DNA from: Escherichia virus TH32
Strand: one strand, 5' to 3'
Sequence record: MT446405.1
Length of the DNA stretch: 64,000 nt
In this document: positions 1 to 64,000 of the stretch, one piece after another
Layout of the letters: each line of letters begins with the position of its first letter
Position numbering within the stretch: the first letter of the stretch is position 1
The notes under the pieces: model-generated
What the model was told of the DNA's origin: nothing
Database searches by the model: none
The model's input: only the letters and a program-made list of their open reading frames with translations
Position numbers and translations under genes: made by a program

Positions 1-236
1 AGGCATATCTCATGAATGGTCTGGGTGGCACTTCTACCCTGACTGGCCCTTGCCCAAAGTTCAAAACGGCTATGTGACCAAATTCATTAAGTCGCGCGAC
101 TTCTGACACCAACATTCCTTCCCCACCAGTTTCTGAAGGGTATCTGGTAGAATCAAACCATCCTGCTTCAACAGTAAGACCCTTCATCGATTGAAGCGCC
201 TTTATCTGTTTTTCTATCATTTTTGATTTTGTCATA

Positions 237-818
237 TCACACCGGAATATCGCCTAAATCGTTATTAACAGCTCTTGCAACAGCAGGCGTGTCAATTGAA
301 ATTGCGTTTCTGTGAAGGATTACCAAATCAAAAGAAGGAAACGATTCAAACTGAGACATGTCGTCATAGAACTTTTCATTGTTGTTCATGTCGACTCTAT
401 ATACTGAAGCTTGATGCCTTTTAAACCAATCCCTCAAATTAGCCTTGTGGGTTATGAATCTTGCTAAATAAGTCAAAACGTCATTAGCCGTAGGCTTTTC
501 TGGATTGCCAGGAACTTCTGGAAATAAGCCGCTAATTTGAAAACGTGTTGCGTATATCTGATCTTCAATATCTTTAAATTTGCCATTAACGAATTGAGAT
601 TCATCATTGACAAATTCATTCTTTCTCATTGACCAACCGAATGGGACTGAGAATAAAAGGTTAAACCAAATCTGATCACCAGTCGGAATGCCCTGTTGAG
701 TCGGTTGGTATTTTTTCTGGACCGGAACAGCAGAAAGGTCTGCACGACTATACGCCGCCAGACCTTCTTCAATTCGCGTTGCCAGCATGTCAATCAGGTC
801 GACATCTGTCATATACAC
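237..818 (-). CDS. hypothetical virion protein (connector/neck region)
   Basis: Uncontested 193 aa ORF at distal end of minus-strand head module; no recognisable motif; position-based. Confidence 0.3.
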   Translation of the reverse strand: MYMTDVDLIDMLATRIEEGLAAYSRADLSAVPVQKKYQPTQQGIPTGDQIWFNLLFSVPFGWSMRKNEFVNDESQFVNGKFKDIEDQIYATRFQISGLFPEVPGNPEKPTANDVLTYLARFITHKANLRDWFKRHQASVYRVDMNNNEKFYDDMSQFESFPSFDLVILHRNAISIDTPAVARAVNNDLGDIPV

Positions 819-819
819 C

Positions 820-1206
820 TCAAGTAGACACTGGAAAGCTTTGTTTTACTTCCACGGCAAGGCAAGACGTCCAACCATCTTGGTCAAACCATGTCGTTTC
901 ATCTTCCATCTTGTACGTTTTGCCACCAAACACAAAATAGTCGCCGGAAGCGTCGCGGTCAAGGTCAACAATGTCTTTGTCCACCCAGATTTTGACATAG
1001 TTCTTTTGAAGCTCTAAACCAAGCTCAACGTATTGGTTTCGAAGTACAGCCTGCACCGAAGCAAGTAAGGTGATTGGTTCTTCATATGTAGTGACATAGT
1101 TGCGCATCTTATCAAGGGTGCGCCCCTTGTACATGTAATATTGAATCGGTTGGCGACCGATAACCTTTGTCGCAACTCGATATAAGTTTACGCCAGGAAT
1201 CCTCAC
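820..1206 (-). CDS. hypothetical head-tail connector protein
   Basis: 128 aa ORF, start overlaps stop of upstream gene (coupled); position in head module. Confidence 0.3.
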   Translation of the reverse strand: MRIPGVNLYRVATKVIGRQPIQYYMYKGRTLDKMRNYVTTYEEPITLLASVQAVLRNQYVELGLELQKNYVKIWVDKDIVDLDRDASGDYFVFGGKTYKMEDETTWFDQDGWTSCLAVEVKQSFPVST

Positions 1207-1667
1207 CAGAATACCCCACCAATTTTACGGAATCCTTCACGCTCTGGAAGGCCGCCGAATGACAAGCCGCCAACGGCCAGTGCTTGAAGAAGCGCCCACA
1301 GCGCCATGCCATATGGAGTGCTTGATAGCCAGTATTCCCAGCCATCACTCGCAGGCGGCGCGACTTTGTTCACTGTGATGTCACCAATTGTTGCTCCAGT
1401 CACGAAGCCGCCTTGTTCAACTCCGTCACCAGAAGACACAGACACTTGTTGGTCTGCGGCTATGCATAAAAGATGAGCCGTCATATATTCCAATGCCAGC
1501 TCCAATTTACTGCCATTTAAAACACGACAAGGACTGTCTTGTGATTCAATAAATTCACATGCCATGTCATAGAATACTTGAAGTGTTGTGTCAGGGAATT
1601 TAACCTGATCAGCAAACTGTGGAAATTTAATTCTGAACTTTTCGTAATCTAATGACATGGCATTCAC
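1203..1667 (-). CDS. hypothetical head-tail connector protein
   Basis: 154 aa ORF tightly packed after capsid-side genes; no motif. Confidence 0.3.
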   Translation of the reverse strand: MNAMSLDYEKFRIKFPQFADQVKFPDTTLQVFYDMACEFIESQDSPCRVLNGSKLELALEYMTAHLLCIAADQQVSVSSGDGVEQGGFVTGATIGDITVNKVAPPASDGWEYWLSSTPYGMALWALLQALAVGGLSFGGLPEREGFRKIGGVFW

Positions 1668-1672
1668 CTTAT

Positions 1673-2137
1673 TTAAACGCGGAACAAATCATCTTCTTGG
1701 TCGCCGCTCAATTTTACCTTGATGCGCTTGTCAGCAGTTTCGCGCGTCATAGGCGCAAACGGGTCGTCTGACATGCTGCGAACTTCTTTAGCGACGGCTT
1801 TGTGGTTGCCAACAATGTCGTGATTTACGACTTTCACCAAACCTTTTTCAAGATGCTGCTTAAACACGTGATGATCTTTCAGATGCTCAAAATCTGCATC
1901 GCTTACAACGGTGACGATTCCTTCAGGAGTCCACAAAGGTGCACCGTCAGCGCCTTTTGCCATTTCACCAAAGCCGGAAGTTGCTGAAGTAAGACCAGCG
2001 CCGCCCTTGATTAGAATCTGTTTGCGAATATTTGGAAGAGCGCCTGAACCAGCTTTTGCATTCGGGTTTTCTTTCACTTCCGTATAGAAAGTGTAGTTAA
2101 CTGACATAGACATAGTTGAAACGATGTATTTTGACAT
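1673..2137 (-). CDS. hypothetical virion protein
   Basis: 154 aa ORF immediately downstream of putative capsid gene; antisense ORF 1802..1987 judged spurious. Confidence 0.3.
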   Translation of the reverse strand: MSKYIVSTMSMSVNYTFYTEVKENPNAKAGSGALPNIRKQILIKGGAGLTSATSGFGEMAKGADGAPLWTPEGIVTVVSDADFEHLKDHHVFKQHLEKGLVKVVNHDIVGNHKAVAKEVRSMSDDPFAPMTRETADKRIKVKLSGDQEDDLFRV

Positions 2138-2252
2138 TTTGTAGTCCTATTTATATAAGCCTCAGATAAGCCCCTACAGCCCTTGAGGTCTATTGATATG
2201 GGGCGAAGCCTTTCGACCACGCCCCATGTGTTTTACTGTGTAATCACAGCAA

Positions 2253-3392
2253 TTAAATACCAGTCATACGGACGACTGCGAACGGACGCTTGAGCAGAAC
2301 GCCTGCTGTTGCGTTTGCGTAGTCTTCAACGTAGCTCTTAGCACGCTTTTCAACGCCCAGAGTCATGAACTTGGTTTGAACCAGCTGACTGAATACGGAA
2401 CCATCATCGCTTGAACCATCGATTGAGGAATCGATGTGATCGGCGTACAGGTATGCCACGTTCAAGAAAGTCGGGTCACTGCCAAGTGCGCCGTTGAGTT
2501 CCGGTGCAGATTTGATCTTCATCTTCGGATAAGTCTGGGTGATCCAGTCACGTACAGAAATACCGAAGTCAGTGGTGTTGGACAGCCAATCGATAGAGTT
2601 AGTCGGCAGCGCCAGAGTCATGTCAACTTTCTCTGGATCAATCTGGTCCTGAGAGTTCACACGAATTTGACGAACCATCAAACGGATGTCTGCAGTTACC
2701 TGTTGGAAAGTCGCAGTAGCCCAGCCGGAAGTGGTGTTGGAAGTCATCGCCGCTGGCAGGTTTGGATCATTCAGGAAGCCGAATGTGCGGTTGTTCCCGT
2801 TGTACCAGCCATAGAAGCCGATTGCGTTACGCATGATTTCCAGAGATACAGCAGCCTGCTGGCGCTTGGTTTCTGCGGAGTTCAGACGCATCGCAGACGC
2901 GCGGCCTTCTTCCAGCATACCAACTGCCATGCCCATTTCGCCACGAACGATAGAACGACGTTCAAAGTTTACGTTCCAGCTTGCCAGAGGAATAGAGGTG
3001 AAATCACCATATTCGACTGCGGTGCCAGCTGGTTCAACGATGCCCTGAACGATTTCTGCATCTTCCCACTGACCAACGGTATCAATACCAACCAGCTCGT
3101 CGATTTTACGAGCAGCGGTCATGATTTTGACGAAGCCAGGCAACCACTGCTGCAGGAACTGCAACGGGGTCGGGATTGACGGAGTGGTCTGCGGCGCAGT
3201 AAACGCGGCATCACCTACGCGGAAAGCGCCTGCACGGTTTAAGTGCTCAATCTGATCACGCACAATCGCGGAATCAAACACAATACCGATACGAGCAAGC
3301 TGGGAAACAGCCGCGTCGGTGACGGATTGCATATCAAAAGGTCGCACCTTGCTCGCTGGGAGGCGAGAGTGTGTTTGGCTAATGCGAGTCAT
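2253..3392 (-). CDS. major capsid protein (putative)
   Basis: 379 aa, size and position (terL-portal-morphogenesis-scaffold-X-capsid order); no motif verified. Confidence 0.5.
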
Positions 3393-3406
3393 TATTCACC
3401 TGCCTA

Positions 3407-4024
3407 TTAACGAGTCAATTGTACAATGGTATAAGTGGAAGACTGGACGCTTGGGCCGGAAAGGGCAATAGCAGTCGGGTCAATCACGATACCGCCTGGA
3501 ATGGCAACCATGCCAGTTGGCAGTGAGCCAGTATAGGCGATAATTGCACCGATAGGCAAGTTGTTCGGGTTGTTACCGCTGGAAATGCCTTTAGGTACAT
3601 AAGCGAGCAGGTCGCCGTAGTTCAGCGTCTGCGGACTGGTGCTTGGGTTGAATACTTCAACTACGAGGCCCGTGCACATATCGTAGAACTCGCCTTCGCT
3701 ATATTGAGGCAGAACCATGCTGGCACCCAAAGGACCAGTAGAGTTGCCATACAGAGCGTAACGCTTGCTGTTGCCAAGGATGCCATAGTAATTGGTGCCG
3801 CCCAGTTCAACTTCAAAGTCCTGCGCGCCCAAGGTTTTGGTCTGGCCAGTACCCATTAATGACACATCAGCCTTAAAACCAAACACACGGCTGATGGCGT
3901 TTACGTTTGCACCGTCGTTGGCGCTAACGATTCGGCCTGGCTTCCCACGCTGTGGGCCGTCGCGAACGATGTCGCCAGGAAAGCCAGTTGTATATTGACG
4001 GCCTACACTAGTTTGGAAAGTCAT
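3407..4024 (-). CDS. Gly/Ser-rich capsid-associated protein (possible decoration protein)
   Basis: Start moved to Met at 4024 preceded by AAGGGGA RBS; lies between scaffold and capsid genes. Confidence 0.3.
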   Translation of the reverse strand: MTFQTSVGRQYTTGFPGDIVRDGPQRGKPGRIVSANDGANVNAISRVFGFKADVSLMGTGQTKTLGAQDFEVELGGTNYYGILGNSKRYALYGNSTGPLGASMVLPQYSEGEFYDMCTGLVVEVFNPSTSPQTLNYGDLLAYVPKGISSGNNPNNLPIGAIIAYTGSLPTGMVAIPGGIVIDPTAIALSGPSVQSSTYTIVQLTR

Positions 4025-4026
4025 GT

Positions 4027-5448
4027 TTATTCCCCTTTCAACCAAGCTTCAAATGCTTCGTCAGTTGCTGCAGAATCCGCAGCGGCCTTTTGTTTTGCGA
4101 CTACACGCTGTTTTTGACCGTGCTCAACGCCGCGCAGATAATTATCCACCACGTCAAACTCAGCCCCATCAACGCACTTCAAGCCTAACTTTTTAGCGCC
4201 ATATTTCGCTACGGACTTGGAGTCCATAGTTGCATGATCAAAGGCACCAACAACTTTAGACAGGCGCTGGTAGAGGCTATTCTTACGAGCAGAATCAGCG
4301 TAGAAAGCAGCAACTGCTGAATCAGATGCCATTGAGTGTTCCCCTTTTGCTGGACCTGGCGACGCTTTCGCCGCTTTTGTCGGTTTGTCATCTTTTTCGA
4401 CCGAAGCCCCCTTTACGTTGCTGTTTTGCAGGCCGCTAACCACATCTTCAGCTTTGTCGCAAGGTGATACATCTTCAGCCTTGACTTCAACTTCTTCTTC
4501 GTCTTTGACTTCGGCTTCAACTTCTTCTTCATCACCTACCGCGCCACCTTTCAGTTTTGCAATAAGTGCTTCGATTTGGCTGATCAATTGCGGAAGTTCG
4601 CCGCCAGCGTGAGATTCAGCTTCAACTTCAAACTTCTCTTCACCTTCTGGGGTTTCTTCTGCTTCTGCCTTGACTTCTGGATCAACCATTACTTCTTCAC
4701 GATTTTCGGTTGAGTCCTTCTCTTCTGCTTTCACTTCAACTTCATCCTGATGAGCAGCTTCAGTACTCTCTTCGTTCAGAAATTGTTCGAGCGCAGGAAT
4801 CAGTGATTTCAGCTGTTCAACAGCATTATCACGCGCTTTACCTTTTAACGGTTTTGGCATGTCTAAATCCTCGTTGGATGGTGTTACAGTCGTCAAACAA
4901 AGATGGTCAAAGCAACGACCATCCAGCACCCGTGCACCTGGTACTCGACCAACGTCCACGAGAGCAATGTGGTTGCCGCGAAGAGTTGTCTGCACCACTT
5001 CATACGGCTGCCCGTCAAACTCTCCAGACTGTATGATGAATTCACAGTCATAGCCCAAAGACAAGTCAACCTTTCCAGAATCAATGGCCTTCTTAAGACG
5101 ACGGCTGAACACTTTAAGGTCGCCGCGCATCCATGGCTTGTCATAATAAACATTGCCAGTCAGAACGCCATCAACTCCATACTCTTCGGGTGCTGTGTTA
5201 TCCTCATCACCTTCAAATCCAGAAAGCATTTCGTGATTGTCGATGAAAGGGATATTTTTGAATGAATCTATCGCTTCGGGGTCTTTCACCGCTGACTCAG
5301 GGCGATAGACTTTTACGATGCGATTCGGATCACCATCAAGACCAACTTGACCAGCAGAATAATCAAAAATGCCAAATGACGAAATTGGACAACCCATAAT
5401 CGTCAAGAATCCATTTTTGTCAATTTCGCGTGCCGTTTGCATTCGCAT
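4027..5448 (-). CDS. scaffolding protein (possibly fused to prohead protease-like N-domain)
   Basis: 473 aa with long acidic Glu/Val/Ala/Lys-rich central stretch (EEEVEAEVKDEEEVEVKAED...), GAGGGTGG RBS; position between portal and capsid genes. Confidence 0.45.
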   Translation of the reverse strand: MRMQTAREIDKNGFLTIMGCPISSFGIFDYSAGQVGLDGDPNRIVKVYRPESAVKDPEAIDSFKNIPFIDNHEMLSGFEGDEDNTAPEEYGVDGVLTGNVYYDKPWMRGDLKVFSRRLKKAIDSGKVDLSLGYDCEFIIQSGEFDGQPYEVVQTTLRGNHIALVDVGRVPGARVLDGRCFDHLCLTTVTPSNEDLDMPKPLKGKARDNAVEQLKSLIPALEQFLNEESTEAAHQDEVEVKAEEKDSTENREEVMVDPEVKAEAEETPEGEEKFEVEAESHAGGELPQLISQIEALIAKLKGGAVGDEEEVEAEVKDEEEVEVKAEDVSPCDKAEDVVSGLQNSNVKGASVEKDDKPTKAAKASPGPAKGEHSMASDSAVAAFYADSARKNSLYQRLSKVVGAFDHATMDSKSVAKYGAKKLGLKCVDGAEFDVVDNYLRGVEHGQKQRVVAKQKAAADSAATDEAFEAWLKGE

Positions 5449-5471
5449 CCACCCTCAAATAAGTATTGTGT

Positions 5472-5500
5472 ATTATATCTAATGAAAAAAACTTAGGCAA
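5472..5500 (-). promoter_or_regulatory. sigma70-like promoter for scaffold/capsid genes
   Basis: Minus strand TTGCCT-N17-TATAAT about 25 nt upstream of start at 5448. Confidence 0.4.
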
Positions 5501-5558
5501 ACAATAATTATGGTTTGAATATGTATAACAACCGATATAGCCGCGCCTTTATTAGTGT

Positions 5559-5830
5559 GATACGGATGATACGGATAAAATGAGGCGTATTTTTATCCGT
5601 ATCGGTGTATAAGCCGCGCTATCACTGGTGTGCTACGGATGATACGGATGATACGGATACTTTTCATATATAAGAGTTTATAAAAAAATAAAATTAAATT
5701 AGATATATAATTTTAAATTAATTTATTTGAATTCCTATATAGTACTGCGGCAACGCGTATCATCCGTATCATCCGTAAGATTCTTTTGAAAACAACAACT
5801 TACTTGATACGGATGATACGTCATTATACG
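5559..5830. repeat. iteron cluster flanking AT-rich core (copy 1)
   Basis: GATACGGATGATACGG-type repeats in both orientations at 5559-5577, 5634-5660, 5756-5779, 5806-5820 around a >85% AT core at 5660-5745. Confidence 0.7.
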
Positions 5831-6011
5831 TATAAAACTCGCAGCAATCCTTTGCCGATGAATTCAGTGAATATTAAATAGCACTCCTGCCACTAAAACG
5901 CCAATCAACATCGAGTCATAAACAGCCCATTTCCAAGAAAGCAAAGAGTTGCAATTAATATTTCGCACTTTAACATAACGTGACTGAATAATCTTTTGCA
6001 TAACTTCCTCT

Positions 6012-6932
6012 TTAGTTCAGCTTAATTGCGGTGATCTGTCCGTAAACGGTAGATGTCAACGCGTCGGTGCACTGATAGTTTAAATACACATTACCAGGCG
6101 CGGCAAGAGTAATTACTTTTGTTGGGATGTTGCCGCCGAAGCGACCTGCAGCCCGAATGCCAGCTGACATGGCAAATGCATCATCCGTAATATCTGAATT
6201 GCTTGTTGACAATTTGACTGTAATTCCGGTATTCGCTTGAACGCCTGCTGTCGCGACAGTCAACTGACTTGCTGTTACAAGCCATTTCCCTGCAGGAAGG
6301 TTTAAGGTTGCCAGATTGACCAAAGTTGTTGGAGGATTGCTGACGCTATTAGTGGCATTCTGGACGGTACTTGCTGCTGCATTAAGCACACCAGACCCAT
6401 CAATTGATAGAGTTGTACCGACCTTTACGCCGCCTAAAGTAGATGCTGAGGCAATCGGCAATGAGTATTGGGTGACGCTGATTGTACCATCACCTGCTAC
6501 GCTTATTCCGGTGCCTATTTTGACGCCACCAAGAACGGAAGCTGTTGCCGCTGGTAACGTGTATTGGTTGCCGCTGGTTTTCACAACTTTGACTGCGACA
6601 GCGTTTTTCGACCCTCCAGACTCCATACCTATGATCACTGCTTCACCAAAAGCAATGGTGATTGTTGATGCAGTCAAGCCAGTTTGAACGTCTGTGATGT
6701 TCATCTTAGGCACAGACAATGTCAGGTTAGGCTTGCTGGTCGAATCGCCATCATTGCCAATCATAAAGAATTGACCTACTGAGTTATACCCTGATGCAAG
6801 CGGCGGGCTCAGTGGAACAATCAAGTTTTTATCAGAAGTGAATTCTGAGACAATTGCCAAGCCATTAGCATACACCGCAGGCAAGACTGGAGTTTGTCCA
6901 GATAGAGGGAATGTGTTGATTGGTATCGTCAT
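6012..6932 (-). CDS. fibre-like repeat protein (head fibre/decoration or receptor-binding candidate)
   Basis: Internal duplicated motif ASVLGGVKIGTGISVAGDGTISV / ASTLGGVKVGTTLSIDGSGVLNA typical of phage fibre repeats; start set to Met at 6932 with GAGGT RBS. Confidence 0.4.
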   Translation of the reverse strand: MTIPINTFPLSGQTPVLPAVYANGLAIVSEFTSDKNLIVPLSPPLASGYNSVGQFFMIGNDGDSTSKPNLTLSVPKMNITDVQTGLTASTITIAFGEAVIIGMESGGSKNAVAVKVVKTSGNQYTLPAATASVLGGVKIGTGISVAGDGTISVTQYSLPIASASTLGGVKVGTTLSIDGSGVLNAAASTVQNATNSVSNPPTTLVNLATLNLPAGKWLVTASQLTVATAGVQANTGITVKLSTSNSDITDDAFAMSAGIRAAGRFGGNIPTKVITLAAPGNVYLNYQCTDALTSTVYGQITAIKLN

Positions 6933-6939
6933 AATGACC

Positions 6940-7791
6940 TCAGATAATTGGTATTTTTCTGCACTTGCAGTGTATTGCCCATCCAGGAGGACCGATGTCA
7001 CCCTTTTTGAACTTAAGTTCTCCACCTACTTCCCATAAGCGTTTGTCATCAAGCTTGAATCTCATGCCGTCGACGTGCTCATGTGATATTCGCGGCTCTT
7101 TGCCTGCTCCTGAATGCGCCCACTCAAATTCCTCAACGCCATTCTGTCGCATCCTTTCATCACTTAATACGCAATAAAGTTTGCTCGTTTGGTCTTTGGC
7201 GATAAGGTCTACGCGTTTTGCAGAGAATTGTTTTACATTCCTTAGTGCCGCCTGAATGCCGGATGTGCCTTGCTGCGCTGGGTCTGGCGAAGTCAGCGAA
7301 AGCATCACCGCTTCGTACACCCTGTTGTGAATATCCTCGCCAACCTTAGTCACTAGAGTCGTGTTGAACGTCTCGCTTGTTTTAAGAGTGTTCTCAACGA
7401 ATTTATTATATGTGGCTTTTGGCGCTTCTATTCCTGCAGATTTAAGACTTGCGAATGTAGCAGAAGTCGCACCCTTTTCAACTGACTTGATGAAATCTGC
7501 GGCAATCTTTGACCCAACACGGGCGAATGCTTTTGCCCATTTCAGTTGAAGGCGCTTCATCAAGGTCTGAAAAGTTGAATCAGCAGAGTCTTGCGCAAAG
7601 AACTTTTTCACCTGCTTCTTTTCAAGCCACTCAGCAATGCCTGCCTGATAGTCATCAATCATCGCATAGCAAAGACCTTTCATCTCACGACGATAGGCCA
7701 TCGCAATAGCGTTGGATGGGATTATCGGACTGCCGCGCCCGATTCTATCGGGTGAGCGGCGTTCGCGTTTTTTCGAAGCTTTAAAAGCCAT
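6940..7791 (-). CDS. head morphogenesis / minor head protein (putative)
   Basis: Basic N-terminus, position directly downstream of portal gene; start chosen at Met abutting portal stop. Confidence 0.35.
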   Translation of the reverse strand: MAFKASKKRERRSPDRIGRGSPIIPSNAIAMAYRREMKGLCYAMIDDYQAGIAEWLEKKQVKKFFAQDSADSTFQTLMKRLQLKWAKAFARVGSKIAADFIKSVEKGATSATFASLKSAGIEAPKATYNKFVENTLKTSETFNTTLVTKVGEDIHNRVYEAVMLSLTSPDPAQQGTSGIQAALRNVKQFSAKRVDLIAKDQTSKLYCVLSDERMRQNGVEEFEWAHSGAGKEPRISHEHVDGMRFKLDDKRLWEVGGELKFKKGDIGPPGWAIHCKCRKIPII

Positions 7792-7792
7792 A

Positions 7793-10168
7793 TCAACCTT
7801 GCTTCGGTGAATTAGTAGGATTATTGAGTGCTCCATATGCTTGAGAGCAATCACCCTTCAACCACTCCTTGAATGAGTTTACATCCAATTCGTGGATTGA
7901 GTCAAATCCATTCCAACCGTTACCAAATGATGCTTGATAAGCTTCTTTCGCTTCTTCTGCTGAATCAAATCCAAGCATACACTTGTGTTCATCAAATTCG
8001 CCAGAATAATTATCATTTTGGTTAACGATAAAGACTTTCGGCGACTTCATATTTGGACCAACAAAGCAGTCGACTTCATCGTCGTCTGCACCCTTGGTGC
8101 CTTTGATGAATCCGTAGTGGTGCGACATCTTCACTGCCCATTCACCGTCAAGGCTGTTCCCTCTACGGATGCTGTTGCGAGGATTCTCAATACCAAGAAT
8201 CATCCCGTGCAACTTCATCTTAGGTAATGATGCTGCGTCCATTTTACCAACGTTATGGCGTAAGTTTACGACGTTCCCTTTGACGCTTGGAAGGGTAGAC
8301 GGTTGCACCGACCGTGAATCTTTTTGAGGGTCAAAATCCACATCCTGCCCTTCTTTCAGGTAGTAATCAGCAATGCCCTCCAGACCTTCTTTCAACTGCG
8401 TTAGGACATCAACCTGATGGCTTGATTCATCATCGGTATCGTCCATGTTGATTTCGACAGGTGCTCTGTCAGGGTTTTCCGCCAACTCACCACGCGCGGC
8501 ACCTTCTGGCATAATACCTGTTTCGCTATAGAACTGGCCGCCCATCTTAACGACATCAGCTTTCGCCTGCTCAATATCGGCCTTACCTTGCAGGACTTCA
8601 CCAGCAGACTTGCCAAGCAATGCCATATTCTCTGGAGACATTCCTGGGGTTTCTTCTGCTGCGTCTTCCGGCAGACGGTTGTAGCCGCTGTTTTTGTCGT
8701 CTTTGATGCGGTCGCGCTCTTCATCAGGAGAAATGACGCCAGCATCAATAAGAGTTTTGCCAGTGTTAGCTCGCTTGTCGTTGATTTCTGCAAGTTGAGT
8801 AGCAGTAAGTGAGCCAACTGGTTCCCATGCAACCTTAACGTCGACTTCCACCCCTTCTGATTTGAGAAGGATTTTATAATGGCGGTCGAGAATTTTTGTC
8901 AGGTCATGCTGCTGGCACGTTTCCAACTCTTCGTGATAGCTGACCATCTCGAATTCACCAGTGGCGTTAAAGCCTTTTGGCGAAGTACCAAGCAGTTTGG
9001 TCGACGGAACTTTTGCGATTGCGGCCACCAGCTGGTACTGGTTCATGATGATGCTGTCGAAGTCTGACAAGTTAATGTCGAACTGGTCCATCTCTTCTTT
9101 TTGGCCAAGCACTTTGACTGCATAGTTGTCGCGATACTTGATCCACATCATCAGACGTTCGGCAAAAGACCGCTCATTGGCAATCGCCTTGTCAACGTCG
9201 GTCCGCAGCGTGGTTGTACGCTTGGACATCGCCAGCAATGGCGCTTCGTTAGCGGTGCGTTCAGCGGCATAGATGCGTTCATAAATCTGCTGAGTCAGAG
9301 GAATGCCGCCGTAAATATAAGTCGGCTTTAGAATATCAGCTGGCTCATCGTTGCGCAAGATGATTAGGTGGCTGCGATGATAACGCTGGCCGCTGATCAC
9401 CCAGTATTCTGGATCATAGAAGTGCTGTGATGCAGGGTCGGCGGTGTTTTCAGACGTCAAGAATGGCATCATCCAATAAGGGTCAACCTGAATAATTCCC
9501 TTATAAGACCCTTTTGTCACACCATCGATGTTAAAAGGTTTGCTATAATATTCTGGGTCATCGCTGCGCACGTCAAATATGATGACGCGAATGCCAAAAA
9601 TATTCTTGAATCGTTCGGCTTCAACTAAGTGCTCTTTGATATTAAATTCTTTATCAATTTGCTTTAGGCGTTCGCTGGCCTGTACTGACAATTCCGACTC
9701 AGAACTGGATTTGACTTCCCAGCCTTTACGGACCGCATCGCGGCCTACCATGGAACAAGCCTTGTTCACCAGCCAGTGCTGCGCGATGATGGCGCAAGCT
9801 TGATATCCGATAAATGATTGCGATAAGTACCAGTTTTGCAACTGAATAGGTACTGTGTATGGATTAACCTGCCCTTCTGAACTGATGTTCTTCAAGGCAT
9901 TGTCCATAACTTTTTTGGATACGGTTGCTGAATCTACTGAGCGACCTTTGATGATTGCAACACCGTCCCCGTTGATATCAGGCTCATATAAAGGAAAGTC
10001 ATCAACGGTTTTAAAGGTCGGGCGGTTGCTTTCGGTCTTATCCCAGCGTTGACCGCTGCCGCGCCTTTCCAGGCGTTCAAACGGTGCCAATGGGTCGCCT
10101 GGCGGCATCTCCGCTTGTTCGGCTTCTGGTTGCGTCTTCTCCCAGAGTTTTATGCCAAGAATTTTCAT
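7793..10168 (-). CDS. portal protein (putative)
   Basis: 791 aa ORF immediately downstream of terL block; start at Met 10168 with AGGTGG RBS; no motif verified. Confidence 0.5.
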   Translation of the reverse strand: MKILGIKLWEKTQPEAEQAEMPPGDPLAPFERLERRGSGQRWDKTESNRPTFKTVDDFPLYEPDINGDGVAIIKGRSVDSATVSKKVMDNALKNISSEGQVNPYTVPIQLQNWYLSQSFIGYQACAIIAQHWLVNKACSMVGRDAVRKGWEVKSSSESELSVQASERLKQIDKEFNIKEHLVEAERFKNIFGIRVIIFDVRSDDPEYYSKPFNIDGVTKGSYKGIIQVDPYWMMPFLTSENTADPASQHFYDPEYWVISGQRYHRSHLIILRNDEPADILKPTYIYGGIPLTQQIYERIYAAERTANEAPLLAMSKRTTTLRTDVDKAIANERSFAERLMMWIKYRDNYAVKVLGQKEEMDQFDINLSDFDSIIMNQYQLVAAIAKVPSTKLLGTSPKGFNATGEFEMVSYHEELETCQQHDLTKILDRHYKILLKSEGVEVDVKVAWEPVGSLTATQLAEINDKRANTGKTLIDAGVISPDEERDRIKDDKNSGYNRLPEDAAEETPGMSPENMALLGKSAGEVLQGKADIEQAKADVVKMGGQFYSETGIMPEGAARGELAENPDRAPVEINMDDTDDESSHQVDVLTQLKEGLEGIADYYLKEGQDVDFDPQKDSRSVQPSTLPSVKGNVVNLRHNVGKMDAASLPKMKLHGMILGIENPRNSIRRGNSLDGEWAVKMSHHYGFIKGTKGADDDEVDCFVGPNMKSPKVFIVNQNDNYSGEFDEHKCMLGFDSAEEAKEAYQASFGNGWNGFDSIHELDVNSFKEWLKGDCSQAYGALNNPTNSPKQG

Positions 10169-10274
10169 TGTTAACGCCACCTGACAGTGAAAGGGAATCA
10201 ATCTATATTATAAATATTCATGTGTTTGTAAGCAAATGATATGTATAGTAATCATAAATAGTTCATAAAATATT

Positions 10275-10302
10275 TTGCTTTTGTATCATTTTGAGTTATA
10301 TT
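10275..10302 (+). promoter_or_regulatory. sigma70-like promoter of moron cassette
   Basis: TTGCTT-N16-TATATT in AT-rich region upstream of 10331. Confidence 0.4.
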
Positions 10303-10330
10303 TTAGTTAACCAAACGAAAGGAGATTGAA

Positions 10331-10747
10331 ATGAGCACAACAATTGTATTTGTCGTCCTTCATCAAGGCGAAGTGGTAAACGTATGCGAATATGAAGAGC
10401 TGGCAAAAGCCACTGCTGCGCGATATGAAGGTGCCACAGTTGACCCTTGGATTTTGGATGCGCGAAACGTGTTGCAGGCGACCATGGATGAGTGGCTTTT
10501 AGGTCGCAAGGTGTATCCGGTTGAAAACATCGAATCCATTCAAGGTGAAACAGTATACTTTGAAGATGAATGCGTTCGCGGCATTGGTAAATTTATTGGA
10601 TTGTGCCCATCTTCATCCAAAAATAAATTTTATCGTATTCAAGTTGAAGAGAACGATATGTTCGACAAAGTAACGCGCTCGATTGTTCCTGGCGGCGGCA
10701 CTCCAATCTTTATGGCAGAATCAGACATCAAGGGGATCATCAAATGA
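10331..10747 (+). CDS. hypothetical protein (moron gene 1)
   Basis: 138 aa, strong AAGGAG RBS 7 nt upstream; opposite strand to flanking terL/portal. Confidence 0.6.
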   Translation: MSTTIVFVVLHQGEVVNVCEYEELAKATAARYEGATVDPWILDARNVLQATMDEWLLGRKVYPVENIESIQGETVYFEDECVRGIGKFIGLCPSSSKNKFYRIQVEENDMFDKVTRSIVPGGGTPIFMAESDIKGIIK

Positions 10748-10983
10748 GAACGTTAACCGAACTCGATGTTTTGAAAGACGTTGCAGCCGCGCTGGGCGTA
10801 GAATTATCCGAAAAGGCGACACTAGGTGCTTTGCGTCGGGATTTACTCGAAGCCGTTGACCGCAACGATTTTGACCGTAAATGTATGCAAAAGAAGATTC
10901 GGCAGGCGGTGAGAGCGGGTAAGCGATTCCGTGCCAGGTCGTTTGCCGCAAGAAAGCTTGACCTTCAGCACGGAATGCTTTGA
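10744..10983 (+). CDS. hypothetical basic protein (moron gene 2)
   Basis: 79 aa, ATGA overlap with gene 1; Arg/Lys-rich C-terminus. Confidence 0.5.
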   Translation: MRTLTELDVLKDVAAALGVELSEKATLGALRRDLLEAVDRNDFDRKCMQKKIRQAVRAGKRFRARSFAARKLDLQHGML

Positions 10984-10986
10984 TTG

Positions 10987-12447
10987 TTAAAGGTTAGAGA
11001 AGAAGCCGGATGCTGCAACGATTGGTTTCATCAATGCCATGATTGCTGCGTCCGCTTTGTTAGGTGATTTGACTCCACGCTTTGCCATATCCTTTTTGGA
11101 TTCAACTTTGAACTTGCCAAGAACAGACGTATCTTTGCGCGGCGCTGACATCTCAAAAAGAAACGTCTCAATCTCTTCAGTAGTCCAAGCTGGAATCCCA
11201 AGTTCCGGTATACCATCGGTGTCGATTGAAATCAATTCATCAGTCGGATATACGGCTTGCCCAGTTGCATATTCGTATGTCTTTCTGAATCTCTCTGCAA
11301 TTTCAGTCCACTTTTGCGCTTTTATGTTTGCGAAATGGTCTTTATTGAGTATTTCAACGTGTGGTAGCTCAAGAAAAACGTCATCAGGATCATCAACAGA
11401 CCCTTGCGCGTTGAACGCATTAAATTCGATTCTTGGAAATGATGGATTTTCATGTATTGCATACTCGTTTAGTTCATCAAATTTTGAACCAGCAAAAGCG
11501 CCGACACCGATGGCGTCATAAGTTATAGAAGCGCCAAATGTAAGCGCATCTTTCCAAACTCCGCTTGCCGATTTCAACAATTCATCTTCCAGACCTTCCC
11601 ACGTCTTGATGCCGCGCAATACGTTTCCTGTAACGAATGCAGTGGCGTTAAGGTCGTCGCCATCGTCCGCTACGTCAAAGCCTATACGGTTAGACCCTGA
11701 CAAACTCCAGCCCAGCGTAGGGTGTTTGTGGAGATTAAGAGCGGCCTTAACGAATGCACGGTTGATTACAGATTTATCGCCGCCAGTCTTCGGCACGCCG
11801 CCATAAACGTGCTCTGCCTTTTTCGGGTCGCGCTCGTACATGCCTGCGATAACATCCAGCATTGTTTGCGACAAGAATGGGTTGTCTTGCCAGTTTATCT
11901 TTTTAACTATGGCATTCTTCGGCGGTCGCATAACAAAGTTTTGGTAGACGAAATCGGCCTCTTCATCAGGGTTAAAGATGATCCATATTTCTGACCCTTC
12001 TTTACGGATTGTCGGCTCAATAATGTCCCACTGTTCTTCAGTAAGTGCGTGCGCTTCTTCCAGCCAAAGAACATCAACACCTTCCGTTGATTTAATTTCA
12101 TCAACGTTACGTGCGATACCGTAAAATAGAAATTCAGATTTAGTTCTTTTATGCTCGATAGAGTTCTTTAATAAATTGAACTCATCTTTAAAATCAGAAA
12201 TCTCTATTTTATCTTTTAATAGAGTATATACAGATTCAGAAATCTTGTTCTGGAATTGTCGAACGCAAAGGAATTTTAATTTGAAGTTTGCCGCCAAATA
12301 AATAGCAAAACCAGCGGCATCATGCGATTTGGAAGATGCACGACCGCCGTATATTACTTTGTATCGCGCTTTTGTCTTCCAGACTTCTTTTAAAGCAGGA
12401 TTCAACTGGTACATGACTTTCCAATTATGTGTTAATATTTTATTCAT
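10987..12447 (-). CDS. terL: terminase large subunit
   Basis: N-terminal Walker A-like VIYGGRASSKSHD, terminase-like ATPase plus C-terminal nuclease-sized domain; 486 aa. Confidence 0.85.
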   Translation of the reverse strand: MNKILTHNWKVMYQLNPALKEVWKTKARYKVIYGGRASSKSHDAAGFAIYLAANFKLKFLCVRQFQNKISESVYTLLKDKIEISDFKDEFNLLKNSIEHKRTKSEFLFYGIARNVDEIKSTEGVDVLWLEEAHALTEEQWDIIEPTIRKEGSEIWIIFNPDEEADFVYQNFVMRPPKNAIVKKINWQDNPFLSQTMLDVIAGMYERDPKKAEHVYGGVPKTGGDKSVINRAFVKAALNLHKHPTLGWSLSGSNRIGFDVADDGDDLNATAFVTGNVLRGIKTWEGLEDELLKSASGVWKDALTFGASITYDAIGVGAFAGSKFDELNEYAIHENPSFPRIEFNAFNAQGSVDDPDDVFLELPHVEILNKDHFANIKAQKWTEIAERFRKTYEYATGQAVYPTDELISIDTDGIPELGIPAWTTEEIETFLFEMSAPRKDTSVLGKFKVESKKDMAKRGVKSPNKADAAIMALMKPIVAASGFFSNL

Positions 12448-12455
12448 ATTATAGT

Positions 12456-12484
12456 TTGCTTGTGCAAGCTATATCAAGTAAAAT
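12456..12484 (+). promoter_or_regulatory. sigma70-like promoter
   Basis: TTGCTT-N17-TAAAAT; a convergent TTGATA-N18-TATAAT exists on the minus strand at 12448-12477. Confidence 0.4.
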
Positions 12485-12523
12485 TATGATTCCAGCTTAG
12501 TAGTGGATAAAGGGTGATCTTTC

Positions 12524-12550
12524 GGCCAGATTCTTTCTGGCCATTTTTTT
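12524..12550 (+). terminator. hairpin + T7 tract in 5' leader (attenuator-like)
   Basis: GGCCAG-attcttt-CTGGCC followed by TTTTTTT, located between promoter and RBS of 12565 gene. Confidence 0.4.
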
Positions 12551-12564
12551 ATCAGGAGTAAACC

Positions 12565-12795
12565 ATGGCCCTAGTCAACATTCAACTCACTCCCTCTTAT
12601 ACTTCCGTAATCTCTGTTGCTGAAAACGTATCAGGAGCACTTATTCAAGTTCGCGGCGGTGCCGCTGAGATTTGTTTTGGGGAAAAGGCCGATGACAATT
12701 TGATCGGAATCGCAGTTGTTGGTACAGTCACAATCCCGCCAGGCGTTGAGATTTTCGCAAAGGGAAGTGGCACATTAATTGTGTCTTCACACTGA
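12565..12795 (+). CDS. hypothetical protein
   Basis: 76 aa, CAGGAG RBS. Confidence 0.45.
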   Translation: MALVNIQLTPSYTSVISVAENVSGALIQVRGGAAEICFGEKADDNLIGIAVVGTVTIPPGVEIFAKGSGTLIVSSH

Positions 12796-12883
12796 TACGA
12801 TGCCATGGACGGCATAATTCACAAAAAGTTTGCCTTTCTGAAACTCTGCGTTATAATCATATTAACTCAAAACCGGAGGTAAT

Positions 12884-13099
12884 ATGAAACTCATCGACCG
12901 CGCCATCAAAGCCATAGACAACCATTCCACGGCTATTGCATTTGTAATGGGATTCTGTTTTACTGCTGCGTTTGGCGACGTTCACACATTCAAGTCTGTC
13001 ATCTTGTGCTGGTCTATCTGGTCCCTCATTTCTCTGGTTTTGATTCTTCCGATGACGTGGCTTGTCCTTACTTGTCTGGAATCTCAAGGTGAAGACTGA
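12884..13099 (+). CDS. small membrane protein (two TMDs; holin-like candidate)
   Basis: 71 aa with two hydrophobic segments and charged C-terminus; GGAGG RBS. Confidence 0.45.
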   Translation: MKLIDRAIKAIDNHSTAIAFVMGFCFTAAFGDVHTFKSVILCWSIWSLISLVLILPMTWLVLTCLESQGED

Positions 13100-13320
13100 T
13101 GAGACTATCAATAAAAGAGCGGGCAAAACGTCCCAAAAGGAGTGAGCCAAAAGCGAAATATACATGCGTAGGCGGTCCATTCGACGGTCAAGCGATGTGG
13201 CTTTCAAAATCTAATCCATCGACGGTTGAGTTTAGCCTTCATGGAATGCGCGGCAGATACCTGCTAAACAGAGAAACAATCGGCAGCACATTTGTGGAGT
13301 GGAAAGAAAATGGCAAGTGA
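13099..13320 (+). CDS. hypothetical protein
   Basis: 73 aa, ATGA start/stop overlap with upstream gene. Confidence 0.4.
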   Translation: MRLSIKERAKRPKRSEPKAKYTCVGGPFDGQAMWLSKSNPSTVEFSLHGMRGRYLLNRETIGSTFVEWKENGK

Positions 13321-13543
13321 ATTAACTTTAAAAGTACCAAAAGAAGTGCTAGATAAGGCATATGCAGATTCTGTAAAAGAATTGGCCGTGGTGCTTGGGA
13401 TTGAAAATGAATTTAACGTTCAATTGCAATTCCTTAAGGACACGCTTCAAATTAAAGAGAATAGAGAGGCTGGAAGCGGTGCGCCTTTAGCTCTGGCAAT
13501 CCTCTATACAGGTCTGATTTTGCAATCTGGAGACGAACTGTGA
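13310..13543 (+). CDS. hypothetical protein
   Basis: ATG at 13310 in frame of listed ORF 13292..13543. Confidence 0.35.
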   Translation: MASELTLKVPKEVLDKAYADSVKELAVVLGIENEFNVQLQFLKDTLQIKENREAGSGAPLALAILYTGLILQSGDEL

Positions 13544-13739
13544 ATCGTTGGTGCAGTTGGAAGTTGAAACGTCTTGCCTGGGCCAATGCCGCCAATTCTG
13601 CTGGCGTCATCACCGCTGGCGTTGGGTCGGTATGGGATGGCGAAGGCCGTTGGGACTCGCTGTGTGGTACGCGCCTATTCTTTCGCGTAAAATAATTATC
13701 ACCCTTCCCACTTCGGGAAGGGAATTTAAAGAGGTTATC

Positions 13740-14081
13740 ATGAACAACACTTTATCACAACTGCTAATCTGGACTATCGCCGCTATCATCGGCACCGTTA
13801 TTATGATGTCAAGCGCAAAGGCTGAAACGGATATTTGCGGCAGACTGATTTCTGAAAACGGTGAAATTTACTATGGCAACTCAAAAGGCGATTACATATC
13901 ACCTGAAGTTTGCGCTCAGAAGAAAGCGGAAATGCAAAAGCAGTATCATGAAGATCAATCTATATCTCAAGCCGCGCTGATTGAATTAAGTATATCAGCC
14001 ATCATCTTTCTAATCGTTTTTATGCTCATTATTAAACCAAATAATGGCAGTAATCGTCATATTCCTCTCAAAAGAAATTAA
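13740..14081 (+). CDS. membrane protein with N-terminal signal/TMD and C-terminal TMD
   Basis: Internal Met 13740 with AAAGAGG RBS; the W/R/C-rich N-terminal extension of ORF 13548 judged non-coding. Confidence 0.45.
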   Translation: MNNTLSQLLIWTIAAIIGTVIMMSSAKAETDICGRLISENGEIYYGNSKGDYISPEVCAQKKAEMQKQYHEDQSISQAALIELSISAIIFLIVFMLIIKPNNGSNRHIPLKRN

Positions 14082-14119
14082 GGTTATAATACGGTTGTCG
14101 ACAAAAAGAGGACCGTAAA

Positions 14120-16423
14120 ATGCCAAGGCTAATATTCAAAAACAACTTTGAGGTCGCACTGGCTCAGCCAACGACGACTTCAGACACCACAATCACAATC
14201 CGCTCAGGGTCTGGCTTTCCGACCTTGGCCGCAAACGAGCGTGTAGTGGCGACAATCGTCGACGCTGCAACAGGCCTCCAATTCGAAATCGTCACAGTAA
14301 CAGCCGTGGTCGGAAACGTGTTGACTGTCCAGCGTGCACAGGAAGGTACTGCAGCGCGTGCATGGGCGGCTGGCGACATGCTCTCCATTCGAACTACTGC
14401 TGCGACTTTGACTAATACCGTCCGAAATTACGGCACAATTCCATCAGGGATGGATTTGAACGCATTAGATGGCACCTGGTTTGGGGAATATCAGCAACCA
14501 AGTGCAGGCGCGGCATCCAGTTCTTTACACTATCCTGTTTCACAAGCAGGGGTATTACTTGTCAAACAGGTGAACGAGCAAAATCCATCTCACTGCATTC
14601 AAATATACTATCCTACACTGGAAGGAATAGTATATGTCAGAAGGTACAGAGGTTCATGGACTGGATGGGTTCAAATGTTTGGTCAAGGCGATGTTATTCC
14701 AGTAGGGAATGGCGGTACAGGCCAAACAACCATTCAGGGGATGAAAGACGCTTTTGGATTTGGAACAGTTGCTGATCAGAATATAGTTCCGACTTCCATG
14801 GGCGGCACAGGTTCTGCTGATAATGCTCAAGCATGGCTCAACATTCGACCGCAAGGTTCAACGCCGCTGGCGGGTGACCCAGTAAACGATTATGACGCTA
14901 CGACTAAACGTTGGGTTGAGAACTTGATCAACACAGGCACCGTTGGCCCAAGCATGAACGGTGTCATGAATTATGGCGTTGGCGATTTCCATTTACGAGA
15001 TAGTCGTGCTTACATCCAACCGTATGAAGTTGTTGCAGACGGGCAATTGCTAAACCGTGCGGACTGGCCTGAGCTTTGGGCTTATGCGCAGATGCTGACG
15101 CCTATTGCTGATGCAGACTGGCTTGCAGACCCTTTGAAGCGCGGAAAATATTCGCTTGGTAACGGCACAACAACATTCCGTGTACCAGACCGTAACGGTG
15201 TGCAAACAGGGTCCATAGATTCATTGTATGCACGTGGCGACGGTGGAATATCAAGTTTAAACGGTAACGTGATCGAATCAGGCGCACCAAACATTACTGG
15301 ATCACTAAGGACTGTAACTTCTTATTCGGTCTTCGAGTCTGTATCAGGAGTCACAGGAGCATTTAACGGTTCAGAGTTGCAACAATACGCGGGGTTGACT
15401 GTAGCGCCTGGTTCTGCAAGTAACTATCCGAGAACGGTAACGTTCAACGCATCAAGGTCAAGTCCTGTTTACGGCAGAACTTCCACTGAAATCCGACCGA
15501 AATCATTCATCGGTGTTTGGGTGATTCGTGCATCTGGTGGATTTGTTGCTGCGAATACGCAGTGGAGTGTAATTACTGGTGACTCATCCCGTCCGTCATC
15601 AGGAGTAACAACGGACGGTGGCGAAATAATTTCAAGATATAATATTGGAACGGCACAGGAAGCCCAGATGAGCTGGCGCGTCCGAGCTTTAATCGGCGGG
15701 ACATATTATGCTCGACTTAATGTATCGAACGCAACAAAAGGCACCACCACTGTATTTGATTTTGACGACACTGGCGCAATGGCTGCTCCTGGTCCAATTT
15801 CTGCTGGTGCTGCTGGTTCCAATTTTAAAAGCACAATAGAAGTAAATAACGTTTCTTATCCAGGACTTTTGTTCAAGCCTACGTACACAAATGGAAGCGT
15901 GATACCTGATACTGTTGTTGGAGGGAATACATTTTTTGAATGCTCATTTATTCAGGGGCAAATATCAGGCGTGCAATTGTATCGTAGAAGGAAAGACGGG
16001 ATTGCCACAGGGCAAATAGCAATTTCCTTCCCTACCACTGCAGGAACGCTTGCACTTCAAGGCACATCAGGCATTGAATATAAAAAGGACGTTGTAGATG
16101 CAGATGCCAAGGAAGCTATGGAGCGAATCAATTCGCAGCGTCTTGTCAATTTCATTTATAAGGATGATGAGCAAGAGCGTGTGAGATTTGGTATAATCGC
16201 TGAAGAAGCAGAATTGATTGCGCCGCAATATATCAAGCACAATCAAGAAAACGTTTCCGACATTCTTGATGAAGAAGGAAACAAGATAGGCGAGGAAACG
16301 CGCGACCGACCTTCAGTTGACACCAACCCAATCGTAATGGACTTGATGGGTTGTGTGCAATATCTCAATAAGCAGATTGAGGATTTGAAGGCAGAGATAG
16401 CCGCGCTGAAAGCAGCGAAATAA
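14120..16423 (+). CDS. tail fibre/tailspike with C-terminal intramolecular chaperone (peptidase S74) domain
   Basis: C-terminus GIIAEEAELIAPQYI ... DLMGCVQYLNKQIEDLKAEIAALKAAK matches the auto-cleaving chaperone domain of endosialidase/L-shaped fibre proteins. Confidence 0.8.
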   Translation: MPRLIFKNNFEVALAQPTTTSDTTITIRSGSGFPTLAANERVVATIVDAATGLQFEIVTVTAVVGNVLTVQRAQEGTAARAWAAGDMLSIRTTAATLTNTVRNYGTIPSGMDLNALDGTWFGEYQQPSAGAASSSLHYPVSQAGVLLVKQVNEQNPSHCIQIYYPTLEGIVYVRRYRGSWTGWVQMFGQGDVIPVGNGGTGQTTIQGMKDAFGFGTVADQNIVPTSMGGTGSADNAQAWLNIRPQGSTPLAGDPVNDYDATTKRWVENLINTGTVGPSMNGVMNYGVGDFHLRDSRAYIQPYEVVADGQLLNRADWPELWAYAQMLTPIADADWLADPLKRGKYSLGNGTTTFRVPDRNGVQTGSIDSLYARGDGGISSLNGNVIESGAPNITGSLRTVTSYSVFESVSGVTGAFNGSELQQYAGLTVAPGSASNYPRTVTFNASRSSPVYGRTSTEIRPKSFIGVWVIRASGGFVAANTQWSVITGDSSRPSSGVTTDGGEIISRYNIGTAQEAQMSWRVRALIGGTYYARLNVSNATKGTTTVFDFDDTGAMAAPGPISAGAAGSNFKSTIEVNNVSYPGLLFKPTYTNGSVIPDTVVGGNTFFECSFIQGQISGVQLYRRRKDGIATGQIAISFPTTAGTLALQGTSGIEYKKDVVDADAKEAMERINSQRLVNFIYKDDEQERVRFGIIAEEAELIAPQYIKHNQENVSDILDEEGNKIGEETRDRPSVDTNPIVMDLMGCVQYLNKQIEDLKAEIAALKAAK

Positions 16424-16430
16424 TTCACTC

Positions 16431-16458
16431 AAGGCGCTGAAAAGCGCCTTTACTTTAT
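16431..16458 (+). terminator. rho-independent terminator
   Basis: GGCGCT-gaaa-AGCGCC hairpin followed by TTTACTTT. Confidence 0.6.
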
Positions 16459-16476
16459 GCGCTATTAAGTTATACT
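16449..16476 (+). promoter_or_regulatory. sigma70-like promoter
   Basis: TTTACT-N16-TATACT. Confidence 0.35.
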
Positions 16477-16504
16477 CATTATACGTTAACAGGTGAGGTG
16501 GTTT

Positions 16505-16792
16505 ATGAAATTCGAAGACATCGATAAGGCTCAAAAAGCAAAGGCTCTTCCAAAATATTTGATTTGCGGCATTGACCCTGCAGACAAGCGCCTTGTCTTT
16601 TTGAAAGCCGTCAAGGGTGATGAACATGGCAACGCAGTTGATTGGTGCATCCCGCTCTTTGAGACAAAGGGAGAAGCCGAACAGGCATTGTTAGAAAGCA
16701 AGATGCCTTCGCATTACAAAGTCAGGACTCAAGATGAAATTCCAACCTTGATTTTGGACAACATTAACAGCGGAGAAGACTCTAATGGATAA
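16505..16792 (+). CDS. hypothetical protein
   Basis: ATG at 16505 after AGGTGAGGTGG RBS. Confidence 0.45.
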   Translation: MKFEDIDKAQKAKALPKYLICGIDPADKRLVFLKAVKGDEHGNAVDWCIPLFETKGEAEQALLESKMPSHYKVRTQDEIPTLILDNINSGEDSNG

Positions 16793-16883
16793 AGAGGCAC
16801 GACGCTTTGCATTTTGGGGAACGGTTTGTGTTGTCGCCCTGTTTGGAATCGTTTACGCAATCATCCACGCTGCTGCGGCATAA
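16785..16883 (+). CDS. small hydrophobic peptide (single TMD), candidate
   Basis: 32 aa ORF MDKEARRFAFWGTVCVVALFGIVYAIIHAAAA bridging two genes, overlaps upstream stop. Confidence 0.25.
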   Translation: MDKEARRFAFWGTVCVVALFGIVYAIIHAAAA

Positions 16884-16885
16884 TT

Positions 16886-17281
16886 ATGATCATCGATATT
16901 GAAAAGGCGCTCAAGCGCGAATTGACGCCAGGTGCGACCCCTGGCGAGGAAGCCTACTACCGACCAAAAGCGCAGCGCACCAATGAGATTCCTGTTGTTA
17001 AGCGGACAGTGAATAAGAACGGTCAGCGGTCTAGGATGCGCTCTATCCGGTCCGGTGAAAGGCTGAAAACGATTCGCCAGTGTCTACAACGTCTCGAAAT
17101 CATGGGTTGTCGCGCTTATATCGACCCTGATGGAAAGGTTCTGGTGAGAATTGGCAATAGTACACAACTACAAGACGGATTGCCATGCGGTGAATCCAGA
17201 CCTATTACCAAGACCGACCGTGTGGCTACGGGTCGCGAGATTGAGGAAAGTTGGTTAGGTGCTTTCTTATTAAAATATTGA
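16886..17281 (+). CDS. hypothetical protein
   Basis: Internal Met of ORF 16814..17281; basic protein. Confidence 0.4.
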   Translation: MIIDIEKALKRELTPGATPGEEAYYRPKAQRTNEIPVVKRTVNKNGQRSRMRSIRSGERLKTIRQCLQRLEIMGCRAYIDPDGKVLVRIGNSTQLQDGLPCGESRPITKTDRVATGREIEESWLGAFLLKY

Positions 17282-17288
17282 GGTTGAA

Positions 17289-17537
17289 ATGAATCAAAAT
17301 GAATCAGTAGCATTCTTACAATGGCTGGAAGGTGTGGTGGAGTATTACGCTCCAAAAGACCGTTTCATCTTTCAAGGCAAAAGCTTCAAGCGCAAAGGTC
17401 AAGCACAGAAAGCAGCGCGTAAGTACTGGAAGGAAGTTTATTCAGAGTTCTTTCAGCAGATGGGCATTATCGGTGCGACCGTATCCGGCGACCCAGCACA
17501 GTTGGTATCGATTGATGAATCCAATCGTTACAATTAA
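17289..17537 (+). CDS. hypothetical protein
   Basis: 82 aa ORF. Confidence 0.4.
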   Translation: MNQNESVAFLQWLEGVVEYYAPKDRFIFQGKSFKRKGQAQKAARKYWKEVYSEFFQQMGIIGATVSGDPAQLVSIDESNRYN

Positions 17538-17552
17538 TAAACCGATTTGAAT

Positions 17553-17575
17553 GCCGCGCCATGCGGCTTTATTAT
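17553..17575 (+). terminator. terminator-like hairpin
   Basis: GCCGC-gccat-GCGGC followed by TTTATTAT. Confidence 0.4.
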
Positions 17576-17612
17576 AGTTATTGTTAATCACCCAAATATT
17601 AAAGGTAATGAT

Positions 17613-17993
17613 ATGTCAAATAAAAATGATTCTATGAGTCACACATATACTAAAGGCAGCGGCATTGCTTTTGGTTCCAGCATCAAAATTGACGCTCCAC
17701 CTTGCTATTCTGATGGATTGGAAGTTGGCAACCGTGACTTGACATGGGTTTTACGTCGCCAATCCGATTTAGAAGAGAAGTTGGAAAATATTGAGCGTTC
17801 TCTCGAAAGTTTGCGCGACCAGCTTTTTGGTTGTTCTGAAGATGATTCTAAATCTCCAGAGTATTGCGTTAATCATGGTTTGATTGATAATATGCTCGCC
17901 ACAACCGCTCGATCAATTGGTAAAACTGTGTCCATTGAGTCGTTGATCAGCCAGATTGCTGATGGATTTGGTGATGCCCATAAGAGTGAATAG
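17613..17993 (+). CDS. hypothetical protein
   Basis: Internal Met with AAAGG RBS. Confidence 0.4.
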   Translation: MSNKNDSMSHTYTKGSGIAFGSSIKIDAPPCYSDGLEVGNRDLTWVLRRQSDLEEKLENIERSLESLRDQLFGCSEDDSKSPEYCVNHGLIDNMLATTARSIGKTVSIESLISQIADGFGDAHKSE

Positions 17994-18023
17994 TGGGTGG
18001 ATGTTGCTTTAACCGTGAATCGT

Positions 18024-18050
18024 GGGTCGCTGTGGCGGCCCTTTCTTTTG
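18024..18050 (+). terminator. rho-independent terminator
   Basis: GGGTCGC-tgtg-GCGGCCC followed by TTTCTTTTG. Confidence 0.55.
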
Positions 18051-18054
18051 CCTG

Positions 18055-18640
18055 CCGCGCAGGAGTGTACTGCAAATTTCCTGTGGGTACAAAATAGTAC
18101 GGTACTGTCCAGGACTTTTTCTTTGAAAAGTTAGTGGACCAAATGTGTAGTATTTTGATTAGTGTACCGCAAATTCCATCAAGTACCAAAACGCACCAAA
18201 AGACCCATGCCATAAAAACCACACGAACGCAATAATCAATCGACGTTACAGTTTCCAGCGTTACAATTCGAAAGCGAATGATTCGACGCATAATAATATG
18301 AAGCATAATGATTCGAAAGCAAATGATTGCGTGTAGGATAATATCGGTGGGGATTATTCTAGATGCATGTAATTTCGCATGCGTACTATTTTCGGACGAA
18401 GGGTCGGCATATTCCTCGTTTTAGTTCGGAACGAAGGGAAAGTTTTGCGCCTTTATAAAACAACGACTTACGCGACCCGCCCTAACGGTCCGATATAGGT
18501 GTCTATATAAAACAAGGACTTACGCGATGTTCTCCATTTAACGTAATACCTGTTATGCGAACTAAGACGCATCTCGAAGAAGATTATGCGACGACGAAGG
18601 GAAGGATAAAGGAGTTTTCGCGTAGGAGCGCATCGAGATA
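18055..18640. repeat. repeat-rich non-coding region
   Basis: Approx. 600 bp without credible ORF; repeat families GTAC(T/C)GCAAATT(T)CC, AATGATTCGAAAGC, CGAAGGGA and TATAAAACAA(C/G)GACTTACGCGA. Confidence 0.6.
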
Positions 18641-18645
18641 GGGAC

Positions 18646-18671
18646 GAAGAAAAGCCGCGACTAAGCGCGGC
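18646..18671 (-). terminator. rho-independent terminator (minus strand)
   Basis: Minus-strand GCCGCG-cttagt-CGCGGC followed by UUUUCUUC, 20 nt after stop of 18692..18982. Confidence 0.55.
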
Positions 18672-18691
18672 CTATTAGTAACGGAAGGGTA

Positions 18692-18982
18692 TTATAAGGA
18701 GACGATTTTAAAATAAGTTACTTCGCCGCCGAGTTGCGGTACAGCGATATATTCGCCGCCGATTTCGGTAATCGTATAAACGAAGCCGTTAATCGTTACG
18801 CGATAGGATACGATGTCCTCGTCGCGATACTTGTAAAGGTCGAGGAAGTTGATCGGCTCATAAATAGACTCGATAATCGCGTCTACGTTAGAGAGATAAA
18901 CGCTCTCTAAGGTTTCGCCAAATACGTTAGAGTTTTCGGAAGTTTCGACGCGAGCGGAACGGATAGCGGCTAAAGTAATCAT
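18692..18982 (-). CDS. small acidic protein, paralog family A/C
   Basis: 96 aa, AGGAGA RBS; paralogous to 19617..19901. Confidence 0.6.
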   Translation of the reverse strand: MITLAAIRSARVETSENSNVFGETLESVYLSNVDAIIESIYEPINFLDLYKYRDEDIVSYRVTINGFVYTITEIGGEYIAVPQLGGEVTYFKIVSL

Positions 18983-19049
18983 AATAATCTCCTAGTTGGT
19001 CGGGCGGGTAGCGACCTATTCGCTACCTCATCCCCTCTCGATATAAAAC

Positions 19050-19078
19050 ATTATAGTCTTAGTGTACGAAGAAGTAAA
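19050..19078 (-). promoter_or_regulatory. sigma70-like promoter
   Basis: Minus strand TTTACT-N17-TATAAT. Confidence 0.5.
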
Positions 19079-19090
19079 GCACTTTTTTCG

Positions 19091-19393
19091 TTATTTTGCG
19101 ATAAAATATTTATAAGCTTTATCGCCTTCTACGTCGATATACTCGACGATAATTAATGCTTCGCCGCGAGGCGTAACCGTCTCGATAAGGGTAACGGCTT
19201 CGTCGTCGGTCTTCGCGAAGCGGATGGCGCTACGTTCGGCGTATTTAATTTCGTCGAAGGAAAGGCCGACGAAGGCGACGGCGCGCGCTTTAATAATGCT
19301 CGTTTCGAGTTCCGCGTTAACGGCAGCGATAAGAGAGCGAACGGTTAAGCGGTCTTCGTCGTAAGTAAGGATGGAAGAGATTAAAGTAGTCAT
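19091..19393 (-). CDS. small protein, distant member of the same family
   Basis: Start at Met 19393 with GGGAGC RBS. Confidence 0.5.
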   Translation of the reverse strand: MTTLISSILTYDEDRLTVRSLIAAVNAELETSIIKARAVAFVGLSFDEIKYAERSAIRFAKTDDEAVTLIETVTPRGEALIIVEYIDVEGDKAYKYFIAK

Positions 19394-19449
19394 AATAAAG
19401 CTCCCGATGCTAGTAGAAGGAAGGGCCATCGCCCGTCTCGATATAAACA

Positions 19450-19477
19450 AGTATACGCGAGTGTACGAAGAAGTAAA
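19450..19477 (-). promoter_or_regulatory. sigma70-like promoter
   Basis: Minus strand TTTACT-N16-TATACT. Confidence 0.5.
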
Positions 19478-19520
19478 GAAAAAGATAAAATAATTTATCG
19501 CATTTTTATCGAAAAAGTGC

Positions 19521-19549
19521 TTTACTTTTTTCTACACTATATTATAATG
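19521..19549 (+). promoter_or_regulatory. sigma70-like promoter (divergent partner)
   Basis: TTTACT-N17-TATAAT. Confidence 0.5.
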
Positions 19550-19616
19550 TACTCATATCGGGACGGGATGAGTTAACGAATAGGTCGTTAACGCCTCTCC
19601 CAACTAGGAGTTTAAA

Positions 19617-19901
19617 ATGGCTATTCTTAACGTTTCTTCTATCCGTAACGCCATCGTCGAGAACTACGGCGTAAAACAAAAATTATCCGAAGTCTACGCC
19701 GCGAACGTAGACCAAACTATCGAAGAGGGTGGGGTAACGGTCGCCGAGGCTTTTAAACTTTACGCGGCGTTACCGGAATCGGACCGCGAAGCCTTCGAAG
19801 TAAACGTTAACGGATACTTCTTCGAAGCGGTCGAAATCGGTAATATTTTACTCGTTATGGGCGAAGAAGAATTTGAGACCTTCTCCCTCGTCGAAGCGTA
19901 A
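19617..19901 (+). CDS. small acidic protein, paralog family A/C
   Basis: 94 aa, TAGGAG RBS; shares motifs with 18692..18982. Confidence 0.6.
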   Translation: MAILNVSSIRNAIVENYGVKQKLSEVYAANVDQTIEEGGVTVAEAFKLYAALPESDREAFEVNVNGYFFEAVEIGNILLVMGEEEFETFSLVEA

Positions 19902-19981
19902 GAGAGGATTTTTAGAGCGTCGTGCGCGGCGCTTTAATAAAATTCTTTCGCGCCTAGCGCCCTAACAAATAGGAGTTTATT

Positions 19982-20608
19982 ATGGTTAGCTTAAATCGCT
20001 TTTCTACTAGCGGCGACGTTATCGCAACTAAGACCGCCGACCTCGTTGCATTTTACAATGCAAATTCCGGTTCGAAGCCGATTAAAAAGTTCGCTGACCG
20101 CCGGACCGCCGAGACTCGCGTAATCGCGCTAATCGAGTCCTTAAACGCGCTCGATGAGCCGTCCAACGAATCGCCCATCCCAGACGCGAAGCCGCGCGAG
20201 GAAGTGTCCAGCGATGTAAAAACGCACAAGGCGCGTGCGGTCGTTAAAAAGGCCGAGCCGACCCAGGAAGAACTCGACGCGATGAGCGATGAAGAGTATG
20301 AAGCCTTCGTTAAGAGCGGCTTAAACGATAGTGCAAATTGCGTAGTGCAAAATGGAACTCCTTCCCATCGCCGTTCGAATAGCGAAGGTATTGCAAAAAG
20401 TTGGGATAATAAGGAAGTGGCGCAAAAGCGTCTTACCCGTAACGGCGTTATGGTCGAGGGTGTAGGCGAGTTCAAATCGGTCCGCGTAGCATTCGCCGCG
20501 CTGGGCTTACCGGATAGCAAACACATTCGCTTCCGTATGAAGCTTAAGGAAGCTGGGCGCTTGAACTTCGAGTTCGGCAACAAGTCCTACACATTCCAGA
20601 TTATCTAA
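19982..20608 (+). CDS. hypothetical protein
   Basis: 208 aa, TAGGAG RBS; CpG-rich coding; contains two copies of the ATAGTGCAAAT motif in frame. Confidence 0.5.
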   Translation: MVSLNRFSTSGDVIATKTADLVAFYNANSGSKPIKKFADRRTAETRVIALIESLNALDEPSNESPIPDAKPREEVSSDVKTHKARAVVKKAEPTQEELDAMSDEEYEAFVKSGLNDSANCVVQNGTPSHRRSNSEGIAKSWDNKEVAQKRLTRNGVMVEGVGEFKSVRVAFAALGLPDSKHIRFRMKLKEAGRLNFEFGNKSYTFQII

Positions 20609-20615
20609 TCGAATG

Positions 20616-20640
20616 GCGGCCCTTCGGGGTCGCTTTTCAT
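20616..20640 (+). terminator. rho-independent terminator
   Basis: GCGGCCC-ttcg-GGGTCGC followed by TTTTCAT. Confidence 0.55.
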
Positions 20641-20983
20641 AGTGCAAATTGGTGGCTTATGAATACGCTTATTCTCATCGCTACGTTGTCCATCGGAAGT
20701 GGTCGCACCTTATCCCTTTACGACCATAGTGCAAATTGCGCTTACCCTACGCGCGTTGCGGCAATAGTTAATAGTGCAAATCGAATGCTATTCGAAACTT
20801 GTTGGCGGGTCGATAACGAGAAAGGGCGCATCGTCTTAGGTTATAGTGCGAATCTGCTGGTGGAGTCGTTCGATTGGACGGTTGAAGGTCGTAAATTGTT
20901 ACGTAAGGTGACTAAAAGATGACTTATAATAATACACTTTCTAACGCGTTTATGGTTGTAACCTTCCCCGTCGTATTACCGAT

Positions 20984-21023
20984 GGCCCTAGAAGTGGAGA
21001 AAATGTGTTCTAGGGCCGTTTTA
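20984..21023 (+). terminator. long hairpin, terminator-like
   Basis: 10 bp inverted repeat GGCCCTAGAA / TTCTAGGGCC with 14 nt loop followed by GTTTTA. Confidence 0.35.
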
Positions 21024-21036
21024 TAGTGCAAATTGG

Positions 21037-21509
21037 CTAGTGGCGGGAGAATTGCTCGCCTTCTTTGGCCGCCTCTCCGAAATCCTTGTAGAAATCGTCC
21101 ATGGAACGGCCCATTTTACTATTGCCGTTTTCATCAATCATCGTGATGCCGTAGATGATATTCAGTTCACGAATAGCATTAAGTTTGGCTGACGCCGCGA
21201 CTTCTGGATCACGCACAAGCTTGACCAAATTGTGAATTGCACCTTTTACGCTCCACAAATCCTTGAGTGGCATCTCTTCCATACGCTTTTTGAAGCGCAT
21301 TTTGTAGTATGGGTTGCGTTGCGCGCAAAGGATTCGCTGGCCAGTGTAGCTATCCGTTGCAACTTCCATTCCAAATACTAGTGCAAAAGCTGCGCGCATG
21401 TCATGGCCCTGAATAACAAGGTCAATGAACTCATCGAATAAAGCCTGATTGTGCTCTGCAAATCGCGGGTCTTCAAAGTCTTCAGGCATCGCTACATAAT
21501 CTTGACTCA
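21037..21509 (-). CDS. hypothetical protein
   Basis: Start at Met (MSQDY...) whose ATG lies inside an ATTTGCACTATG motif copy. Confidence 0.45.
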
Positions 21510-21738
21510 TAGTGCAAAATCCCATAGTGCAAATTAATAGTGTGAATTATACAATGGATGGACATTATATTCAAGTGCAGATTGATGTTCATTATGGCTA
21601 TAAACGTACACAAATCACAGTGCTGAATGGATAACGGACCGTGGTGCGTGGTGTACTGTTTGATACGTATAAAAGAAATCCATCCCTTTTGCCGCTTGTT
21701 ATGCAAATCAATGACTTAGCCGCTGCTGGCTGGTCGAA

Positions 21739-22011
21739 GCGTATCATGACGTATCATCCGTATTGCCGCAAGTCTTTGTTTTTACTTATATCTTACGGAT
21801 AATACGTTAAATATATAAATTAACATAAGTATGAGGATGTAGAAAAAAATTAATTTAAATGATTTTAAAATGGAGTTAATTAATTTTTCAAATTATATAT
21901 ATAACGATGCCCAGTTTTATCCGTATCATCCGTAAGATTAATGTACAAGCCAGGCGCGGCAAGGGCTGTACACTGATACGGATAAAAAACCATGACGTAT
22001 CATGACGTAAG
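21739..22011. repeat. iteron cluster flanking AT-rich core (copy 2)
   Basis: Same (C)GTATCATCCGTA-type repeats and AT-rich core (21800-21905) as at 5559-5830. Confidence 0.7.
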
Positions 22012-22270
22012 GGTGTACCAATTTGGAAAGGATGAATCCAGGAACGGCGCGGCCTGTAGCCATGATACGCTTAATTTTTAACCGTATTTTAGGCGTATCA
22101 AATGTGTTCAAACACCAAGTTTCACGACACTAAAATTTCAATCCATAGACAATTCCTAACAAACACCACGGACTAATAGATACGCCCTATAAAATATATT
22201 TCTAAATATTTCCGCACAATCAATAAATAAAACACAACCTCATAATCATTCCATCGCAAAACACGACCCA

Positions 22271-22298
22271 AACAACAAAAGGCCGCATAAAGCGACCC
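22271..22298 (-). terminator. rho-independent terminator (minus strand)
   Basis: Minus-strand GGGUCGC-uuuau-GCGGCC followed by UUUUGUUGUUU. Confidence 0.45.
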
Positions 22299-22348
22299 AT
22301 TGCACACATTCCATTCTTCAAAACACGTAAACAGTGTTCGTTTATTCA

Positions 22349-22885
22349 CTATATCTTAGGCATTAATCCCTTTTCAGTTCTCCTTTTTATTTCTTCTTTT
22401 ATCATTTTATTGGTGACTTTATAGCCAATCCTCTCCAATTCCAGCAGCACTTCGTTTTGGTATTTTTTTATCTTCACAATATCGACTGTATCCCTCCAAT
22501 AAGAAAATACCTTCTGAATTACTGCTTCATCCATTTTATATCTTGCTGTCGTCCTGTATTTCGATTTGAAGATATAATTGATTGCATCAGTCTTTAACCA
22601 TTCGCTTCTCAACTCAGGGTGATCATCCCAAAGAGCTATGGCAAACTCTTGCGGGCTTTTACATCTTTTTCTAAGCTCCTTTATGTAATCAGTTATGCTG
22701 GTTTTGTCACAAAAACGTTTGCGGCAAACTTTGCATTCTTCCTTGAGTAACCATTCAGCCTTATTACTTTGCGACGCTGATTCATTATCCCTTCTGTACC
22801 TGCCGCATATACTTATTCCTTCATTATCCAAGAAGTAATGCAAGTCTTTAGAATACTTAGCTTTACGCCAAAAGCCGCCCATCAA
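22349..22885 (-). CDS. Cys-rich hypothetical protein (zinc-finger-like)
   Basis: 178 aa with CGRY...CKVCRKRFC cysteine cluster. Confidence 0.4.
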   Translation of the reverse strand: MMGGFWRKAKYSKDLHYFLDNEGISICGRYRRDNESASQSNKAEWLLKEECKVCRKRFCDKTSITDYIKELRKRCKSPQEFAIALWDDHPELRSEWLKTDAINYIFKSKYRTTARYKMDEAVIQKVFSYWRDTVDIVKIKKYQNEVLLELERIGYKVTNKMIKEEIKRRTEKGLMPKI

Positions 22886-23292
22886 CCCTCCTTAACGACC
22901 CGATAAGCAATAATCTTTGCACCAGTCGGGCTTGTGACTTTATCCCATGTCAAACTATCCGAAGGAACGGCCTCTTTTGATTTATAACCGTTGAGTAATT
23001 CAAACTCAACCATCTTCCCAGGCACCGGATTCGCGCCACCAAACCACACGGTCCACGCTTCCTCCTTCGGCGAATCCTTGCTACGGTTTATTGTTTCGCT
23101 GAAAAGTTTAACAACATCTTCAGCGGCTTTGATGCGCTCGCGGTATTGCTCAAGCTCTTCTGTTAATGACTCATTAAGTTTAAGCAGCGCGGCATAGTCC
23201 TCATATTCAACGTAGCCGCCTTCATCATCCTTTACAACTTCGCAAGTGCAAGCGTGCTGTGTGCAATAATCAACATCGTAACGTTGTATCAT
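22882..23292 (-). CDS. hypothetical protein with C-terminal domain shared with 24174..24683
   Basis: C-terminal NPVPGKMVEFELLNGY...SLTWDKV...IIAYRVV; start set to Met abutting upstream stop. Confidence 0.45.
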   Translation of the reverse strand: MIQRYDVDYCTQHACTCEVVKDDEGGYVEYEDYAALLKLNESLTEELEQYRERIKAAEDVVKLFSETINRSKDSPKEEAWTVWFGGANPVPGKMVEFELLNGYKSKEAVPSDSLTWDKVTSPTGAKIIAYRVVKEG

Positions 23293-23618
23293 AAATAGTC
23301 TGCCTTCTTCGTTTCTTTTATGCATTTGATCACTTGGCTTAAATTGACATCTACCGAAATATCGCTATACGTCATCTCTTCAATGTGTTGCTGTTCACAT
23401 CTGATCGGGTTGTGCATTGAGCTAATCTCGTAGACGTTTATTTCGCCGACAACGGGTAATAAATATTTTCTTACCAAGCTGATCAATACGTCGTGAGTAT
23501 CCTTGCCTTCTATTTCTGCTTTAAGATTATTCTCTTCACAAAAGTTCGCAATGATGTCACCGTCCATGAATCCGAATTTGCTGGCTAAATCTCTAGCTCT
23601 TAGTTTAATTGTTTTCAT
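23289..23618 (-). CDS. hypothetical protein
   Basis: 109 aa, coupled overlaps. Confidence 0.4.
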   Translation of the reverse strand: MKTIKLRARDLASKFGFMDGDIIANFCEENNLKAEIEGKDTHDVLISLVRKYLLPVVGEINVYEISSMHNPIRCEQQHIEEMTYSDISVDVNLSQVIKCIKETKKADYL

Positions 23619-23836
23619 TTCAATTTCTCCAAAATGCGAATAGCCGTTTCCGTTTGCTTCTCAAGAGCAAGAAGCAGGATGTTGATTTGCATATCACGGT
23701 AGGCCAATTCTGCGGCGATGTCGGACTTGCTGTGAAGCCCTTCATGAGTCATGGCATGGATGTGGCGCGTATAATAGCCGCCCTCGTCGAGTTGCTCGAT
23801 GTCACGTTGTCCGACTGCGTAGTATTTATTATTCAT
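23615..23836 (-). CDS. hypothetical protein
   Basis: 73 aa, coupled overlaps. Confidence 0.35.
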   Translation of the reverse strand: MNNKYYAVGQRDIEQLDEGGYYTRHIHAMTHEGLHSKSDIAAELAYRDMQINILLLALEKQTETAIRILEKLK

Positions 23837-24174
23837 TTAACCTTCTCCAGATTGAATCTTGTTTCAGGAAAGCCCGCAACAAACATGTCACGGCCCTCGA
23901 CATCACGCTTCACAAACCAACGCATTCCGCTGACTACCGTGAAGACAATTTGCCTTCCATCAATAATAAGTCCTTTTGCCTCATAAAGCAAATAGGTCTG
24001 ACCGACCTTGAAGCTTAACATATCCTTGCTTGCGCTGGTGCACTTGAGCCGCCACTTGGTGAGATTGGATTCGCTCGCCTCAATGTCAACAACCTTACCG
24101 CGCAGCGGCGATGTGCGCTGAATCTCTTTCATTTGCTCGTCGAACGTTAGCTCACGGCCTTCTTGCTCTTCCAT
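23833..24174 (-). CDS. hypothetical protein
   Basis: 113 aa; FKVGQTYLLYEA motif resembles FKIGETYELFHG in 25095..25400. Confidence 0.4.
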   Translation of the reverse strand: MEEQEGRELTFDEQMKEIQRTSPLRGKVVDIEASESNLTKWRLKCTSASKDMLSFKVGQTYLLYEAKGLIIDGRQIVFTVVSGMRWFVKRDVEGRDMFVAGFPETRFNLEKVK

Positions 24175-24683
24175 TATTCCTCCACGACGCGATAAGCAAT
24201 GATGTCTTCGCCAAAAGGTCTACCGACAATTTCCCATGTCATACTATCCGAAATTTTAGGCTTTCTTGATTCATAACCGTCTCGAAGCTTATACATAACT
24301 TTCTTACCTGGTACTGGATTCGAGTCGCTGCCGTCCCAATCAATCCAGCCGTCAGCAGTCTTTTGCTTATCCTTCAAATGCTCATGCTTCTCACCGATGT
24401 GGGCAATTGGCTGGTTGCTTTTGTAAAAGAATCCAAGCGCAACATCGTAGCACGGGTGGCTATGGGAAAGGCAAATGTCATCACACCAAAGCTCCATGGT
24501 GCGCGACTTAAGCGTCATGATGTTAGTATACCACTCGATGGTGTAGTGGTCGTTAAGGTTGCCAACGATATAGAAGTTGCGACAAAAGTGCGCGGCGTCA
24601 TCCGACTTCTCGCGATGCCAGCTTTTGATTGCGCCTGCCTTTACAGCCATTTCCAATACTGCTTCGAGTTGTTCGATTTTCAT
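24174..24683 (-). CDS. hypothetical protein with C-terminal domain shared with 22882..23292
   Basis: C-terminal NPVPGKKVMYKLRDGY...SMTWEIV...IIAYRVV. Confidence 0.45.
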   Translation of the reverse strand: MKIEQLEAVLEMAVKAGAIKSWHREKSDDAAHFCRNFYIVGNLNDHYTIEWYTNIMTLKSRTMELWCDDICLSHSHPCYDVALGFFYKSNQPIAHIGEKHEHLKDKQKTADGWIDWDGSDSNPVPGKKVMYKLRDGYESRKPKISDSMTWEIVGRPFGEDIIAYRVVEE

Positions 24684-24931
24684 TTCTTTACTCCGAGTTC
24701 AATTTGATAGCCGATTGACAATTCATTTTCGCCGATGTTGAATGCATCGACGGGTTGCGACATCACAGCCTTTAAATATACCTTCTTGCGTCGCTTCGCC
24801 TTGTACAAGCAACGGTCGCCGCTGCGGTTGTAGATGTTAAGCCAGGTGCGTTTACTAATCTTATAAGGCACATGCGGCTTGATGAATAACAAACGGGCTT
24901 TAAGATTGGATGTCATGGTTGTCTTCTCCAA
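24680..24931 (-). CDS. hypothetical basic protein
   Basis: 83 aa. Confidence 0.35.
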   Translation of the reverse strand: MEKTTMTSNLKARLLFIKPHVPYKISKRTWLNIYNRSGDRCLYKAKRRKKVYLKAVMSQPVDAFNIGENELSIGYQIELGVKK

Positions 24932-25098
24932 ACTGCGTGCAATGTTTTCTGGTCAAACTTGGAAAGCGTTTCACGCTCCGAAGCCTTAAGGAATCGCGTG
25001 CCAAAGAACAACATGCCTTGCGGCGTTTTAACTAGCGACACGCCTTTGTTTCGGTAAAAGCTTACCAGTACTGATGCGTTATGGACTTCGGTGCTCAT
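24913..25098 (-). CDS. hypothetical protein
   Basis: 61 aa. Confidence 0.3.
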   Translation of the reverse strand: MSTEVHNASVLVSFYRNKGVSLVKTPQGMLFFGTRFLKASERETLSKFDQKTLHAVWRRQP

Positions 25099-25400
25099 AA
25101 CTCACCCTCTTTAAATATGAAGCCGCTGATTATGGATTGGTAGTAAGTTACGCCTTGCAACTCTACCGCCTTGCAGCGATGAGCTTGGCCCTTGTATTCT
25201 ATCCACCAAACCTCCAGGTCAGGCAAATTGTCGCGACGTGTCAGCCATCCATGAAACAACTCGTATGTCTCACCGATTTTGAACGGCTTAAACACGCCGT
25301 TATAAGATTCATTCAACGCTACGCAGACGACATCATGGCTGTCCATCCAAACGCAGTCATGAAATAATCCGCTTCTGCCAAACCTTTCGTCGTAACTCAT
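25095..25400 (-). CDS. hypothetical protein
   Basis: Start at Met 25400 with AAGGAG RBS 9 nt upstream. Confidence 0.45.
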   Translation of the reverse strand: MSYDERFGRSGLFHDCVWMDSHDVVCVALNESYNGVFKPFKIGETYELFHGWLTRRDNLPDLEVWWIEYKGQAHRCKAVELQGVTYYQSIISGFIFKEGEL

Positions 25401-25478
25401 AATCAATTCTCCTTTGCTTGATGAATTAAGTATAATACAGACAGATAAAAAGGCAAGCACTTAGCTCACCTTTTTGAA

Positions 25479-25739
25479 TTAAATGTGATCGGCTTCTTCG
25501 TGTAGACCGACTGACCTTAACTTACGCCGCAAGTAAGCTTTCTTTTCGCACTCGCGCCCGGCTGGAGTGATGCGGTACTTTAATGTGTTCTCTCTATTCT
25601 TGCGTCGGTTGTTCTCGTCGAGTAGCTCTACCAGTGCCTTTGCGTCGTCGAGTGTTAACACCACGGGCCGCGACCCATTAACGGCCTGTCGAAGCTTCCG
25701 CGCGGCAAGGGCCAGTGGCGTCATCGGACCCTTATTCAA
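25479..25739 (-). CDS. hypothetical basic protein
   Basis: 86 aa. Confidence 0.35.
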   Translation of the reverse strand: MNKGPMTPLALAARKLRQAVNGSRPVVLTLDDAKALVELLDENNRRKNRENTLKYRITPAGRECEKKAYLRRKLRSVGLHEEADHI

Positions 25740-26128
25740 GCCAGCTCCTTATTCATCGGCGTGATAGACAACACCTTCACTTCAGTGATGTCACGGTTGT
25801 ATTCGCGCTTGATTTGTAGAATCTGAGATTGAATGCGCGCAATAAAGTGAGGCGTGATTCCTTCCTTAACGTTAATCCAGGCCGCAAGCTGAATTGAGTC
25901 GATGTCGCTTCTCATGCCTGTTGGGCGGTTAATGGTACTTGGTGCGCCGTTCGCGCCGTAAGCCAGTTGGAAATCATAAGCCGAATACTTGAACGCAACC
26001 AGAAACATGCGCTCTTCAAGTTGGCTTTCGCTTCTTGGATTCTTATCGCAACCAGACATGTGCTGCACAAACTCTTCATGAGGAAGGTGCATGACGTCGT
26101 GGCAATAAGGGCAACGTTTCATTCTCAT
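25736..26128 (-). CDS. hypothetical protein with zinc-ribbon-like CPYC...C motif
   Basis: Start moved to MRMKRCPYCHD Met abutting upstream stop. Confidence 0.4.
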   Translation of the reverse strand: MRMKRCPYCHDVMHLPHEEFVQHMSGCDKNPRSESQLEERMFLVAFKYSAYDFQLAYGANGAPSTINRPTGMRSDIDSIQLAAWINVKEGITPHFIARIQSQILQIKREYNRDITEVKVLSITPMNKELA

Positions 26129-26361
26129 TTTGCATACTCCATAGCATATTGCTGCAACTTGAATGCAGCCTTTTGTAATTGTTTGCGACGCTCGTTCAAC
26201 ACTTCCCATTCTTCTTTAGGGCAAGCTCGAGAGTCGGCCTTGTTTGTAATCTTGATTAATGATGAATATGTTTGTTGAAAACGAGACACCATGCGCAACT
26301 CATTGCGCTTATTGAATGACAACTTGCCCAGCGCGGCATTCATAATTGCACCTCGACACAC
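26125..26361 (-). CDS. hypothetical protein
   Basis: 78 aa. Confidence 0.35.
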   Translation of the reverse strand: MCRGAIMNAALGKLSFNKRNELRMVSRFQQTYSSLIKITNKADSRACPKEEWEVLNERRKQLQKAAFKLQQYAMEYAK

Positions 26362-26657
26362 GATTCACTAGCCTCGAAGCTCCAGCCATCCAGACCGACT
26401 TCGCCGCAACAGCGCACCTTTGCCCATCCAGTCATGAGCCATTCGCGGTGCATCTCGAAATACGTTGGCCTTTCTGAATAACAATGAACAAGGCCGTTAT
26501 TGTCAATGGCAACGTAACGCGTCCAAGGCGCAACTGGTACAACTACGTCGGGGTGGCCATCTGGCCAAGGCTTGATGTGTACAGCTGTGTTCAAGTCTAC
26601 GTTTAACACGCTTCCTAACCGCTCGTCTTGTTCCTTGTCGATGCCTAAGTAAATCAT
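26340..26657 (-). CDS. hypothetical protein
   Basis: 105 aa. Confidence 0.35.
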   Translation of the reverse strand: MIYLGIDKEQDERLGSVLNVDLNTAVHIKPWPDGHPDVVVPVAPWTRYVAIDNNGLVHCYSERPTYFEMHREWLMTGWAKVRCCGEVGLDGWSFEASESCVEVQL

Positions 26658-26742
26658 AATTCACCTCACTTGTTCGTCTTGATGAAAAGAGTATAAGTAT
26701 TGATAAAAGAAAAGGCAAGCATTTAGCTCACCTTTTTGATAT

Positions 26743-27075
26743 TCATTTTACATAGTGGAGTAGGTCAATCTCTATCTCGTGCCTTGTCCTTGTTATCTTT
26801 GTATCACCCGTCCGGTGGGAGAATTGATAGAAGAAAGAGTCTTTGTGAGCACCTCGTTCAAACGTCATGCTGGCAATTCTGCACCCGCATATTGCATCAA
26901 GCTTTGCTCCGTTAGACAAAAGGTTGAATGTCAATACAGTGTTATCCATCCTTGCGTTTTGTTTGATGCAAGACTTTAAGAATGCATAAGAGTCAGCAAA
27001 TAATGCGTGCCTTTTACAAATCTCTTTCACCTTCTCACGCTCATGCGCGGCGAGTATCTGATCACGGGTCATCAC
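26743..27075 (-). CDS. hypothetical protein
   Basis: 110 aa. Confidence 0.35.
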   Translation of the reverse strand: MMTRDQILAAHEREKVKEICKRHALFADSYAFLKSCIKQNARMDNTVLTFNLLSNGAKLDAICGCRIASMTFERGAHKDSFFYQFSHRTGDTKITRTRHEIEIDLLHYVK

Positions 27076-27311
27076 TGTACCTCTGTTATTCCGGTAATTC
27101 GAACGATGACTGTGTCATCCAAATTGAACTGCTGCCGCGCGACGCGTTTTATGTCGTCCTTAAGGTCCGCAATCAACTCCCTTGTTAACACTGTACGCTC
27201 TGAAACGTCATATTGAACGTCAAAGGTATACTCACCATAAAATACTGCGCCATTGGGGAGTTGCACGACATAGAATGCCATATACATAGCATTTATATAA
27301 TCTTCCATTAT
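27072..27311 (-). CDS. hypothetical protein
   Basis: Start moved to internal Met abutting stop of 27308..27655. Confidence 0.35.
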   Translation of the reverse strand: MMEDYINAMYMAFYVVQLPNGAVFYGEYTFDVQYDVSERTVLTRELIADLKDDIKRVARQQFNLDDTVIVRITGITEVQ

Positions 27312-27655
27312 ACATTCTCCACTGGTCGACGAATGAGTTTGCGTAATCCTTCGGGCCATACCTTCTTGATCACAGCTTTCGCTGGGCTGGATGAAAGCTT
27401 CTTCAGTTTCAATAGGACACATCCTTCATCATCGTTCGGTTGCACCTGGATAACGACTCGTGCTTGTCGGTCGATGACCATGACATCGCCAATGCGAATG
27501 TCTTTTACCAACACGCCCATCTCTTTCGTGCCGGATACGCCAATCACATGGTCGCATCGAACGCGCGGCGGTAGCAGCGTGCCACCGGAAGCCATCTCAC
27601 GCACGCGCTTCTTAATTTCTGCGCCATACAACGTTTCATCTTTAACATGAGCCAT
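27308..27655 (-). CDS. hypothetical protein
   Basis: 115 aa. Confidence 0.35.
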   Translation of the reverse strand: MAHVKDETLYGAEIKKRVREMASGGTLLPPRVRCDHVIGVSGTKEMGVLVKDIRIGDVMVIDRQARVVIQVQPNDDEGCVLLKLKKLSSSPAKAVIKKVWPEGLRKLIRRPVENV

Positions 27656-28136
27656 GGTCGAGTACCTTATAAAGAGTGCAAGAAGGACTGTTGAATTCCC
27701 TTAATGCATAAGCCACGTTCAAGCTGCCAGGTTCTTTCTTTGCGTTTGTCACTTCCATGTATTGGCAGCCGTTTATGCTGTATCGTCTTACTACAACAGC
27801 ATTGAAAATCTGACTGCCGTAATAGACGCAGACGATAACATCACCGACTTCTATTTTATCAGCCGGAACAGGCTTAAGGCGCGGCTTTTTATCAACATAA
27901 GTCTTGATAGGAACTTGTACGCAACGAGATTGATGGTAAATAGGTCTTGTTGCACCCTTGACGTTGCGCTTCAGCAATTCATCAATGGCATAGTCAACAT
28001 CATCACTTTCAAACTCCTTCATGATGAAGTCTCTTACCCTTACACGAAGGTTAACATCTGCTTCTGCACGTCTCAATGCGTGCAGGATTTCTTCACACTC
28101 TTCTTTCTTTAACATTAAAGGGCGATGAATGATCAT
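27642..28136 (-). CDS. hypothetical protein
   Basis: 164 aa. Confidence 0.4.
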   Translation of the reverse strand: MIIHRPLMLKKEECEEILHALRRAEADVNLRVRVRDFIMKEFESDDVDYAIDELLKRNVKGATRPIYHQSRCVQVPIKTYVDKKPRLKPVPADKIEVGDVIVCVYYGSQIFNAVVVRRYSINGCQYMEVTNAKKEPGSLNVAYALREFNSPSCTLYKVLDHGSC

Positions 28137-28138
28137 AA

Positions 28139-28294
28139 TTAACCTCTGATTTGTGACACAAAACGTTTATAATGTTCTTTTGCTAAGACGCGTGCACGCT
28201 CTTTCGTGTGGCCGCTGGCTTCAAGTACGCGGCGAAGCTGCTTGATTGCGTCTGCCTTACTGATTTTGTTATCGCTAAACTGAAATTTATTCAT
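28139..28294 (-). CDS. small hypothetical protein (51 aa)
   Basis: Unlisted short ORF filling the gap, ATGA coupled to upstream stop. Confidence 0.25.
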   Translation of the reverse strand: MNKFQFSDNKISKADAIKQLRRVLEASGHTKERARVLAKEHYKRFVSQIRG

Positions 28295-28509
28295 GCTTCA
28301 CAAGCCGCCTTAATTTGACGTGGAGTAACGATGACCACTTCACCAACAAGTGACTTGTCATCTTCTTTTACCGTATCGATTCGAACGCGGTAGTGATTGC
28401 GACCGCGCGAATCAGTAAGGTGTTGATCCAGCTCAAGGATGGTGCCTGCGCGCATATTCTGTCCTGACATCCAACGGATGCGGTCACCAGCCTTAAGAGT
28501 TTTCTTTCT
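28291..28509 (-). CDS. hypothetical protein
   Basis: Start moved to Met 28509 abutting stop of 28520..28798. Confidence 0.35.
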   Translation of the reverse strand, partial: RKKTLKAGDRIRWMSGQNMRAGTILELDQHLTDSRGRNHYRVRIDTVKEDDKSLVGEVVIVTPRQIKAACEA

Positions 28510-28519
28510 CATCTTCAAC

Positions 28520-28798
28520 TCACTTATAGTATTTAAACATAGCCGCGCAAAAGTCTTGCATGGCATTCTTAATTTGCTTCTTGAACAACGGATCATGCAT
28601 CGTCTCAACATTCGTCTTAATCCGAACGTGACCGATAACATCAAACGCAGTCGCTGGCATCGGCTCATAGATTTCATGATCGTTCAAGATTATATCTAGC
28701 TTTGACTCAGAAATCACGGGATAATTCTTGCCAGCAGTAAATTGGTCATCAATAGATGATGTGCATTTGACAAAGAATACTTTGTATGTAGTAATCAT
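28520..28798 (-). CDS. hypothetical protein
   Basis: 92 aa. Confidence 0.35.
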   Translation of the reverse strand: MITTYKVFFVKCTSSIDDQFTAGKNYPVISESKLDIILNDHEIYEPMPATAFDVIGHVRIKTNVETMHDPLFKKQIKNAMQDFCAAMFKYYK

Positions 28799-29004
28799 AG
28801 AGAATCCTTCGGGCCGCAGTAGCGCCCGTCCAGGTAGCGGTCGTATTGGATTAAAGCGAATGTTTTCAACGAAAGGTTACGGCGCTTAAACAGGTGACCC
28901 GTTGATGGATTCTGCTCGTGCGCCGTTGGATAAAGGCGTGAAAGGTAGTGAATGAGGACTTGTAAAGCCCTACGTTGATTTGTTATTCTCCCCTGTGTAT
29001 TCAT
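28795..29004 (-). CDS. hypothetical protein
   Basis: 69 aa. Confidence 0.3.
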   Translation of the reverse strand: MNTQGRITNQRRALQVLIHYLSRLYPTAHEQNPSTGHLFKRRNLSLKTFALIQYDRYLDGRYCGPKDSL

Positions 29005-29194
29005 GGCTGAATCTACCCTCTGTCAATATCCGGTCATGGATGACTATACCAGTGCAGCGCAGGCGGTTGGCATTGCTTCGCGCCTCTGCTGCTTGATGAG
29101 GATTGAACAAGCCGAACAAACTAGCCTTAAAAGCAAACTGGTAATATTTGATTAAGGTGCTAAGTGCTAACTCAATCCTGTCTAAATTAATCAT
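28970..29194 (-). CDS. hypothetical protein
   Basis: 74 aa; overlaps neighbour, start uncertain. Confidence 0.3.
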   Translation of the reverse strand: MINLDRIELALSTLIKYYQFAFKASLFGLFNPHQAAEARSNANRLRCTGIVIHDRILTEGRFSHEYTGENNKST

Positions 29195-29233
29195 AATATC
29201 ACCTCGTCAGAAAAGCAAATATTTTGATGATAA

Positions 29234-29881
29234 TTATCCTGTGGCCTGCATATTGCGTACATACTTCTGCTCTAATGAATAGATGAAGTCGGCGACAGTC
29301 AATCCCTTCGTGTGCCATTCATACATGGTGAAGCCTGTATTCAGGAAATAGCCGCGCACCTTGTCCATCGCTTCAGCTTCCTCCATTGAAGCCATCAGCG
29401 CCGCGACATTGTCATAAGAAGGCACAAATCCCTTCTTGCGTAGCGCATTGCGCAAATCCTTAGTTCGGAATCCAATCTTGCAGGGGTCATCACGACCCGT
29501 GGATGATGCGACCTTTGGAAGAGCAAGGAACTCTTTAAGGAACATTGCAATGTTCAAGTCGCCTGCGTCATCAAGCTTCTGGATTCGGTTGCGACCGCGA
29601 CCCTTGAATTCACTCGCACGAGGGTGAGAGCCAAAACAGTGCGCCCCTTCCAGTTTAGGGTCAATGATCATTACATCTTTCCCAATGCGCAACTCTACGT
29701 AGTAAAGATAAGACTCATCGACAAGCTTTGTGCGCTTGCAAGTGATTGAGTCCTTATCATAACCAAAGCCACGCAACACGGTTGAAATCATCCGGTTCAT
29801 TTCTTCGCCGTGAACATCACTTTCTTTGTTCAGTTCACCAAGATGTTGAAAGAATTTAGCGATGTTGATTGCTTTATTCAT
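29234..29881 (-). CDS. hypothetical protein
   Basis: 215 aa directly downstream of helicase gene. Confidence 0.4.
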   Translation of the reverse strand: MNKAINIAKFFQHLGELNKESDVHGEEMNRMISTVLRGFGYDKDSITCKRTKLVDESYLYYVELRIGKDVMIIDPKLEGAHCFGSHPRASEFKGRGRNRIQKLDDAGDLNIAMFLKEFLALPKVASSTGRDDPCKIGFRTKDLRNALRKKGFVPSYDNVAALMASMEEAEAMDKVRGYFLNTGFTMYEWHTKGLTVADFIYSLEQKYVRNMQATG

Positions 29882-31551
29882 CAGAATTCATCCTTATCTC
29901 TTCCCAAAGAACGTTTACGCTCAATAACCTTCTTCAAGAATTCAATATCTTCAGGGTCAGACTCATCGCGGATAAGATACGCTAAGATGGTCATCAAATC
30001 AGAAATGTATTCTCCTGCTTCATTCTTAATCAGCGGCGTAAAGTAACCGCGCTGGTTGCGATAGGTTGCAGGCTCAAAACCAAGCTTCGACATATGCGGC
30101 GCAAGGGTACGAGAGAAAGGCGACTTGCCGCACTTCGCTCTGAATCCCATAGCAATAGCACCACTGGTGATGTGCCAGCGTCCGCTGTGATGTCGGTCAT
30201 AAGGCGCGGTGATGACGACTTCAACAAGGTCGTTGTCCACCATCTCATCACGAATAACGCCGCGCGCACGTTCCATTTCGTTCTTACTAAACTCAGTAAG
30301 CATGCGAGATGTTTCACCAACAAACGCGTTGTAACCTGCTTCGCCGTGTTTTTCCATCCACGCAGCACACTCAGCCATCAACTGCCAAACGTCTTCTTTC
30401 AAAGTGGAAAGGTCAGCTTGGAAATCTTTCGACCAGTTCGGTTGCCCGTCCTTGTCAGCGAGTTGGCCAACAAAGATAGGGTACACACGACGGTTGCCCG
30501 TGTCGTCACGCTGCATGCCTGCGTATTCGTTGCCGTCCATGATCGCAATCCACTGGCGTGGTTTAACCTGAGTATCTTCAAATTTGAAGTCCAGGTCATC
30601 TTCCGTCTTAGTCAGGAATGCTTTCATGTTTTCGATGTCGGCCTTTTTAAAGCCTGTCATCTCGCCAACGTTCGCGATAATTGAGCGACCCGTAATAGCT
30701 CGCAAGAACGGGTTGAAGTTCTGCGCGGCTAAGTTCAACGGAATCGGTGTTGCGTGGCGGTCGTTCATAATAGCTTCGCAAAGCAGCTTGCTAAAATAAC
30801 TTTTCCCTGCGTTCTGGCCGCCGATGAGCGCGATAGAAATTGGCGCTTGACAGCCAGGGTTGGTCAGGCGGTTATAGAGCGATAGCCAAAAATACACACC
30901 GATTTGTCGGTTTAACTCTGTATCGAACGGTCGGAATAGCTCGATAAGGTATTTCTCGATGCGCGCAGTACCGTCCCATTCAGGCAGCTTCTTGTAGAAG
31001 AAGTCCATCAGGTCGTCGCGCTGATAACGCATGGCCCATTCCTTATAGGATTGAGCGACCTGACGTGAGTTTGGGTTAGACAGCCCTGCTGCGTCGACAG
31101 CGGCAACTATCTCTGTGACTTCCAAGGTACGGTCAGTGAATGTTTCGCCGCGATGGTCGACTAAGCGCCCACGAAAAGTATCTTTGTGAGGGAATGGAAC
31201 AATGCCACTTCCCTTATCAAACAACGCGTCGAAAACCGCATAACGGTTCATGTCACTCGTCCGGTCTGCCTGTAGAACGAAGTCATCTTTGGTAGGCTTG
31301 TAGTGAGGGAACTTGATTACCTGAAGTGAGGCGAGCAAGCGTGCTCTTTCAACCAAGTCTTCTTCACCGTAGCATTCCATGCGCTCTGAATCTTTTTCAA
31401 CAGCTTTATGTTGAAGGCTGATTTTAGCTCTGGTGCCTTGCTGCTCTGCTGCCTGCATTTCTTCCGAAACGCCTGCATCTTGAATTTCGTCAAAGATTGC
31501 ACCAAATTCATCACCTGTATCCTCTGGAAGATTGTCATTATTAATTGACAT
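29881..31551 (-). CDS. P-loop NTPase, D5/VirE-like primase-associated helicase (putative)
   Basis: Walker A IALIGGQNAGKSYF in C-terminal half, 556 aa; occurs with an AEP primase two genes upstream. Confidence 0.5.
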   Translation of the reverse strand: MSINNDNLPEDTGDEFGAIFDEIQDAGVSEEMQAAEQQGTRAKISLQHKAVEKDSERMECYGEEDLVERARLLASLQVIKFPHYKPTKDDFVLQADRTSDMNRYAVFDALFDKGSGIVPFPHKDTFRGRLVDHRGETFTDRTLEVTEIVAAVDAAGLSNPNSRQVAQSYKEWAMRYQRDDLMDFFYKKLPEWDGTARIEKYLIELFRPFDTELNRQIGVYFWLSLYNRLTNPGCQAPISIALIGGQNAGKSYFSKLLCEAIMNDRHATPIPLNLAAQNFNPFLRAITGRSIIANVGEMTGFKKADIENMKAFLTKTEDDLDFKFEDTQVKPRQWIAIMDGNEYAGMQRDDTGNRRVYPIFVGQLADKDGQPNWSKDFQADLSTLKEDVWQLMAECAAWMEKHGEAGYNAFVGETSRMLTEFSKNEMERARGVIRDEMVDNDLVEVVITAPYDRHHSGRWHITSGAIAMGFRAKCGKSPFSRTLAPHMSKLGFEPATYRNQRGYFTPLIKNEAGEYISDLMTILAYLIRDESDPEDIEFLKKVIERKRSLGRDKDEF

Positions 31552-31687
31552 TTAATCCTCCTGATACGGCTTTGTTATATTGTTGCATGGATATATCCTT
31601 TCAGGGTGCGGTAAATAAACGCCAGAAATCTGGCGTTGTATATTAATATAGTAAAACTCAATTTAAAGCAATATAACTGGTGAACTA

Positions 31688-31978
31688 TCAGCAAGGAAAT
31701 TGGTTGGCGTATGCCTTTCTCAATTTGTTTACTGATTGAACAGCATGAAGGTATTGGCAATCGGTGAAGATGCGGCGCAAATGATCCATAGAAGACAGGT
31801 CATCGTTAGTAACCACCAGAATCTCTTCCGAAGGACAGCCAGCCTCTTTGACAATCTCATTGAGATTTGCGCCACTAATTTCTTCAACACGTTTCACCTC
31901 ATCGATACCGTAAACATCAACGGCAACTTCGATGTCGTCATCGCTGATATTTTCACCATAAAGAATTACAATATTCAT
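31688..31978 (-). CDS. small acidic protein
   Basis: 96 aa, D/E-rich. Confidence 0.35.
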   Translation of the reverse strand: MNIVILYGENISDDDIEVAVDVYGIDEVKRVEEISGANLNEIVKEAGCPSEEILVVTNDDLSSMDHLRRIFTDCQYLHAVQSVNKLRKAYANQFPC

Positions 31979-32097
31979 CCACTCACCCCTGCCAAATAAT
32001 ATGCCATATCCAATACATATAATAGCCCCAGGATGATGACAAGGGAAATGATTAATGTGTATTTCTTTACGGCTTTCATAAGTATCTATACCTAAAT

Positions 32098-32361
32098 TTA
32101 CTGTTGAGGATCACCAATGGAGTCTGTTGCATCCCATTCAACGCGTGCTGTGCGTTCTGCTGGTGGGCAACCTTCGCCAGCGTAAAGCTCCACAACACCT
32201 TCATGAGAGCAGCACTGGCACTCTACAAGGTCGCCATCTTCCCAGGCACCTTCCTCCGCGTTGCGATGTTGCCGCACCTTGATAACATCGCTCGCACAGT
32301 TAGGACAAGTCGAGAGATTGCTGGTAACGTTCCAGATGAACTCGTTACGGAAAGCACCCAT
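32098..32361 (-). CDS. Cys-rich small protein (zinc-ribbon-like)
   Basis: CPNC...CQCC motif; start moved to Met abutting upstream stop. Confidence 0.35.
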   Translation of the reverse strand: MGAFRNEFIWNVTSNLSTCPNCASDVIKVRQHRNAEEGAWEDGDLVECQCCSHEGVVELYAGEGCPPAERTARVEWDATDSIGDPQQ

Positions 32362-32362
32362 G

Positions 32363-32653
32363 CTACACCTCTTGATCTCTTTGCTGTTGAATCGCGGCTG
32401 AAGCTTCGTCAAAATTGACTGGCTCAACGGTGAACGTTGCACTGACTGTAAGGTCTTTAATAGTCAGCAGCGTGTTGAATCGCTCGGCCTGAAGATTCAT
32501 AGCTACATGCGTGGATACGTTAAGGATTGCACCAACAACTTCCTCCACTGCGTAGCCTGCAAACAAGGGGAGAATCTGGTTGACAAGCTTAAGCTCGTTT
32601 TCAACACGAAGCTTTTGTGCTTCTTCAACGGTCATCATTTTTGGTTCGTTCAT
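32363..32653 (-). CDS. hypothetical protein
   Basis: 96 aa. Confidence 0.35.
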   Translation of the reverse strand: MNEPKMMTVEEAQKLRVENELKLVNQILPLFAGYAVEEVVGAILNVSTHVAMNLQAERFNTLLTIKDLTVSATFTVEPVNFDEASAAIQQQRDQEV

Positions 32654-32655
32654 CT

Positions 32656-32802
32656 TTATTCCTTAACAAATTCAGAGTAGTGTTTGGCCGCAGCCGCTTG
32701 ATGGTGAGCCATGACTCCTTGAAGGGTCGGAAGCTCTGCTGGTTTAGGTTCTAACGACTTTAACAGACATTCAACCTCGATGTTCAATTCTTCGCTTTGC
32801 AT
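32656..32802 (-). CDS. small hypothetical protein (48 aa)
   Basis: Unlisted short ORF with GAGGTG RBS. Confidence 0.25.
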   Translation of the reverse strand: MQSEELNIEVECLLKSLEPKPAELPTLQGVMAHHQAAAAKHYSEFVKE

Positions 32803-32860
32803 GAATCACCTCTGCTTCAGTTCATAAAATGATTATAGTTGCTATGAAAATAAAAGCAAA

Positions 32861-33943
32861 CTATTTTATGCCACCTGCACGACGATTTATCATGTCAAGT
32901 TGATTCTCAATATAAGGCATGACGATTGCTTCAACAAAAGCAGTCCAACCTTTCTTGCCTTCCCCTTTCCGGTGACAGTCGTGGGCGCAACCGAACACAA
33001 ACTCATGTTCTGCACCAGGGATAGGGCCGCGAAAGTAAGCGCCATACGGGTCGCCGTTGGTGTGTTCTTCACCCCAAGGACAGATTATGCGGCACTTGCC
33101 TGACATATTCTCGATGACGTCGCCATCAGACCCTTCACCCATCTTGTTGCGCGCTAGAATTTGCTGGGCTATTTTATACCAAACAGCATCATACTTGTAT
33201 TCATCGACGTCAATTTGAATCTCACGCTTTTGCGGCATGACGACGTGAAAGCCAAATGCCTGACAAATGTCTTCGATGGTGTAGCGCAAGGAGTAGTCTG
33301 CATGGACAAGTCGGCAGCGGAACGGGTTGCCGTTCTCATCGACATATTTATAGGGGCCGTCGTGAGTCACACGCTTGTTGTTGATGCACCCAGGAACACG
33401 GCCCACGCGCGTTACGTCTTTAATCGTGTTGTCGCCGCCCTTCTTGAGTACCATGTTTACGAAAGACCCAAGGAATGCTTTGAACTGAATAAGATGGTCA
33501 ATCGGTTCTTTAAAGAAGTACCAAAGCTGGTGGTTGTTCGGTGAAGTCTCGACGATGACAGTCGGCTTCAGTCGCTCAAAAAAGAATTCCAAATCTAAAT
33601 CGCCTTTGGACCCTTTACCGTGACCGATGTCGTCGACCATCATCGCCATGCCGTGACCAAAGGCCGACTCTGTACGCCAGTATCGCATCTCACCCGTCTT
33701 TGGGTTGGGAGACTTACGCATTGAACTGATGCACGCATAGCCGTTTTGGTGCTGCATGAGCGGCTTGCCCAGCTTCCAAGGCTTAGGCCAAAAGCTACTG
33801 TTAATCTTCTTGCCGCGCTCATCGGTCTGCACCGTTGCTTCAGGCGCAAACACCGTCATGACGCGTTCATCTTCTGGAATGCCTCTTTGGAGTTCTGTTA
33901 AAAACTCTTCGATTATTTTTGCTTCTTCTCTTAAACTAGCCAT
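32861..33943 (-). CDS. archaeo-eukaryotic-type primase (prim-pol) domain protein
   Basis: Motifs MAMMVDDIG (DxD), SPNNHQLWYFF (sxH) and RVPGCINNK resemble AEP motifs I-III; first gene of early operon. Confidence 0.55.
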   Translation of the reverse strand: MASLREEAKIIEEFLTELQRGIPEDERVMTVFAPEATVQTDERGKKINSSFWPKPWKLGKPLMQHQNGYACISSMRKSPNPKTGEMRYWRTESAFGHGMAMMVDDIGHGKGSKGDLDLEFFFERLKPTVIVETSPNNHQLWYFFKEPIDHLIQFKAFLGSFVNMVLKKGGDNTIKDVTRVGRVPGCINNKRVTHDGPYKYVDENGNPFRCRLVHADYSLRYTIEDICQAFGFHVVMPQKREIQIDVDEYKYDAVWYKIAQQILARNKMGEGSDGDVIENMSGKCRIICPWGEEHTNGDPYGAYFRGPIPGAEHEFVFGCAHDCHRKGEGKKGWTAFVEAIVMPYIENQLDMINRRAGGIK

Positions 33944-33972
33944 CTTTCTTTCCTTCGGTGATCAATACCTGC

Positions 33973-34000
33973 AGTATAATATTGAGTGATACAAAGTCAA
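33973..34000 (-). promoter_or_regulatory. sigma70-like early promoter (minus strand)
   Basis: Minus strand TTGACT-N16-TATACT, about 30 nt upstream of 33943 start. Confidence 0.45.
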
Positions 34001-34036
34001 CAATATTTACCATTTAGTTCACAATTTCGATTTACT

Positions 34037-34065
34037 TTGCTTTATACTATATCTGCAATTATACT
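34037..34065 (+). promoter_or_regulatory. sigma70-like promoter (plus strand, divergent)
   Basis: TTGCTT-N17-TATACT. Confidence 0.45.
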
Positions 34066-34103
34066 ATCAGAAAATATTTCCGCACTAACAAAGGTCGCCT
34101 GAA

Positions 34104-34430
34104 ATGAACGAAAAAGATACGAAGCAACGCGAACGTGCAACACACGTCGGCATCGTTGAGTCCTTCCTTAATACCCGAATGAACTCAAGCCTAACAATCA
34201 TGCGATTCCTGGGTCAACCAGACAGAATCAAATTTATTTTTGCCGCAAATCCGGTATCGCTGTACATCCCTGTTGAATCCATGGCGTACTTAGTGCGCGA
34301 CGAGAAAGGATGGAAGATACCAAACACAACTGTTTTCTTCAGCCATGTTGATGGTGAGATGTTTGAACGAAAAGAAGATTGCCATTTTATTCCAGTATAT
34401 CTGGACCTTGACAGCGTAGTGGAGTTATAA
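34104..34430 (+). CDS. hypothetical protein
   Basis: 108 aa. Confidence 0.4.
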   Translation: MNEKDTKQRERATHVGIVESFLNTRMNSSLTIMRFLGQPDRIKFIFAANPVSLYIPVESMAYLVRDEKGWKIPNTTVFFSHVDGEMFERKEDCHFIPVYLDLDSVVEL

Positions 34431-35614
34431 TGAACATTCCAGAATTTAATGATGAGCCAGTGATTCAGTTTAACGCGCAACAAATCGATGCCATCGAGAA
34501 GGCCGTTGCATGGTACAAGCGATTGCAGGACGGTAAAACGACGAAGCGTGTGTTTTTCATTGCTGGCTATGCAGGGACTGGTAAAACTTCTATTGCTCGC
34601 GAGATTGTGCGCCGCTGTGTCGGTGAGTACGGAGCTATCTATATTGCGCCGACCGGAAAGGCTGCAAGCCGATTAAAGCAAAAAGGCTGTCGTGGCGCTA
34701 AGACCCTTCACCAGTTCATCTATAACGTGCGCGGCGTAAATGACGACAATGAGCCAATCTTTTCGAGGAAGTCAAAGCTGGATGAAAGGCCGCACCTTGT
34801 TGTCCTCGATGAAGCGTCGATGGTTGGCGAGTGGGACACAGAGCGCCTTCTTGATCACCGCATCCCTGTGCTGGCATTAGGCGACATTGGACAAGTCCCT
34901 CCGGTAAAAGCCGCCGCCTACTTTACTGAAGATGCCGTTGACGTGCTGTTAACCGAAATCATGCGGCAAGGGAAAGAGTCCAATATAATCCGCGCCTCCT
35001 TCTTCGTGCGCCAAGGCAACCGCCTTCCTCCGCGTGAATACGATGACGTCAAAGTATTGGCAGAATCGCCGCGCGTTACTGCATTGAAGAAATTCATGGG
35101 CGAAGATGATCAAATTATTTGCTCCTATAATAGCACCAAAGATAAATGGAATTCATTATTACGGCAAGTGAGCGGACGTATAACGCCAATGCCAGGAATC
35201 GGCGAGAAAGTTATTTGCACCTTCAACCAGCACGGGCCAGGATTCTGTAATGGCGAGCAAGGGATTGTTATTAGCTATGAACCAGTGCCGGACTTTGAAA
35301 GGGATGAAGACGAGTCGAATGAAATAATGTATGTCAACTTGCGTTCATTAACTGATGGTAAAGATATAAAGGTGAAGATCAATCCTCTTTCCTTCTCTAC
35401 TGATCAGGAAGTGCGCAAAGAAGCGCAACGCGCTGTTGGCGGGATGGACTATGGCTATGTAATCACGGTGCACAAATCGCAAGGCAGCGAGTGGGACAAT
35501 GTGTGCGTGCTGGAAGAAATCTTGCGCGGCGTTCCGTACTCCAAGATGATGTACACCGCAATCACCCGCGCTAAGAAGAATCTGACCGTGTACCGTGATT
35601 TGAAAGCGCGTTAA
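34430..35614 (+). CDS. RecD/Dda-like superfamily 1 DNA helicase
   Basis: Walker A GYAGTGKTS, Walker B VVLDEASMV, motif VI VITVHKSQGSEWDNV. Confidence 0.85.
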   Translation: MNIPEFNDEPVIQFNAQQIDAIEKAVAWYKRLQDGKTTKRVFFIAGYAGTGKTSIAREIVRRCVGEYGAIYIAPTGKAASRLKQKGCRGAKTLHQFIYNVRGVNDDNEPIFSRKSKLDERPHLVVLDEASMVGEWDTERLLDHRIPVLALGDIGQVPPVKAAAYFTEDAVDVLLTEIMRQGKESNIIRASFFVRQGNRLPPREYDDVKVLAESPRVTALKKFMGEDDQIICSYNSTKDKWNSLLRQVSGRITPMPGIGEKVICTFNQHGPGFCNGEQGIVISYEPVPDFERDEDESNEIMYVNLRSLTDGKDIKVKINPLSFSTDQEVRKEAQRAVGGMDYGYVITVHKSQGSEWDNVCVLEEILRGVPYSKMMYTAITRAKKNLTVYRDLKAR

Positions 35615-35774
35615 TGTTGACGTAAATTTACGAAAAATAAAACTGAAAATCAGTTTAATTAAAGTGGCATTGCCGCCATAGTTTTTAGTTGCTACTGGCG
35701 GCGACTGAAGGCATAATTAAGTTATCCCAAACGGGGGAATATAAAATAAACTAATTTATTTAAGGACTGTGAAC

Positions 35775-36614
35775 ATGGCCGAAGCAATCAAAGTATTATC
35801 TAAAGAAGAAAAACAAGCAGCTGCAGCAGAACGTCGTCGCGTGGCTGAAGAGAAACGCCTGGCTAAAAAGAAAGAAGCCGAAGAAAAACGCCAGAAGCGT
35901 GAGCAGGAAAAACAAGCCAAGCGTGAAGAAGCTGCGCTGAAACGCAAGCAGGCTGCTGATGAGAAGGCTCAGAAGCGTGCTGAAGAAGCGGCTAAGAAAG
36001 CTAAAGAGCGTGCAGAAAAGGCTGCTGCTAAGAAAGCAGAGCGTGAAGCCGCTAAAGCAGCAAAAGAAATCGAAAAGGCAAAGGCTAAAGAAGAAGCCAA
36101 GCGCCTGAAAGCTGAACAAGCTGCTGCTAAGAAAGCAGAGCGTGATCAAGCCCGTGCTGCAGCGAAGGCCGAAAAAGAAAAGGCCAAAGAAGAAGCTAAA
36201 GCGAAACGCAAGGCAGAGCGTGAAGCTGCTAAGATTGCGGCGAAAGAAGCTGCAGAACAGCAGAAAGAACAGCGCAAGAAAGAAGCTGAAGAGCGTCGCA
36301 AAGCGATTGCAGAGCGTAAAGCCGCCAAGAAAGCTAACGGTCAGCGTCGCGCTAAAGCAACTCACTTTGTTTACACCGGAAACGGCCTGAGCCAGCCGCA
36401 AGAGCATTCCACCCGTGGACGCGTTCTGGCGGCGATCAAAGAAGGCGAAATCGGTCAGCCGCAGTCTATCGACGAGCTGGGTGAAAAAGTTAAAGATCAG
36501 CTGTTTGGCGCTTCCGTTCGCTCTTACCTGAGCAAGCTGGAAGAGATGGGCCACATCGAGTTCATCGATGTTGAATCCAATGACGATGCCGAAGACGGTG
36601 ATCAAGCGGAATAA
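35775..36614 (+). CDS. Lys/Ala/Glu-rich repeat protein with globular C-terminal domain
   Basis: About 190 aa of KEEAEEKRQKREQEKQAKREEAALKRKQ...-type low complexity, then a 90 aa non-repetitive tail; antisense ORF 35796..36605 judged an artefact. Confidence 0.6.
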   Translation: MAEAIKVLSKEEKQAAAAERRRVAEEKRLAKKKEAEEKRQKREQEKQAKREEAALKRKQAADEKAQKRAEEAAKKAKERAEKAAAKKAEREAAKAAKEIEKAKAKEEAKRLKAEQAAAKKAERDQARAAAKAEKEKAKEEAKAKRKAEREAAKIAAKEAAEQQKEQRKKEAEERRKAIAERKAAKKANGQRRAKATHFVYTGNGLSQPQEHSTRGRVLAAIKEGEIGQPQSIDELGEKVKDQLFGASVRSYLSKLEEMGHIEFIDVESNDDAEDGDQAE

Positions 36615-36642
36615 CCTGTAGGACGGTTATGTAGCGGTAATT

Positions 36643-36669
36643 GACCCACACTTGTTGTGGGTCTTTTTT
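36643..36669 (+). terminator. rho-independent terminator
   Basis: GACCCACA-cttgt-TGTGGGTC followed by TTTTTT. Confidence 0.7.
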
Positions 36670-36748
36670 CGTCTGTACTAAATAAAAATGACTTGTTGCT
36701 GTAAGATAATTTAGCTATTATACTTCTCATATCACCCACAAAGGACAA

Positions 36749-37744
36749 ATGAACATGAAACAACCTGTAATGATTATCGGCGGCGGACTGGCAGGACTTA
36801 TCACCGCTTGCCACTTCCCAAACTCCATTGTGTACGAAGCAGGGGAACGAGCGCCACAGCACAAGGCGCTACTACGCTTTCGCGGCGAAGAAGTAAGCCG
36901 TATTACCGGAATCCCTTTTAAGGCCGTGACAGTTGACAAGGCTGTGTATTTTCGCGGCAACTACTACCACGACCATTGCCCAATCAACCTTGCCAATATG
37001 TATTCCATGAAGGTCACCAATCAGTTTGGCAGCCGTTCAATCATGAAGCTTAAAACTGCAACGCGTTATATTGCGCCTGATGACTTTTATGATCAACTTG
37101 TCGATAAGCTTGGCGACCGTATATTCTTCAATACTCCGGTCGACACCCTCTGCGGCTATAGCGAGACGCCAATCATCAATACATCGCCGCTGCCCGTCAT
37201 GATGAAGCTTGCTGGTATTGATCAAAAGCTCGACTTCTCGTTTGATAAGGCAAATATACGCGTTTATCGTTTTAAGATTAAGCGCAAGTGTGAACTGTAT
37301 CAAACAATTTACTTCCCTGACTATTCTGTAAGGACTTACCGCGCATCAATTACTGGTGACACGCTGATTATCGAAACAATTCCATTGGTAAGCGTCAGCG
37401 CGGCAGCAGTTGAAGCCGCTGGCGGCATTACCCGTTATCGCGACATGAAGTTGCGTGCAGAAGTGGACGAAGTTCTGACCGCTTTTGGTCTTTCATGGAA
37501 TGACATCTCTTTGGAAGAAGTTGAAAAGGTTGACCAGAAGTATGGCAAGATTGTCGACATTCCTAAAGACTTGCGCCACGCCTTACTGCTCCAGCTGACC
37601 ATGGATTTGAACGTATTTAGTGTCGGTCGCTTTGCTACTTGGCGAAACATTTTGCTTGATGACGTTGCTCATGACCTTGTTGAAGTTGAAAAACTCATCA
37701 AAGCAAATAACTATCAAAAATTTGCTTATATTGCTAATAAATAA
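36749..37744 (+). CDS. FAD/NAD(P)-binding Rossmann-fold protein
   Basis: N-terminal VMIIGGGLAGLITA (GxGxxG dinucleotide-binding motif); 331 aa. Confidence 0.5.
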   Translation: MNMKQPVMIIGGGLAGLITACHFPNSIVYEAGERAPQHKALLRFRGEEVSRITGIPFKAVTVDKAVYFRGNYYHDHCPINLANMYSMKVTNQFGSRSIMKLKTATRYIAPDDFYDQLVDKLGDRIFFNTPVDTLCGYSETPIINTSPLPVMMKLAGIDQKLDFSFDKANIRVYRFKIKRKCELYQTIYFPDYSVRTYRASITGDTLIIETIPLVSVSAAAVEAAGGITRYRDMKLRAEVDEVLTAFGLSWNDISLEEVEKVDQKYGKIVDIPKDLRHALLLQLTMDLNVFSVGRFATWRNILLDDVAHDLVEVEKLIKANNYQKFAYIANK

Positions 37745-37745
37745 T

Positions 37746-37773
37746 TTGCTTTCTGCTTCAATGGGCGTATACT
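37746..37773 (+). promoter_or_regulatory. sigma70-like promoter with dyad symmetry around -10
   Basis: TTGCTT-N16-TATACT; 12 bp inverted repeat arms 37752-37763 / 37779-37790. Confidence 0.4.
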
Positions 37774-37809
37774 TTAATCATTGAAGCAGAACTCATAGAG
37801 GAAACGAAA

Positions 37810-38256
37810 ATGAAACGAATCACTGGAATCGCGCTTGCCGCGACTGCTATTCTCGGAACCATGTATATGGAAGCGACTGAAGCCGCTGTCCGTACTTCCG
37901 ATTCAATCGCCGTGTATGATTGCGAAGCGATGGACGGTAAAACCGCAGCAACCACTGGCGCAACTATCACAGCTTACATCGGCGTGAACGAGCAAGAAGG
38001 TTTGAACATTCAGATTCAAGGATTCACAGGGAAAGGTGCCAACCGTACTCCGTGGATGCAACGTTTCACTTTCGTTCAGCCTCGTTCAACTGGCGGCTTC
38101 ATCAACCTCATTGGTGAAAACCGTTCTGGTGCAGAAATCTTTACATCAATGAGTTCTAATGATGAACCAAAGAAAAGTTTTCAGTTGCTTTATAACGCAC
38201 AATTCGTTTATCATTGCACCTTCTCTGGTGATCAGCAACTAGTGAATTACCGTTAA
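37810..38256 (+). CDS. secreted/periplasmic protein (signal peptide)
   Basis: N-terminal MKRITGIALAATAILGT... signal-like sequence; AGAGGA RBS. Confidence 0.45.
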   Translation: MKRITGIALAATAILGTMYMEATEAAVRTSDSIAVYDCEAMDGKTAATTGATITAYIGVNEQEGLNIQIQGFTGKGANRTPWMQRFTFVQPRSTGGFINLIGENRSGAEIFTSMSSNDEPKKSFQLLYNAQFVYHCTFSGDQQLVNYR

Positions 38257-38269
38257 TAGGATAATTAAA

Positions 38270-39100
38270 ATGAAAGTTGAATTAATTCGATACACCCAAA
38301 ATGCACTTGACCTTTTGCTGGAAACAAAGAACACGCGCATGACTGGCAAGCCCGTCTCTGAGATGACAGAATCAGAGAAGCAAGAGCACTGGCGCTACAT
38401 GCTTGACACCATCAAGTCACCTTTCGACTTTGTTGACTATATCTTTGACATCACTGATGTATCAAAGAATATGACTCATCAAATGGTGCGCACACGAACA
38501 GGTGCATATCAAGAACGAACAAGCCGCGCTCAGGAGTCTTCTGCCTTTGATGCGATTCGTCCGAAGGCATTTTCACACCAAAATCCAGAGTTGATTGATC
38601 ACTGTGAAGCATTTGGAACTGATGAAGAGCAACAATCTTTACTTCAAAAGCAATACTTAGCAGAGAAGTGGGATGACGCAATGGCGACTATCGATGCTTT
38701 GTATCAAGAACTTCGCGCGGCTGGCGCAGAGATTCAAGATGCACGTGCCGTGTTGCCTTCTAATATGCAAACGCATATCATGGCAAAGTTCAACTTGCGC
38801 ACCCTGCAGCAAATGGCCTCTAACCGCTTGTGCACGCGCACTCAAGGCGAGTATCAAGAAGTATTCCGTGCAATGGTTGCGGAAGTCCTTAAGGTGCACC
38901 CGTGGGCTAATCCTTTACTACAGCCGCAGTGCATCGGTATGGGTAAGTGCGCATTTCCTCGTCACGGTAAGGCCCATTGCCCTTGGTATCGTGATTGGAT
39001 GGATACCACGGCACAGCAAGAAGAGTTGCGCATCCAGTTTTGGAGTGCAATGCCAATCACCAACAATCCAGTTGCTAAAGATGGAGTATCAAAAGGATGA
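38270..39100 (+). CDS. ThyX-like (flavin-dependent thymidylate synthase family) protein, divergent
   Basis: VRTRTGAYQERTSR aligns with the ThyX signature RHRxxSYNExSxR but with His replaced by Thr. Confidence 0.4.
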   Translation: MKVELIRYTQNALDLLLETKNTRMTGKPVSEMTESEKQEHWRYMLDTIKSPFDFVDYIFDITDVSKNMTHQMVRTRTGAYQERTSRAQESSAFDAIRPKAFSHQNPELIDHCEAFGTDEEQQSLLQKQYLAEKWDDAMATIDALYQELRAAGAEIQDARAVLPSNMQTHIMAKFNLRTLQQMASNRLCTRTQGEYQEVFRAMVAEVLKVHPWANPLLQPQCIGMGKCAFPRHGKAHCPWYRDWMDTTAQQEELRIQFWSAMPITNNPVAKDGVSKG

Positions 39101-39969
39101 GCATTAAAAACAGCGAAATCTTAAACGTATTCGACCTTGACGGAACGCTGTTTGATGACCGTTGGCGCTTAGACCGCATCAAGGTGGCAGGTCCGTTGTC
39201 AGACTATGATGACTATCACAGCGGTATTGGTTATGATCAGTTCTATCCTCACATTGCATCAGCAGTAGAGGCTGCATCTCTTCGCGGTGAGGCGGTTGAA
39301 TATTGGACTGCAAGACCAGAAAAATACAGACAAGTGACTTTTGAGCGTCTGGACAATGTTTTCCCTTTTGATGAATTTACAATCAAGATGAGAGACTCTG
39401 GCGACAAACGTCCATCAACTATTATGAAATCTGCATGGCTATCGCACGCTTTGCGGCACGGCGATTATCGAATCATCAATGTATTCGACGACCGACAAGA
39501 CGTACTCGCGCGGATGCAAGATGAAGCATTGTATTATAACTCCGTTGCTCAAAATAAAATCGCTTTTACATTTAATCTTTGCAAAGCAGGTGAAGTGGTG
39601 CAACAATTAGCAATTGATCCAAGCGCAACAGGGCAAGAAGATACTAAGGCTGTGGAAGTTGAACAATCTCCGGCAACTGCCGCCGATATTCTTGATGCGA
39701 TGGCCGCGACCTTCCGTGAGCGCAACGCCGTTTATGGCGATAACGCTGTGATGGTGGGCCAGGTGATGCAAGTTCTCTTCCCTAATGGCGTCACGTTGAA
39801 AACGCCGGAAGACTACCACATGTGGCACCTCTTCGAGCTTAAGATTGTCAAGCTTACACGCTTCGCAATCAGCGGCCTGAAGCACGAAGACTCTATACAC
39901 GATGATGGTGTTTACAGCGCCATGTGTGAACGTCTTGTGAACACCCATAATATTAATTTCAATAAATAG
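39097..39969 (+). CDS. HAD-superfamily phosphatase domain protein (nucleotidase candidate)
   Basis: Motif I VFDLDGTLFDD; motif IV-like INVFDDRQD; extra C-terminal domain of about 120 aa. Confidence 0.6.
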   Translation: MSIKNSEILNVFDLDGTLFDDRWRLDRIKVAGPLSDYDDYHSGIGYDQFYPHIASAVEAASLRGEAVEYWTARPEKYRQVTFERLDNVFPFDEFTIKMRDSGDKRPSTIMKSAWLSHALRHGDYRIINVFDDRQDVLARMQDEALYYNSVAQNKIAFTFNLCKAGEVVQQLAIDPSATGQEDTKAVEVEQSPATAADILDAMAATFRERNAVYGDNAVMVGQVMQVLFPNGVTLKTPEDYHMWHLFELKIVKLTRFAISGLKHEDSIHDDGVYSAMCERLVNTHNINFNK

Positions 39970-39970
39970 T

Positions 39971-39998
39971 TTACTTGTGCGTTTCGATGAGTTATATT
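39971..39998 (+). promoter_or_regulatory. sigma70-like promoter with dyad symmetry around -10
   Basis: TTACTT-N16-TATATT; inverted repeat arms 39980-39991 / 40002-40013; downstream TCATCGAAACGAA box. Confidence 0.4.
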
Positions 39999-40034
39999 TA
40001 TCTCATCGAAACGAAGTCCAAAAAGGATAAATAA

Positions 40035-40718
40035 ATGAAAAAGGTAATTGTTGTAACAGGTGCCAATTCCGGTCTTGGTAAATCTATTTTTGACACCCTT
40101 GGCGCTTACGGTCACGAAGTCGTCGGAATCGATTTAGAGAACGGCTATGACATTCGTAACGCAAAACAGATGAAAGAACTTCTTAGCGGTTACGACGTAG
40201 AAGGCTTGATCAACTGTGCTGGCGTAAACTCTAACAACTGGTTTGAAGACGTCGATTATGAAGAGTTTAATCGCGTTATGCATACTAACGCATTCTCTTT
40301 CGTCAACACAACACAGGCTGCGTTGAAAAGTCTTGTCGATAATAAAGGCTTTGTTATTAACATTGTCTCTAACGCCGCGCATATTCCTATGACGTCCAGT
40401 TTGTGCTATAATGCATCCAAGGCCGCTGCGCTTATGATCACTAAGCAGATGGCGCACGAGCTTACGCCTAAATACGGTATTACGGTATTCTCTATTAGTC
40501 CGAACAAGTTGCGCGGCACTGGCATGTCTAAACAGATTGAAGATGCTGTTTGTGCAACTCGCGGGTGGACCCCTGAGTATGCCGCTGAATACCAGAAAAA
40601 GGCATTGATGAACGGATTGGAGACTGAGCCGCAAGTAATTGCTGACTTCATTCGCCATATCTTAATTACGGGCGCATGGCGCTTTATGTCTGGTACTGAT
40701 ATTCCATTTGGGAAATAA
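40035..40718 (+). CDS. short-chain dehydrogenase/reductase (SDR)
   Basis: TGANSGLGKS cofactor motif, NAG-like segment, catalytic YNASK (YxxxK). Confidence 0.8.
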   Translation: MKKVIVVTGANSGLGKSIFDTLGAYGHEVVGIDLENGYDIRNAKQMKELLSGYDVEGLINCAGVNSNNWFEDVDYEEFNRVMHTNAFSFVNTTQAALKSLVDNKGFVINIVSNAAHIPMTSSLCYNASKAAALMITKQMAHELTPKYGITVFSISPNKLRGTGMSKQIEDAVCATRGWTPEYAAEYQKKALMNGLETEPQVIADFIRHILITGAWRFMSGTDIPFGK

Positions 40719-40721
40719 ATC

Positions 40722-40937
40722 ATGAACAAAGCCTGGTTAGCGGTGATTGGTCTGGTCCTTCTGGTTGTATTGGGATACACTATCAAATTTGAAGTTCCAA
40801 ATCCTGCTGAGCCTGACAAAAAGATTGTCGTTGAAGTACCAGGCGCGAAAGGGGAATTACCAAAACCTAAATTCGAAGTGGTAACGCCTGCGCCTGAAAA
40901 ACCGCAGGACTCTGATAACACCGTAATCAATAAGTGA
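40722..40937 (+). CDS. small membrane-anchored Pro-rich protein
   Basis: N-terminal TMD (AWLAVIGLVLLVVLGY) then Pro/Lys-rich tail. Confidence 0.4.
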   Translation: MNKAWLAVIGLVLLVVLGYTIKFEVPNPAEPDKKIVVEVPGAKGELPKPKFEVVTPAPEKPQDSDNTVINK

Positions 40938-41070
40938 GATTATGGAAGAAGAATTTAACATCCCTGGTCTGGATGAAGAAAAAGACTATGCTGCTGAAGT
41001 AGTCAGCAAAGAAGAAACTCATGAAGCCGACAACGTTTGCGGCGATGCTTGTAAAATCTAAGGAAACAAA

Positions 41071-41622
41071 ATGCCACATTTTAAAATTGAACAAATCGCC
41101 CTGTCAATTCCAGATGCTCAGCGCGCACAGGATTTCTTGGCTAAAATCGGCCTGACAGAATGGTTCCATGATCATGTTGTTGCTACTGGTCGCGTATTTG
41201 AAGCTGATGACTTTAAAGGTCGTCGCGACGATTGCACCAATGAAGCTGACTTGCGCTTCAACTATCAGGCTGGCAACGGTACTGATGGCAGAGCTGGTAA
41301 GCCTCTTGAGCTTGAAATCCTTGACTACACAATGGGCTGCAACTGGATTAACGAAAACATCGAATATATCGATGCGCATGACAATCAGGTCAGCCACCTT
41401 GGCATGCACGTGACTGCCGCTGAACTTGCTGAATGGCGTAAGTTCTTTAAAGAAGAAGGTATTCAGGTTGCACAGGAAGTTGTAACTGACTCTCATACCA
41501 ACCCGAACATTGCTGGTCAACGTCGTTACAACTATGTGATCTTTGATACGCGTGAAATCATCGGCGTTGATTTGAAGTTTATCGTGCGCTTGAATCAAGA
41601 CGGTACTCCGTACACCGTATAA
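41071..41622 (+). CDS. VOC/glyoxalase-like fold protein (putative)
   Basis: N-terminal IEQIALSIPDAQRAQDFLAKIGL resembles the first beta-alpha-beta unit of glyoxalase/bleomycin-resistance proteins; weak. Confidence 0.3.
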   Translation: MPHFKIEQIALSIPDAQRAQDFLAKIGLTEWFHDHVVATGRVFEADDFKGRRDDCTNEADLRFNYQAGNGTDGRAGKPLELEILDYTMGCNWINENIEYIDAHDNQVSHLGMHVTAAELAEWRKFFKEEGIQVAQEVVTDSHTNPNIAGQRRYNYVIFDTREIIGVDLKFIVRLNQDGTPYTV

Positions 41623-41638
41623 CGAATCGTGAATCTGT

Positions 41639-41663
41639 GGCCGTCCTAATGGGCGGCCTTTTT
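41639..41663 (+). terminator. rho-independent terminator
   Basis: GGCCG-tcctaatgg-GCGGCC followed by TTTTT. Confidence 0.55.
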
Positions 41664-41676
41664 GTAGGAGGCTAAT

Positions 41677-42219
41677 GTGTTATTTCTCCCTTATGACTTC
41701 GAAACAACCGGATTGACCGTGCACCCGAAAGCGCCGCTTGGGATGCAGCCGCGCCCTATTGAATTTGCAGGTCTGTTGACAGACGGCAAAGAGATTCTTG
41801 AAACGTTTGAATTCATAATTAATCCTGAAATCGTGATTGAAGAAATTATCACAAAGATTACCGGATTAACAAATGAAGATATTGAGTGCAATCCACCGTT
41901 CATCAATTTCGTCCCGCAGCTAAAAGAAATATTCAAGAAGACTGATGCAACTATCGCGCATAACCATGCGTTCGATAAAAACATTCTTGATTATGCACTA
42001 CAGCGCGAAGGACTTACGCTTGATGATGTTAATTTTCCAGAAATAAACATATGTACAGTTGAGCAAACCTTGCCTATTTTTGGCCGAAGAGTTAAGCTTC
42101 AAGAGCTGTATGAATTATATTTCGGAAAATATGAACAGAAGCACCGTGCATTAGACGACGTAATATTACTGCACAAAGTCTGCCAACAAATTGGTGTATA
42201 TGACATCTGGAGTAAATAA
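41677..42219 (+). CDS. DnaQ-like 3'-5' exonuclease (DEDDh)
   Basis: GTG start; Exo I YDFETTGL, Exo II IAHNHAFDKNIL, Exo III HRALDDVILL. Confidence 0.75.
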   Translation: MLFLPYDFETTGLTVHPKAPLGMQPRPIEFAGLLTDGKEILETFEFIINPEIVIEEIITKITGLTNEDIECNPPFINFVPQLKEIFKKTDATIAHNHAFDKNILDYALQREGLTLDDVNFPEINICTVEQTLPIFGRRVKLQELYELYFGKYEQKHRALDDVILLHKVCQQIGVYDIWSK

Positions 42220-45116
42220 TGTTTCCACAATTGAGAGTTCGCAGCGGTTACACGTTCAAAGAAGTTTATGGACGGCACCCTGAAATTATAGCACGGCTCA
42301 AAGAGTTGGGCTGCGAAGTCGCGGCATTAGTTGATAACAACACATGGGGTCATGTCCGCTGGGAAAAGGAATGCCAGAAAAATTATATTAAGCCTATGTT
42401 TGGGATGGAGATTCCAATCATCGACCCTGATGCGGACCCGAAAAAGGGATTCAAACCGAAGGCTTGGATTCTTGCGCTTGATTTAAAATCTTTCTACAAC
42501 GCAACCACGCTTGCAACCAAAAAGGGCGGCTTAACCCGTGCAGAGTTCGGTGCGCTTGATGGCGTAGTTAAATTCTGTGGCGGTGCCGTGGAGCTGTTGC
42601 GGCCAGAGGACTATGACTATATAGACGTCAACCCATCATCGTTCCTTTTGGCAAAGCGCCAGGTATTGGCTCATCGCGCAGGAGGAAGGCCGCTGGTTTT
42701 AACCGGATACAATCACATGCCTTCACCTGAGCACGTTGACTTTGCTTATGCTTGGGAAGTGCGCGACACGGTTAAGCCGCACTGCATCGTAAGCGATGAA
42801 GAGTTGCGGAGTCAACTAAAAGGTATTCTTACAGAAGACGAGCTTGCACAGGCAACTTCAAATGCCATTGACATCGCAAATGGCATAGTCGGGCTTGACC
42901 TTAAACTGCGCAAGGCTCCGATTATTCACCTTGCAGGCGACATGGTAAAACTTGCTCGTGAGGGGATGGAGTACCGTCTAAAAGCAGGTCACATCAAAGA
43001 ATGGACTCAGGAATATGAGGACCGCTTCAACGAAGAAATTCATCAGATTCAGCTGAAAGATTTCGACTCATACTTTCTGGTGGTAGCGGACCTTGTACGA
43101 TTCGCAAAAACAAAAATGCTCGTCGGTCCTGCGCGCGGCTCATCGGCTGGTTCACTGGTTTGTTATTGCTTAGGCATCACGGAAGTGGACCCAATCCCGT
43201 ATAAGCTGCTGTTTGCCCGATTCATCGACGTAAGCCGCGCCGACCTTCCTGACATCGACATCGACTTTGAAGATACCAAACGCTATATGGTGTTTGATTA
43301 TCTTAAAGAGAAATACGGCGAAATGAACGTTGCAAAGCTTGGCAACATCAACACGCTTAAGGCCAACTCAGTAATGGCTCAAGTTGGTAAGAAGTTCAAC
43401 ATTGGATACCACGAAACAGCCAACATTAAAAACGCACTGCTTGAATACTCATCCGGTGACGCCCGTTATGGTCACGGCCTGGAGGATACCTTTGCAACAA
43501 CGACCACGGGTCAAGAGTTCGTGGCTAAATATCCTGATGCCGCGCGTTGCATGGGTGACCTTGAGATTCACCCGTCCCACACAGGTGTTCACGCAGCGGG
43601 AATCATTGTGTGTAATGACCCAATCTCTGATTACTGTACTGTAACTGCAGAAGGGATTGCGCAAATCGATAAGCCTGACAGCGAATACCTCAACCTTTTG
43701 AAGCTTGATGCGCTGGGCCTTCGTACTCTCGGCATTATTTCTGATACAGGCGTTATTGATGCTGAAACGCTCTACGGAATCAAGCTTGATGATCAAAGCG
43801 TCCTTGACATTCTTAACGAAAACAAGATGTCAGGCATCTTCCAGTTTGAAGGTGATGCTGTACGTTCAGTAACAAACTTTGTGCACGTCGACAACTTTAA
43901 CAAAATCGACAACCTGACGGCTTTGGGTCGACCTGGCCCGTTGTCATCCGGTATGGCCCAGAAATACATTGAACGCGCGGCAGGGCGTGCGCCGATTGAA
44001 TACGACGTGCCGCAGCTTGAGCCGTACTTAAAAGAGACTTACGGCGTGTTTCTTTACCAAGAGCAAATCATGGCCGTGGTTAAAGAGATTGGTTCATTTG
44101 ACTGGGCGAAAACGTCAGCTGTACGTAAGGCGATGTCAGGCCGTAAGGGTGAGGAATACTTTAACAAGCTTGGCGAGGACTTTGTTGCAGGCGCAATCAA
44201 TAACGGCGTACCGGAAGCGGATGCAAGAAAGCTTTGGCAAGCGATGGCTACGTTCGGGTCATGGGGCTTTAACAAGTCACACTCCGTGTCATACGCGGTC
44301 GTGACCTACTGGACCTTGTGGCTTAAGCGACACTACCCGTTGGAATTTGCCGCTGCCTGCTTACGCGCTGCTAAGGACGAAGACCAGACGATTGCGATAT
44401 TACGTGAACTTGCAAAGGAAGGCGTGGATTATGTGCCAATCGACCCTGATCACTCTTCGATGAACTGGACCATCGCGAACGGAAAGCTAATCGGCGGCAT
44501 CATGAACGCGAAAGGGTACGGCATGGTGAAGGCGATGAAGTACATCGAAGCGCGTGAAGCCGGAACCTTAACGCAGAAACAAAAGGACGCATTGGCCAAT
44601 GCTGAAGTAAAATACGGCGACCTTACAGAGATGCACACAAAGTTCGGCTGGGCGTATAATGACCCGTATCTGATTGGGGTGACGTCCGGCGCTTCAATAC
44701 GCCAGATGAAGGAAGTCGGTGATGACGAGCGCGCAATAGTAATCGGCAAGTTGACAAAGAAGGTGCTTGCGGACGAGAACGAAGCAACACGCATCCGTAA
44801 ACGACTTGAGCGCGGCATCTATACAAAGCACGGCAAGCTTAAAAAGGGTCTTCAAGCTGATGGCCGCTACGCAGAGTTTGACCAGTACGGGAACAAGCTT
44901 GAGACTCAGTTCATCGACCTTATGTGCAAAGACGACTCGACCGACTCGCCAATGCGCTTCAGGATTCGTCCAGAGAAGTTCCAGAAGTACGGGAAGTACA
45001 TCGCTGAAAACGTCGGGAACGGCGCATTCTTCCTGATGAAAGGTCGTAAGCTTGAAGGCATTGACATGTTCATCGTTGACGTGATCAAACAGGTGTATCC
45101 AGATGGCAACAAATAA
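42219..45116 (+). CDS. DNA polymerase III alpha-type (C-family, DnaE-like) catalytic subunit
   Basis: GPARGSSAGSLVCYCLGITEVDP...PDIDIDF matches the DnaE palm signature GPGRGSxAGSLVAY...PDxDxDF; degenerate N-terminal PHP-like region; 965 aa. Confidence 0.9.
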   Translation: MFPQLRVRSGYTFKEVYGRHPEIIARLKELGCEVAALVDNNTWGHVRWEKECQKNYIKPMFGMEIPIIDPDADPKKGFKPKAWILALDLKSFYNATTLATKKGGLTRAEFGALDGVVKFCGGAVELLRPEDYDYIDVNPSSFLLAKRQVLAHRAGGRPLVLTGYNHMPSPEHVDFAYAWEVRDTVKPHCIVSDEELRSQLKGILTEDELAQATSNAIDIANGIVGLDLKLRKAPIIHLAGDMVKLAREGMEYRLKAGHIKEWTQEYEDRFNEEIHQIQLKDFDSYFLVVADLVRFAKTKMLVGPARGSSAGSLVCYCLGITEVDPIPYKLLFARFIDVSRADLPDIDIDFEDTKRYMVFDYLKEKYGEMNVAKLGNINTLKANSVMAQVGKKFNIGYHETANIKNALLEYSSGDARYGHGLEDTFATTTTGQEFVAKYPDAARCMGDLEIHPSHTGVHAAGIIVCNDPISDYCTVTAEGIAQIDKPDSEYLNLLKLDALGLRTLGIISDTGVIDAETLYGIKLDDQSVLDILNENKMSGIFQFEGDAVRSVTNFVHVDNFNKIDNLTALGRPGPLSSGMAQKYIERAAGRAPIEYDVPQLEPYLKETYGVFLYQEQIMAVVKEIGSFDWAKTSAVRKAMSGRKGEEYFNKLGEDFVAGAINNGVPEADARKLWQAMATFGSWGFNKSHSVSYAVVTYWTLWLKRHYPLEFAAACLRAAKDEDQTIAILRELAKEGVDYVPIDPDHSSMNWTIANGKLIGGIMNAKGYGMVKAMKYIEAREAGTLTQKQKDALANAEVKYGDLTEMHTKFGWAYNDPYLIGVTSGASIRQMKEVGDDERAIVIGKLTKKVLADENEATRIRKRLERGIYTKHGKLKKGLQADGRYAEFDQYGNKLETQFIDLMCKDDSTDSPMRFRIRPEKFQKYGKYIAENVGNGAFFLMKGRKLEGIDMFIVDVIKQVYPDGNK

Positions 45117-45525
45117 CCGTGAGCAGAAATACATATTCGTGCCTTTGAAGAAGCATTCAGAATCGGTATTGAAGCTTCAACGAATCGAGTCGATGACTGG
45201 TGATGGCGTGCCGGACGTAATCGGCACCAACCGGAAAGGGCGCGGCTTTTGGCTTGAAATGAAGTTCTTTGAATCGTGGCCTGCAAGGGCCACCACTGCA
45301 CCTTTCAGAAATGCATTTGAGAAAGGCCAATGCAGCTTCCTTTCTTCGTGGAATGATTGGCGATACCCATCATTCGTTTTGCTTAAGGTTGATTCTGAGA
45401 AGATGTTTTATTTAGTCCACCCTTCTATTGAATTAAAGCGTTATAATACTGCAGACGTTCAACGTGAGATAATCGTGAAGGGAACTATTCATCACATCAT
45501 CAAGTATTTAGAGGAATTGTCATGA
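45103..45525 (+). CDS. VRR-NUC domain nuclease
   Basis: GVPDVIGTNRKGRGFWLEMK (PD-(D/E)xK-like) plus downstream QCSFLSSW pattern. Confidence 0.6.
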   Translation: MATNNREQKYIFVPLKKHSESVLKLQRIESMTGDGVPDVIGTNRKGRGFWLEMKFFESWPARATTAPFRNAFEKGQCSFLSSWNDWRYPSFVLLKVDSEKMFYLVHPSIELKRYNTADVQREIIVKGTIHHIIKYLEELS

Positions 45526-47045
45526 AAACACAAGGAATGCGCCACCAATTATTGGCGCTTGATAAAGCAGGCCGCAGAAAATACTTTGCTTATTTTATGG
45601 AACAGGGTCTTGGTAAAACCTGGACTGCTTTGGCAGAGTTTGAAAAACACTTCGCCGCTGGCGCATTTGATGCCATGGTTGTCATCGCTCCTAACGGTGT
45701 CCACTCGAACTGGATTCGTCGTGAAGCACCAGAACACCTTTCCATTAAATGGATTGGTCATTACTGGCGCGGAAATGACAAGATGAAAACTAAAAAGGGT
45801 AAAGCCATTTGGGAGAAGATGTTTGCTGATCACTATCCTGAAGGTGAAGTGCCTGCGCGCATCTTCTCATTCAACATCGATACTGTCAACACACCAGTCG
45901 GTTATCAACACATCGAGTCTGTCCTGAAGAAGTACCGCTGTTTGATGATCATTGACGAATCGACGCGTATCAAAAATAACACAGCCAAACGCTCCATCAA
46001 GGTTGTAGAATTGGGACGGCTGGCAAAGGCCCGTCGCATACTTTCCGGCACGCCGCTGCCGCGCTCGCCTGCTGATATTTACATGCAGTATCACTTCCTT
46101 GAAGCTGGCTTGCTCGGCACCAAATCGTTCCGTGCATTCAACTCTGAATTCACAGTGCTGCTTGAAGCGCACGACCCAGAGATGCAGGCCATTCTCAAGA
46201 AAATCGGCGGCAACGGTTATGGCATTCCGCAAGTGCCGCGCAAAGACCAGTTTGGCCGACCGATGTACAAGAACCTTGACAAGCTTATCCGGCTGATGGA
46301 ACCGCACTATTTTCGTGCAACAAAAGCAGAATACTTGCCTGACCTTCCAGAGAAGGTGTACAAGTTTATTGACTTCGAGTTGTCGCCTAAGCAGCGCGAT
46401 GTATACGATGAACTCAAGAATGAGTACAACTATTTGATGGAATACAAGGGCGAAGAAGAAAACGTCAAGTTTGAGATGATCGCGTCGCGCACCAAGATGA
46501 AGCAGGTTACATCCGGCTTTGTCAAGGTGTATGATGAGATGGTCTACATGGAAGACAACCCACGCTTCACGGCCTTTAAGGATTATGTGGAAGGGGTGTT
46601 GGAAGACGACCCAGAGCGCAAATTCATCGTTTGGGCCATCTTTAAGGAAGAGATGAACCAGATTAAGGAATGGCTTGAGTCTGAAGGCGTGGTCACTGGT
46701 GTATACAACGGTGAAACATCAAAAGAGCAGCGCGAGTTCTTGATTGATGACTTCCAGAAAAACACAGTCGCGAATGGTGGAACACAGGTATTGGTTTGCC
46801 ACGCTGCAGCGGCAGGCATCGGCATCACACTTACCGCTGCTGACTTGGCAATCTATTATTCTTGCAACTATGACAATGAGTTGCGCAAGCAATCCGAAGA
46901 CCGAAATCACCGCATCGGCACCAAATCAAGCGTGTTGTATGTTGATTTTATTGGGGTTGATACCATCGACGAAGAAATTCAGCGTTCATTGAGTATGAAG
47001 TCTATGCTTGCTGATCACATCCTCGACGGCAAAAAGATGAATTAA
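45522..47045 (+). CDS. SNF2-family helicase
   Basis: Motif I EQGLGKTWT, motif II LMIIDESTRIKN, C-terminal helicase domain. Confidence 0.85.
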   Translation: MKTQGMRHQLLALDKAGRRKYFAYFMEQGLGKTWTALAEFEKHFAAGAFDAMVVIAPNGVHSNWIRREAPEHLSIKWIGHYWRGNDKMKTKKGKAIWEKMFADHYPEGEVPARIFSFNIDTVNTPVGYQHIESVLKKYRCLMIIDESTRIKNNTAKRSIKVVELGRLAKARRILSGTPLPRSPADIYMQYHFLEAGLLGTKSFRAFNSEFTVLLEAHDPEMQAILKKIGGNGYGIPQVPRKDQFGRPMYKNLDKLIRLMEPHYFRATKAEYLPDLPEKVYKFIDFELSPKQRDVYDELKNEYNYLMEYKGEEENVKFEMIASRTKMKQVTSGFVKVYDEMVYMEDNPRFTAFKDYVEGVLEDDPERKFIVWAIFKEEMNQIKEWLESEGVVTGVYNGETSKEQREFLIDDFQKNTVANGGTQVLVCHAAAAGIGITLTAADLAIYYSCNYDNELRKQSEDRNHRIGTKSSVLYVDFIGVDTIDEEIQRSLSMKSMLADHILDGKKMN

Positions 47046-47058
47046 TATCAAAAATAAT

Positions 47059-47087
47059 TTGACTTGTCACGGAAGATGAGTCATAAT
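47059..47087 (+). promoter_or_regulatory. sigma70-like promoter
   Basis: TTGACT-N17-CATAAT followed by conserved TCATCGAAACGAA. Confidence 0.5.
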
Positions 47088-47119
47088 TACTTCATCGAAA
47101 CGAAACAGAGGAATACAAA

Positions 47120-47383
47120 ATGGTACGCATCCTTGAACGTTACAAAAATGAAGCTACTGGCGCAATCGCTTTCAAACGTCTTTTGGTCAAAGAAATTGAC
47201 GGAATGTTTCGCATTGTTAAAGAGTTTGATTATGGCAACGGTGCTGGGGTGAATACCGTTATCATGCCTGGCATCAAGGCGTATAAAACCTTAAAAGGCG
47301 CTGAGAAGGCTTTGGCGGCTTGGAAACCTGAACGTTATCAAATGACCCGTGTTGAAGGGCTAATGCAAGAAGGTAAAATTTAA
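47120..47383 (+). CDS. hypothetical protein
   Basis: 87 aa, AGAGGA RBS. Confidence 0.45.
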   Translation: MVRILERYKNEATGAIAFKRLLVKEIDGMFRIVKEFDYGNGAGVNTVIMPGIKAYKTLKGAEKALAAWKPERYQMTRVEGLMQEGKI

Positions 47384-47631
47384 TGAGTAAAAAAGTTCTG
47401 TTAATTGGGCCGCGTAACTCCGGCAAGACTACCAGTGCAAATAAAATTGCCGAAGTCATGGGACTTGCAGAAATATTTGAGCTTGACGGATTCAAAGTGC
47501 CAAACGGTTATAAGTTGCGCGATGACGTTGATGCCCTGTTTATAGCATCAAAACTTCCTCGCGGAATCCGTCGAGAACATTTTGACATAGTCATTGAAAT
47601 TAATAAGGGGTACATAAATGTCAACTATTAA
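47383..47631 (+). CDS. small P-loop protein
   Basis: Walker A-like LLIGPRNSGKTT. Confidence 0.45.
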   Translation: MSKKVLLIGPRNSGKTTSANKIAEVMGLAEIFELDGFKVPNGYKLRDDVDALFIASKLPRGIRREHFDIVIEINKGYINVNY

Positions 47632-48175
47632 CTGGGAAGATGATCTGCCGCAAGTAGCTCCTGAAAGTATTCAAGAGCGCCTTGCGCGCTTAGTATCTGA
47701 ACTGGCAGAACGCCAAGAAGCTTTGACAGAGCTTGAAGATGAAGCTGATATGCAAAAGCAGCGCATCAGTGAAATCAAAACTGTTCTGCTTCCTGGCGTT
47801 ATGGATGAGCTTGGTGTGTCCGAAATCAAGCTTGAGGACAAGACCAAAATCAAGGTCGAGTCCAAGGTGAACGCTTCAATCAAGAAAGAAAACGAATTAA
47901 AAGTTTTCGATTGGCTTGTAAACAACGGTTACGGCGGCTTGATCAAGTCCAGCGTCACGGCTGAGTTCGGTCGCGAAGAAATTGAACAGGCGCAAGAGAT
48001 TGTTGCCGCGCTGCGTGAAGATGGTGTTGAAGCCACGTTGAAACAAGGCGTTCATTCTGCTACACTGAAGTCGTTTGTAAAAGAACAGCTGGAAGCAGGC
48101 AATCCAGTTAGTGAAGATATTAGCGTTTTTGAATACAAAGAAGCTAAAATAACCTTGCCTAAAAGCAAAAAGTAA
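47618..48175 (+). CDS. hypothetical acidic coiled-coil protein
   Basis: 185 aa, AAGGGG RBS. Confidence 0.45.
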   Translation: MSTINWEDDLPQVAPESIQERLARLVSELAERQEALTELEDEADMQKQRISEIKTVLLPGVMDELGVSEIKLEDKTKIKVESKVNASIKKENELKVFDWLVNNGYGGLIKSSVTAEFGREEIEQAQEIVAALREDGVEATLKQGVHSATLKSFVKEQLEAGNPVSEDISVFEYKEAKITLPKSKK

Positions 48176-48234
48176 TTTAACCTTTATCTTGAAATCAGGT
48201 TGCCACGAAACTTGATACTATAGGAAAATATCAA

Positions 48235-49095
48235 ATGTCTAAGAAAGAAACTACCGAAGTTGCAGTGAAAAACACCCAGATGTCCGCTATGGCTGATTTT
48301 GTCGACATGACCGATTTTGGCGCTGGTTTTGAAGGTGCCGATGCCGATGCGTATGCCATTCCTTTTATCGTCGTCCTGCAGAAGATGTCTCCTATGGTCG
48401 ACGAAGATGATCCAAAACACGTTCCTGGCGCAAAAGCCGGAATGCTTTACAACACCGTTACTGGTGAGTTGTATGACGGTAAGAAAGGCGTGCAGATCAT
48501 CCCTTGCGCATTCAAACGCACCTTCATTCTTTGGGGCGGTCGCGAGTCCGACGATAAAGGCTTTAAAGGTGAATTTACCAAAGAGCACGTTGATGCAGAA
48601 GTCGCGGCAGGCCGCGCTGTTGAGATCAACGGTAAGGTATTCGTGCCTGACGAAAACGGCAAGGTGCACGAGAAGAAATCGCCTTACTACGCAGATACAC
48701 GCAACCACTTTGTGATTCTGTTGAACGAAGAAACTGGTGAATTTGGTAGCGCAATGCTGTCTCTGACTTCTTCCATGATCAAGCCGTCTCGCATGCTGAT
48801 GACCGCTCTGCAGCAGAAGAAAGTTCAGACTCCGCAGGGTCTGAAAACGCCGCCGACCTTTATGAACATCGTTCGCATGGGTACTGCATCCCAGTCCAAA
48901 GACGGCAACACATGGTCAGTTCTGAAGTTTGAGCTGGAAGGTCTGGTGCAGGACAAAGGTCTGTACGAAGTCGCCAAGGCATTCCACAACGACGTGGTTG
49001 GCGGCAACGTTAACATTGACCGCAGCAAGCAGGAAGAAGCAAGCGGTGCCGCTGGTCCTGTCAATGAAACTCCGACCGACGCAGAAGAGTTTTAA
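48235..49095 (+). CDS. single-stranded DNA-binding protein candidate (gp2.5-like)
   Basis: 286 aa ending in acidic tail with terminal aromatic residue (...ETPTDAEEF), located in replication block; inferred. Confidence 0.35.
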   Translation: MSKKETTEVAVKNTQMSAMADFVDMTDFGAGFEGADADAYAIPFIVVLQKMSPMVDEDDPKHVPGAKAGMLYNTVTGELYDGKKGVQIIPCAFKRTFILWGGRESDDKGFKGEFTKEHVDAEVAAGRAVEINGKVFVPDENGKVHEKKSPYYADTRNHFVILLNEETGEFGSAMLSLTSSMIKPSRMLMTALQQKKVQTPQGLKTPPTFMNIVRMGTASQSKDGNTWSVLKFELEGLVQDKGLYEVAKAFHNDVVGGNVNIDRSKQEEASGAAGPVNETPTDAEEF

Positions 49096-49114
49096 TCGAC
49101 AATCAAATCAACAA

Positions 49115-49140
49115 GGCTGCCGATTGGCGGCCTTTTATTT
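49115..49140 (+). terminator. terminator-like hairpin
   Basis: GGCTGCC-gatt-GGCGGCC followed by TTTTATTT. Confidence 0.45.
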
Positions 49141-49152
49141 ATCTGGTGCATC

Positions 49153-49671
49153 ATGATAGAAAGAATTGTACCGCTCCTGAAGATTCTTGCCCTTGTTGGC
49201 GCGTTTGCCGCTGGATCATACGTTGAAGACCTGCAGCAAACCAACGCATCACTGACCAAGGATAATCAATATCTGAAATCGCTTAATGAGCGTAAGGACA
49301 AGATAAATGCACTCGAAGAGCAAATTGCATCTTTACAGGTTGAATCGGCATCGGCATATGAGAAAGGTCGCCAGGAAGCGCAACTGGTTGCTGATGACAC
49401 TATTGCTCGTTACAAGTCTGGGAATATCAAGCTGCGCGCGCAACTCAGCTGCTCCCGTGAGTTACTCAGGCGTGTGCCCGACTCTGCGACCACTGGACGC
49501 CTCTCTATCCCAGAAGGAAACTGTGGACTATCAGAAGATGATGTCAGATTTCTTGTTCAGTTCGCCGCAGAAACAAATCGATTAAAAGAGAAAGTTAATA
49601 GCTTGATTGATACTTATAATCAGGCTAAAATAAAAATCGATCAATTCAATGCATCAAAGGAAAATAAATGA
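49153..49671 (+). CDS. Rz: i-spanin (Rz-like)
   Basis: N-terminal TMD (IVPLLKILALVGAFAAGSYV) followed by coiled-coil periplasmic domain; contains embedded out-of-frame lipoprotein ORF. Confidence 0.6.
   Translation: MIERIVPLLKILALVGAFAAGSYVEDLQQTNASLTKDNQYLKSLNERKDKINALEEQIASLQVESASAYEKGRQEAQLVADDTIARYKSGNIKLRAQLSCSRELLRRVPDSATTGRLSIPEGNCGLSEDDVRFLVQFAAETNRLKEKVNSLIDTYNQAKIKIDQFNASKENK
49358..49585 (+). CDS. Rz1: o-spanin (Rz1-like lipoprotein), embedded
   Basis: In +1 frame inside Rz: MRKVARKRNWLLMTLLLVTSLGISS-C lipoprotein signal with lipobox, Pro-containing mature part with second Cys; alternative start 49394. Confidence 0.6.
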   Translation: MRKVARKRNWLLMTLLLVTSLGISSCARNSAAPVSYSGVCPTLRPLDASLSQKETVDYQKMMSDFLFSSPQKQID

Positions 49672-50261
49672 AACAGATTTATGCAAACATTCGCCAGTGG
49701 GCTTCTGACCGTAACATCATCCAAGGTTGCGACCTTAAGGACCAATACCCGAAGCTTATCAGCGAGTTTGGGGAGTTAACCGACCACGTTGATCAACTCC
49801 ATGACCTTGTGTTCTTTGACCCTGAAATTGGATATACAGAGCAGGCCATCTGTGACCTGCAGGCCGCAATCAAGGACGACATTGGTGATTGTCTTGTTGT
49901 GTTAACCATCCTGGCAGCGCAAAACGGTGCTGAAATCGAAAGCATCAATGGCGGCGGTTGTGCCGATAAAGGGGCGCACCCTCATTCATTCATTCTGCGT
50001 TTGGCAAAGACCCTTGGCCGACTTGGTGATGCGGTCGCTAAGAATCAGACCATGGATATTGATGTCACTATCATGGCCGCAGTCGATTATCTTTCTGGTG
50101 TTGCTCACGATTACGGCCTGCGCCTTTCGGACTGTGCCCAGGCGGCTTATGAAGACATCAAGGACCGTAAAGGCGTGATGTATAACGGAACGTTCATCAA
50201 GTCGACTGATTCAACCTATGCTTATGCCATGGAACAAGTAATGAATGAGGGGAAAGAGTGA
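49668..50261 (+). CDS. MazG-like nucleoside triphosphate pyrophosphohydrolase (putative)
   Basis: EFGELTDHV and DIGDCLVVLTILA resemble MazG ExxE / DxxD metal-binding helices. Confidence 0.5.
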   Translation: MKQIYANIRQWASDRNIIQGCDLKDQYPKLISEFGELTDHVDQLHDLVFFDPEIGYTEQAICDLQAAIKDDIGDCLVVLTILAAQNGAEIESINGGGCADKGAHPHSFILRLAKTLGRLGDAVAKNQTMDIDVTIMAAVDYLSGVAHDYGLRLSDCAQAAYEDIKDRKGVMYNGTFIKSTDSTYAYAMEQVMNEGKE

Positions 50262-51235
50262 TGGCAGGAGAGATCAAAGCGCTTAAGCCAATGAAAGGCT
50301 GTCAACGTAAGCAAATCATCGAACGCGGTGAAGACGTTCCGTTACCTTGCGGATTGTCATTTAAGGTTGATGGCATACGTGCTATGGCTTATGACAAGCT
50401 TCCTATGGGTACGTCTGGAATGCCGCTGCGAAACGTTCAAATCAAGAAAGAGTTCCTTTTCTTGGGCGATTTGATTTACGGCCTTGATGGTGAACTCATC
50501 GACGGCAATCCTAATGACAAGAACGTCATGCAGCAGGCATATACTGCGTGCATGAATACTGATGCAATAACTAACTTTACATGGTGGGTGTTTGATGACT
50601 TCAGCGACCCCGATTTACCTTTTGAAAAGCGTTATGCGAACTATCGGGCTAGAGTTGCTGAGGTCAATCAGTATCTCTTGGGCCATGGCCACAGACCATT
50701 CCTTCGCGCCCTTGAATACCGAAACATTGAGAATATGGATCAATACGCGGCAATGCAAGTCGAAGCGGACCAGCTTGGATATGAAGGCTTATACGGCAAA
50801 TCGTGGACGGGCAAATACAAGCATGGCCGCGCAACGCCGAAGTCGCGTGATGTATGGAAAGACAAGCCGTGGACCGACGAAGAAGGACAGATCATAGATT
50901 TCGTCGAGATGATGGAGAATAACAACGAAGCGTTCATTGATGAGCTTGGTCGCACAAAACGATCAAAGGAAGCTGAAGGACTCGTTGCCAAGGGTTGTCT
51001 CGGATCATTTGTCGTAGTCAATCCAAAGTATGTAGATGAGAAGGGTGAGATGATTCCTTTCCGTGTGTCCGCAGGTTCAATGCCTATGGCAGAGCGGAAG
51101 ATGCTTTGGGATAATCGCGAAAATTATCGCCACAAATACTTGACGTATAAATTCTTTAACTTTGGCATCGTTGACGTGCCGCGCTCTGCGCTTTATAAAT
51201 GCTTCCGTGATATTACTGATATGGAGTATTTTTAA
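50261..51235 (+). CDS. ATP-dependent DNA ligase
   Basis: Motif I FKVDGIR (KxDGxR), motif III GLDGELI, motif IV EGLYGK, motif V LVAKG; ATG at 50261 overlaps MazG stop. Confidence 0.8.
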   Translation: MAGEIKALKPMKGCQRKQIIERGEDVPLPCGLSFKVDGIRAMAYDKLPMGTSGMPLRNVQIKKEFLFLGDLIYGLDGELIDGNPNDKNVMQQAYTACMNTDAITNFTWWVFDDFSDPDLPFEKRYANYRARVAEVNQYLLGHGHRPFLRALEYRNIENMDQYAAMQVEADQLGYEGLYGKSWTGKYKHGRATPKSRDVWKDKPWTDEEGQIIDFVEMMENNNEAFIDELGRTKRSKEAEGLVAKGCLGSFVVVNPKYVDEKGEMIPFRVSAGSMPMAERKMLWDNRENYRHKYLTYKFFNFGIVDVPRSALYKCFRDITDMEYF

Positions 51236-51307
51236 CACACTGAATAAATAATTGGCGCGGATAATCTATCCAGCCGTTTTATAGAATTTAATATACAGTG
51301 TGTACAT

Positions 51308-51338
51308 AAAGCCGGTTAATCCGGCTTTTCTTTTATTT
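51308..51338 (+). terminator. rho-independent terminator
   Basis: AGCCGG-ttaa-TCCGGCT followed by TTTCTTTTATTT. Confidence 0.65.
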
Positions 51339-51351
51339 ACCTTTCGTCGTA

Positions 51352-51379
51352 TTTACTTTCAAAACCTTCGGCCTATACT
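51352..51379 (+). promoter_or_regulatory. sigma70-like promoter
   Basis: TTTACT-N16-TATACT. Confidence 0.4.
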
Positions 51380-51410
51380 ATTACTATTCATAATCAAAAG
51401 GTGAATTATA

Positions 51411-51953
51411 ATGAAAGCTAACAAATTAAAGATTGTTTTGATCATCATCATGGCCATGCTGACAGTAATATTCTTCACCAAAACTGCATCTGCTGAAAAT
51501 ATGTTTACGCCGCCGAATAGTAATGCAAAGGTGCTGACAAGATACTTTAACAACGGTCAATCTTTTGAGTTCTGCTGGAATAAATATGACGTTGTAAAGA
51601 GCAAGTTCGGCAAAGAAAAGATGTGTGTAATGAATGATCGCGGTCGACAGGTCGTGTCATTTGTTTTCGGAATGTCCATGGCAAAAGTTGATGCCCCTGA
51701 AATCGTTGTCAGGTATAATACATTGGACAGCGGCCTTGTCGACAAGACATACCCTGTTGCAGTAGACAGCAGGACAGGCGGCGCACTCATACTTACTCCA
51801 GAAGATAAATCAGATGTCGTTAACATGCTCATCAACAGCAAAGACGTAATCGTGTTTTATCATGTTGAAGGCGTATCAGACTACCAAATGGCCTACTATC
51901 CACTGCCCTTAAGAGATGCTTCAGGTAATGTTAAGACACAGGACGTGCGTTGA
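51411..51953 (+). CDS. secreted protein (Sec signal peptide)
   Basis: MKANKLKIVLIIIMAMLTVIFFTKTASA then ENMF: n/h/c regions with AxA cleavage site. Confidence 0.55.
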   Translation: MKANKLKIVLIIIMAMLTVIFFTKTASAENMFTPPNSNAKVLTRYFNNGQSFEFCWNKYDVVKSKFGKEKMCVMNDRGRQVVSFVFGMSMAKVDAPEIVVRYNTLDSGLVDKTYPVAVDSRTGGALILTPEDKSDVVNMLINSKDVIVFYHVEGVSDYQMAYYPLPLRDASGNVKTQDVR

Positions 51954-52180
51954 CATGGGTGGTAGTTATGCAGAAAGATTTGGAAGAAAACAAAAGGCTG
52001 AAAAAGGCTTTGACGTCTCAAATCTTGTCCCTGTTGGTAAAGCTTATTGGGGAGTCAATTAGCAACAAGGTGGCACGGGCCGCGATTGTTGGCGTGATTG
52101 GCATGGCGGGGTATTACTTCGACTTGCCAGACATTGATACAAGCTCCGCGCCGCCCGTCCAGGTTGAAGCCGTAAAATAA
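51950..52180 (+). CDS. small protein with C-terminal hydrophobic segment
   Basis: 76 aa; AAIVGVIGMAGYYF hydrophobic stretch. Confidence 0.35.
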   Translation: MTWVVVMQKDLEENKRLKKALTSQILSLLVKLIGESISNKVARAAIVGVIGMAGYYFDLPDIDTSSAPPVQVEAVK

Positions 52181-52183
52181 ACA

Positions 52184-52207
52184 AAGGCCCATATGGGCCT
52201 TTTCTTA
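52184..52207. terminator. bidirectional rho-independent terminator
   Basis: Perfect palindrome GGCCCATATGGGCC flanked by A-run and T-run between convergent genes. Confidence 0.7.
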
Positions 52208-52849
52208 CATAACTGCTAGTGCATCCTTGTAACGCTTCCGTCGCAAATCCCCATGGTTAGCCGTATTCGGCGCGGCCCCGTTAATCCGCTTAACAGTCGA
52301 ATCAAATGCACCCGCATCGGCAAGAGGAATACAGCCGCTATTCTTAAAGAACCATGCCGCGCTGTCAGCGATGTATTTTGGTTCAGTCAGAATATCAGGA
52401 TTGTTCAATGCGTCATAGCCTGATTGCTTTGAATAATCTGCATAGTTATCCTTTCCAGTCAGCTGAATGGCACCACGGCCACGGTACTTCCAACCGTCTC
52501 CCGATGCTACCGAACCGTTGCCCATGCGGTTTGCATATGTATTATTGGCGATTTCCATTGGTTTACGGGCAATCGACAATGCCAAGGAGTTGGGTGCACC
52601 GCCGAAACGACCGCTGGCGCTGTAACGGCTAGGCCATGTATTAGCAAGACCTTGAGCGGAATAATTCAAGTTTTCCACAAATGTCTTCAGACTGCCTGTT
52701 TCCACTCCTACGTTTGCAAGCAACGCCGCGATGGCGTTCTTGCTTTTGATTCCGTAGTGCTCACAAGCCTTCTTGAAAGGGTCCACCCATTTCTCTGCGA
52801 CATCCATGCTGCATCCGGTCCCTTTAGATATTACGTTTGCATTAATCAT
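52205..52849 (-). CDS. endolysin, glycoside hydrolase family 19 (chitinase-like)
   Basis: GH19 signature GRGAIQLTGKDNY and upstream ANVGVETG; AAGGTGA RBS. Confidence 0.8.
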   Translation of the reverse strand: MINANVISKGTGCSMDVAEKWVDPFKKACEHYGIKSKNAIAALLANVGVETGSLKTFVENLNYSAQGLANTWPSRYSASGRFGGAPNSLALSIARKPMEIANNTYANRMGNGSVASGDGWKYRGRGAIQLTGKDNYADYSKQSGYDALNNPDILTEPKYIADSAAWFFKNSGCIPLADAGAFDSTVKRINGAAPNTANHGDLRRKRYKDALAVM

Positions 52850-52857
52850 AAATCACC

Positions 52858-54645
52858 TTATGCGCTTCTGTACCAGCCGTTCAAGACGACATATCGCGGC
52901 AGGGTTGAGACAGCCGTTGGAACAGACTGCCCTGCGTTGCCAGTGTTACCGACCACATCGTGAGTGTGAGCGGGAAGGGTATAGCTATGGCTGTGATTGC
53001 CAGCGTAATTTATATTCAACCCATGGGTGTGTGACCCAGAAGATTGGATATTGTGGACGTGGTTGCCGTTAGTCGAGGTGTTGTATTTGTAGTTATCCCA
53101 GTCGCCGCCCTTTCGACTGCCGAAGTTGTTGTGCGTATTGTCATACACGCCATACCGCGCATCATTCGTATTCGCCTCACCCCAGCTACTGTCATGGTGG
53201 TGGTTGCCTGCCGAATCCATTCCGTGCACGTGAGCACCGTTTTGACTGGTATCGCCTGTGTGGTTATGGCTGCCCGCATCTCCAGTGGTATTTGACCATG
53301 GACCGCTTTGTCGCGTAGTAATGTTCACGCTGTGATTGTGCAGAGGAAGCATGGCGGCGGTAAGGGTGACGGAGTCCGCGCCGCCAGTGGCAAGACCGTT
53401 TCGTGCCGTGCCGGATGTTCTGATGACCATGTTATCAGGCAATCTGGTCCACACCTGTCCATAAGCGCCAAGCTTGGTGTTTGGGTTGGTGCCATTAGTC
53501 AAGAATCGAGTCTCACCGACTTCGAATACATCACCCATAGTGATCAACTTAGAAGCCAAATCATCGAGTTGACGCTTTGTCACAAACTGTTGCGGCTCAC
53601 TAGCATCAACACCGATTTGCGCCGCGCCGAATGCTTGAAGAAGACGCCAGACTGTTCCGTCATAAATAATGGTGAAAGGCAGCAGACCGACGATGGACCC
53701 TGCTGGCAACTCGCCGCCGTCGAATCCAAGGACGGCAACCTTGTTTGCACCAATGGTCACGGTGACAGGCCCAGTGGTCGTGACATCATTGACGATGGTC
53801 AGGCGACTACCTGCTGACGGAGGCCATGAATAACCTGCTGGAACGGTAAGGATTATATCTTGTGCGCCTTTACCTGATGCAAGATTCGGCGTTCCAATTT
53901 GCACGTCTTGAACAGTAGCATTTTGAATCCAGGCACTCCAAGCACCAGAAGTATAAGAGCGGGTGAAAACATATCCGTTCATTGACGTGTATTGTTGCAG
54001 GGCGAAAGTCTGCGCATCAACCTGCCAAGCGCAAACCTGGAGGCGACCTGCAGCCTTCGTCGCACCAACCGCGTTCGGGATGTTAGAGCAGAGAGCGGCA
54101 ACGGCGTCAGATTGAATGACAATAGTTGTGGAAGTCGTGATATTATCAAAGTCCACAAAGTTTGAAATCAGTCCGCGAACAAAATACGGGTTTTGCGCAT
54201 CGCCGCCAGCAGGCATAGGAATATACTTTCGCGCTTCGCTAGGCAGCGTTAATTCCTGCCAAGATTCCGTTTCGCCGTTGGCTGGTACGGCGCTGGTGTT
54301 GCCGTCAACCACGCTCTGGAAAATGCGCCACTCAGGCGCTGAAGGAGTTCCAGAGTTGCTTACCACGATGGCGTTTTTCGGGTATCCATCTGGCTTCAAG
54401 TCAGACGAGAAATACTGTTGAGCGCCGTGGTCCTGGATGAACATCAGGTTGTCGGTGATCAGATTCAACAACCAGTTCATCGACTCACGTTCAACCGCTT
54501 TCGCGGCGACGTTTCCAGCTTCCAGAGCAAGTGCATAGTCAGGGGTGTAGCCGCGCTGGAAGTTCACATAACCGCTTGGGCTTGCATCCGGCACCACGGA
54601 TACATCACCGCTTTGCGCGAAAGGTCTGTTAATAAGTGTTGGCAT
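52858..54645 (-). CDS. tail fibre protein with His-x-His repeat tip (gp37-like distal fibre)
   Basis: C-terminal cluster of HxH motifs (HNHSVN, GSHNHTG, AHVHG, NHHHD, NHVHN, SHTHG, NHSHS, AHTHD); start at Met 54645 with GAGGAA RBS. Confidence 0.65.
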   Translation of the reverse strand: MPTLINRPFAQSGDVSVVPDASPSGYVNFQRGYTPDYALALEAGNVAAKAVERESMNWLLNLITDNLMFIQDHGAQQYFSSDLKPDGYPKNAIVVSNSGTPSAPEWRIFQSVVDGNTSAVPANGETESWQELTLPSEARKYIPMPAGGDAQNPYFVRGLISNFVDFDNITTSTTIVIQSDAVAALCSNIPNAVGATKAAGRLQVCAWQVDAQTFALQQYTSMNGYVFTRSYTSGAWSAWIQNATVQDVQIGTPNLASGKGAQDIILTVPAGYSWPPSAGSRLTIVNDVTTTGPVTVTIGANKVAVLGFDGGELPAGSIVGLLPFTIIYDGTVWRLLQAFGAAQIGVDASEPQQFVTKRQLDDLASKLITMGDVFEVGETRFLTNGTNPNTKLGAYGQVWTRLPDNMVIRTSGTARNGLATGGADSVTLTAAMLPLHNHSVNITTRQSGPWSNTTGDAGSHNHTGDTSQNGAHVHGMDSAGNHHHDSSWGEANTNDARYGVYDNTHNNFGSRKGGDWDNYKYNTSTNGNHVHNIQSSGSHTHGLNINYAGNHSHSYTLPAHTHDVVGNTGNAGQSVPTAVSTLPRYVVLNGWYRSA

Positions 54646-54655
54646 TGCCGTTCCT

Positions 54656-57394
54656 CTACACGATGTATTTAATTTTTGATAAAAGGGTCGATGCCCAATC
54701 ACCAGTTAAGTCAGTTATGTTCATGCTTGAAACATAACCACCAGCAGCACTTCTCGGAAAGTTTACTGTTGCTACAACATCACCATTAGAAGCAATCAAT
54801 TGAACTCCAGTGGCAAGTGATCCTGGGTTTTTGATGTATATAGAAGTCGCAGTTTTCTTTGCGAAATCTTCGCTTGTTGAAATTGCAAGCGCATTCATCG
54901 TATCGCCAGACACAAGCATTAAGCTCAAAATATCAAGGTCAAGAGTCGTACCAACTTCGGTCGGCAAATCTTTTCCTGATATCAAGCCGATGCTGATGCC
55001 GCCAGTTGATCCATCCCAGGTAGCGCCTTCAACAATCTCAGCGGCAAGGTCAATTTCGATACGTTGCAAATCACCTGCGCCTATGTTGTAGAATTTAGGG
55101 ATATAGCCACCCATCCCATCCGGTACAGTTACAAAAAGTTTTTGACCGTTAACCGTGTTGTTTTTGACTATTGCGATAAATGACAAAGGGCCAGTCAGGG
55201 TGCCAGTGTATTTAGTAGCAAGTACAGCACGTGCATAACCGGATGCTGGCACAGTCCCTATTGTAGCGGAAAGCTTGAATGATGGGAACTGGTTGGGCAC
55301 ACCGCTGATTGGCGTCGCTGTGACAGTGTTTGCGCCGTCCTTAACGATATTGCCAAATGAAGTTCCATCATTAGGCCGAGTATATCGCCAATAGTTAGTG
55401 ATTGCCGCGCGTGGTATTTCACGACCAAAGTCATCTCTTGATGCTTTTGAGATTGAATAGTCGTTGACGAGCGCGCCGTCGACGACCTGGTTTACACCTT
55501 TCAAAGATTCAAGCTGGCGTATCACACCGTTGAAGTTGTTCAGCGGCCACTCGTTAATGCCGCCAACTCTGATGATACCGTCAGTGTTAATCCACGCAAC
55601 ACCTTCCGTTTCAAATCCTACGCGCGTGTCTGTTATGTCGCTGACAGTCAAATCGATATCAGATAAGTCTGCGACTTCTTGGTAAAGCTGCCAGCGTATT
55701 CCGGCATTTGCTGGCAAGAATCCTTCATTCCTGTCGCCAACTAGCGTCTTAAAGTTGTCAGACAGGTTGTTGGCGAAATAAGGTCCGATGACGTATTCCA
55801 TGTAATAGTCGGCGGTCGGCGGCGGCGGTACTCCATCAAGCCTGCTAACGTTCCATGAGCGTCTGATGCCGTCAGTCTCTGCAATCAATGTGGCGTTCCC
55901 TGGGTACGGGTAGCCGCCGATTGAGCCAGAGTATGCAAGTGATGAGCCAGGTTGCATGAATGACTCGCCAACCACACCGTTTCTTGTCGTCAGCGGTCCG
56001 TTTGCACAGGAGATGTTGTTGAGCGTTCCCGCCGTTACAGACAGTATTGCTGTTCCGTCAGAAGGAGGGTTTTGCGTTCCATAAAAATAAGGCTCAGGTC
56101 CATTTGGATTCTGAACAGGGTCGCAGACGCAAATCGAGTATCCAAAAAGAAGTGCATCAGACCCTTCAGGCAATTCACGAGTTTGAGTTGATCCAGCGGC
56201 AGTCGCCTTCAACTCTATTGAAAAGCTGGTACTTACTCCAGACGCAGCGGTTGCCGTCTGCTCTACAATCCAGATTCGATACCAATCGCCGCCGATTGCT
56301 TTGATGCCACCACGGCTTGATTCCCTTCTTACTCCATCGAATTTGCCTTTGATGAAATAGCTCAATGACGGGTCCAAGTTGAACTGGCCAGTGACGGGGT
56401 CAAACAACTTTCCATTGCTCGATGCATCACTATTCTCTGTAACAGAAACAGAAGCGACGTTTTCAGAAAGCACCTTTATGTAGAAGCTATAGCAAACGTT
56501 AACGCCAGCCTGCGAAGGAAGGGCAATTGACTGTGCGCTTGGATTATTGGCCAAAGAATACACAGGCTCACCGCTTGAAGCCGTCTTGACGACCCTTACT
56601 GCGTTGGCAAAATTCTCTATTGCCTCACCTGGGTAATCGCCACACAACTGCCCATAGTAATCAGGACCACCATACTGTCTGGTGTCGCCGCCGACAAGCC
56701 CTGTGCCGGAACCATTTCCCCATGAGTACCAATCTGGGTGCGCCATCCGTGACACGGTGCCTGATACTCCGCTGATGGTCAGTCCGGCGTTGTTGCCATG
56801 GCTTAAAAGTATCTGCTTATAATCGTGCTGAATCTCAGTTGACCCCTGCCAGTCGTACAGAAGGAATGAGCCATTGGTTGATTCAGACGAAGACACCGCG
56901 CCTTGAGTATTGTCGGTCACATATGCGTAGCGTGATGAAGAGTAATCCCAAGCCTCTCCACGGTTGAAAATCCACTTAAGCATGCGGTTGATACTTTCGA
57001 TGCGGCCATCACTTGTAAGCGTCAGATAACGAAGCTTAAGAAGTATGCGCGCTTCTTCGATATTCTTTACAACCTTACCGCCAGCACCAAAGAAGTTGCC
57101 GCCGATGTTGTCCGCACCTTCAAAGTTGTCACGCGTCGGTCCAAACGCCCAGTTGTGCTCATAATTGCTTAAGTCCACAAAGTCTCTTGGTATGCAAAGA
57201 ATGTCGCACCAAATATAAATGCCCATTGCATCACAAGTGTCAATGTTGAAAATGTTGTTGTACCAGTCAGTCCAAAACTGATCTTGGTATCTTTCATACC
57301 AGTCACTTTTCTTTTGCACCAAAGACGTGATGTTTGGTGCATTGTTCTGCATCCACTTAAGGTTTTGCAACAGGTTTGTGTCAAACTTTTGCAT
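54656..57394 (-). CDS. large tail fibre/baseplate protein
   Basis: 912 aa between baseplate and fibre genes; position-based. Confidence 0.4.
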   Translation of the reverse strand: MQKFDTNLLQNLKWMQNNAPNITSLVQKKSDWYERYQDQFWTDWYNNIFNIDTCDAMGIYIWCDILCIPRDFVDLSNYEHNWAFGPTRDNFEGADNIGGNFFGAGGKVVKNIEEARILLKLRYLTLTSDGRIESINRMLKWIFNRGEAWDYSSSRYAYVTDNTQGAVSSSESTNGSFLLYDWQGSTEIQHDYKQILLSHGNNAGLTISGVSGTVSRMAHPDWYSWGNGSGTGLVGGDTRQYGGPDYYGQLCGDYPGEAIENFANAVRVVKTASSGEPVYSLANNPSAQSIALPSQAGVNVCYSFYIKVLSENVASVSVTENSDASSNGKLFDPVTGQFNLDPSLSYFIKGKFDGVRRESSRGGIKAIGGDWYRIWIVEQTATAASGVSTSFSIELKATAAGSTQTRELPEGSDALLFGYSICVCDPVQNPNGPEPYFYGTQNPPSDGTAILSVTAGTLNNISCANGPLTTRNGVVGESFMQPGSSLAYSGSIGGYPYPGNATLIAETDGIRRSWNVSRLDGVPPPPTADYYMEYVIGPYFANNLSDNFKTLVGDRNEGFLPANAGIRWQLYQEVADLSDIDLTVSDITDTRVGFETEGVAWINTDGIIRVGGINEWPLNNFNGVIRQLESLKGVNQVVDGALVNDYSISKASRDDFGREIPRAAITNYWRYTRPNDGTSFGNIVKDGANTVTATPISGVPNQFPSFKLSATIGTVPASGYARAVLATKYTGTLTGPLSFIAIVKNNTVNGQKLFVTVPDGMGGYIPKFYNIGAGDLQRIEIDLAAEIVEGATWDGSTGGISIGLISGKDLPTEVGTTLDLDILSLMLVSGDTMNALAISTSEDFAKKTATSIYIKNPGSLATGVQLIASNGDVVATVNFPRSAAGGYVSSMNITDLTGDWASTLLSKIKYIV

Positions 57395-57400
57395 AGTTCC

Positions 57401-58672
57401 TCACACAAATTTAACGTTGATGAAGCCGCGCATAGTATTCGCCTTATCCCAAGGATTGGCAATCCACTCGCTGCCGTAATCGGATGGATAATTTGGCGCT
57501 GCCTGTCCGCTTTTCACTGCTGCAATTTTGCAATCTTTAATATACAAGCCTGGATACTCGCAAGACACTGCTGAAGCAATTTCAAAAGAAGATTGAGATT
57601 GACCTACTGTATATCCTTGCTCACCGTTAAAATTGCCATTGCCGTAATTCAACACAGCGGCAATAATAGATTCCGCATCGGCGGTTGCTGTGCCTCTTGA
57701 AACAGTAATGTCAACATACAAGTCATATATTACTGCAGTGTTGAACTTCACAAAATAAGACAGTTGTGATTCTTCGTCTACAACTTCTATTCCATCAGGC
57801 GAGTTGACTGGATTGCCCTGATTTGTCGCACCAAAGTCCCACGGCTGGCCGCCCATTTTCGCTTTGAAAATAGTCTCAGCAAAAACTTGCTTATCGAAAG
57901 TTCCGCTTGCGCACACCCAAACACCGTTAGGCGTTGAAAAGGTGATGCCGCGTACCGTTCCAGGCAATCCCGTGTCGTTCTCCACGACCATCACAGATTC
58001 CACGCCGTCGACCGACATGGCGCGAGCGCGAATGGCACCAAGCGATGCAATGCCCTGCTGGTAAAGACGCTTAACGCGAGCGGCCTTTAATGCTCCGTCG
58101 CCCATGTATTGCGTTCCTGGCACAGTCGTCGTTGCTGATGTTGAATACGTTCTTGACCATCCGATGACGCCATAACCTTGCACCACTGTAAACTCTTCAT
58201 CAGGGGCAACAGTAAATGAGCCATAATCTTTTGATGCAAGAGTCATGTTGCTTGTCTTGCCAGTCGAAGTGATTTGAACGTCTTCAAGAACATACCAGTA
58301 TGTGCCGTTTGAATCCGTCAGCAAACTTCCAGCAGGAATTTCCAACAGCGGCGTTCCTTCTGCGGTAATTCCTTTCAACATCGTGCTGATGTTTTTCGTT
58401 CGCTCAATACCAAGCAATGCCGCGATGGCATCAAGGTATACGCCATATGAATAATTAGGGTTGATGAGACTTCCCAGCTCGGCGTTGTTCTTCATGACTG
58501 AAGTTCTTGCCAAAGTCTCTGTCGCGATTAGGGTGCCTTGCGGTGTCGATGCATCAACGTCAAGCCCGACCCCTAATGACTCAATCCATTCATTCTGAAC
58601 GTCAGCCAGCAAATCGGCTGTGTCGATGGTTATTACACCAGTGCTTACTATGTAAGAATATTGTGCACTCAT
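57401..58672 (-). CDS. baseplate wedge protein (J-like), putative
   Basis: 423 aa, position after spike-like gene; ATGA overlap with upstream gene. Confidence 0.35.
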   Translation of the reverse strand: MSAQYSYIVSTGVITIDTADLLADVQNEWIESLGVGLDVDASTPQGTLIATETLARTSVMKNNAELGSLINPNYSYGVYLDAIAALLGIERTKNISTMLKGITAEGTPLLEIPAGSLLTDSNGTYWYVLEDVQITSTGKTSNMTLASKDYGSFTVAPDEEFTVVQGYGVIGWSRTYSTSATTTVPGTQYMGDGALKAARVKRLYQQGIASLGAIRARAMSVDGVESVMVVENDTGLPGTVRGITFSTPNGVWVCASGTFDKQVFAETIFKAKMGGQPWDFGATNQGNPVNSPDGIEVVDEESQLSYFVKFNTAVIYDLYVDITVSRGTATADAESIIAAVLNYGNGNFNGEQGYTVGQSQSSFEIASAVSCEYPGLYIKDCKIAAVKSGQAAPNYPSDYGSEWIANPWDKANTMRGFINVKFV

Positions 58673-59397
58673 TCTATCATATCCCCAGTTCTGTTTCCAG
58701 GTCCGTTACCTATGTGACCGTGAGTGGATACATTTGTGCCGCCGATTGTTGTGCCAGTCGGAAGCGTTGCCGTCGTTCCTTCTTTCCCTTCTATACCACC
58801 ATTGAACGTTGCCTTTCCATTCACTATCAATTGTTGGTCGATAGTGGTTATTGGTGTTTTCACATTTACTCCAGCCGATGCAGTTATGTTTATCGAGTCA
58901 TCACTTAATGCAATGCGGACAGCGCCGCTGAGTGACTGGATTACCATTGAGCCTGCATCCTCTCCGCTTATGGTGTATTTTCGAAATACATCCGGTATGA
59001 ACAGTCCATCAGCGAAAGTTTTCGCGCGACCATTGGTAGGCGCGGTCGGCTTCAATTCTTCAAGGAATGTCGACAACTCGCGGTCGCCAGCGAATATCCA
59101 GCCCAAATCACCCTCTTTCAGAGGAAAGTTGATTACGAAGCCGCCGCCGCCGATTGCCAATACAGGAATTGACACCAAAGGTTGACGCTCCACTGGTTTA
59201 TCATCAAGACTTACGAAGTGAATAACAGGCTTTATGACTGCTAAATTCTGTTTGCGGTCATAAGATATTACTTGTGCAGGAATCATGCCGTCAGTGGTAT
59301 ACTTGCCACGGTCCAGCATTCCCTGCAGCGCGGCAAACATACTTGATTTGTCAGTTTGGTTGGGGCTTGTAAGTTGGGTTAACTTTTCTGCCATCAT
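58669..59397 (-). CDS. baseplate spike/assembly protein (V-like), putative
   Basis: Start at MMAEK with AAGGAG RBS; Gly-rich C-terminal beta-strand-like repeats; position-based. Confidence 0.35.
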   Translation of the reverse strand: MMAEKLTQLTSPNQTDKSSMFAALQGMLDRGKYTTDGMIPAQVISYDRKQNLAVIKPVIHFVSLDDKPVERQPLVSIPVLAIGGGGFVINFPLKEGDLGWIFAGDRELSTFLEELKPTAPTNGRAKTFADGLFIPDVFRKYTISGEDAGSMVIQSLSGAVRIALSDDSINITASAGVNVKTPITTIDQQLIVNGKATFNGGIEGKEGTTATLPTGTTIGGTNVSTHGHIGNGPGNRTGDMIE

Positions 59398-59454
59398 AGA
59401 CTCCTTATATCTGATCAACAAATTATAATCTATAAGGAGTCTATAAGCAATATT

Positions 59455-59976
59455 TTAGCGATTTGACTTTGATTCTTTAATGGCAGCTTCGTTTGAGTAG
59501 GCTTCATTAAGTGATTTTGCTATTAGTCCATCAAACATAGCGAATGCATCACGCAATGAATAATATTCTTCCAATTCTTTTAACGAAGCAAGACCATTGT
59601 TTATTAGGCTTGCAACCATCGGCTCAAGATAATTAGGCTCTACGGTCGGAACGTCAGCCAAGAATCTATTTGGAATCTTAGTCCCTTTCCAATCGCTGAG
59701 GAATCCAAAATTGTGCTTCTTTACCGCTTCCATTAGAACTTTCAATACAAGGTTGGGCGGCAAGTGATTTGGCACACTTTTCACTTCTTCACTTATTGCC
59801 TTCTCAGAGTTTAACCTGACTTTAGTTCCGTCATATTTGATAACATGACATTCACTTAATAATTCAAGTGGAGTTAATATGCTTATCGCATCAACCATTT
59901 CAAACGCATCTATTGCGCTGAATTGATGTATTTCATAAGTGACTCCAAACAGATCAATTACTTTATTCTTTCTCAT
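59455..59976 (-). CDS. tail/baseplate protein, hypothetical
   Basis: 173 aa in tail module. Confidence 0.3.
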   Translation of the reverse strand: MRKNKVIDLFGVTYEIHQFSAIDAFEMVDAISILTPLELLSECHVIKYDGTKVRLNSEKAISEEVKSVPNHLPPNLVLKVLMEAVKKHNFGFLSDWKGTKIPNRFLADVPTVEPNYLEPMVASLINNGLASLKELEEYYSLRDAFAMFDGLIAKSLNEAYSNEAAIKESKSNR

Positions 59977-59978
59977 AT

Positions 59979-60851
59979 TTAGGCCGATGGTGCAACGCCG
60001 CCCGTCACCGTAAATATGTCATCACGACTTGCTAAATCATATTCAAGTTGCATGATGACGAATGTGGTGTCGTTCAAGCTTGGGTTTAAGACTGATTTGA
60101 ATTTCACACCTTGGGCAAGCTTCAAATCCGCGTTATACATGCAAGTGAAGTCAGCGCCCCACTCGTTCCACATCGGTATTCCGACAAATTCCTCAATCAC
60201 CGTTATCTGTTCTGGATTCAGAATTTTGTCTTTATCCTTGACGATTAGCGTATCATCATCAATATATGCCGCAATAGAGTTCCTTTGATAGTTCTGAATC
60301 TCAAGCAGCAAGGCAGCTGCAACATATGTTGTTCGGCCTGGGTTCACAAGACGTTGATTGTTAATCGACGTATCGCATATAACAGTATCAATATCCATTT
60401 GCTTTGCTGACCACTCCACAAACTCTTTGAAGGTTGGGTTTGACGGTGCAGCTTGAGTGATAAACTTAGTCCTGTTTATCTGGTTGGTGTAGCAAGTGAT
60501 GCGTATGACGATGTTCGGCGGCGGCGCTGTTATCTCGACCGTTGTGACTTGCCCCTTGTAGACTAAGTTGCTACTAACAACGTTGCCTTCTCTATATCCA
60601 GCTTCAATTGTTACGTTGACATAATTCGCCGCCAATTGGCCTTGATCACGCAGACGTTTGTTGAATGCGGTGAAGTTGGAAAGCAGGTACTCTCTCAAGT
60701 ACCCTGTCAATCCTGCGACTTCGATTGTGGCCTTATTTTGCACGGAAAGTGCTGCCTTTTTGATTCGGCATCTAAGCATCAATCCTTCATCAAGCACTTG
60801 GCTTGTGCCATCCGGCATAGATAAGGTGACTTTAAGGATTCTCTTTTTCAA
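59979..60851 (-). CDS. baseplate hub / distal tail protein, putative
   Basis: 290 aa immediately downstream of tape measure gene. Confidence 0.35.
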   Translation of the reverse strand: MKKRILKVTLSMPDGTSQVLDEGLMLRCRIKKAALSVQNKATIEVAGLTGYLREYLLSNFTAFNKRLRDQGQLAANYVNVTIEAGYREGNVVSSNLVYKGQVTTVEITAPPPNIVIRITCYTNQINRTKFITQAAPSNPTFKEFVEWSAKQMDIDTVICDTSINNQRLVNPGRTTYVAAALLLEIQNYQRNSIAAYIDDDTLIVKDKDKILNPEQITVIEEFVGIPMWNEWGADFTCMYNADLKLAQGVKFKSVLNPSLNDTTFVIMQLEYDLASRDDIFTVTGGVAPSA

Positions 60852-60855
60852 ATTA

Positions 60856-63036
60856 TCACCACTTCAAAGGTGTAGCAGTAAGGTTGTTTATGTCGTTTAT
60901 ATCATCTTGTTCAAGCACTCGTTTCGTTTCGAATGCCGTGCTGCGTGGGTCTTGAGCGCCGTTGACGTTGATGACAACGTTTTTCTGACCCATAGTAATA
61001 TCACGCCCACCAGGTCGACTATTCGCGGAAAGGTCGCCGCCGTATTTCTGGAATGCTTCAAGTTGGAATGCAGCAAGACGAGCGTTTTTCATAGCTTCGG
61101 CTTGAATGTTCGGTCTTACACCTGGAGTTGAAGCCAGTTGCATGTTTTTAATATAATCCCTTTGCGTGCCAAGCTTAAGGTAAGTTTGAGCAAAGTCAAT
61201 ATCACCTTTGTTGACTTGTCCCTGCATCAACTGCTCAACTGGTACGTTCAGGTATCCTGCAATGGCTTCTTGCAATTGCCTGTATTGCACCGTTTGGCGC
61301 GATTGACCTTGTACTGGTGCATAACGGCCCTTTGGCGCTTCCGCTCCGCTACCGCTAAGTACTGGAGTAACTGGTGCACCTTGCGGCGCTGCCGTGGCAT
61401 ACTCACCATTGGATTGTCGGTCGAGAGCGGCCATGACCTTTCCAGGATACGCGCGTGTGTTCTTGCCCCAGCCGCTTCGGTCGTAGCCGCCGTGATACAT
61501 CGTCAGCGCAAGATTCCAATCGCCGTTGGCGGCGTTCAGATACTCTTTCAAAAGTTGAGCGCCGCCCATAATGTTTTGTCGAGGATCATTACCATCTGTT
61601 ATTCCAAGACCCTTGAAGTTAGAAGGCATGATTTGCATCAAGCCAGTCGCGCCTGCTCCGCTCACAGCATTTGGATTGAATCCAGATTCGACTTCAGTTA
61701 CAGCCTTCATCATTGCTACAGGTATGCCATAGCGTTTTGAAGCTTCCTCATATATTGAGTCATATGCTGTCGGATTCCCTGACCCAAGATTATTCCCTAC
61801 GGTCGCGCCAGTATTCAATGCTGGTGTTCCAGGCATCGCGGATTGCCCTGCGCTGCGCCCGATTTCACCTGCCCATGCCGCCCAAGCTTGACGCTCATCA
61901 ATCACGCCAGCAAAGGTTGACACAGCACTTGAAAAAAGATTTATGTCACGAGTAAAAAGAGCCTGTGCAGAACGTTGTTCAGCGGCGTTCTGTTCTTGAT
62001 TCCTTTGGCGTTTAACATCGCCATCAGCCATTTGGGTGATCCATCGGTCAACCGCTCTTTCGTGACGTTCGTTGACAGCGGCCTGCTTGTCGAACGGATG
62101 TTTCAAGTCAGCGATGAAGTTGTCGACAAATTCGCTCCATCCGTCAGACATTCTCTGAAACATCATCTGGAATCCTTCGACTGTATCAGCAGTTTTGCTG
62201 ACAAGAGTCGAGAATGCAGGCATGACATTTTCACCAATTACCAACTCAATACGCCGCCAATCTTCTTGAATTTGCCCCATACTATTTCGTATAGTCTCAA
62301 GAGCAGCTTGCTGTCTTTGCAGCTTCGCGGTTTCTTCGTCGCTTATGCGCGTGCTTTCTTTCACAGACTGGTTGCGCTCACGAAGGGCGCGGACTTCATC
62401 AGCGGTAAAACCTGCCAGGGCACCAATAGCACGAGCGGTTTGCTCATTCACACTTCTCAGCTTTGTTCCAATTTCATCAAGCAGCTGGTTTGTGTCTTTG
62501 ATGCCGCCGTTACTGTTGAAAGGACTTGTCCCCATCTTGTTCAGCAACAAGTTGTCCTTGTTCATCACATCAGGGTTGGTGTATGCATTGAATGCCAAAT
62601 TAGAAGCTTTACTGATTAAATCGCGCGACCCCTGTGCGCCAAGGATGCCGCCTGAACTTTCATTCAACTGTCGTTGTAGTTGCTCGACACCCATTGGAGA
62701 GAGTCCGGCTTCAAAACCAAGCTTTCTTTGCGCTTCGTATTCTTTTCGAACATCAACGATGGATTTGACGACGACGGCCAATCCTGCGACAACAGGAACG
62801 AGCGCGGCAAAACGATATGTCAGTCGCGCAAGTATTCCGTCAATTGACCCTAGCTCACCAGTAAGCGGCTTTAGCTCGCCAAAAACATCTTTGAATGCTC
62901 CAGAGAAATCTTTGCCAGCGGATTTCGCCTTTTTGTTTGTCTGATCAACCTTATCTTGCAATTGCTCAAGACGATTGATGGACTCTTTCAAGTCCACCGT
63001 ATATTGAAGCACAAATTTTTCTAATGAGTCAGACAC
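60856..63036 (-). CDS. tail tape measure protein with lytic transglycosylase (SLT) domain
   Basis: N-terminal coiled coil + hydrophobic segment; SLT signature TEVESGFNPNAVSGAGATGLMQIMP in C-terminal third. Confidence 0.75.
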   Translation of the reverse strand: MSDSLEKFVLQYTVDLKESINRLEQLQDKVDQTNKKAKSAGKDFSGAFKDVFGELKPLTGELGSIDGILARLTYRFAALVPVVAGLAVVVKSIVDVRKEYEAQRKLGFEAGLSPMGVEQLQRQLNESSGGILGAQGSRDLISKASNLAFNAYTNPDVMNKDNLLLNKMGTSPFNSNGGIKDTNQLLDEIGTKLRSVNEQTARAIGALAGFTADEVRALRERNQSVKESTRISDEETAKLQRQQAALETIRNSMGQIQEDWRRIELVIGENVMPAFSTLVSKTADTVEGFQMMFQRMSDGWSEFVDNFIADLKHPFDKQAAVNERHERAVDRWITQMADGDVKRQRNQEQNAAEQRSAQALFTRDINLFSSAVSTFAGVIDERQAWAAWAGEIGRSAGQSAMPGTPALNTGATVGNNLGSGNPTAYDSIYEEASKRYGIPVAMMKAVTEVESGFNPNAVSGAGATGLMQIMPSNFKGLGITDGNDPRQNIMGGAQLLKEYLNAANGDWNLALTMYHGGYDRSGWGKNTRAYPGKVMAALDRQSNGEYATAAPQGAPVTPVLSGSGAEAPKGRYAPVQGQSRQTVQYRQLQEAIAGYLNVPVEQLMQGQVNKGDIDFAQTYLKLGTQRDYIKNMQLASTPGVRPNIQAEAMKNARLAAFQLEAFQKYGGDLSANSRPGGRDITMGQKNVVINVNGAQDPRSTAFETKRVLEQDDINDINNLTATPLKW

Positions 63037-63039
63037 AGT

Positions 63040-63456
63040 TTACCCCTTGTTTGGAGTCTCGCCGCTGAGGAATGGCGCGATTAATCGCATCGATTCGCCG
63101 ATGAATGCTGCAGCCATTTCGCCGCCAGCTTGTTCCCAGTAGCCTTCACGCTCGGCGTGGGTGTCTGGGTTTATACCGTTCTCCATGAGAACTGCTTCAA
63201 ATACTTCTTTAAGGTTTTCCCAGTCACCAAGATGGTTGTCAATTAGTGCACCAGTGCTTAATGGGATTTCTTGTCCCACGTCAAGCTCGACTTTTGCAAA
63301 GCTCAACACTTCCATCGTATACTCTGAACGAAAAGCAGGGTCTTTCGACATTGCAAATTCTACGAATCGACGCTGAATATTCCAGCCTTCCATCGCAGTC
63401 ATTTTGCTGATTTTAATTTCTACTGTACGACCAGTTTGTTTGTTGGTGATCTTCAT
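63040..63456 (-). CDS. tail assembly chaperone, putative
   Basis: 138 aa gene immediately upstream of tape measure gene. Confidence 0.4.
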   Translation of the reverse strand: MKITNKQTGRTVEIKISKMTAMEGWNIQRRFVEFAMSKDPAFRSEYTMEVLSFAKVELDVGQEIPLSTGALIDNHLGDWENLKEVFEAVLMENGINPDTHAEREGYWEQAGGEMAAAFIGESMRLIAPFLSGETPNKG

Positions 63457-63457
63457 T

Positions 63458-63982
63458 TTATATTCCTACTGTTGATTTTATTTTATTATATAACGAACTC
63501 ACAGTCGTAGTCAAACTGACTGGTTCTTTAATGGCAACACCATTTGATGATTCGTCTGCAGATTGTTTAGGGTCGAAGCTTCCTTGAATGCTAAATGACG
63601 TTTGCTCGAAAGTTATTACTATTGAGACTCCATTCAAGTTTTCTTCTGACTGGGTTATTTCAACGTCGGACATCGACATTTTACTGGCAATGATGCTTCG
63701 AGAAGTTATTGAAAATGTGACTTCGTCATCATCAAATGAATTTATGATATTTTCAATTGTAGACTGGTCATTGCAAATTACGTTTAACGCCATATGGGCT
63801 GGCATTACAACCTTTGCCGCCTGTAAATTGCTTACTGATGACGTGCTTGATACTTCTACAACCTGCATGGCTGTACCAGCAAGAGGGAATTGAGTTGTTT
63901 CTGCTGGGGATGTTATTTCTGCAGAAACAGGTGAAAGCCTTGTCCAGACAGGAAGGCCTGTTGACTCATTCGTTATGGTCAA
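63458..63982 (-). CDS. tail tube protein, putative
   Basis: 174 aa gene upstream of chaperone/TMP; position-based. Confidence 0.35.
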   Translation of the reverse strand: MTITNESTGLPVWTRLSPVSAEITSPAETTQFPLAGTAMQVVEVSSTSSVSNLQAAKVVMPAHMALNVICNDQSTIENIINSFDDDEVTFSITSRSIIASKMSMSDVEITQSEENLNGVSIVITFEQTSFSIQGSFDPKQSADESSNGVAIKEPVSLTTTVSSLYNKIKSTVGI

Positions 63983-64000
63983 AGATTGACCAGAAAGCAG

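Follow-up and report, generated by a model that had tools for sequence, protein, structure and literature searches.

An AT-rich element flanked by short repeats at 5539-5833 of the window (copy 1), the window being the whole stretch of 64,000 nucleotides analysed from Escherichia virus TH32 (MT446405.1), is a conserved paralogue of a packaging-initiation and genome-end element at 21737-22011 (copy 2). Copy 2 is the site where the ends of the virion DNA are made. The earlier note had taken the pair for a replication origin or, alternatively, for enhancer-like binding sites; what stands of that proposal is a two-copy, iteron-flanked, AT-rich cis-element and a predicted site for a sequence-specific protein, while the call of an origin drew no direct computed support.

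Positions 4000-8000 of the window exhibited 99% identity to Escherichia phage VerenaGrendelmeier_Bas101 (Bas101), the record of which is oriented as the reverse complement of the window, and 93-97% identity to 27 other Wifcevirus records. This identity assigns the window to Wifcevirus, a genus of E. coli myoviruses with genomes of ~68 kb plus a terminal repeat of ~3.7 kb, described as distant relatives of the Pseudomonas PB1-like phages (genus Pbunavirus). As the earlier note had stated, both copies lie upstream of minus-strand genes, which could be identified as those of the head maturation protease (4027..5448, minus strand; Pfam DUF2213, E=4.6e-35; phrog_3778, E=2e-171; Bas101 annotation) and the small terminase, TerS (21037..21525, minus strand). 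The protease gene is downstream of copy 1 and is the first gene of an operon encoding the protease, a scaffold-like protein and the major capsid protein. A sigma-70-like promoter (TTGCCT-17-TATAAT; 5472..5500, minus strand) was located by consensus scan between copy 1 and the protease gene start at 5448; with 10 of 12 matches it is a consensus match only, and its sequence did not vary among 10 Wifcevirus genomes. At the opposite flank of copy 1, a terminator-like hairpin (5842..5857, minus strand) ends the upstream unit of portal, MuF-like, head-fibre and small ORF genes, of which the small ORF (5864..6001, minus strand) matches Bas101_0007. Copy 2 is likewise located between a terminator-like hairpin and a sigma-70-like promoter, and each element therefore probably occupies a little-transcribed gap.

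The ORF at 21037..21525 is the first gene inside the terminal repeat. It yielded no Pfam match and belongs to phrog_4783, a family of unknown function; its assignment as TerS is based on a phmmer match over residues 7-152 to PDB entry 7UXE (E=6e-34), the decameric small terminase of Pseudomonas phage E217 (Pbunavirus). In a review, terS of E217 is described as remote from terL (PMC9611059). Homologues of this TerS were present in 358 phage records. The window also encodes a VapE/D5-like helicase (29881..31551, minus strand; Pfam VapE-like_dom, E=1.6e-28) and a RepB-type primase (32861..33943). No RNA genes were identified in the whole window using Rfam at gathering thresholds or ARAGORN, and given this result an RNA gene within the element is unlikely.

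The description of direct and inverted repeats flanking a stretch of ~85 bp of A/T at 5660-5745 was borne out. Twelve 9-bp units of the GATACGGAT type are present within 5559-5833, in arrays that face inward around an AT-rich core of 86 nt with an A+T content of 88% (5660..5745). Iterons are spaced at 9-10 bp, about one helical turn. The left part of copy 1 (5539..5576, plus strand) is composed of a AGCCGCGC box, a 12-nt spacer and an outer-left array of two GATACGGAT units (5559-5576) followed by AAAA; this 38-nt unit is repeated 73 nt further on, at 5612-5649. A single inverted unit, TTTTATCCGTATC (5591..5603, minus strand; the unit itself at 5595-5603), forms a 13-nt inverted repeat with 5568-5580. 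A second AGCCGCGC box is then followed by the inner-left array (5612..5658, plus strand), the three units of which, GCTACGGAT GATACGGAT GATACGGAT at 5632-5658, are directed toward the core. To the right of the core, a GCGGCAA box (5747-5753, plus strand) precedes the inner-right array (5747..5779 with the box; units at 5753-5779, minus strand, toward the core), which reads CTTACGGAT GATACGGAT GATACGCGT on the minus strand, again three units. A perfect 22-nt inverted repeat (5634-5655 and 5756-5777) brackets the core. The outer-right array (5806..5833, plus strand) consists of GATACGGAT GATACGTCA TATACGTAT and then AAAA, and is almost the same in sequence as the outer array on the terS side of copy 2. 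The footprint of copy 1 amounts to 400-500 bp in otherwise compact genomes, and it is separated from terS by 16 kb and from terL by 5 kb.

The recurrence of this design, which the earlier note had placed 16 kb away, was confirmed at 21737-22011, with a core of 103 nt and 84% A+T (21808..21910) that holds the left physical genome end. Copy 2 precedes terS. Its side toward terS and the terminal repeat (21737..21809) is highly conserved in 7 genomes and contains an outer array at 21737-21764, reading AATACGGAT GATACGTCA T GATACGCTT on the minus strand, a GCGGCAA box (21763-21769, minus strand) and an inner array of CTTACGGAT AATACGTTA (21792-21809, plus strand). The side toward unique sequence (21919..22011) contains an inner array (21919-21936, minus strand), a GCGGCAA box (21956-21962, plus strand) and outer units at 21975-21983 (plus strand) and 21993-22011 (minus strand). 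Two very different allelic forms of this unique-side flank occur among Wifcevirus genomes, with the iterons kept in both. Boxes of the GCGGC/GCCGC type (AGCCGCGC or GCGGCAA) adjoin the arrays in both copies.

The similarity of the two loci extends beyond low-complexity A/T. The 17-mer ATACGGATGATACGGAT was found six times in the window when up to two mismatches were allowed, each time in one of the two loci, and was absent from 100 dinucleotide-preserving shuffles. Of the 20 occurrences of TACGGAT in the 64 kb, nine are in locus 1, five in locus 2 and six elsewhere. The complete genome of Bas101, the closest relative, contains two iteron clusters only, which correspond to the two loci, and genomes of the Bas101 type possess an identical 35-nt block, CTTACGGATGATACGGATGATACGCGTYGCCGC, in both. 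Local alignment of locus 1 with locus 2 scored 61 in direct and 79 in inverted orientation, against a mean of 23 (standard deviation 2.6, maximum 39) for shuffled sequences. The inverted alignment is the higher in this window and the direct alignment is favoured in other Wifcevirus genomes and in all other lineages; since the elements are quasi-palindromic, the relative orientation of the copies is not informative. When the cores are aligned, copy 1 reads AATTAATTTAA, a gap of three positions and AATTAT, whereas copy 2 reads AATTAACTCC up to the cut and ATTTT beyond it; copy 1 is without the ACTCC of the cut site.

The left genome end is located between 21871 and 21872, centrally within the AT-rich core of copy 2 and ~345 nt upstream of terS, with AATTAACTCC before and ATTTTAAAA after the cut in the minus sense. 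Position 1 of the Mansfield record falls at exactly this junction and is the annotated start of a PhageTerm-predicted direct terminal repeat of 3,673 bp. The WFC record, which comes from a different laboratory, has its first base at the identical position and an exact copy of 3,784 bp at both record ends; the ECO71P1 record ends ~10 nt from the junction. No variation was seen in the 15-mer AATTAACTCCATTTT among 7 Wifcevirus genomes despite the two allelic unique-side flanks; it is also present in the metagenomic relative L021, the TerS of which is only 68% identical. By homology to WFC, the direct terminal repeat of ~3.7 kb was placed at 18118..21871; its right boundary is the less certain, being at ~18118 from WFC and at ~18198 from Mansfield. 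Korf et al. (2019) gave the length of the terminal repeat as 'about 3.7 kb'. The terminase cut in copy 2 and the inner array on the unique side are 47 nt apart. The only experimental evidence that bears on such elements says that copy 2 serves packaging.

A search for the motif in related phages, suggested in the earlier note, recovered the exact 18-mer in Wifcevirus genomes; outside the genus no exact 18-mer was found, IMG/VR matches being to Wifcevirus genomes only, and the link to other genera is visible through synteny only. By this route both copies were located in five lineages, namely Wifcevirus, Kylevirus (Pantoea phage Kyle), Myosmarvirus (Serratia phage MTx), Pbunavirus and Burkholderia phage Karil-Mokiny-1. 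The two copies immediately precede terS and the head-protease gene, respectively, in every one of these lineages, and inverted arrays of 2-3 units flank the core on both sides of both copies. The repeat unit differs between lineages and is common to the two copies within each: GATACGGAT in Wifcevirus, GGTTATT in Kyle, ACTTTTC in MTx, GGTAATTT / GGAAATT in PB1 and TAGTTAY in the Burkholderia phage. Alignments of the paralogues over ~250 nt scored 125 in Kyle, 127 in MTx and 77 in PB1, compared with ~21 ± 2.5 for shuffles. An element of the copy 2 type immediately precedes terS in Wifcevirus, L021, L022, Kylevirus, Myosmarvirus, Pbunavirus, the Burkholderia phage and Tabernariusvirus. The last of these has the copy-2-type element (unit TAGTCA) and no copy 1, from which it follows that at least one lineage can do without copy 1.

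Genome ends in the other lineages are in similar positions. The Kyle and MTr records start ~360-380 nt upstream of terS; Kyle has an exact terminal repeat of 3,603 bp and MTx a PhageTerm-predicted repeat of 3,566 bp. In PB1 and JG024 the homologous element is 500-700 nt upstream of terS and is composed of AATTTCC and GGTAATTT arrays around a core of ~105 nt. In JG024, 36 of 161 long reads start at 59,376 ± 5, matching a pac fragment (Ipoutcha et al. 2024, PMC10913387). The hotspot, as given there, is inside the core of the homologous element, and in GenBank the first base of BrSP1, like that of fHoPae01, is exactly the one equivalent to this coordinate. The putative pac site of JG024 (PMC10913387), so placed, is the orthologue of copy 2, with its hotspot between the AATTTCC and GGTAATTT arrays. 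The accessible text of that paper gives the coordinate only, and contains no mention of iteron architecture, a second copy or cross-genus conservation. Reports of Pbunavirus genome ends in the literature otherwise contradict each other. In four lineages the cut is ~40-50 nt from the unique-side inner array, and the sequence at the cut site differs.

In Wifcevirus, MTx and PB1 the two copies are not alike at the position of the cut. MTx copy 1 is without half of a 16-bp near-palindrome at the cut and PB1 copy 1 lacks the cut-site segment, whereas Kyle copy 1 has kept a near-identical cut-site sequence. No record start or end at copy 1 was observed among 28 Wifcevirus and sampled Pbunavirus records, the comparison being of record ends, which would miss a minor terminus. 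Among 10 Wifcevirus genomes, 3 of 86 columns were variable in the core of copy 1, and across 5440-5745 the figure was ~8 of 306 columns compared with 29 of 400 in flanking coding sequence. The only change of array length in copy 1 among these genomes was in Bas101, the inner-right array of which is short by exactly one 9-bp unit. By these alignments, copy 1 is under constraint.

A lineage-specific unit that is common to both copies points to a phage-encoded, sequence-specific binding protein. That the binder would be encoded by the phage and not a host factor is further suggested by the difference of the unit between hosts as close as E. coli, Pantoea and Serratia. The arrays may thus be landing sites for one such protein, most likely the ring-shaped small terminase, the gene of which follows copy 2 in every lineage examined. 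The constant distance between cut and array, despite differing cut sequences, suggests that a bound protein positions a non-specific nuclease, and TerS is favoured as the binder because this is how small terminases work. Bound small terminase would position the non-specific nuclease of the large terminase; the cut in the core of copy 2 generates the left virion end and the start of the ~3.7-kb terminal repeat. Copy 1 has kept its arrays and most of its core and has lost bases at the cut position, and is read as bound but uncut: it would bind the same protein as copy 2 without being used as a genome end. Its role would be auxiliary, as a second loading or partner site for terminase; alternatively, the same protein might there influence the head-assembly operon that starts ~100 nt downstream. 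Our preferred explanation, held tentatively, is therefore that copy 1 may be an uncut paralogue of the packaging-initiation site with an auxiliary role, bound most likely by the small terminase.

Several observations count against this preferred explanation. The TerS of E217 is reported in a review to have exhibited no appreciable DNA binding in vitro, on DNA that the review does not specify (PMC9611059). Direct repeats should be preferred by a ring of identically oriented subunits, and the inner arrays have inverted ones. There is little precedent for a second terminase site, which would be expected to harm a phage with fixed ends. The near-identical cut-site sequence in Kyle copy 1 also weighs against the explanation, as does the lack of a copy 1 in Tabernariusvirus. 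Among six taxa, similarity of the TerS N-terminus did not clearly track similarity of the repeat unit. With regard to location, copy 2 is directly 5' of terS and copy 1 is neither in nor next to that gene. The adjacency to terS does not itself discriminate between models: in four lineages copy 2 has a VapE-like helicase gene as its other neighbour.

This neighbour brings in the main rival explanation, a serious one though somewhat unlikely, that both copies are origins of replication, or an origin and an auxiliary cis-acting replication site. The variable C-terminus of the helicase (29881..31551) would bind the iterons, two opposed helicase rings on the inverted arrays would melt the core and the RepB-type primase (32861..33943) would prime synthesis; the terminase cut in copy 2 would be a separate matter, embedded in or recruited to one origin. 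Short repeats beside an AT-rich region of the unwinding type are indeed present at copy 1, inverted arrays of short units around an AT-rich core are the design of SF3-helicase origins, and a VapE-like helicase and a RepB-type primase are both encoded in the window. In PB1, MTx, the Burkholderia phage and Tabernariusvirus, copy 2 follows directly on the 3' side of the VapE-like helicase gene, but in Wifcevirus and Kyle the two are 6-9 kb apart; copy 1 is ~24 kb from the helicase gene. The helicase core is 46-64% identical between lineages and the C-terminal ~125 amino acids 19-32%, as expected of a specificity domain, yet at 19% identity the helicase C-termini differ most between Kyle and PB1, the iterons of which are the most similar. 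Origins in two copies are well known and pac sites in two copies are not; an origin alone, however, leaves unexplained a virion end at a conserved distance from the array in four lineages, and the core is nearly invariant, more so than a simple unwinding element needs. The cumulative GC skew proposed in the earlier note as a check did not favour an origin, as it tracks transcription without a switch at copy 1 (5.6 kb); because it mirrors gene orientation, it is uninformative as a test. No perfect DnaA box was found in the window, where boxes with one mismatch numbered 54 against 62 expected. Neither a GC-skew switch nor DnaA boxes are obligatory for a phage origin. No exact IHF consensus was found in either core; a one-mismatch IHF site is present in the equivalent spacer of both copies, such sites being common (96 in the window).

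The position of both copies in a terminator-promoter gap, upstream of sigma-70-like promoters, would also suit clusters of enhancer or operator sites for a dedicated factor, copy 1 serving the strong late protease-scaffold-capsid promoter and copy 2 terS, with the genome end coincidental. Near-consensus promoters precede terS in Kyle and MTx, copy 1 is always located before the most highly expressed head genes in five lineages, and Pbunavirus 14-1 has a class of promoters that needs phage factors (PMC10914365). This is nonetheless an improbable account: the distance from array to promoter varies from ~60-100 bp at copy 1 to 150-200 bp at copy 2 and exceeds 400 bp at PB1 copy 2, no transcription factor is annotated in Bas101, and Tabernariusvirus drives the same head operon without copy 1 arrays or core. 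Regulation alone does not explain a likeness between the copies over ~250 nt that includes the core. That likeness could be accommodated if copy 1 were a functionless relic of the packaging site, duplicated or gene-converted and kept similar by recombination, since paralogues within a genome are more alike over ~250 nt than orthologues between lineages, which fits gene conversion; the absence of copy 1 from Tabernariusvirus is in keeping with it too. A relic is very improbable, being at odds with the retention of copy 1 in the same position in five lineages with TerS identity down to 30-45%, with its lower variability than flanking coding sequence in 10 Wifcevirus genomes and with the 400-500 bp that it occupies in compact genomes.

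A wider model, which is rather doubtful, is that of a two-site system of PB1-like myoviruses (Pbunavirus, Wifcevirus, Kylevirus, Myosmarvirus and relatives), in which one lineage-specific protein occupies the genome-end site and a matching uncut site before the head operon. The model may take two forms. In the first, TerS would bridge or sense both sites ahead of the cut, in the manner of T4 synapsis, or would couple the initiation of packaging to head expression; in the second, origin and packaging site would be one module, with a single nucleoprotein complex for the start of replication and for end formation. The uncut copy before the head genes would be either a novel component in the control of packaging or another origin. 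What had been published is the coordinate of the putative JG024 pac site; within the searchable literature, the iteron architecture, the pair with units that co-vary across genera and the second copy are new, no description of them having been found there. PB1-like phages are among the most used therapeutic Pseudomonas phages, and the structure of their TerS has been solved with no DNA target known for it. The cut that forms the ends is now assigned to a defined, conserved element with obvious candidate binding sites, which in Pbunavirus are the GGTAATTT/AATTTCC arrays around JG024 59,376; structural and biochemical studies thereby gain a concrete DNA substrate. The result bears on phage engineering and rebooting, as regards the sequences to keep intact, and on the assessment of transduction risk. 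Wifcevirus isolates Bas98-101 grow on a derivative of E. coli K-12, which makes the system genetically tractable.

Among known packaging sites, small terminase positions the nuclease at P1 pac, SPP1 pac and lambda cos. In SPP1 pac (pacL-pacC-pacR) and lambda cosB/cosN, sites for TerS flank or adjoin the cleavage site, with intervening bendable, A/T-rich DNA, and the whole is next to terS; neither is known to have tandem 9-bp arrays or a paralogous copy elsewhere. P1 pac is composed of hexamer clusters, of four and three, around a central cut region of ~90 bp, and is located within or beside the recognition-subunit gene. Its repeats are Dam methylation sites, it is present in a single copy and P1 packaging is by the headful. 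Flanking short repeats are common to P1 pac and the elements described here, which differ in having lineage-specific 9-bp units, inverted arrays and a second, uncut copy. For two sites a comparison is the 'pac synapsis' of T4 gp16 between genes 16 and 19, put forward by Black and co-workers, in which small terminase is proposed to bind two homologous sites separated by a few kb and to unite them. Those sites are short and inside coding regions, unlike the elaborate intergenic elements of the PB1-like phages, and the T4 model is unsettled. Among origins, SPP1 oriL and oriR are two modules of iterons and AT-rich DNA, the first close to the replication genes and the other in the late region; they are bound by a dedicated origin-binding protein, G38P, and are separate from pac. 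The SaPI ori and P4 ori/crr have iterons that are short and specific to the element, in two sets around an AT-rich region of ~80 bp, directly 3' of a helicase gene of the D5/VapE/alpha type; P4 needs two iteron loci kilobases apart, and SV40 is a further SF3-helicase origin. To our knowledge, no virion DNA end has been mapped inside a SaPI or P4 origin, whereas copy 2 is a packaging cut site, and its likeness to these origins is one of design.

The iteron-flanked AT-rich element 5' of the small terminase gene terS (copy 2, 21737-22011) has on one side a flank of unique sequence, at 21937-22130 in the window, which occurs in two unrelated allelic forms among Wifcevirus genomes. Type A is carried by the window, WFC and one metagenomic genome, and type B by Bas101, ECML-117, FEC19 and Mansfield. 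The iterons and the GCCGC box are present in both types and, as judged from the sequence comparison, the pattern is one of mosaic exchange in which the putative binding sites have been kept. The paralogous element upstream of the head-protease gene (copy 1, 5539-5833) differs in Bas101, the closest relative, where the right inner array lacks exactly one 9-bp unit, equivalent to 5757-5765 of the window. This is a polymorphism in unit copy number that preserves the phase of the array.

GCCGC/GCGGC boxes adjoin the arrays of copy 1 and copy 2 in every lineage, and upstream of the protease gene in Tabernariusvirus a GCGCGGCA...TGCCGCGC palindrome is the sole remnant. Across the whole window GCGGCAA occurs 39 times against about 6 expected from base composition, and GCGGCA 102 times against about 22. 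These occurrences, among them those at 5747, 21769 and 21956, are on both strands and for the most part within genes; they may reflect a codon effect or represent a second recognition motif.

The right boundary that WFC gives for the terminal repeat, at about 18118, is bracketed by the two copies (18064 and 18161) of an 18-nt direct repeat, AGTGTACYGCAAATTYCC; the boundary predicted for Mansfield by PhageTerm lies approximately 80 nt from that of WFC. A related sequence, CAGTACACTAATCA, is found near the right boundary in Pantoea phage Kyle. Since no GATACGGAT units were found at the right boundary (18064-18181), the right end must, on the evidence of its sequence, be set by other means than the left; headful measuring is one possibility.

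The terS start codon is spanned by two copies of TGCACTATG 15 nt apart (21508-21533, minus-sense), of which there are three in the metagenomic relative L021; these repeats may serve as an operator or in the control of translation. Near-consensus sigma-70 promoters were read from the sequence preceding terS in Kyle (L023, about 275-320; TTGACG-17-TATAAT) and Serratia phage MTx (L024, about 315-345; TTGACT-17-TATAAT), which suggests that the small terminase, in contrast to terL, would be synthesised by unmodified host polymerase and possibly made early.

In Pseudomonas phage SAM2 (L025, 1-140), a unit of approximately 39 nt, CACCCGCCACCATCACCCGCCACCAGCCAATCCGATCCT, is repeated in three tandem copies between the copy-2 element and terS, compared with about one copy in PB1 and JG024. 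The replication module of the window, on the minus strand, comprises a VapE/D5-like helicase (29881-31551) with a hypervariable C-terminal region and, encoded separately (32861-33943), a primase of the RepB type, resembling that of RSF1010.

Follow-up and report, generated by a model that had tools for sequence, protein, structure and literature searches.

A mosaic tail fibre with an S74 chaperone domain, encoded beside the terminase gene of a Wifcevirus-like Escherichia phage

The tail fibre locus and its flanking elements

The window analysed here, a stretch of 64,000 nucleotides of Escherichia virus TH32 (MT446405.1), belongs to a Wifcevirus-like myovirus of about 68 kb. It carries a gene (Table 1) whose product matches the tail fibre family PHROG 6921 (E=6e-206) and has an exact copy in NCBI/Logan (P0001). 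The terminase gene, at the head end of a single uninterrupted structural operon, is 1.7 kb away and transcribed divergently from the fibre gene, a placement taken also from the Bas98 gene map, and the large terminase subunit of the window is 99.8% identical to that of FEC19. The locus and the gene order were constant in the seven Wifcevirus genomes inspected (7/7), with near-invariant flanks, and the GC content of the fibre region is 0.47 against 0.41-0.51 across the window. A preliminary description of this DNA had placed the gene far from the main tail module. The separate locus stands, but the distance of 36 kb given there is true only inside the window, and the gene in fact adjoins the terminase end of the operon.

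The small genes that separate the terminase from the fibre are probably co-transcribed with the latter; a promoter scan located a promoter-like site within them at 12830-12857, and gp32 of vB_Eco4M-7, the orthologue of 12565..12795, has been detected by mass spectrometry (MS) (PMC7048862). The spacer in front of the fibre ATG is invariant at 36 of its 38 positions across seven genomes and is possibly an internal promoter. Motifs like the conserved GGTTATAATAC upstream of the fibre occur four times in the window versus 1.1 expected, a number equalled in 2 of 100 shuffles, and no phage-specific promoter is claimed from it. Downstream, the hairpin (-13.6 kcal/mol, z=-3.1) is invariant in seven genomes and is an annotated terminator in NC_048195. 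Terminator and promoter scans of the fibre region gave no enrichment over shuffles, and we call the hairpin a terminator because of its conservation, position and stability, in agreement with the terminator described previously for this gene.

Table 1. Coordinates of the features of the fibre locus and of the second fibre gene in the window
Feature	Position	Strand	Basis or remark
Terminase large subunit	10987..12447	-	PHROG terminase large subunit, E=7e-75; first gene of structural operon
Small-gene cluster between terminase and fibre	12565..14081	+	Syntenic in all relatives examined
38-nt spacer upstream of fibre ATG	14082..14119	+	TATAAT at 14085-14090; GAGG ribosome-binding site
Tail fibre gene	14120..16423	+	ORF; 767 aa, 82.1 kDa precursor
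N-terminal anchor domain, aa 1-103	14120..14428	+	Baseplate attachment presumed, following PMC11990801
Variable cassette V1, pyocin-knob domain, aa 104-195	14429..14704	+	Profile and fold matches
Conserved shaft/collar block C2, aa 196-375	14705..15244	+	At least 86% identity in 117/117 homologues
Variable cassette V2, RBD1 tip, aa 376-465	15245..15514	+	Distinct allele
Linker C3, aa 466-480, VWVIRASGGFVAANT	15515..15559	+	Invariant
Variable cassette V3, distal RBD2, aa 481-649	15560..16066	+	Likened to T5 pb1 tip
S74 intramolecular chaperone, aa 650-767, 13.4 kDa	16067..16420	+	Pfam, Ser/Lys dyad, fold
Intrinsic-terminator-like hairpin	16431..16450	+	AAGGCGCU-GAAA-AGCGCCUU, then UACUUUAU
Second, genus-conserved tail fibre	52858..54645	-	595 aa from ATG at 54645; PHROG 5717 tail protein, E=2.5e-174

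Domain organization from the anchor to RBD2

The conservation of the fibre domains was followed over 117 homologues. Invariant linkers set the knob apart from the RBD1 tip, and the latter from the block formed by RBD2 and the chaperone (aa 481-750). The AF2 monomer of the full-length fibre was poor (pLDDT 56, pTM 0.26), the conserved 200-387 block being unusable.

The anchor, taken as aa 1-120, is at least 86% identical throughout the homologues (117/117). It resembles the N-terminus of the tail fibre in the solved virion structure 8JOV (PDB, chain 1; E=1e-6), as well as the N-termini of tail fibres from Burkholderia, Ralstonia, Klebsiella, Pantoea and Yersinia phages. It presumably docks the fibre on the baseplate, both its attachment role and the site being putative.

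The domain that follows belongs to the pyocin knobs, since both its sequence profile and its fold match the knob of R-pyocin fibres. The profile matches the R2/R1 pyocin fibres 6CT8 (E=7e-11), 6CL6 (1.3e-10) and 6CL5 (4.5e-6), and the domain model (pLDDT 80.6) was aligned by Foldseek to the same three structures with a TM score of 0.69-0.72. Among the 117 homologues this cassette comprises 33 sequence types at 80% identity; the knob is as diverse as both recognised RBDs and recombines independently of them.

The shaft/collar block carries the collar-like motif ADGQLLNRADWPELW ... GNGTTTFRVPDRNG, and shares at least 86% identity with orthologues that have a reported Gp12-like RBD1 (SSF88874 / collar-type domain). 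On the fibre itself the Pfam Collar match was sub-threshold (E=0.078, aa 343-360) and was significant in 4 of 49 homologues, hhalign against T4 gp12 gave a probability of 0.3%, and the model of the collar region had a pLDDT below 50. The RBD1 tip falls into 36 types among the 117 proteins. The closest homologue to that of the window is 59% identical, and the closest sequenced phage is the Salmonella T5-like phage Kenya-K42 (64.5%); since the tip is such a distinct allele, the specific receptor is not predictable, the class of receptor being most likely an O-antigen or a similar surface glycan. Linker C3, with a conservation of 0.99 over the 117 homologues, is likely a recombination anchor.

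The C-terminal chaperone and its predicted cleavage

The presence of an S74 chaperone, proposed earlier for the last part of the protein, is borne out by a formal domain search: Peptidase_S74 (PF13884) matches aa 652-703, within the last 118 residues, with E=1.1e-6 and a score of 29.2 bits, above the cutoff of 22, and together with the PHROG 6921 assignment this substantiates the description of the gene as a tail fibre with such a domain. The same Pfam match was present in 49 of 49 homologues. Ser650 and Lys655 (GTS-GIEY-K; codons 16067-16069 and 16082-16084) are invariant in all 117 and correspond to Ser1264 and Lys1269 of T5. The chaperone fold was recognised in a mixed alpha/beta body, a beta-hairpin and a terminal coiled-coil helix, the last 12 residues (L-K/E-AEIAALKAAK) being near-invariant. 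In T5 pb1 the chain is cut at Thr1263-Ser1264 and the receptor is bound only once the chaperone has been removed (PMC4690869). By analogy, cleavage of the window fibre is predicted at Thr649|Ser650, which would leave a mature fibre of 68.7 kDa.

Chaperones of this type also serve enzymatic tailspikes, and the protein could be an endosialidase-like depolymerase degrading capsule or O-antigen, in which the S74 domain would assist a catalytic beta-helix or beta-propeller. We regard this as very improbable, since searches of Pfam, PHROGs and NCBIfam found neither a sialidase or pectate-lyase domain nor any other catalytic one, and glycosidases and lyases were also absent from the PDB sequence searches. 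In the NCBIfam search neither this fibre nor the HxH fibre described below had any match. The match to 6EU4 was reproduced by the model of the knob alone and thus reflects the knob rather than a catalytic domain. The entire distal half is moreover homologous to the LtfA fibre of DT57C, whereas the chaperone alone is common to endosialidases.

A second fibre and the evidence from virion preparations

The structural genes end, ahead of the endolysin, with the gene of a second fibre, whose C-terminal 130 residues contain eight HxH motifs (ORF positions 455-581). Its orthologue Bas98_0031 has 1788 nt, and a T4 gp37-like tip has been predicted for the orthologous protein (PMC11990801). The preliminary description had noted an HxH-type fibre in the tail module and had suggested that the virion may carry two distinct receptor-binding proteins, a suggestion in agreement with the motifs and with the published two-fibre model (PMC11990801). 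Both orthologues were detected by MS in preparations of vB_Eco4M-7, gp27 with 34 peptides and 80% coverage, the top score among the proteins listed, and alongside it gp63, a fibre of 63.4 kDa; the orthologue of the S74 fibre was found in ECML-117 as well (PMC7048862). These preparations also held non-structural proteins, and their data do not resolve the processing of the orthologue (PMC7048862).

The presence of such proteins, and the position of the gene outside the structural operon amid small genes of unknown function, would fit a fibre protein that is made without being stable in the virion, as a soluble decoy or adhesin or as an assembly factor, the HxH fibre being then the only one carried. 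This is the least probable of the alternatives and close to negligible: against it stand the MS detection of the orthologue in two phages, the invariant N-terminus, which resembles tail-fibre attachment domains including that of 8JOV, and the full dependence of the Wifcevirus phages Bas98-101 on the O16 O-antigen although their HxH fibre is invariant (PMC11990801).

Comparison with known fibres

The gene at 14120..16423 is the orthologue of the T-shaped, dual-RBD fibre of the genus (ManiWeber Gp114, vB_Eco4M-7 gp27), that is, the already-described second, host-recognising Wifcevirus tail fibre, which is usual for these phages. The two-fibre arrangement, including the separate locus, has already been published (in PLoS Biol by Humolli 2025, in the WFC RefSeq annotation and in the virion-preparation proteomics of Necel 2020). 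The Wifcevirus fibres compared here, ManiWeber/Bas99 Gp114, HermannAdler/Bas98 gp110, WFC gp013 and vB_Eco4M-7 gp27 (Humolli et al. 2025, PMC11990801), share with that of the window the locus divergent from the terminase, the anchor (at least 86%), the 196-375 block, the S74 chaperone, the terminator and the partner HxH fibre. Overall identity is 58-62% to the named isolates and 82% to ECO71P1. The combination of alleles is mixed: the knob is close to that of P0013 (94%), RBD2 and the chaperone to those of ECO71P1/P0002-3 (97-98%), while the RBD1 tip is unmatched, reaching at most 59-64.5%.

Outside the genus, residues 230-765 align to LtfA 538-1074 of the T5-like siphovirus DT57C (PDB 8HQZ chain d; E=2.9e-239, 68%). 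Identity is high in the shaft/collar (87%), linker C3 (100%) and chaperone (88%), with the same S-x4-K site, but falls to 43% in the RBD1 tip and 52% in RBD2. Unlike the window fibre, LtfA has a T5-type N-terminus, a long proximal shaft and a second fibre, LtfB, and lacks the knob and the Wifcevirus anchor. LtfA binds an O22-like O-antigen, and its host has been switched experimentally by recombination inside the gene (Golomidova et al. 2016, PMC4728585). Transfer of the O22 specificity to the window fibre was considered and rejected, the variable cassettes being only 43-52% identical.

The similarity to the T5 pb1 tip (PDB 4UW8; PMC4690869) and to the K1F endosialidase chaperone (3GW6) is limited to the S74 core of about 55 aa, with no detectable sequence relation between their receptor-binding parts and the window fibre; K1F endosialidase has a catalytic domain, whereas this fibre has none. 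The R1/R2 pyocin knobs (6CL5, 6CL6, 6CT8) have the same fold as aa 104-195, with 26-30% identity. The pyocin knobs form part of the shaft, LPS being bound by a C-terminal foot, whereas the window fibre has a single knob that is hypervariable and exchanged separately from the other modules. Close relatives are named 'pyocin knob domain-containing S74 family peptidase' at NCBI.

Cassette exchange within a fixed slot

Among the 117 proteins, 76 distinct V1-V2-V3-V4 combinations were counted, with 7-23 four-combination quartets between V1, V2 and V3/V4, and each of the 21 V3 types went with only one V4 type (r=0.82). By this sequence pattern, the knob, the RBD1 tip and RBD2 assort independently, every RBD2 type keeping one chaperone type, and the variation in host range would come from sub-gene cassette exchange between invariant linkers, not from relocation of the gene. 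When the locus was compared across related phages for swapping of the fibre, as the preliminary description had envisaged, the slot proved constant and only internal cassettes differed. From the separate locus that description had deduced modular acquisition and host-range switching; exchange is indeed seen within the gene, but the locus itself is fixed in the seven genomes.

The whole gene, with its spacer and terminator, could alternatively be a recently acquired, still mobile, moron-like cassette. The TATAAT-containing spacer and the terminator bracket the gene, in Pbunavirus DL52 the corresponding site carries no fibre gene, and the distal modules are common to unrelated phage families. 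Against this, the gene keeps its place and its neighbours in each of the seven genomes, the N-terminal 120 residues and both flanks are near-invariant, differences being confined to internal cassettes, and the GC content is unremarkable; we therefore hold such a cassette to be improbable. The fixed syntenic slot and near-invariant flanks indicate that the gene is not currently mobile in the Wifcevirus genomes examined. Acquisition, if any, would be old, given the DL52 locus and the lack of any Pseudomonas phage among the tblastn matches listed for either protein half. Taken together, these features suggest that whole-gene transfer predates the genus and that present exchange is sub-genic.

Proposed mechanism and significance

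The domains, the catalytic dyad, the synteny and the mosaic pattern are observed at this locus. We consider it highly probable, the elements being taken jointly, that the gene encodes a host-specifying Wifcevirus fibre that is S74-processed and evolves by cassette recombination. In the mechanism that we propose, the gene would be expressed from a small plus-strand unit, divergent from the terminase and ending at its own terminator, with a timing that we infer. Three chains would form a trimeric fibre, docked on the baseplate by the N-terminal 100 residues and continued by the pyocin knob, the conserved shaft/collar and a lateral RBD1 tip. The distal RBD2 would fold with the aid of the C-terminal chaperone and, after correct folding of the trimer, the Ser650/Lys655 dyad would cut the Thr649-Ser650 bond, as in T5, so that the 13-kDa chaperone departs and uncovers the surface with which RBD2 binds. 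The conserved HxH fibre would act as the second, invariant fibre. Specificity would evolve by recombination at the linkers, with swaps of the knob, of the RBD1 tip and of RBD2 together with its chaperone, an exchange that may include T5-like, Dhillonvirus and Gordonclarkvirinae phages.

The finding adds little to what is known, since Wifcevirus phages have already been described as having a separate, S74-processed, highly mosaic fibre together with a conserved HxH fibre; the window contributes one further natural allele combination. The invariant linkers (aa 1-120, 196-375, 466-480 and 751-767) offer clean junctions for host-range engineering in these fast-replicating phages, and the pairing of types suggests that in module swaps each RBD2 should stay with its own chaperone type. 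In the published description the N-terminus is highly conserved and only two RBDs are named (PMC11990801). That the knob is a third exchangeable ligand-binding module rather than a passive shaft element is a tentative idea that we rate as rather unlikely; if it does bind a ligand, this would make the fibre tri-specific and enlarge further the combinatorial space for host range. In this respect the hypervariable knob extends the published model by a small point that can be tested.

Identity of the S74 fibre gene

An ORF scan of the window returned the ATG-started fibre gene with exactly the coordinates of the preliminary description. Its product matches Peptidase_S74 of Pfam at aa 652-703 (E=1.1e-6; 29.2 bits against a curated cutoff of 22 bits), and its top PHROG is a tail-fibre family (E=6e-206). 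Since the formal search for S74 was positive, over the Pfam cutoff, the tail fibre with an S74 domain recognized from the sequence holds. Megablast assigned the gene to Wifcevirus, a genus of E. coli and Shigella myoviruses whose genomes measure 66-72 kb. In INPHARED, no record covered at least 80% of the gene, the best match being phage ECO71P1 (coverage 77%, identity 89%); the TerL of the window is 99.8% identical to that of FEC19, and a 69,233-bp contig of NCBI/Logan already encodes an identical fibre protein. Three homologues (P0019, P0059 and P0097) are tagged "[Escherichia coli]" in their NCBI names and lie on Wifcevirus-sized contigs (~68-69 kb), which suggests that bacterial assemblies contain complete genomes of the virulent Wifcevirus as contigs, via contamination or a carrier state.

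Features of the window and blocks of the S74 fibre (types counted at 80% identity)
Feature	Position	Strand	Remarks
Portal, protease, major capsid protein (head genes)	237-10201	-	
Phage_head_fibr protein	6012-7025	-	337 aa
Portal protein	7793-10201	-	802 aa
TerL	10987-12447	-	
Terminator-like hairpin	12524-12542	+	
76-aa protein	12565-12795	+	
Sigma-70-like site	12830-12857		
113-aa protein	13740-14081	+	
S74 fibre	14120-16423	+	767 aa
95-aa protein	16505-16792	+	
Endolysin	52205-52849	-	
Second (HxH) fibre	52858-54645	-	595 aa
912-aa structural protein	54656-57394	-	
Tape-measure-like/lytic tail protein, baseplate hub and wedge genes	57.4-63 kb	-	
Fibre block C1	aa 1-120		conserved, at least 86% pairwise, 1 type
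Fibre block V1	aa 121-195		variable, 33 types
Fibre block C2	aa 196-375		conserved, at least 86% pairwise, 1 type
Fibre block V2	aa 376-465		variable, 36 types
Fibre block C3	aa 466-480		conserved
Fibre block V3	aa 481-645		variable, 21 types
Fibre block V4	aa 646-750		variable, 13 types
Fibre block C-end	aa 751-767		conserved

The two fibres of Wifcevirus

The two-fibre arrangement of the window has already been described for Wifcevirus by Humolli et al. 2025 (PMC11990801): one fibre, conserved in the genus, carries a T4 gp37-like HxH tip and is encoded among the tail genes, and the other, "T-shaped", consists of an N-terminal anchor, a Gp12-like RBD1, a T5-like RBD2 and a C-terminal intramolecular chaperone. 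The S74 fibre is this standard second fibre and is already known. In its RBD1 region, Pfam Collar matched below threshold, hhalign of the fibre with T4 gp12 gave no match and the structural model was unusable. Among the vB_Eco4M-7 proteins listed from mass spectrometry by Necel et al. 2020 (PMC7048862), the S74 fibre orthologue gp27 (82.7 kDa, 34 peptides, 80% coverage) has the top score, and the tail-module fibre gp63 (63.4 kDa) is likewise listed as detected, as is the S74 fibre orthologue gp24 of ECML-117; the gp numbers were matched to locus tags and confirmed here. Since these preparations held non-structural proteins too (PMC7048862), the detection supports presence in the virion without being conclusive. 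Trimerisation, the T-shape, processing, baseplate attachment and expression timing are properties that we infer for the fibre of the window.

The HxH-type fibre expected in the tail module was also recovered, with eight HxH motifs inside 130 aa. The mechanical ORF call placed its start at GTG 54702. This start is probably wrong and ATG 54645 the true one, since Bas98_0031 is equally long (1788 nt, 595 aa) and the GTG start creates a 47-nt overlap with the upstream gene.

Two head genes showed further particularities. The portal protein combines Phage_portal_3 (aa 133-479, E=4e-88) with an inorganic pyrophosphatase domain at its C-terminal end (InPase, PF18823; aa 660-782, E=1.2e-45), an unusual fusion. 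In PHROGs, the latter domain likewise matches families of DarB-like anti-restriction proteins and of giant virion proteins. The 337-aa protein matches the phi29-type Phage_head_fibr of Pfam (E=2e-6, 27.8 bits, cutoff 24.6) and is probably a head fibre; its Bas98 orthologue is annotated "tail fiber protein", probably in error.

A fixed locus beside TerL

The S74 fibre gene had been placed about 36 kb from the tail module. This distance (36,435 nt) is only window-linear, since on the circular Bas98 map a single unbroken 28.5-kb operon runs from TerL to the endolysin, with the T-shaped fibre gene on the opposite strand just across the origin. In the window, the fibre gene adjoins the TerL end of the operon, its start and the start codon of TerL being 1,673 nt apart and the two genes divergently transcribed; it is still separated from the other fibre by ~27 kb of operon, and "encoded apart from the tail module" is a fair description.

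The separate locus had also been read as a sign of modular acquisition. In the seven Wifcevirus genomes compared, the order is the same: TerL (-), 4-6 small plus-strand genes, the fibre gene, the terminator and more small genes. Pbunavirus DL52 (TerL 64% identical) has the divergent small-gene array without the large fibre gene, and two tblastn searches, one with the first 200 aa and one with the distal 538 aa, returned no Pseudomonas phage among the matches listed. Taken together, these data indicate that the gene probably entered the Wifcevirus lineage, or disappeared from Pbunavirus, long ago. Its position is now fixed in Wifcevirus, and the reading of the separate locus as modular acquisition should give way to one of a fixed locus whose sub-gene cassettes are exchanged at invariant linkers.

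The gene has its own terminator, as proposed: 8 nt past the stop codon, a hairpin (AAGGCGCU-GAAA-AGCGCCUU; -13.6 kcal/mol, z=-3.1 vs shuffles) precedes a U-rich tail, is unchanged across the seven genomes and has been marked as a terminator, together with Peptidase_S74, in the WFC RefSeq record since 2019. The near-invariant 38-nt spacer 5' of the fibre ATG holds TATAAT and GAGG; since its motif has no convincing repeat elsewhere in the window, a promoter function is no more than possible. The sigma-70-like site 5' of the small-gene cluster is stronger.

Another hairpin (GGCCAGA-TTCTT-TCTGGCC and a T-run) separates the TerL start from the first plus-strand gene and carries a terminator annotation in WFC too. 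Only two small plus-strand genes, inside the head module (~10.3-10.98 kb), lie 5' of it, and it might stop transcripts antisense through TerL. The 76-aa and 95-aa proteins both belong to the plus-strand cluster of the fibre gene; their vB_Eco4M-7 orthologues, gp32 and gp26, were found by mass spectrometry (55% and 62% coverage), and neither has a Pfam match. The two proteins could be associated with the fibre or the virion, and the cluster may represent a small unit of late or structural genes. Directly 5' of the fibre gene, the 113-aa protein, kept genus-wide, displays in its sequence a signal peptide at the N terminus and a transmembrane helix at the C terminus, and its vB_Eco4M-7 counterpart carries a Phobius note.

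Mosaic structure of the fibre

Variation was analysed in 117 full-length homologues (740-800 aa), most of them on contigs of ~68 kb, which display 76 distinct V1-V2-V3-V4 combinations. V1 (pyocin knob), V2 (RBD1 tip) and V3/V4 are independent, with 7-23 type quartets showing all four combinations and pairwise-identity correlations of 0.20-0.32. Each V3 type always goes with one V4 type (21 pairs, zero four-combination quartets, r=0.82), indicating that RBD2 moves together with a compatible chaperone, and a single chaperone type can go with several RBD2 types. In the window, the knob resembles that of homologue P0013 (94%), RBD2 and chaperone are close to ECO71P1/P0002-3 (97-98%), and the RBD1 tip is unmatched, its identity not exceeding 59% within the 117 homologues or 64.5% over all sequenced phages.

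Ser650 and Lys655 (GTS-GIEY-K) are invariant in all 117 homologues and correspond to the dyad Ser1264/Lys1269 in T5 pb1. The latter protein is cut between Thr1263 and Ser1264, and phage adsorption is blocked by its processed form alone (PMC4690869). An analogous cut at Thr649|Ser650 would split the precursor into a mature fibre of 68.7 kDa and a chaperone of 13.4 kDa. AF2 predicted the C-terminal part of the fibre with confidence (pLDDT ~70-92), including a terminal helix (735-766).

Outside the genus, aa 230-765 are 68% identical to LtfA of the T5-like phage DT57C (PDB 8HQZ chain d; E=2.9e-239), and comparable distal parts occur in Dhillonvirus (~61%), Gordonclarkvirinae (~55%) and Salmonella T5-like phages. 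The chaperone is 88% but RBD2 only 52% identical to LtfA, in agreement with one chaperone type serving several RBD2 types. LtfA binds an O22-like O-antigen, and host range was switched via recombination within the region shared with our fibre (PMC4728585). The receptor of the latter would, by analogy, be an O-antigen or similar glycan; as identity to LtfA falls to 43-52% in its variable cassettes, no specific receptor can be named.

The profile of aa 100-200 matches the knobs of R2/R1 pyocin fibres (E=7e-11, 1.3e-10 and 4.5e-6), and the knob modelled alone (pLDDT 80.6, pTM 0.72) superposes on the pyocin structures 6CL5/6CT8/6CL6 with TM 0.69-0.72. Relatives are labelled "pyocin knob domain-containing S74 family peptidase" by NCBI, and kindred knobs occur in fibres of rV5-like, T5-like and Dhillonvirus phages and in Pbunavirus Pa193 gp47. 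The published Wifcevirus account emphasises the conserved N-terminus and two RBDs (PMC11990801); the knob, which is hypervariable and assorts independently, extends this account slightly. Together with the new allele combination, this variable knob is the minor new observation that the present fibre adds to the published picture of Wifcevirus.

Follow-up and report, generated by a model that had tools for sequence, protein, structure and literature searches.

A CA/TG-depleted early module in the terminal repeat of Wifcevirus phages, a possible leader that escapes host nucleases

The DNA analysed here (the window, 64,000 nucleotides of record MT446405.1, Escherichia virus TH32) comes from a Wifcevirus, an E. 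coli myophage. Terminal repeats of about 3.7 kb have been described in WFC and WFH (Korf 2019), and the PhageTerm-predicted direct terminal repeat (DTR) of phage Mansfield (record 1-3673) maps to 18199-21871 of the window, which holds one collapsed copy; in linear records with both repeat copies, a query matches at two places. Position 18199 marks two points, the inner boundary of the left DTR copy and, for the right copy, the physical right terminus. The inner ~2 kb of the repeat, beginning at this inner boundary, form an island poor in the dinucleotides CA and TG, and in Serratia phage MTx the island end coincides with the PhageTerm DTR end (position 3566).

Adjoining the terminus is a conserved non-coding stretch (18240-18690) with direct repeats of 43 nt (two copies, 18257-18344) and 25 nt (two copies, 18451-18527), CA/TG-poor from ~18400. 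Beyond it lie two minus-strand genes for small acidic proteins, namely orf96 (18692-18982; sense-strand CA o/e 0.21, TG 0.24), whose product has no internal His, Cys, Trp or Met and which is followed by an intrinsic-terminator-like hairpin (18652-18673, minus), and its paralogue orf101 (19091-19393; CA o/e 0.22, TG 0.13). The initial annotation had reported three sigma70-like promoters of one design, and these were recovered as sequence matches in divergent arrangement, at 9-10 of 12 consensus positions: P1 for orf96 (TTTACT-N17-TATAAT, 19078-19050, minus), P2 for orf101 (TTTACT-N16-TATACT, 19477-19450, minus) and P3 for orf94, ORF208 and ORF87 (TTTACT-N16-TATAAT, 19521-19548, plus). The annotation's ribosome-binding sites of TAGGAG type and its terminator-like hairpins on both flanks were located as well; the ribosome-binding sites of the small genes are strong, and Shine-Dalgarno-like runs are numerous inside these genes. 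On the plus strand, orf94 (19617-19901; AF2 model with pLDDT 91) encodes a small acidic protein and occupies a variable slot, filled by a 104-aa homologue in WFC-type phages and by none in ECML-117-type phages. It is followed by ORF208 (19982-20608, 208 aa), with its 5' third inside the depleted zone, and by ORF87 (20659-20922), a small protein with a Kylevirus homologue and with in-frame S-A-N triplets that stem from a repeated DNA motif. A long hairpin (20984-21017) and then a terminator-like hairpin (21042-21060) close the rightward unit. An array of 10 ATAGTGCAAAT-type motifs, on the plus strand only (20329-21534), follows the island in the outer half of the DTR. The small terminase subunit gene (21037-21525, minus) has a normal CA/TG content (1.26/1.23). 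The block is an early module transcribed by host RNA polymerase within the ~3.7-kb Wifcevirus DTR; the description of a self-contained unit, which has sigma70 promoters of its own and small genes without assigned function, is borne out.

The absence of recognisable domains was also confirmed, with no Pfam match and no functional PHROG match among these ORFs. The small proteins are acidic (Asp+Glu 14-23%, Lys+Arg mostly 4-12%), belong to no Pfam or PHROG family and form a group confined to these phages, with 12 homologue clusters in 5.8 billion proteins. When a confident AF2 model of one such protein was compared with solved structures, no match was significant. ORF208 belongs to phrog_4730 (function unknown) and is kept across the Pbunavirus-like supergroup; it has no PDB sequence match, and a homologue search returned near-identical copies only. 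An Rfam search of the DTR returned nothing.

The abrupt change of sequence texture claimed for this locus is genuine and far beyond chance. In 500-nt windows, the mean (CA+TG)/2 o/e is 0.27 in the core zone (18400-20200), compared with 1.19 in the rest of the window (sd 0.11, minimum 0.87; z = -8.4), and 64 CA+TG were counted in the core against 223±12 in mononucleotide shuffles. CpG o/e is 2.1 in the core and 1.09 elsewhere, and TpA o/e is 1.2 and 0.67, respectively; the remaining 12 dinucleotides, including others that occur in restriction sites, are nearly unshifted. CpG and TpA are therefore raised, as first described, but their enrichment is not the cause. Indeed, proportional fitting with CA/TG fixed at island values predicted a CG of 1.80 and a TA of 1.09, whereas with CG/TA fixed it predicted a CA/TG of only 0.69 versus 0.29 observed; on this ground, and because Arg is not enriched, a CpG/TpA preference was rejected as the primary signal. 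The primary signal is the removal of CA and TG on both strands, and the CpG/TpA excess is mostly an arithmetic by-product, CA/TG being replaced nearly one-for-one by their transition neighbours CG and TA. The proposed extent (18240-21036) also needs narrowing, since the signal is extreme in 18400-20200 but only intermediate in 20200-21036.

CA/TG are depleted in all eight trinucleotide contexts, most strongly in CAG (0.17) or, on the complement, CTG, and in the MTx island TG o/e falls to 0.00-0.09. The depletion is as strong in non-coding DNA past a terminator as in coding DNA; over 18400-18691 (292 nt), where equal base frequencies would give ~36 CA+TG, 12 were counted. In each small island gene the sense strand is short of CA and of TG alike, with no codon-phase preference. 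As a result of this avoidance the encoded proteins are depleted in His, Gln, Cys, Trp and Met, which together make up 3.4% of island proteins versus 10.4% elsewhere. The target of the constraint is the DNA as such, both strands and coding as well as non-coding sequence being affected, and the earlier mention of an unusual sequence constraint was well founded.

The island is present in 28 of 28 Wifcevirus records. Kylevirus and Myosmarvirus carry ~2-kb CA/TG-free blocks at the equivalent DTR position, in DNA that cannot be aligned with the Wifcevirus island, and a distant blastn search outside the genus gave a single match of 76 nt, in Pantoea phage PA1. No counterpart of the island was found in Pbunavirus, Carpasinavirus or T5, and in the regions examined no CA/TG depletion adjoins the ORF208 homologues of Pbunavirus Ab27 or Xanthomonas XcP1. 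In MTx, one member of a paralogue pair lies inside the DTR and is depleted (MTx_006, CA 0.32, TG 0.22), and the other, outside it, is not (MTx_016, 0.90 and 1.05). The constraint tracks position in the repeat and not any given gene. Since three genera with essentially unalignable island DNA have CA/TG-free blocks at one DTR position, selection rather than history is indicated.

These observations bear on two rival explanations. A recent horizontal acquisition from a donor with such a signature, or a regional mutational bias without selection, would agree with the abrupt compositional boundary and with the nearly one-for-one exchange of CA/TG for CG and TA. The conservation of the block in all relatives, and in three genera with differing sequences, already contradicts it; moreover, the two marks of a horizontally acquired island, atypical base composition and patchy distribution, are both absent (core G+C is 0.46, as in the genome at large), the proteins have been remodelled in their amino-acid composition, paralogues differ by position, and no known mutational process removes CA through change of either base. 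We regard this explanation as extremely remote, and the suggestion of a recent acquisition is not upheld. A constraint on expression, by which NTG start codons are removed in all frames, an RNase target such as ACA is avoided or codon and tRNA effects are at work, might be expected from the very strong promoters and ribosome-binding sites and the many internal Shine-Dalgarno-like runs, TG being the shared core of ATG, GTG and TTG. However, the depletion of both CA and TG in the sense strand of each small gene, the equal depletion of non-coding DNA past a terminator and the lack of codon phase led us to reject a cause at the RNA or codon level. Start-codon avoidance is argued against by the finding that depletion peaks at CTG, the weakest of the start codons, and as CTG is also the favourite codon of E. 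coli, the island is not codon-optimised. An expression-level constraint is thus highly improbable.

Published restriction phenotypes offer another way to look at the island. The BASEL paper reported that Wifcevirus resists every tested restriction-modification (RM) system (EcoKI, EcoAI-like, EcoRI, EcoRV and EcoCFT_II) but EcoP1_I, despite per-genome counts of 38 for EcoRI sites and 92 for EcoCFT_II sites and with no known genome protection. Our own site counts reproduce the BASEL table exactly, and no 5-mer other than CACAG agrees with the EcoCFT_II counts of the two phages; we infer that CACAG is the EcoCFT_II site. The DTRs of Bas98 and Bas99 contain no EcoRI, EcoRV or EcoAI site, 0-1 EcoKI sites and 0-1 CACAG (~5 expected). 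The EcoP1_I site AGACC occurs 5-7 times in the DTR, in both orientations (5-6 times in Bas98 and Bas99). A rule by which an RM system acts only if its sites lie in the leader therefore fits this in silico comparison with published phenotypes, resisted systems having 0-1 DTR sites and EcoP1_I 5-7, over six RM systems, among which no single zero for a rare site is informative (0.1-1 expected). Other words are scarce in the DTR as well, with CAGCAG, CAGAG and CCWGG found 0-1 times each versus 2-3 expected and GATC once versus 3.5 expected. Taken together, the published phenotypes appear to fit a T5-like model of an unprotected leader. The initial annotation had suggested a candidate anti-defence or host-takeover cassette, which is plausible from the terminal-repeat position and these phenotypes.

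We favour the explanation that the CA/TG-free leader probably helps an exposed stretch of DNA to escape host nucleases, and we give this model as a whole about an even chance. As the leader, the island would be exposed in the cell before any other phage DNA: at the right physical end it would occupy the tip, and this end is probably the last to be packaged and the first to be ejected. The island would have to survive unprotected until its products, the small acidic proteins and ORF208, are made. These early products might then shield the remaining genome or let it in, in the manner of the first-step-transfer (FST) region of T5. Removal of CA/TG would strip the leader of many host-nuclease words (type III CACAG, CAGCAG and CAGAG, many type I half-sites, and CCWGG), so that restriction would succeed only where sites remain, EcoP1_I (AGACC) being the sole such case. 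Several points weigh against this model. As a generic device, CA/TG exclusion gains little: relative to control windows, distinct 5- and 6-mers are 11-16% fewer and palindromic hexamers no fewer, and a general cut in restriction vocabulary was set aside as too small an effect, nil for palindromes. Other dinucleotides of restriction sites are undepleted, and the AGACC sites are still present and unpurged. Within-genus polymorphism gives weak directional pressure, 36.5% of observed transitions in nine Wifcevirus islands creating CA/TG versus 41.4% of possible ones (p = 0.12; p = 0.07-0.12 overall), and the flanks show the opposite direction. Lastly, naked assembled DNA suffices to reboot vB_Eco4M-7, which shows that in a laboratory host the phage can do without staged entry.

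The closest likeness is to the FST (pre-early) region of T5 and BF23. Like the island, it lies within a long direct terminal repeat, consists of divergent units of small, mostly unknown genes with strong host sigma70 promoters, and adjoins a repeat-rich non-coding array, in T5 the injection stop signal; moreover, T5 and BF23 are restricted only if sites lie in the FST region. The T5 repeat is nevertheless larger (~10 kb versus 3.7 kb), no homologues of A1, A2 or dmp were recognised among the island proteins, and two-step transfer, with arrest at the injection stop signal until the pre-early proteins are made, is a feature of T5 and a hypothetical one for the island. T5 FST DNA also has a normal CA/TG content (0.97/0.91), unlike the Wifcevirus island, which tells against the leader model and led us to discard CA/TG depletion as a general mark of FST DNA. 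T5-like phages, in contrast to Wifcevirus, withstand EcoP1 even with FST sites, so the leader rule is not universal. In T7-like Autographiviridae the motif content of the leading region decides sensitivity to type I RM. That region resembles the island in its early genes transcribed by host RNA polymerase and, on the T7 side, includes the acidic anti-restriction protein Ocr, but the T7 terminal repeat is short, its proteins are unrelated, and specific sites are avoided there instead of a whole dinucleotide. With DNA-mimic anti-restriction proteins of the Ocr/ArdA type, the island proteins share a small, strongly acidic and early character; no likeness in sequence or fold to Ocr, ArdA or other solved DNA mimics was found, the fold being compared through the AF2 model of a small acidic protein.

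Looser parallels were also considered. The 'host-takeover module' of SPO1, reportedly described by Stewart et al. in 1998, is said to be a cluster of small early genes in the terminal redundancy whose promoters and ribosome-binding sites are unusually strong. It is likened here by description only and differs in its Gram-positive host, hydroxymethyluracil DNA and 13-kb redundancy; we know of no dinucleotide exclusion in it. Avoidance of words such as GATC, CCWGG and palindromes has reportedly been described in phage genomes (Rusinov 2018), under-representation there going with resistance. The island differs in excluding a 2-bp step in any context, in only ~2 kb of the genome, strongly enough to strip five amino acids and with palindromic hexamers unreduced. 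The CpG/UpA bias of vertebrate RNA and small DNA viruses is likewise a dinucleotide-level selection independent of protein coding, but runs in the opposite direction (CpG and TpA are enriched in the island), with another depleted pair, another host and a dsDNA genome here; its readers, ZAP and RNase L, do not exist in bacteria.

Other selective causes may be set against the favoured model. A nuclease or nickase with a true 2-bp CA/TG preference, whether phage-encoded or virion-borne and serving to destroy host DNA, or part of host defence, might act early, the leader being uncuttable and the rest protected or entering later. The exclusion is nearly absolute and context-independent, which is easier to reconcile with a reader of dinucleotides than with a set of longer sites, and the small benefit of generic site avoidance, the very short latent period reported for the genus and the parallel with the unsolved T5 puzzle of FST DNA outlasting host-DNA degradation all count in its favour. 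We nevertheless consider such an enzyme unlikely. The search for a candidate among the island proteins, small, acidic, nearly without His and Cys and without family or fold match, yielded none, the remaining genome has normal CA/TG content, and the full genome electroporated at once is productive; to our knowledge, no CA/TG-specific nuclease has been described in enterobacteria or their phages. Alternatively, DNA modification in CA/TG context could protect the genome, the early region avoiding the target to stay unmodified, and so legible to host RNA polymerase or hidden from modification-dependent nucleases. This would account for resistance at CA/TG-containing sites (EcoKI, EcoAI, CACAG) and for sensitivity at AGACC, but leaves resistance to EcoRI (GAATTC) and EcoRV (GATATC) unaccounted for. 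No base-modification genes (hydroxymethylase, DNA kinase/transferase, DpdA, Mom and others) were seen, nor modification-family matches among neighbour genes; hypermodification of the hydroxymethyluracil type was dismissed, given a ThyX-type thymidylate synthase, not a hydroxymethylase, and no pathway genes. The phage also reboots from PCR-derived DNA, though modified phages do so too, and we hold modification to be quite improbable. A physical constraint might bear on the ~2 kb that are packaged last and lie under the greatest strain in the spool or portal, where CG and TA steps in place of CA/TG would tune DNA mechanics for packaging or ejection. This agrees with the fixed length and right-terminus position across genera with the same virion architecture, whatever their gene content, and with the absence of the island from the Pbunavirus region examined. 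Yet the restriction phenotypes are left unexplained, near-total exclusion in all contexts is more than a mechanical optimum would call for, and the left DTR copy has the same sequence internally. We know of no established mechanical rule that sets CA/TG apart from both CG and TA, and judge a physical constraint very improbable.

A literature search turned up no description of a phage region from which one pair of dinucleotides is missing on either strand, whether the DNA is coding or not, to the point that five amino acids are lost from the proteins, and this in three genera. The island looks like a new form of leader-region restriction avoidance. A bolder and rather doubtful reading is that the bare CA:TG step is read by a novel activity that targets DNA, belonging either to Enterobacterales or to these phages, and that in response ~2 kb of first-exposed DNA, proteins included, is written in a 14-dinucleotide alphabet. 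If true, the island would be a natural 'stealth' sequence, a tool to find the CA:TG reader and to design surviving DNA. For phage engineering, the predicted host-range-changing edits would be to remove the leader AGACC sites and to keep inserts CA/TG-free. Our analysis also supplies an inferred recognition site for EcoCFT_II, CACAG, and presents the small early acidic family as candidates for a broad anti-restriction function. The BASEL puzzle, five RM systems resisted despite dozens of sites and EcoP1_I effective, would thus receive a testable account, and the rule that the leader region decides in relatives of T5 and T7 would also take in a myovirus group that is akin to the therapeutic Pbunaviruses.

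The block at 18240-21036 of TH32, a Wifcevirus, is not a foreign island: it forms the early leader module within the terminal repeat, and in three phage genera selection has held this module almost free of CA:TG steps. G+C content is flat across the region and the dinucleotides shift instead: at 18240-20320, the observed/expected ratios (o/e) of CA and TG are 0.35 and 0.37, against 1.17 elsewhere in the window, CG rises to 2.12 (1.09 elsewhere) and TA to 1.20 (0.67 elsewhere), and the remaining twelve dinucleotides are essentially as in the rest of the window. The extreme zone, hereafter the core, spans 18400-20200, and the signal weakens over 20200-21036. Averaged over CA and TG in 500-nt windows, o/e comes to 0.27 in the core and 1.19±0.11 outside it (minimum 0.87; z = -8.4), which bears out the abrupt change of texture reported in the initial annotation; the core contains 64 CA and TG dinucleotides, compared with 223±12 in mononucleotide shuffles. 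All eight trinucleotide contexts of CA/TG are depleted, CAG the most (0.17) and, owing to genuine ATG codons, CAT the least (0.54).

The initial annotation had called this island CpG/TpA-rich. The enrichment is there, but it is not the primary signal. Indeed, imposing low CA/TG alone predicts CG at 1.80 and TA at 1.09 (observed 2.13 and 1.24), whereas imposing high CG/TA alone predicts CA/TG at 0.69 (observed 0.29) and wrongly predicts drops in AG, CT, CC and GG. CpG/TpA richness is thus mostly a by-product of CA/TG exclusion. The depletion of every context agrees with this reading, as do the deficit in His, Gln, Cys, Trp and Met, whose codons necessarily carry CA or TG (3.4% of island proteins vs 10.4% elsewhere in the phages examined), the lack of Arg enrichment in island proteins, and the non-coding survivors, found mostly in elements common to promoters and leaders (GTGC ahead of the -35, ACAC within the spacer, AATGT past the -10). 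One Dam site (GATC) lies in the island, where 3.5 are expected, and the whole repeat (18200-21872) has two, a depletion independent of CA/TG. A second CpG-rich patch at 5251-6000 (CpG o/e 1.7-1.9, G+C 0.385) has normal CA/TG and is therefore a different phenomenon.

The sense strand of each small island gene avoids both CA (0.16-0.22) and TG (0.13-0.24), no codon-phase preference of this avoidance was found in these genes, and depletion is equal in the non-coding stretch 18400-18691, past a terminator. Avoidance of both dinucleotides on the sense strand together with non-coding depletion points to a constraint acting on double-stranded DNA, and disfavors an RNase target or a tRNA or codon effect.

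A database nucleotide search with 18000-21100 matched 28 phage records (94-97% identity). Every one is a Wifcevirus myophage infecting E. coli or Shigella; WFC, WFH, ECML-117, Mansfield and Bas98-101 are among them. Positions 18199-21871 correspond to the direct terminal repeat (DTR) of Mansfield, predicted by PhageTerm in the annotated record (1-3673), and a terminal repeat of ~3.7 kb has been described for WFC and WFH (Korf et al.); the flagged block therefore sits inside the collapsed DTR copy. The distance from the island to the physical terminus is at most about 200 bp in the right-hand DTR copy. The left end, opposite the island, carries the small terminase gene terS (21037-21525, minus strand, in the collapsed copy) and ten ATAGTGCAAAT-type motifs (20329-21534), all on the plus strand and only in the outer half of the DTR, which could form a terminase-recognition or injection-stop-like array. 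The motifs cover the 3' end of ORF208, ORF87 and terS antisense, and those inside ORF208 and ORF87 read S-A-N in frame. At the equivalent position, Kylevirus has a TAGTGCA cluster and Serratia phage MTx a different repeat, present three times.

Outside the genus, a distant blastn search with the core returned one record, that of the Kylevirus Pantoea phage PA1, by way of 76 nt matching at a promoter, and PA1 bears its own ~2-kb CA/TG-free block. Such blocks are also found in Pantoea phage Kyle (record 1600-3400) and in Serratia phage MTx (Myosmarvirus; record 1400-3600, TG o/e down to 0.00-0.09), where the block stops at position 3566, the boundary of the DTR given by PhageTerm. Gene content varies among the islands of PA1, Kyle, MTx and Wifcevirus, and within Wifcevirus too. 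MTx moreover has two ORF208-family paralogues, of which the one inside the DTR (2714-3220) has CA 0.32 and TG 0.22, whereas the one outside (6483-7517) has 0.90 and 1.05. The block is thus conserved in three genera of enterobacterial phages and depends on position, occupying the inner ~2 kb of the DTR, and the suggestion that it was recently acquired is refuted by these cross-genus blocks and by paralogues that differ by location. Pbunavirus Ab27 and Xanthomonas phage XcP1 show no CA/TG depletion beside their ORF208 homologues. Within Wifcevirus, 36.5% of observed transitions in the core create CA/TG (41.4% of possible ones), against 40-48% observed and 28-30% possible in the flanks, and changes that destroy CA/TG are in 1.6-fold excess, in the core alone, which hints at continuing selection.

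Scanning IMG/VR with the promoter pattern gave 51 loci, about 40 of them unrelated and used as controls, in which the minimum 800-nt (CA+TG)/2 was at least 0.69. Apart from the known relatives, one unrelated 13.4-kb metagenomic viral contig (L075, IMGVR_UViG_3300025296_000303) departs from the controls, with CA/TG o/e down to 0.12-0.18 over the final ~800 nt (12500-13382), at the contig end. Its two paralogous genes (74 and 79 aa, 66% identical) differ: CA and TG are 0.26 and 0.09 in the terminal copy, and 1.00 and 0.70 in the inner one. Fifteen related contigs (L078-L092) show mild local CA/TG dips only. From this terminal depletion, CA/TG exclusion may perhaps extend beyond one phage group, with L075 as a possible second lineage.

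The initial description also holds for the regulatory elements: three promoters sharing one design, ribosome-binding sites of the TAGGAG type, and hairpins on the flanks. P1 (19050-19078) and P2 (19450-19477) on the minus strand and P3 (19521-19548) on the plus strand agree with the sigma70 consensus at 9-10 of 12 positions. The proteins of orf96 (18692-18982, minus), orf101 (19091-19393, minus) and orf94 (19617-19901, plus) are acidic and weakly similar to one another; orf94 and its homologues from WFC, Kyle, PA1 and MTx form a family of 12 clusters in 5.8 billion proteins, confined to these phages. ORF208 (19982-20608, plus), followed by ORF87 (20659-20922, plus), belongs to phrog_4730, of unknown function, with homologues in 355 phage records of a Pbunavirus-like supergroup. 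No Pfam family was found for the island proteins and no Rfam match for the DTR. The 5' leaders of orf96 (18983-19050, minus) and orf94 (19549-19616, plus) begin alike, in conserved sequence, and both contain a hairpin with GAATAGGTC as its loop. The stems differ by compensatory changes (GGTAGCG/CGCTACC vs GTTAACG/CGTTAAC), suggesting that the RNA forms a functional stem-loop ahead of the ribosome-binding site. In ECML-117 and vB_Eco4M-7 (699-908), an extra 69-aa gene (phrog_10377, 'transcriptional regulator') is inserted at the equivalent of ~18700 to 18704 and orf94 is missing, so that the early module is a variable cassette site. The database homologues of ORF208 include more than 100 near-identical clusters on ~68-kb contigs, from assemblies of E. 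coli and Salmonella isolates and of raw reads; Wifcevirus genomes thus seem to be carried along often when bacterial isolates are sequenced.

The published restriction phenotypes of the BASEL Wifceviruses Bas99 and Bas98 follow the content of the DTR. Our genome-wide counts for these two phages (AGACC 89/82, GAATTC 38/36, GATATC 8/6) agree exactly with the published supplementary table, and CACAG is the sole 5-mer with 92 and 93 occurrences, fitting the published EcoCFT_II numbers in both; we infer that it is the recognition site of this type III system. In the DTR equivalents of Bas99 and Bas98, there are 0 and 0 sites for EcoRI (GAATTC), EcoRV (GATATC) and EcoCFT_I (described as near-identical to EcoAI), 1 and 0 for EcoKI, and 0 and 1 for EcoCFT_II (~5 expected), and both phages resist all five systems. 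They are very sensitive to EcoP1_I (AGACC), with 6 and 5 DTR sites in both orientations. Since type III cleavage needs two inversely oriented sites and type I cleavage two sites, EcoP1_I is the only tested system with a cleavable configuration in the DTR. The site pattern of the TH32 DTR is the same. Likewise, T5 and BF23 are restricted only if sites lie in the first-step-transfer region, and in Autographiviridae the first-injected region decides type I sensitivity. In contrast to the Wifcevirus island, the T5 first-step-transfer repeat shows no CA/TG depletion.

Lambda and pac phages begin packaging next to the region that terminase recognizes, and their far end enters the capsid last and leaves it first. 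By analogy, the island end would be packaged last and ejected first, and the island would be the first DNA inside the cell. Host RNA polymerase could then transcribe it immediately from P1-P3, and its products may protect, or admit, the rest of the genome. Until they act, the leader would be naked, so that its word content would decide the outcome.

The weakest part of this model is why CA/TG in particular should be excluded. As a generic shrinking of restriction vocabulary the gain is small: compared with control windows, the island has 11% fewer 5-mers and 16% fewer 6-mers present in both orientations, and no reduction in palindromic hexamers. Other dinucleotides of restriction sites are undepleted in the island, and AGACC is still there. 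Restriction evasion therefore holds only if the specificities relevant on a 2-4-kb leader are CA/TG-rich. Such are the enterobacterial type III sites CAGCAG and CAGAG, many type I half-sites, CCWGG and CTGCAG; the CACAG assigned to EcoCFT_II is likewise CA/TG-rich, and CAG/CTG is the most depleted context. The main rival is that a reader with a true CA:TG specificity exists. A model in which the island is kept as a modification-free zone loses ground because the thymidylate synthase is ThyX and no pathway genes were found, and because of the resistance to EcoRI and EcoRV. The rebooting of vB_Eco4M-7 from assembled PCR DNA (PMC11074155) shows that a laboratory host requires neither modification nor staged entry. 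We found no described precedent in the literature for exclusion at the dinucleotide level, and the Wifcevirus leader is best filed with the first-entering, restriction-exposed leaders of T5 and T7 relatives, as a new variant.

Follow-up and report, generated by a model that had tools for sequence, protein, structure and literature searches.

A conserved, repeat-rich non-coding spacer at the inner edge of the direct terminal repeat of Escherichia virus TH32: a candidate terminus-generating region

The gene-free gap, its boundaries and its repeats

The DNA that we have analysed is a stretch of 64,000 nucleotides of Escherichia virus TH32 (record MT446405.1), and it is this whole stretch to which we refer as the window. 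A 2-kb query taken around the spacer with which this work is concerned has matched 28 phage records, all of the genus Wifcevirus and at 90-96% identity, which identifies the stretch as part of a Wifcevirus, i.e. a myovirus of E. coli and Shigella with a genome of about 68 kb; the matching records include WFC, WFH, ECML-117, FEC19, Mansfield, vB_Eco4M-7 and Bas98-101. Relative to the window, the Mansfield record is written as the complementary strand.

The spacer is located between two convergent genes, each of which is followed by an intrinsic terminator:

17613-17993, + strand: flanking gene
17994-18691: gene-free gap of 698 nt
18024-18049, + strand: intrinsic terminator of the gene at 17613-17993, a hairpin (18024-18041) followed by a T-run; the homologue is annotated in WFC and WFH
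18652-18673, - strand: intrinsic terminator of the gene at 18692-18982; annotated in Mansfield, WFC and WFH
18692-18982, - strand: flanking gene

An earlier note on this DNA, made from the sequence without database searches, had described convergent genes with terminators on both strands, and this description is borne out by the two hairpins (18024-18041 on the + strand, 18673-18652 on the - strand), as well as by the same annotations in the relatives. For comparison, TH32 and 18 relatives have been aligned over positions 17000-19999 (19 genomes); the block 18650-18669, which lies within the - strand terminator, is invariant in this alignment.

The alignment also agrees with the statement of the earlier note that the spacer holds no credible open reading frame (ORF). 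Both flanking genes show an excess of changes at the third codon position (28/27/47 and 32/24/59 changes at codon positions 1, 2 and 3, respectively); among seven candidate ORFs of the gap, none is intact in 19/19 genomes and none shows a third-position excess. An ORF of 119 aa that spans the terminus described below (17947-18306, - strand) has been rejected, as it is intact in 1/19 genomes and bears no coding signature. The majority of annotators have called no gene in the spacer (28 records); judging by the sequence comparison, the tiny ORFs that are annotated there in the kaset, Mansfield and SP13 records are unlikely to be real genes, with the consequence for annotation that calls of this kind in certain records should be doubted. 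Comparison of the neighbouring small proteins with PHROGs and Pfam has assigned no function to them. With regard to host-derived DNA, a search of 5,426 complete E. coli genomes with the spacer has given no match, and its sensitive blastn comparison with 50,697 phage records has returned matches from Wifcevirus only. An indel located beside the spacer gives some relatives an extra ORF of 210 nt.

Repeats occur in the spacer in excess of chance (19 repeated 8-mers, compared with 4.5 +/- 3.1 in first-order Markov resamples), and its repetitiveness ranks within the top 5% of the 586-nt segments of the genome (32 of 635), i.e. more repetitive segments exist. The repeats form four families:

18064-18078, + strand: family 1, AGTGTAC(T/C)GCAAATT (two copies, starting at 18064 and 18161), distal AGTGTACYGCAAATT copy, located in the unique DNA at a distance of 121-135 nt from the terminus
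18161-18175, + strand: family 1, proximal AGTGTACYGCAAATT copy, inside the terminus-adjacent element
18257-18344, + strand: family 2, two tandem units of 43-45 nt with AATGATT motifs (starting at 18257 and 18302), 59-146 nt inside the direct terminal repeat (DTR)
18382-18441, + strand: family 3, two 22-nt units with CGAAGGG at their ends
18593-18654, + strand: GACGAAG(G/A), two more copies, set in purine-rich DNA
18451-18527, + strand: family 4, the 25-mer CT(T/A)TATAAAACAA(C/G)GACTTACGCGA, two copies (starting at 18451 and 18503), 52 nt start to start

The four families reported in the earlier note are all present, but two of their descriptions were loose: AATGATTCGAAAGC, for which two copies had been claimed, is found once as an exact 14-mer, its second copy being a permuted register, and of the four copies claimed for RACGAAGGGA, two are exact and the other two are degenerate. 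Copies that resemble GACGAAGGG occur four times in the spacer. As regards the individual families, the distal copy of family 1 has the same sequence in 16/19 genomes; the array of tandem units at 18257-18344 is read by TRF as a 15-nt period repeated 3.5 times, and a 45-bp deletion in Bas100 removes exactly one tandem unit; the CGAAGGG copy at 18430-18438 is invariant in 19/19 genomes. Both copies of the 25-mer are near-invariant in the 19 genomes, a pair of this type was produced by 0/100 shuffles, and a third copy is absent from the 64 kb of the window, even when 3 mismatches are allowed. Two enrichments of shorter motifs were noticed post hoc: GTAC occurs 6 times in the 136 nt of 18060-18195, beside the cut, where 0.28 occurrences are expected, and 6 of the 20 GTGTAC copies of the window sit in the two spacers where the termini are located.

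Within the genus, the spacer is more conserved than the genes that surround it: its nucleotide diversity is 0.043, compared with 0.085-0.096 for the pair of genes upstream and 0.139, 0.069 and 0.210 for the three genes downstream, so that its variability is 2-5 times below that of the flanking genes, and its length of 610 nt is kept in nearly all of the 28 records. The blocks 18090-18109, 18190-18209 (the block of the cut site), 18450-18469 and 18530-18549 are fully invariant in the 19 genomes, and the blocks 18110-18129, 18430-18449 and 18490-18509 vary at one or two positions each, while the most variable part of the spacer is found at 18330-18369. On the evidence of the aligned sequences, the inner ~300 bp, where the 25-mer pair and the CGAAGGG copies are located, is under strong constraint.

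Position of the DTR inner edge

The packaging of a unit-length genome together with a DTR of ~3.7 kb has been shown for relatives of TH32, and would by homology apply to TH32 itself. Earlier publications on the genus have reported the DTR together with its length, and its edge is annotated in GenBank: the DTR of Mansfield is 3,673 bp long by PhageTerm (PMC6753283; also annotated in record MK903282), and the termini of Ro157lw have likewise been determined by PhageTerm (PMC6454146; record MH051335). In WFC, WFH, SP13 and Ro157lw, whose records of 71-72 kb include both copies of the repeat, the record ends are identical over 3.5-3.9 kb; comparison of these ends gives DTR lengths of 3,701 bp for WFH, 3,533 bp for Ro157lw and 3,899 bp for SP13. 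Homology with the relatives (91-96% identity with WFC, WFH, ECML-117 and Mansfield) has been used to place the terminus in TH32, with the following features as the result; the palindrome and the terminase genes are listed along with them:

10990-12447: TerL gene
18090-18157, no strand: imperfect palindrome of 68 nt, with the WFC record's DTR edge (18118/18119) inside the loop
18198-18199, no strand: DTR inner edge, +/-1 nt owing to an A-run; the 'right' end in the Mansfield orientation
18199-21871, no strand: direct terminal repeat, 3673 bp, with small early-type genes that have sigma-70-like promoters and with the small terminase gene
21040-21525, - strand: TerS (small terminase), 162 aa, inside the DTR; matches the solved TerS of E217 (PDB 7UXE, E = 6e-34)
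21871-21872, no strand: second DTR edge, corresponding to the 'left' physical end and to position 1 of the relatives' records

In four relatives, the DTR stops at one and the same homologous nucleotide, as determined by PhageTerm for Mansfield and Ro157lw and by record-end comparison for WFH and SP13. Extended to TH32 by sequence homology, the assignment of the DTR inner edge as one physical end of the virion DNA, at 18198/18199 and inside the spacer, is well supported. The sequence of the window at the edge, which is marked here and below by a slash, is cgcacca/aaagaccc, and the relatives' records read ...GGCATGGGTCTTT/TGGTGCG...; the A-run leaves an uncertainty of one base in the position of the edge. 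A different position is given by the WFC record, where the edge is located 80 nt further out, at 18118/18119, which is still within the spacer (WFC and WFH correspond to records MK373777 and MK373776). Given the edge at 18198/18199, the spacer consists of ~157 bp of unique DNA and 453 bp of repeat end, and this 453-bp part, internal to the DTR, is by homology the extreme end of the chromosome in virions.

The genes of the DTR have strong sigma-70-like promoters (TTTACT-N16/17-TATAAT). At the far side of the repeat, the left edge is located ~5 nt from the centre of a palindrome that has 22-nt arms and an AT-rich core. A search for motifs common to both DTR edges of TH32 has found k-mers of 9-12 nt at chance level; the hexamer GTGTAC alone is enriched at both edges, which is again a post hoc observation. 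The conservation of the left edge across genera is either non-significant or out of register. Since the edges share no motif of 9 nt or more above chance and the left edge shows no conservation across genera, one recognition rule for both cuts is not evident.

The terminus-adjacent element across genera

The unique DNA that borders the inner edge contains an element with two parts of interest:

18147-18198, + strand: terminus-adjacent conserved element ATTTTGATTAGTGTACCGCAAATTCCATCAAGTACCAAAACGCACCA, just outside the DTR, near-invariant in the 19 Wifcevirus genomes
18188-18198: AAAACGCACCA, abutting the DTR inner edge

The repeat GTACYGCAAATT, to which the earlier note had drawn attention, is contained in the ~45 bp directly outside the DTR. 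The comparison of the +/-70 nt around the DTR edges has revealed that this DNA is related to the corresponding DNA of two other genera: the local alignment of Wifcevirus with Pantoea phage Kyle (Kylevirus) scores 36, the highest score among 2000 shuffles being 30, and the alignment with Serratia phage MyoSmar (Myosmarvirus) scores 23 (P about 0.006). Outside the edge, the aligned DNA reads GATTAGTGTACCGCAAATTCCATCAAGTACCAAAACGCACCA/ in Wifcevirus, AATTTAGTGTACGTGCCAATCCATTTTGTGTGAAATCGCACCA/ in MyoSmar and GATTAGTGTACTGTGAAATTGGACCAGGTACTAAATCGCGGTC/ in Kyle. In both the Kyle and the MyoSmar comparison, the DTR edges, which were determined independently, share one alignment column, and the family 1 repeat belongs to an element that is located 38-39 nt from the genome end in all three genera. 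The DTR is 3,603 bp long in Kyle (from the record ends) and 3,559 bp long in MyoSmar (PhageTerm).

Local variations are also seen. In Serratia phage MTx (PhageTerm, 3,566 bp), the edge is located 14 nt further in than in its congener MyoSmar, and the proximal motif is AGTGTCC in place of AGTGTAC; in MyoSmar, AGTGTAC occurs once more, 32 nt upstream of the proximal copy. Just inside its DTR edge, Kyle has a homologue of the tandem unit, AATT.GAA.GC.AATGATT, and four AATGATT/AATCATT copies; near the MyoSmar edge there are no AATGATT units, and nothing in Kyle corresponds to the 25-mer and CGAAGGG families.

A tblastn search with the TerS of TH32 has found other genera of the Lindbergviridae, and the identity of TerS between Wifcevirus and Kylevirus or Myosmarvirus is only 36-43%. 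Relatives that belong to Pbunavirus are described as having terminally redundant, circularly permuted genomes (PMC12345254), and therefore the exact-end DTR strategy would not be universal in the Lindbergviridae. In IMG/VR, the search with the TerS-neighbour protein has matched members of the genus only; a degenerate terminus pattern has matched known relatives and two unrelated sequence families, of which the latter were taken as chance and rejected.

The genome papers on the relatives (Mansfield, Ro157lw, WFC/WFH) give the repeat length only; the conserved repeat-rich spacer, the motif adjacent to the terminus and the register shared by three genera are not described in them. How long DTRs are generated and cut is a mechanism that is still unknown (PMC6454146, citing Casjens and Gilcrease 2009), and the short cross-genus element, at a fixed distance of 38-39 nt from the inferred end, offers a concrete mutational target for this question. 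There is also a practical side: most Wifcevirus records, those of BASEL phages Bas98-Bas101 included, have been deposited collapsed or circular, and the true ends are needed for rebooting and engineering; vB_Eco4M-7 has been rebuilt from PCR fragments (PMC11074155). Wifcevirus phages are fast-growing and are candidates for therapy and diagnostics.

Proposed terminus generation and the competing readings

We consider it fairly probable that the spacer is a cis-acting terminus-generating region of a long-DTR phage, i.e. a region where the terminase recognises and cleaves the DNA. The points that we count in favour of this reading are the common edge of four relatives, the constraint on the spacer, the cross-genus register and the failure of the alternatives that are discussed below. 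The earlier note had offered three candidates, a structured non-coding RNA, a replication origin and a protein-binding regulatory hub; the last of these is retained, solely as a region of the DNA end and DTR edge, and the other two are not.

The roles that we infer for the individual repeats in terminus generation would be the following. In concatemers, TerS/TerL would recognise the conserved element of ~45 bp in the unique DNA, which is composed of TTAGTGTAC, about 20 nt and AAAWCGC, and the cut by the terminase would follow 38-39 nt downstream of AGTGTAC. The AATGATT tandem units, 60-150 bp inside the repeat, would act as accessory protein-binding sites, whose number may vary: Bas100 has one, most genomes have two and Kyle has four. 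The repeat would be either duplicated or taken from the neighbouring genome, as with other DTR phages. Lastly, the inner ~300 bp might offer binding sites for other proteins, with roles in packaging, end protection or regulation.

Several observations speak against terminus generation: the solved homologue, TerS of E217, shows no appreciable DNA binding in vitro (review PMC9611059); the edges of WFC and MTx disagree, by 80 nt and 14 nt respectively; one AATGATT unit is dispensable in Bas100; the inner 300 bp, which has no counterpart in Kyle, is left outside the account; the motif enrichments were seen only after looking; and the two DTR edges share no motif of 9 nt or more above chance, the left one being without cross-genus conservation.

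Well-studied phages provide partial parallels for a terminus-generating region. In the concatemer junction of T7/T3, the ends are exact, the terminal repeat is 160 bp long, the edges are non-coding with short repeats, and an inverted repeat is located near one edge; cis-acting sequences beside the repeat are needed for cutting, and T7 depends on a pause of the phage RNA polymerase. The junction and its flanking repeat arrays are reportedly described by Dunn and Studier in 1983 and by Chung and Hinkle in 1990. The features that TH32 would share with T7/T3 are exact-end packaging, DTR edges in non-coding, repeat-bearing DNA and an inverted repeat near one edge, but the repeat of TH32 exceeds that of T7/T3 about 23-fold in length and has genes within it, there is no relation between the repeat families, and the palindrome, although conserved in sequence, would be at most weakly conserved as a structure. 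The DNA fold z-score of the 68-nt palindrome is -4.0 in TH32 and -1.55 in Mansfield, and the palindrome is absent from Kyle; as a T7-like priming hairpin it has been set aside, since it is strong here only through two private substitutions, and because it is strong in TH32 alone we place no weight on it. The cos site of lambda (cosQ-cosN-cosB) is a functional analogue only, in which a sequence-specific cut is flanked by accessory sites and made by a TerS/TerL terminase, the TH32 counterpart being a proposal; lambda has cohesive ends and no terminal repeat, whereas TH32 has a terminal repeat and no IHF consensus, and there is no sequence or protein relation between the two beyond the terminase class.

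Among the competing readings, we have considered the tandem units at 18257-18344 as promoters for a non-coding or antisense RNA that would run across 18345-18690 into the - strand genes, which we regard as unlikely. The units contain sigma-70-like sequences with 9/12 matches (18268-18297 and 18313-18342) that read inward into the repeat, the -10-like hexamer of the second unit keeps the form xATAAT in 18/19 genomes, and the + strand downstream is purine-rich. On the other hand, their scores are below those of clear early promoters nearby, one unit is deleted in Bas100, the homologous unit of Kyle is, as read from the alignment, without a -10 hexamer at the right spacing, and the units are accompanied neither by a gene downstream of them nor by a + strand terminator ahead of the antisense genes. 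The transcript itself also finds no support, and neither does the structured non-coding RNA of the earlier note: the window has 0 Rfam matches at the gathering score, and within the region, at E up to 10, the matches are at chance level only, the best one below threshold reaching 17 bits compared with a gathering score of 40. The fold z-scores for 18345-18675 are -0.9 (+ strand) and -2.0 (- strand), i.e. there is no excess stability. By RNAalifold-type pair counts, the 19 genomes contain 0 compensatory pairs, a count of low power at about 4% divergence; 8-15 of the predicted pairs are broken in some genome, and more pairs are broken than are preserved by one-sided changes. ARAGORN has found 0 tRNA or tmRNA genes in the 64 kb, in line with the failure of the earlier note to find a tRNA motif.

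A different possibility is suggested by phage T5, whose repeat region 3 is untranslated, dense in direct and inverted repeats and located mostly in the 10-kb repeat, with an overrun of 270 bp into unique DNA; its conservation exceeds that of the ORFs in the repeat, and it is a candidate injection stop signal (bioRxiv 10.1101/866236). By analogy, the TH32 spacer might be an injection-stop or end-handling region, at which, once the early repeat genes have entered, the incoming DNA would pause or proteins of the host or the phage would bind. We hold this to be distinctly unlikely, in spite of the matching layout (the overrun into unique DNA is ~157 bp here, compared with 270 bp in T5), the low diversity of the spacer (0.043, compared with 0.07-0.21 for ORFs), the strong sigma-70-like promoters of the small genes in the repeat, as expected for genes that are expressed first, and the 52-nt spacing of the 25-mer pair, which corresponds to about five helical turns. 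The two regions differ in size (1.2 kb in T5, about 0.6 kb in TH32) and in the paired DnaA boxes that T5 has within inverted repeats and the TH32 spacer lacks; T5, a siphovirus, has a 10-kb repeat and a demonstrated two-step DNA transfer, whereas TH32 is a myovirus with a 3.7-kb repeat, and in the literature on its family we have found no report of two-step transfer. The spacer has no IHF or Fis consensus either, and shows no sequence similarity to T5-like phages, as its matches among the 50,697 phage records are from Wifcevirus only. Given the absence of DnaA boxes and of sequence similarity, the resemblance to T5 is therefore architectural only. Furthermore, the part that is conserved across genera is held in register with the cut site, and therefore cleavage fits better than entry arrest.

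A narrower form of the same idea, which we find very doubtful, confines the T5-like end-handling module to the 450 bp inside the DTR: the module would serve the staged entry of the DNA or the protection of the entering end, with the 25-mer and CGAAGGG repeats as binding sites for host or early-phage proteins. If true, genome delivery in two steps or under regulation would no longer be confined to the T5 group.

A replication origin with iterons, which was also among the candidates of the earlier note, is highly improbable. Several families of direct repeats do occur within conserved non-coding DNA, but each family has only 2-4 copies, which are irregularly spaced; the DnaA box TTWTNCACA has 0 matches in 18000-18700 even with one mismatch, where 1.2 are expected; the region contains no exact IHF consensus, no exact Fis consensus and no GATC, hence no GATC cluster; and there is no AT-rich unwinding core, because the GC content is 0.39-0.45 across the region. 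Better candidates for an origin are located elsewhere, at 5560-5830 and 21740-21950, where AT-rich cores (12-15% GC) are flanked by inverted arrays of exact 13-mers.

It is equally hard to credit that the spacer is a non-functional leftover between terminators, with repeats that arose from slippage or duplication: the copy number of the 45-nt unit does vary (one in Bas100) and the adjacent indel does add the 210-nt ORF in some relatives, but the spacer varies less than the flanking genes, by a factor of 2-5, its length is kept in the 28 records and part of it is conserved across genera.

The left edge of the direct terminal repeat and its inverted paralogue

The left edge of the direct terminal repeat (DTR), where the predicted cut falls at 21871/21872, lies within a non-coding region of approximately 800 bp, whose elements are listed here together with those of a second non-coding region, of approximately 560 bp, that is located within the head-gene cluster:

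21540-22350, non-coding region around the left DTR edge
21845-21888, palindrome with 22-nt arms, in a core of approximately 15% GC
21891-21862, minus strand, sigma-70-like promoter match that overlaps the cut
5449-6011, non-coding region within the head-gene cluster (core 5560-5830)

The centre of the palindrome is located approximately 5 nt from the cut, and the core that holds it is enclosed by larger inverted repeats, with copies of CGTATCATCCGTA / TGATACGGATAAAA on either side; an analogous arrangement is seen at the left DTR edge of the Pantoea phage Kyle, where the repeat ATATCCGAA occurs on both sides.

The left-terminus region has an inverted paralogue at 5449-6011, flanked by the head protease gene (4030-5448) on one side and by the gene at 6015-7025 on the other; the local alignment of the two regions scores 79, and shuffled sequences reach at most 32. 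In the paralogue, CGTATCATCCGTA occurs in six exact copies, which form inverted arrays that surround a core with a GC content of 12%. This architecture resembles that of an origin; alternatively, the same DNA-binding protein may have a second site here.

Past approximately 21945, in the unique DNA next to the left terminus, the relative WFH has no similarity to the window, unlike the relatives WFC, SP13 and Ro157lw, which still align there; the divergence of WFH looks like the replacement of a module directly beside the genome end.

Terminase genes and promoters of the DTR

The small terminase gene (TerS) is located inside the DTR, approximately 350 nt from its left end, and is therefore present in two copies per virion genome; it is distant from the large terminase gene. 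Two sigma-70-like promoters, each matching at 10/12, precede the TerS gene, and three strong promoters that read TTTACT-N16/17-TATA(A/C)T also occur within the DTR:

21040-21525, minus strand, TerS gene, homologue of E217 TerS (PDB 7UXE, E = 6e-34)
10990-12447, minus strand, large terminase gene
19050-19078, minus strand, strong sigma-70-like promoter
19450-19477, minus strand, strong sigma-70-like promoter
19521-19548, plus strand, strong sigma-70-like promoter

Reading of the sequence of the Serratia phage MyoSmar has located TTTACT-N17-TATAAT just inside its DTR edge. These promoter sequences suggest that the DTR is an early region, transcribed by the host polymerase.

Variation near the inner edge and internal repetitiveness

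In MyoSmar and MTx (3566-3581), Serratia phages of one genus, the PhageTerm-based DTR edges are 14 nt apart relative to the same conserved sequence, and MTx has AGTGTCC where MyoSmar reads AGTGTAC, the motif of the element just outside the inner edge. The offset reflects either an imprecise prediction or a genuine shift of the cut.

An extra ORF of 210 nt is found between the 291-nt gene (18692-18982, minus strand) and the repeat-rich spacer in SP13, Ro157lw, ECML-117, FEC19 and vB_Eco4M-7; the window phage and most other relatives are without it:

SP13 record 3191-3400, extra 210-nt ORF (corresponding window position approximately 18680-18692)

The internal repetitiveness of the window peaks at 35600-36600, where a span of 586 nt holds as many as 111 repeated 8-mers and where exact 26-mers also recur; these repeats lie inside an ORF of 281 aa (35769-36614, phrog_4765, unknown function), the tandem units of which look lysine-rich.
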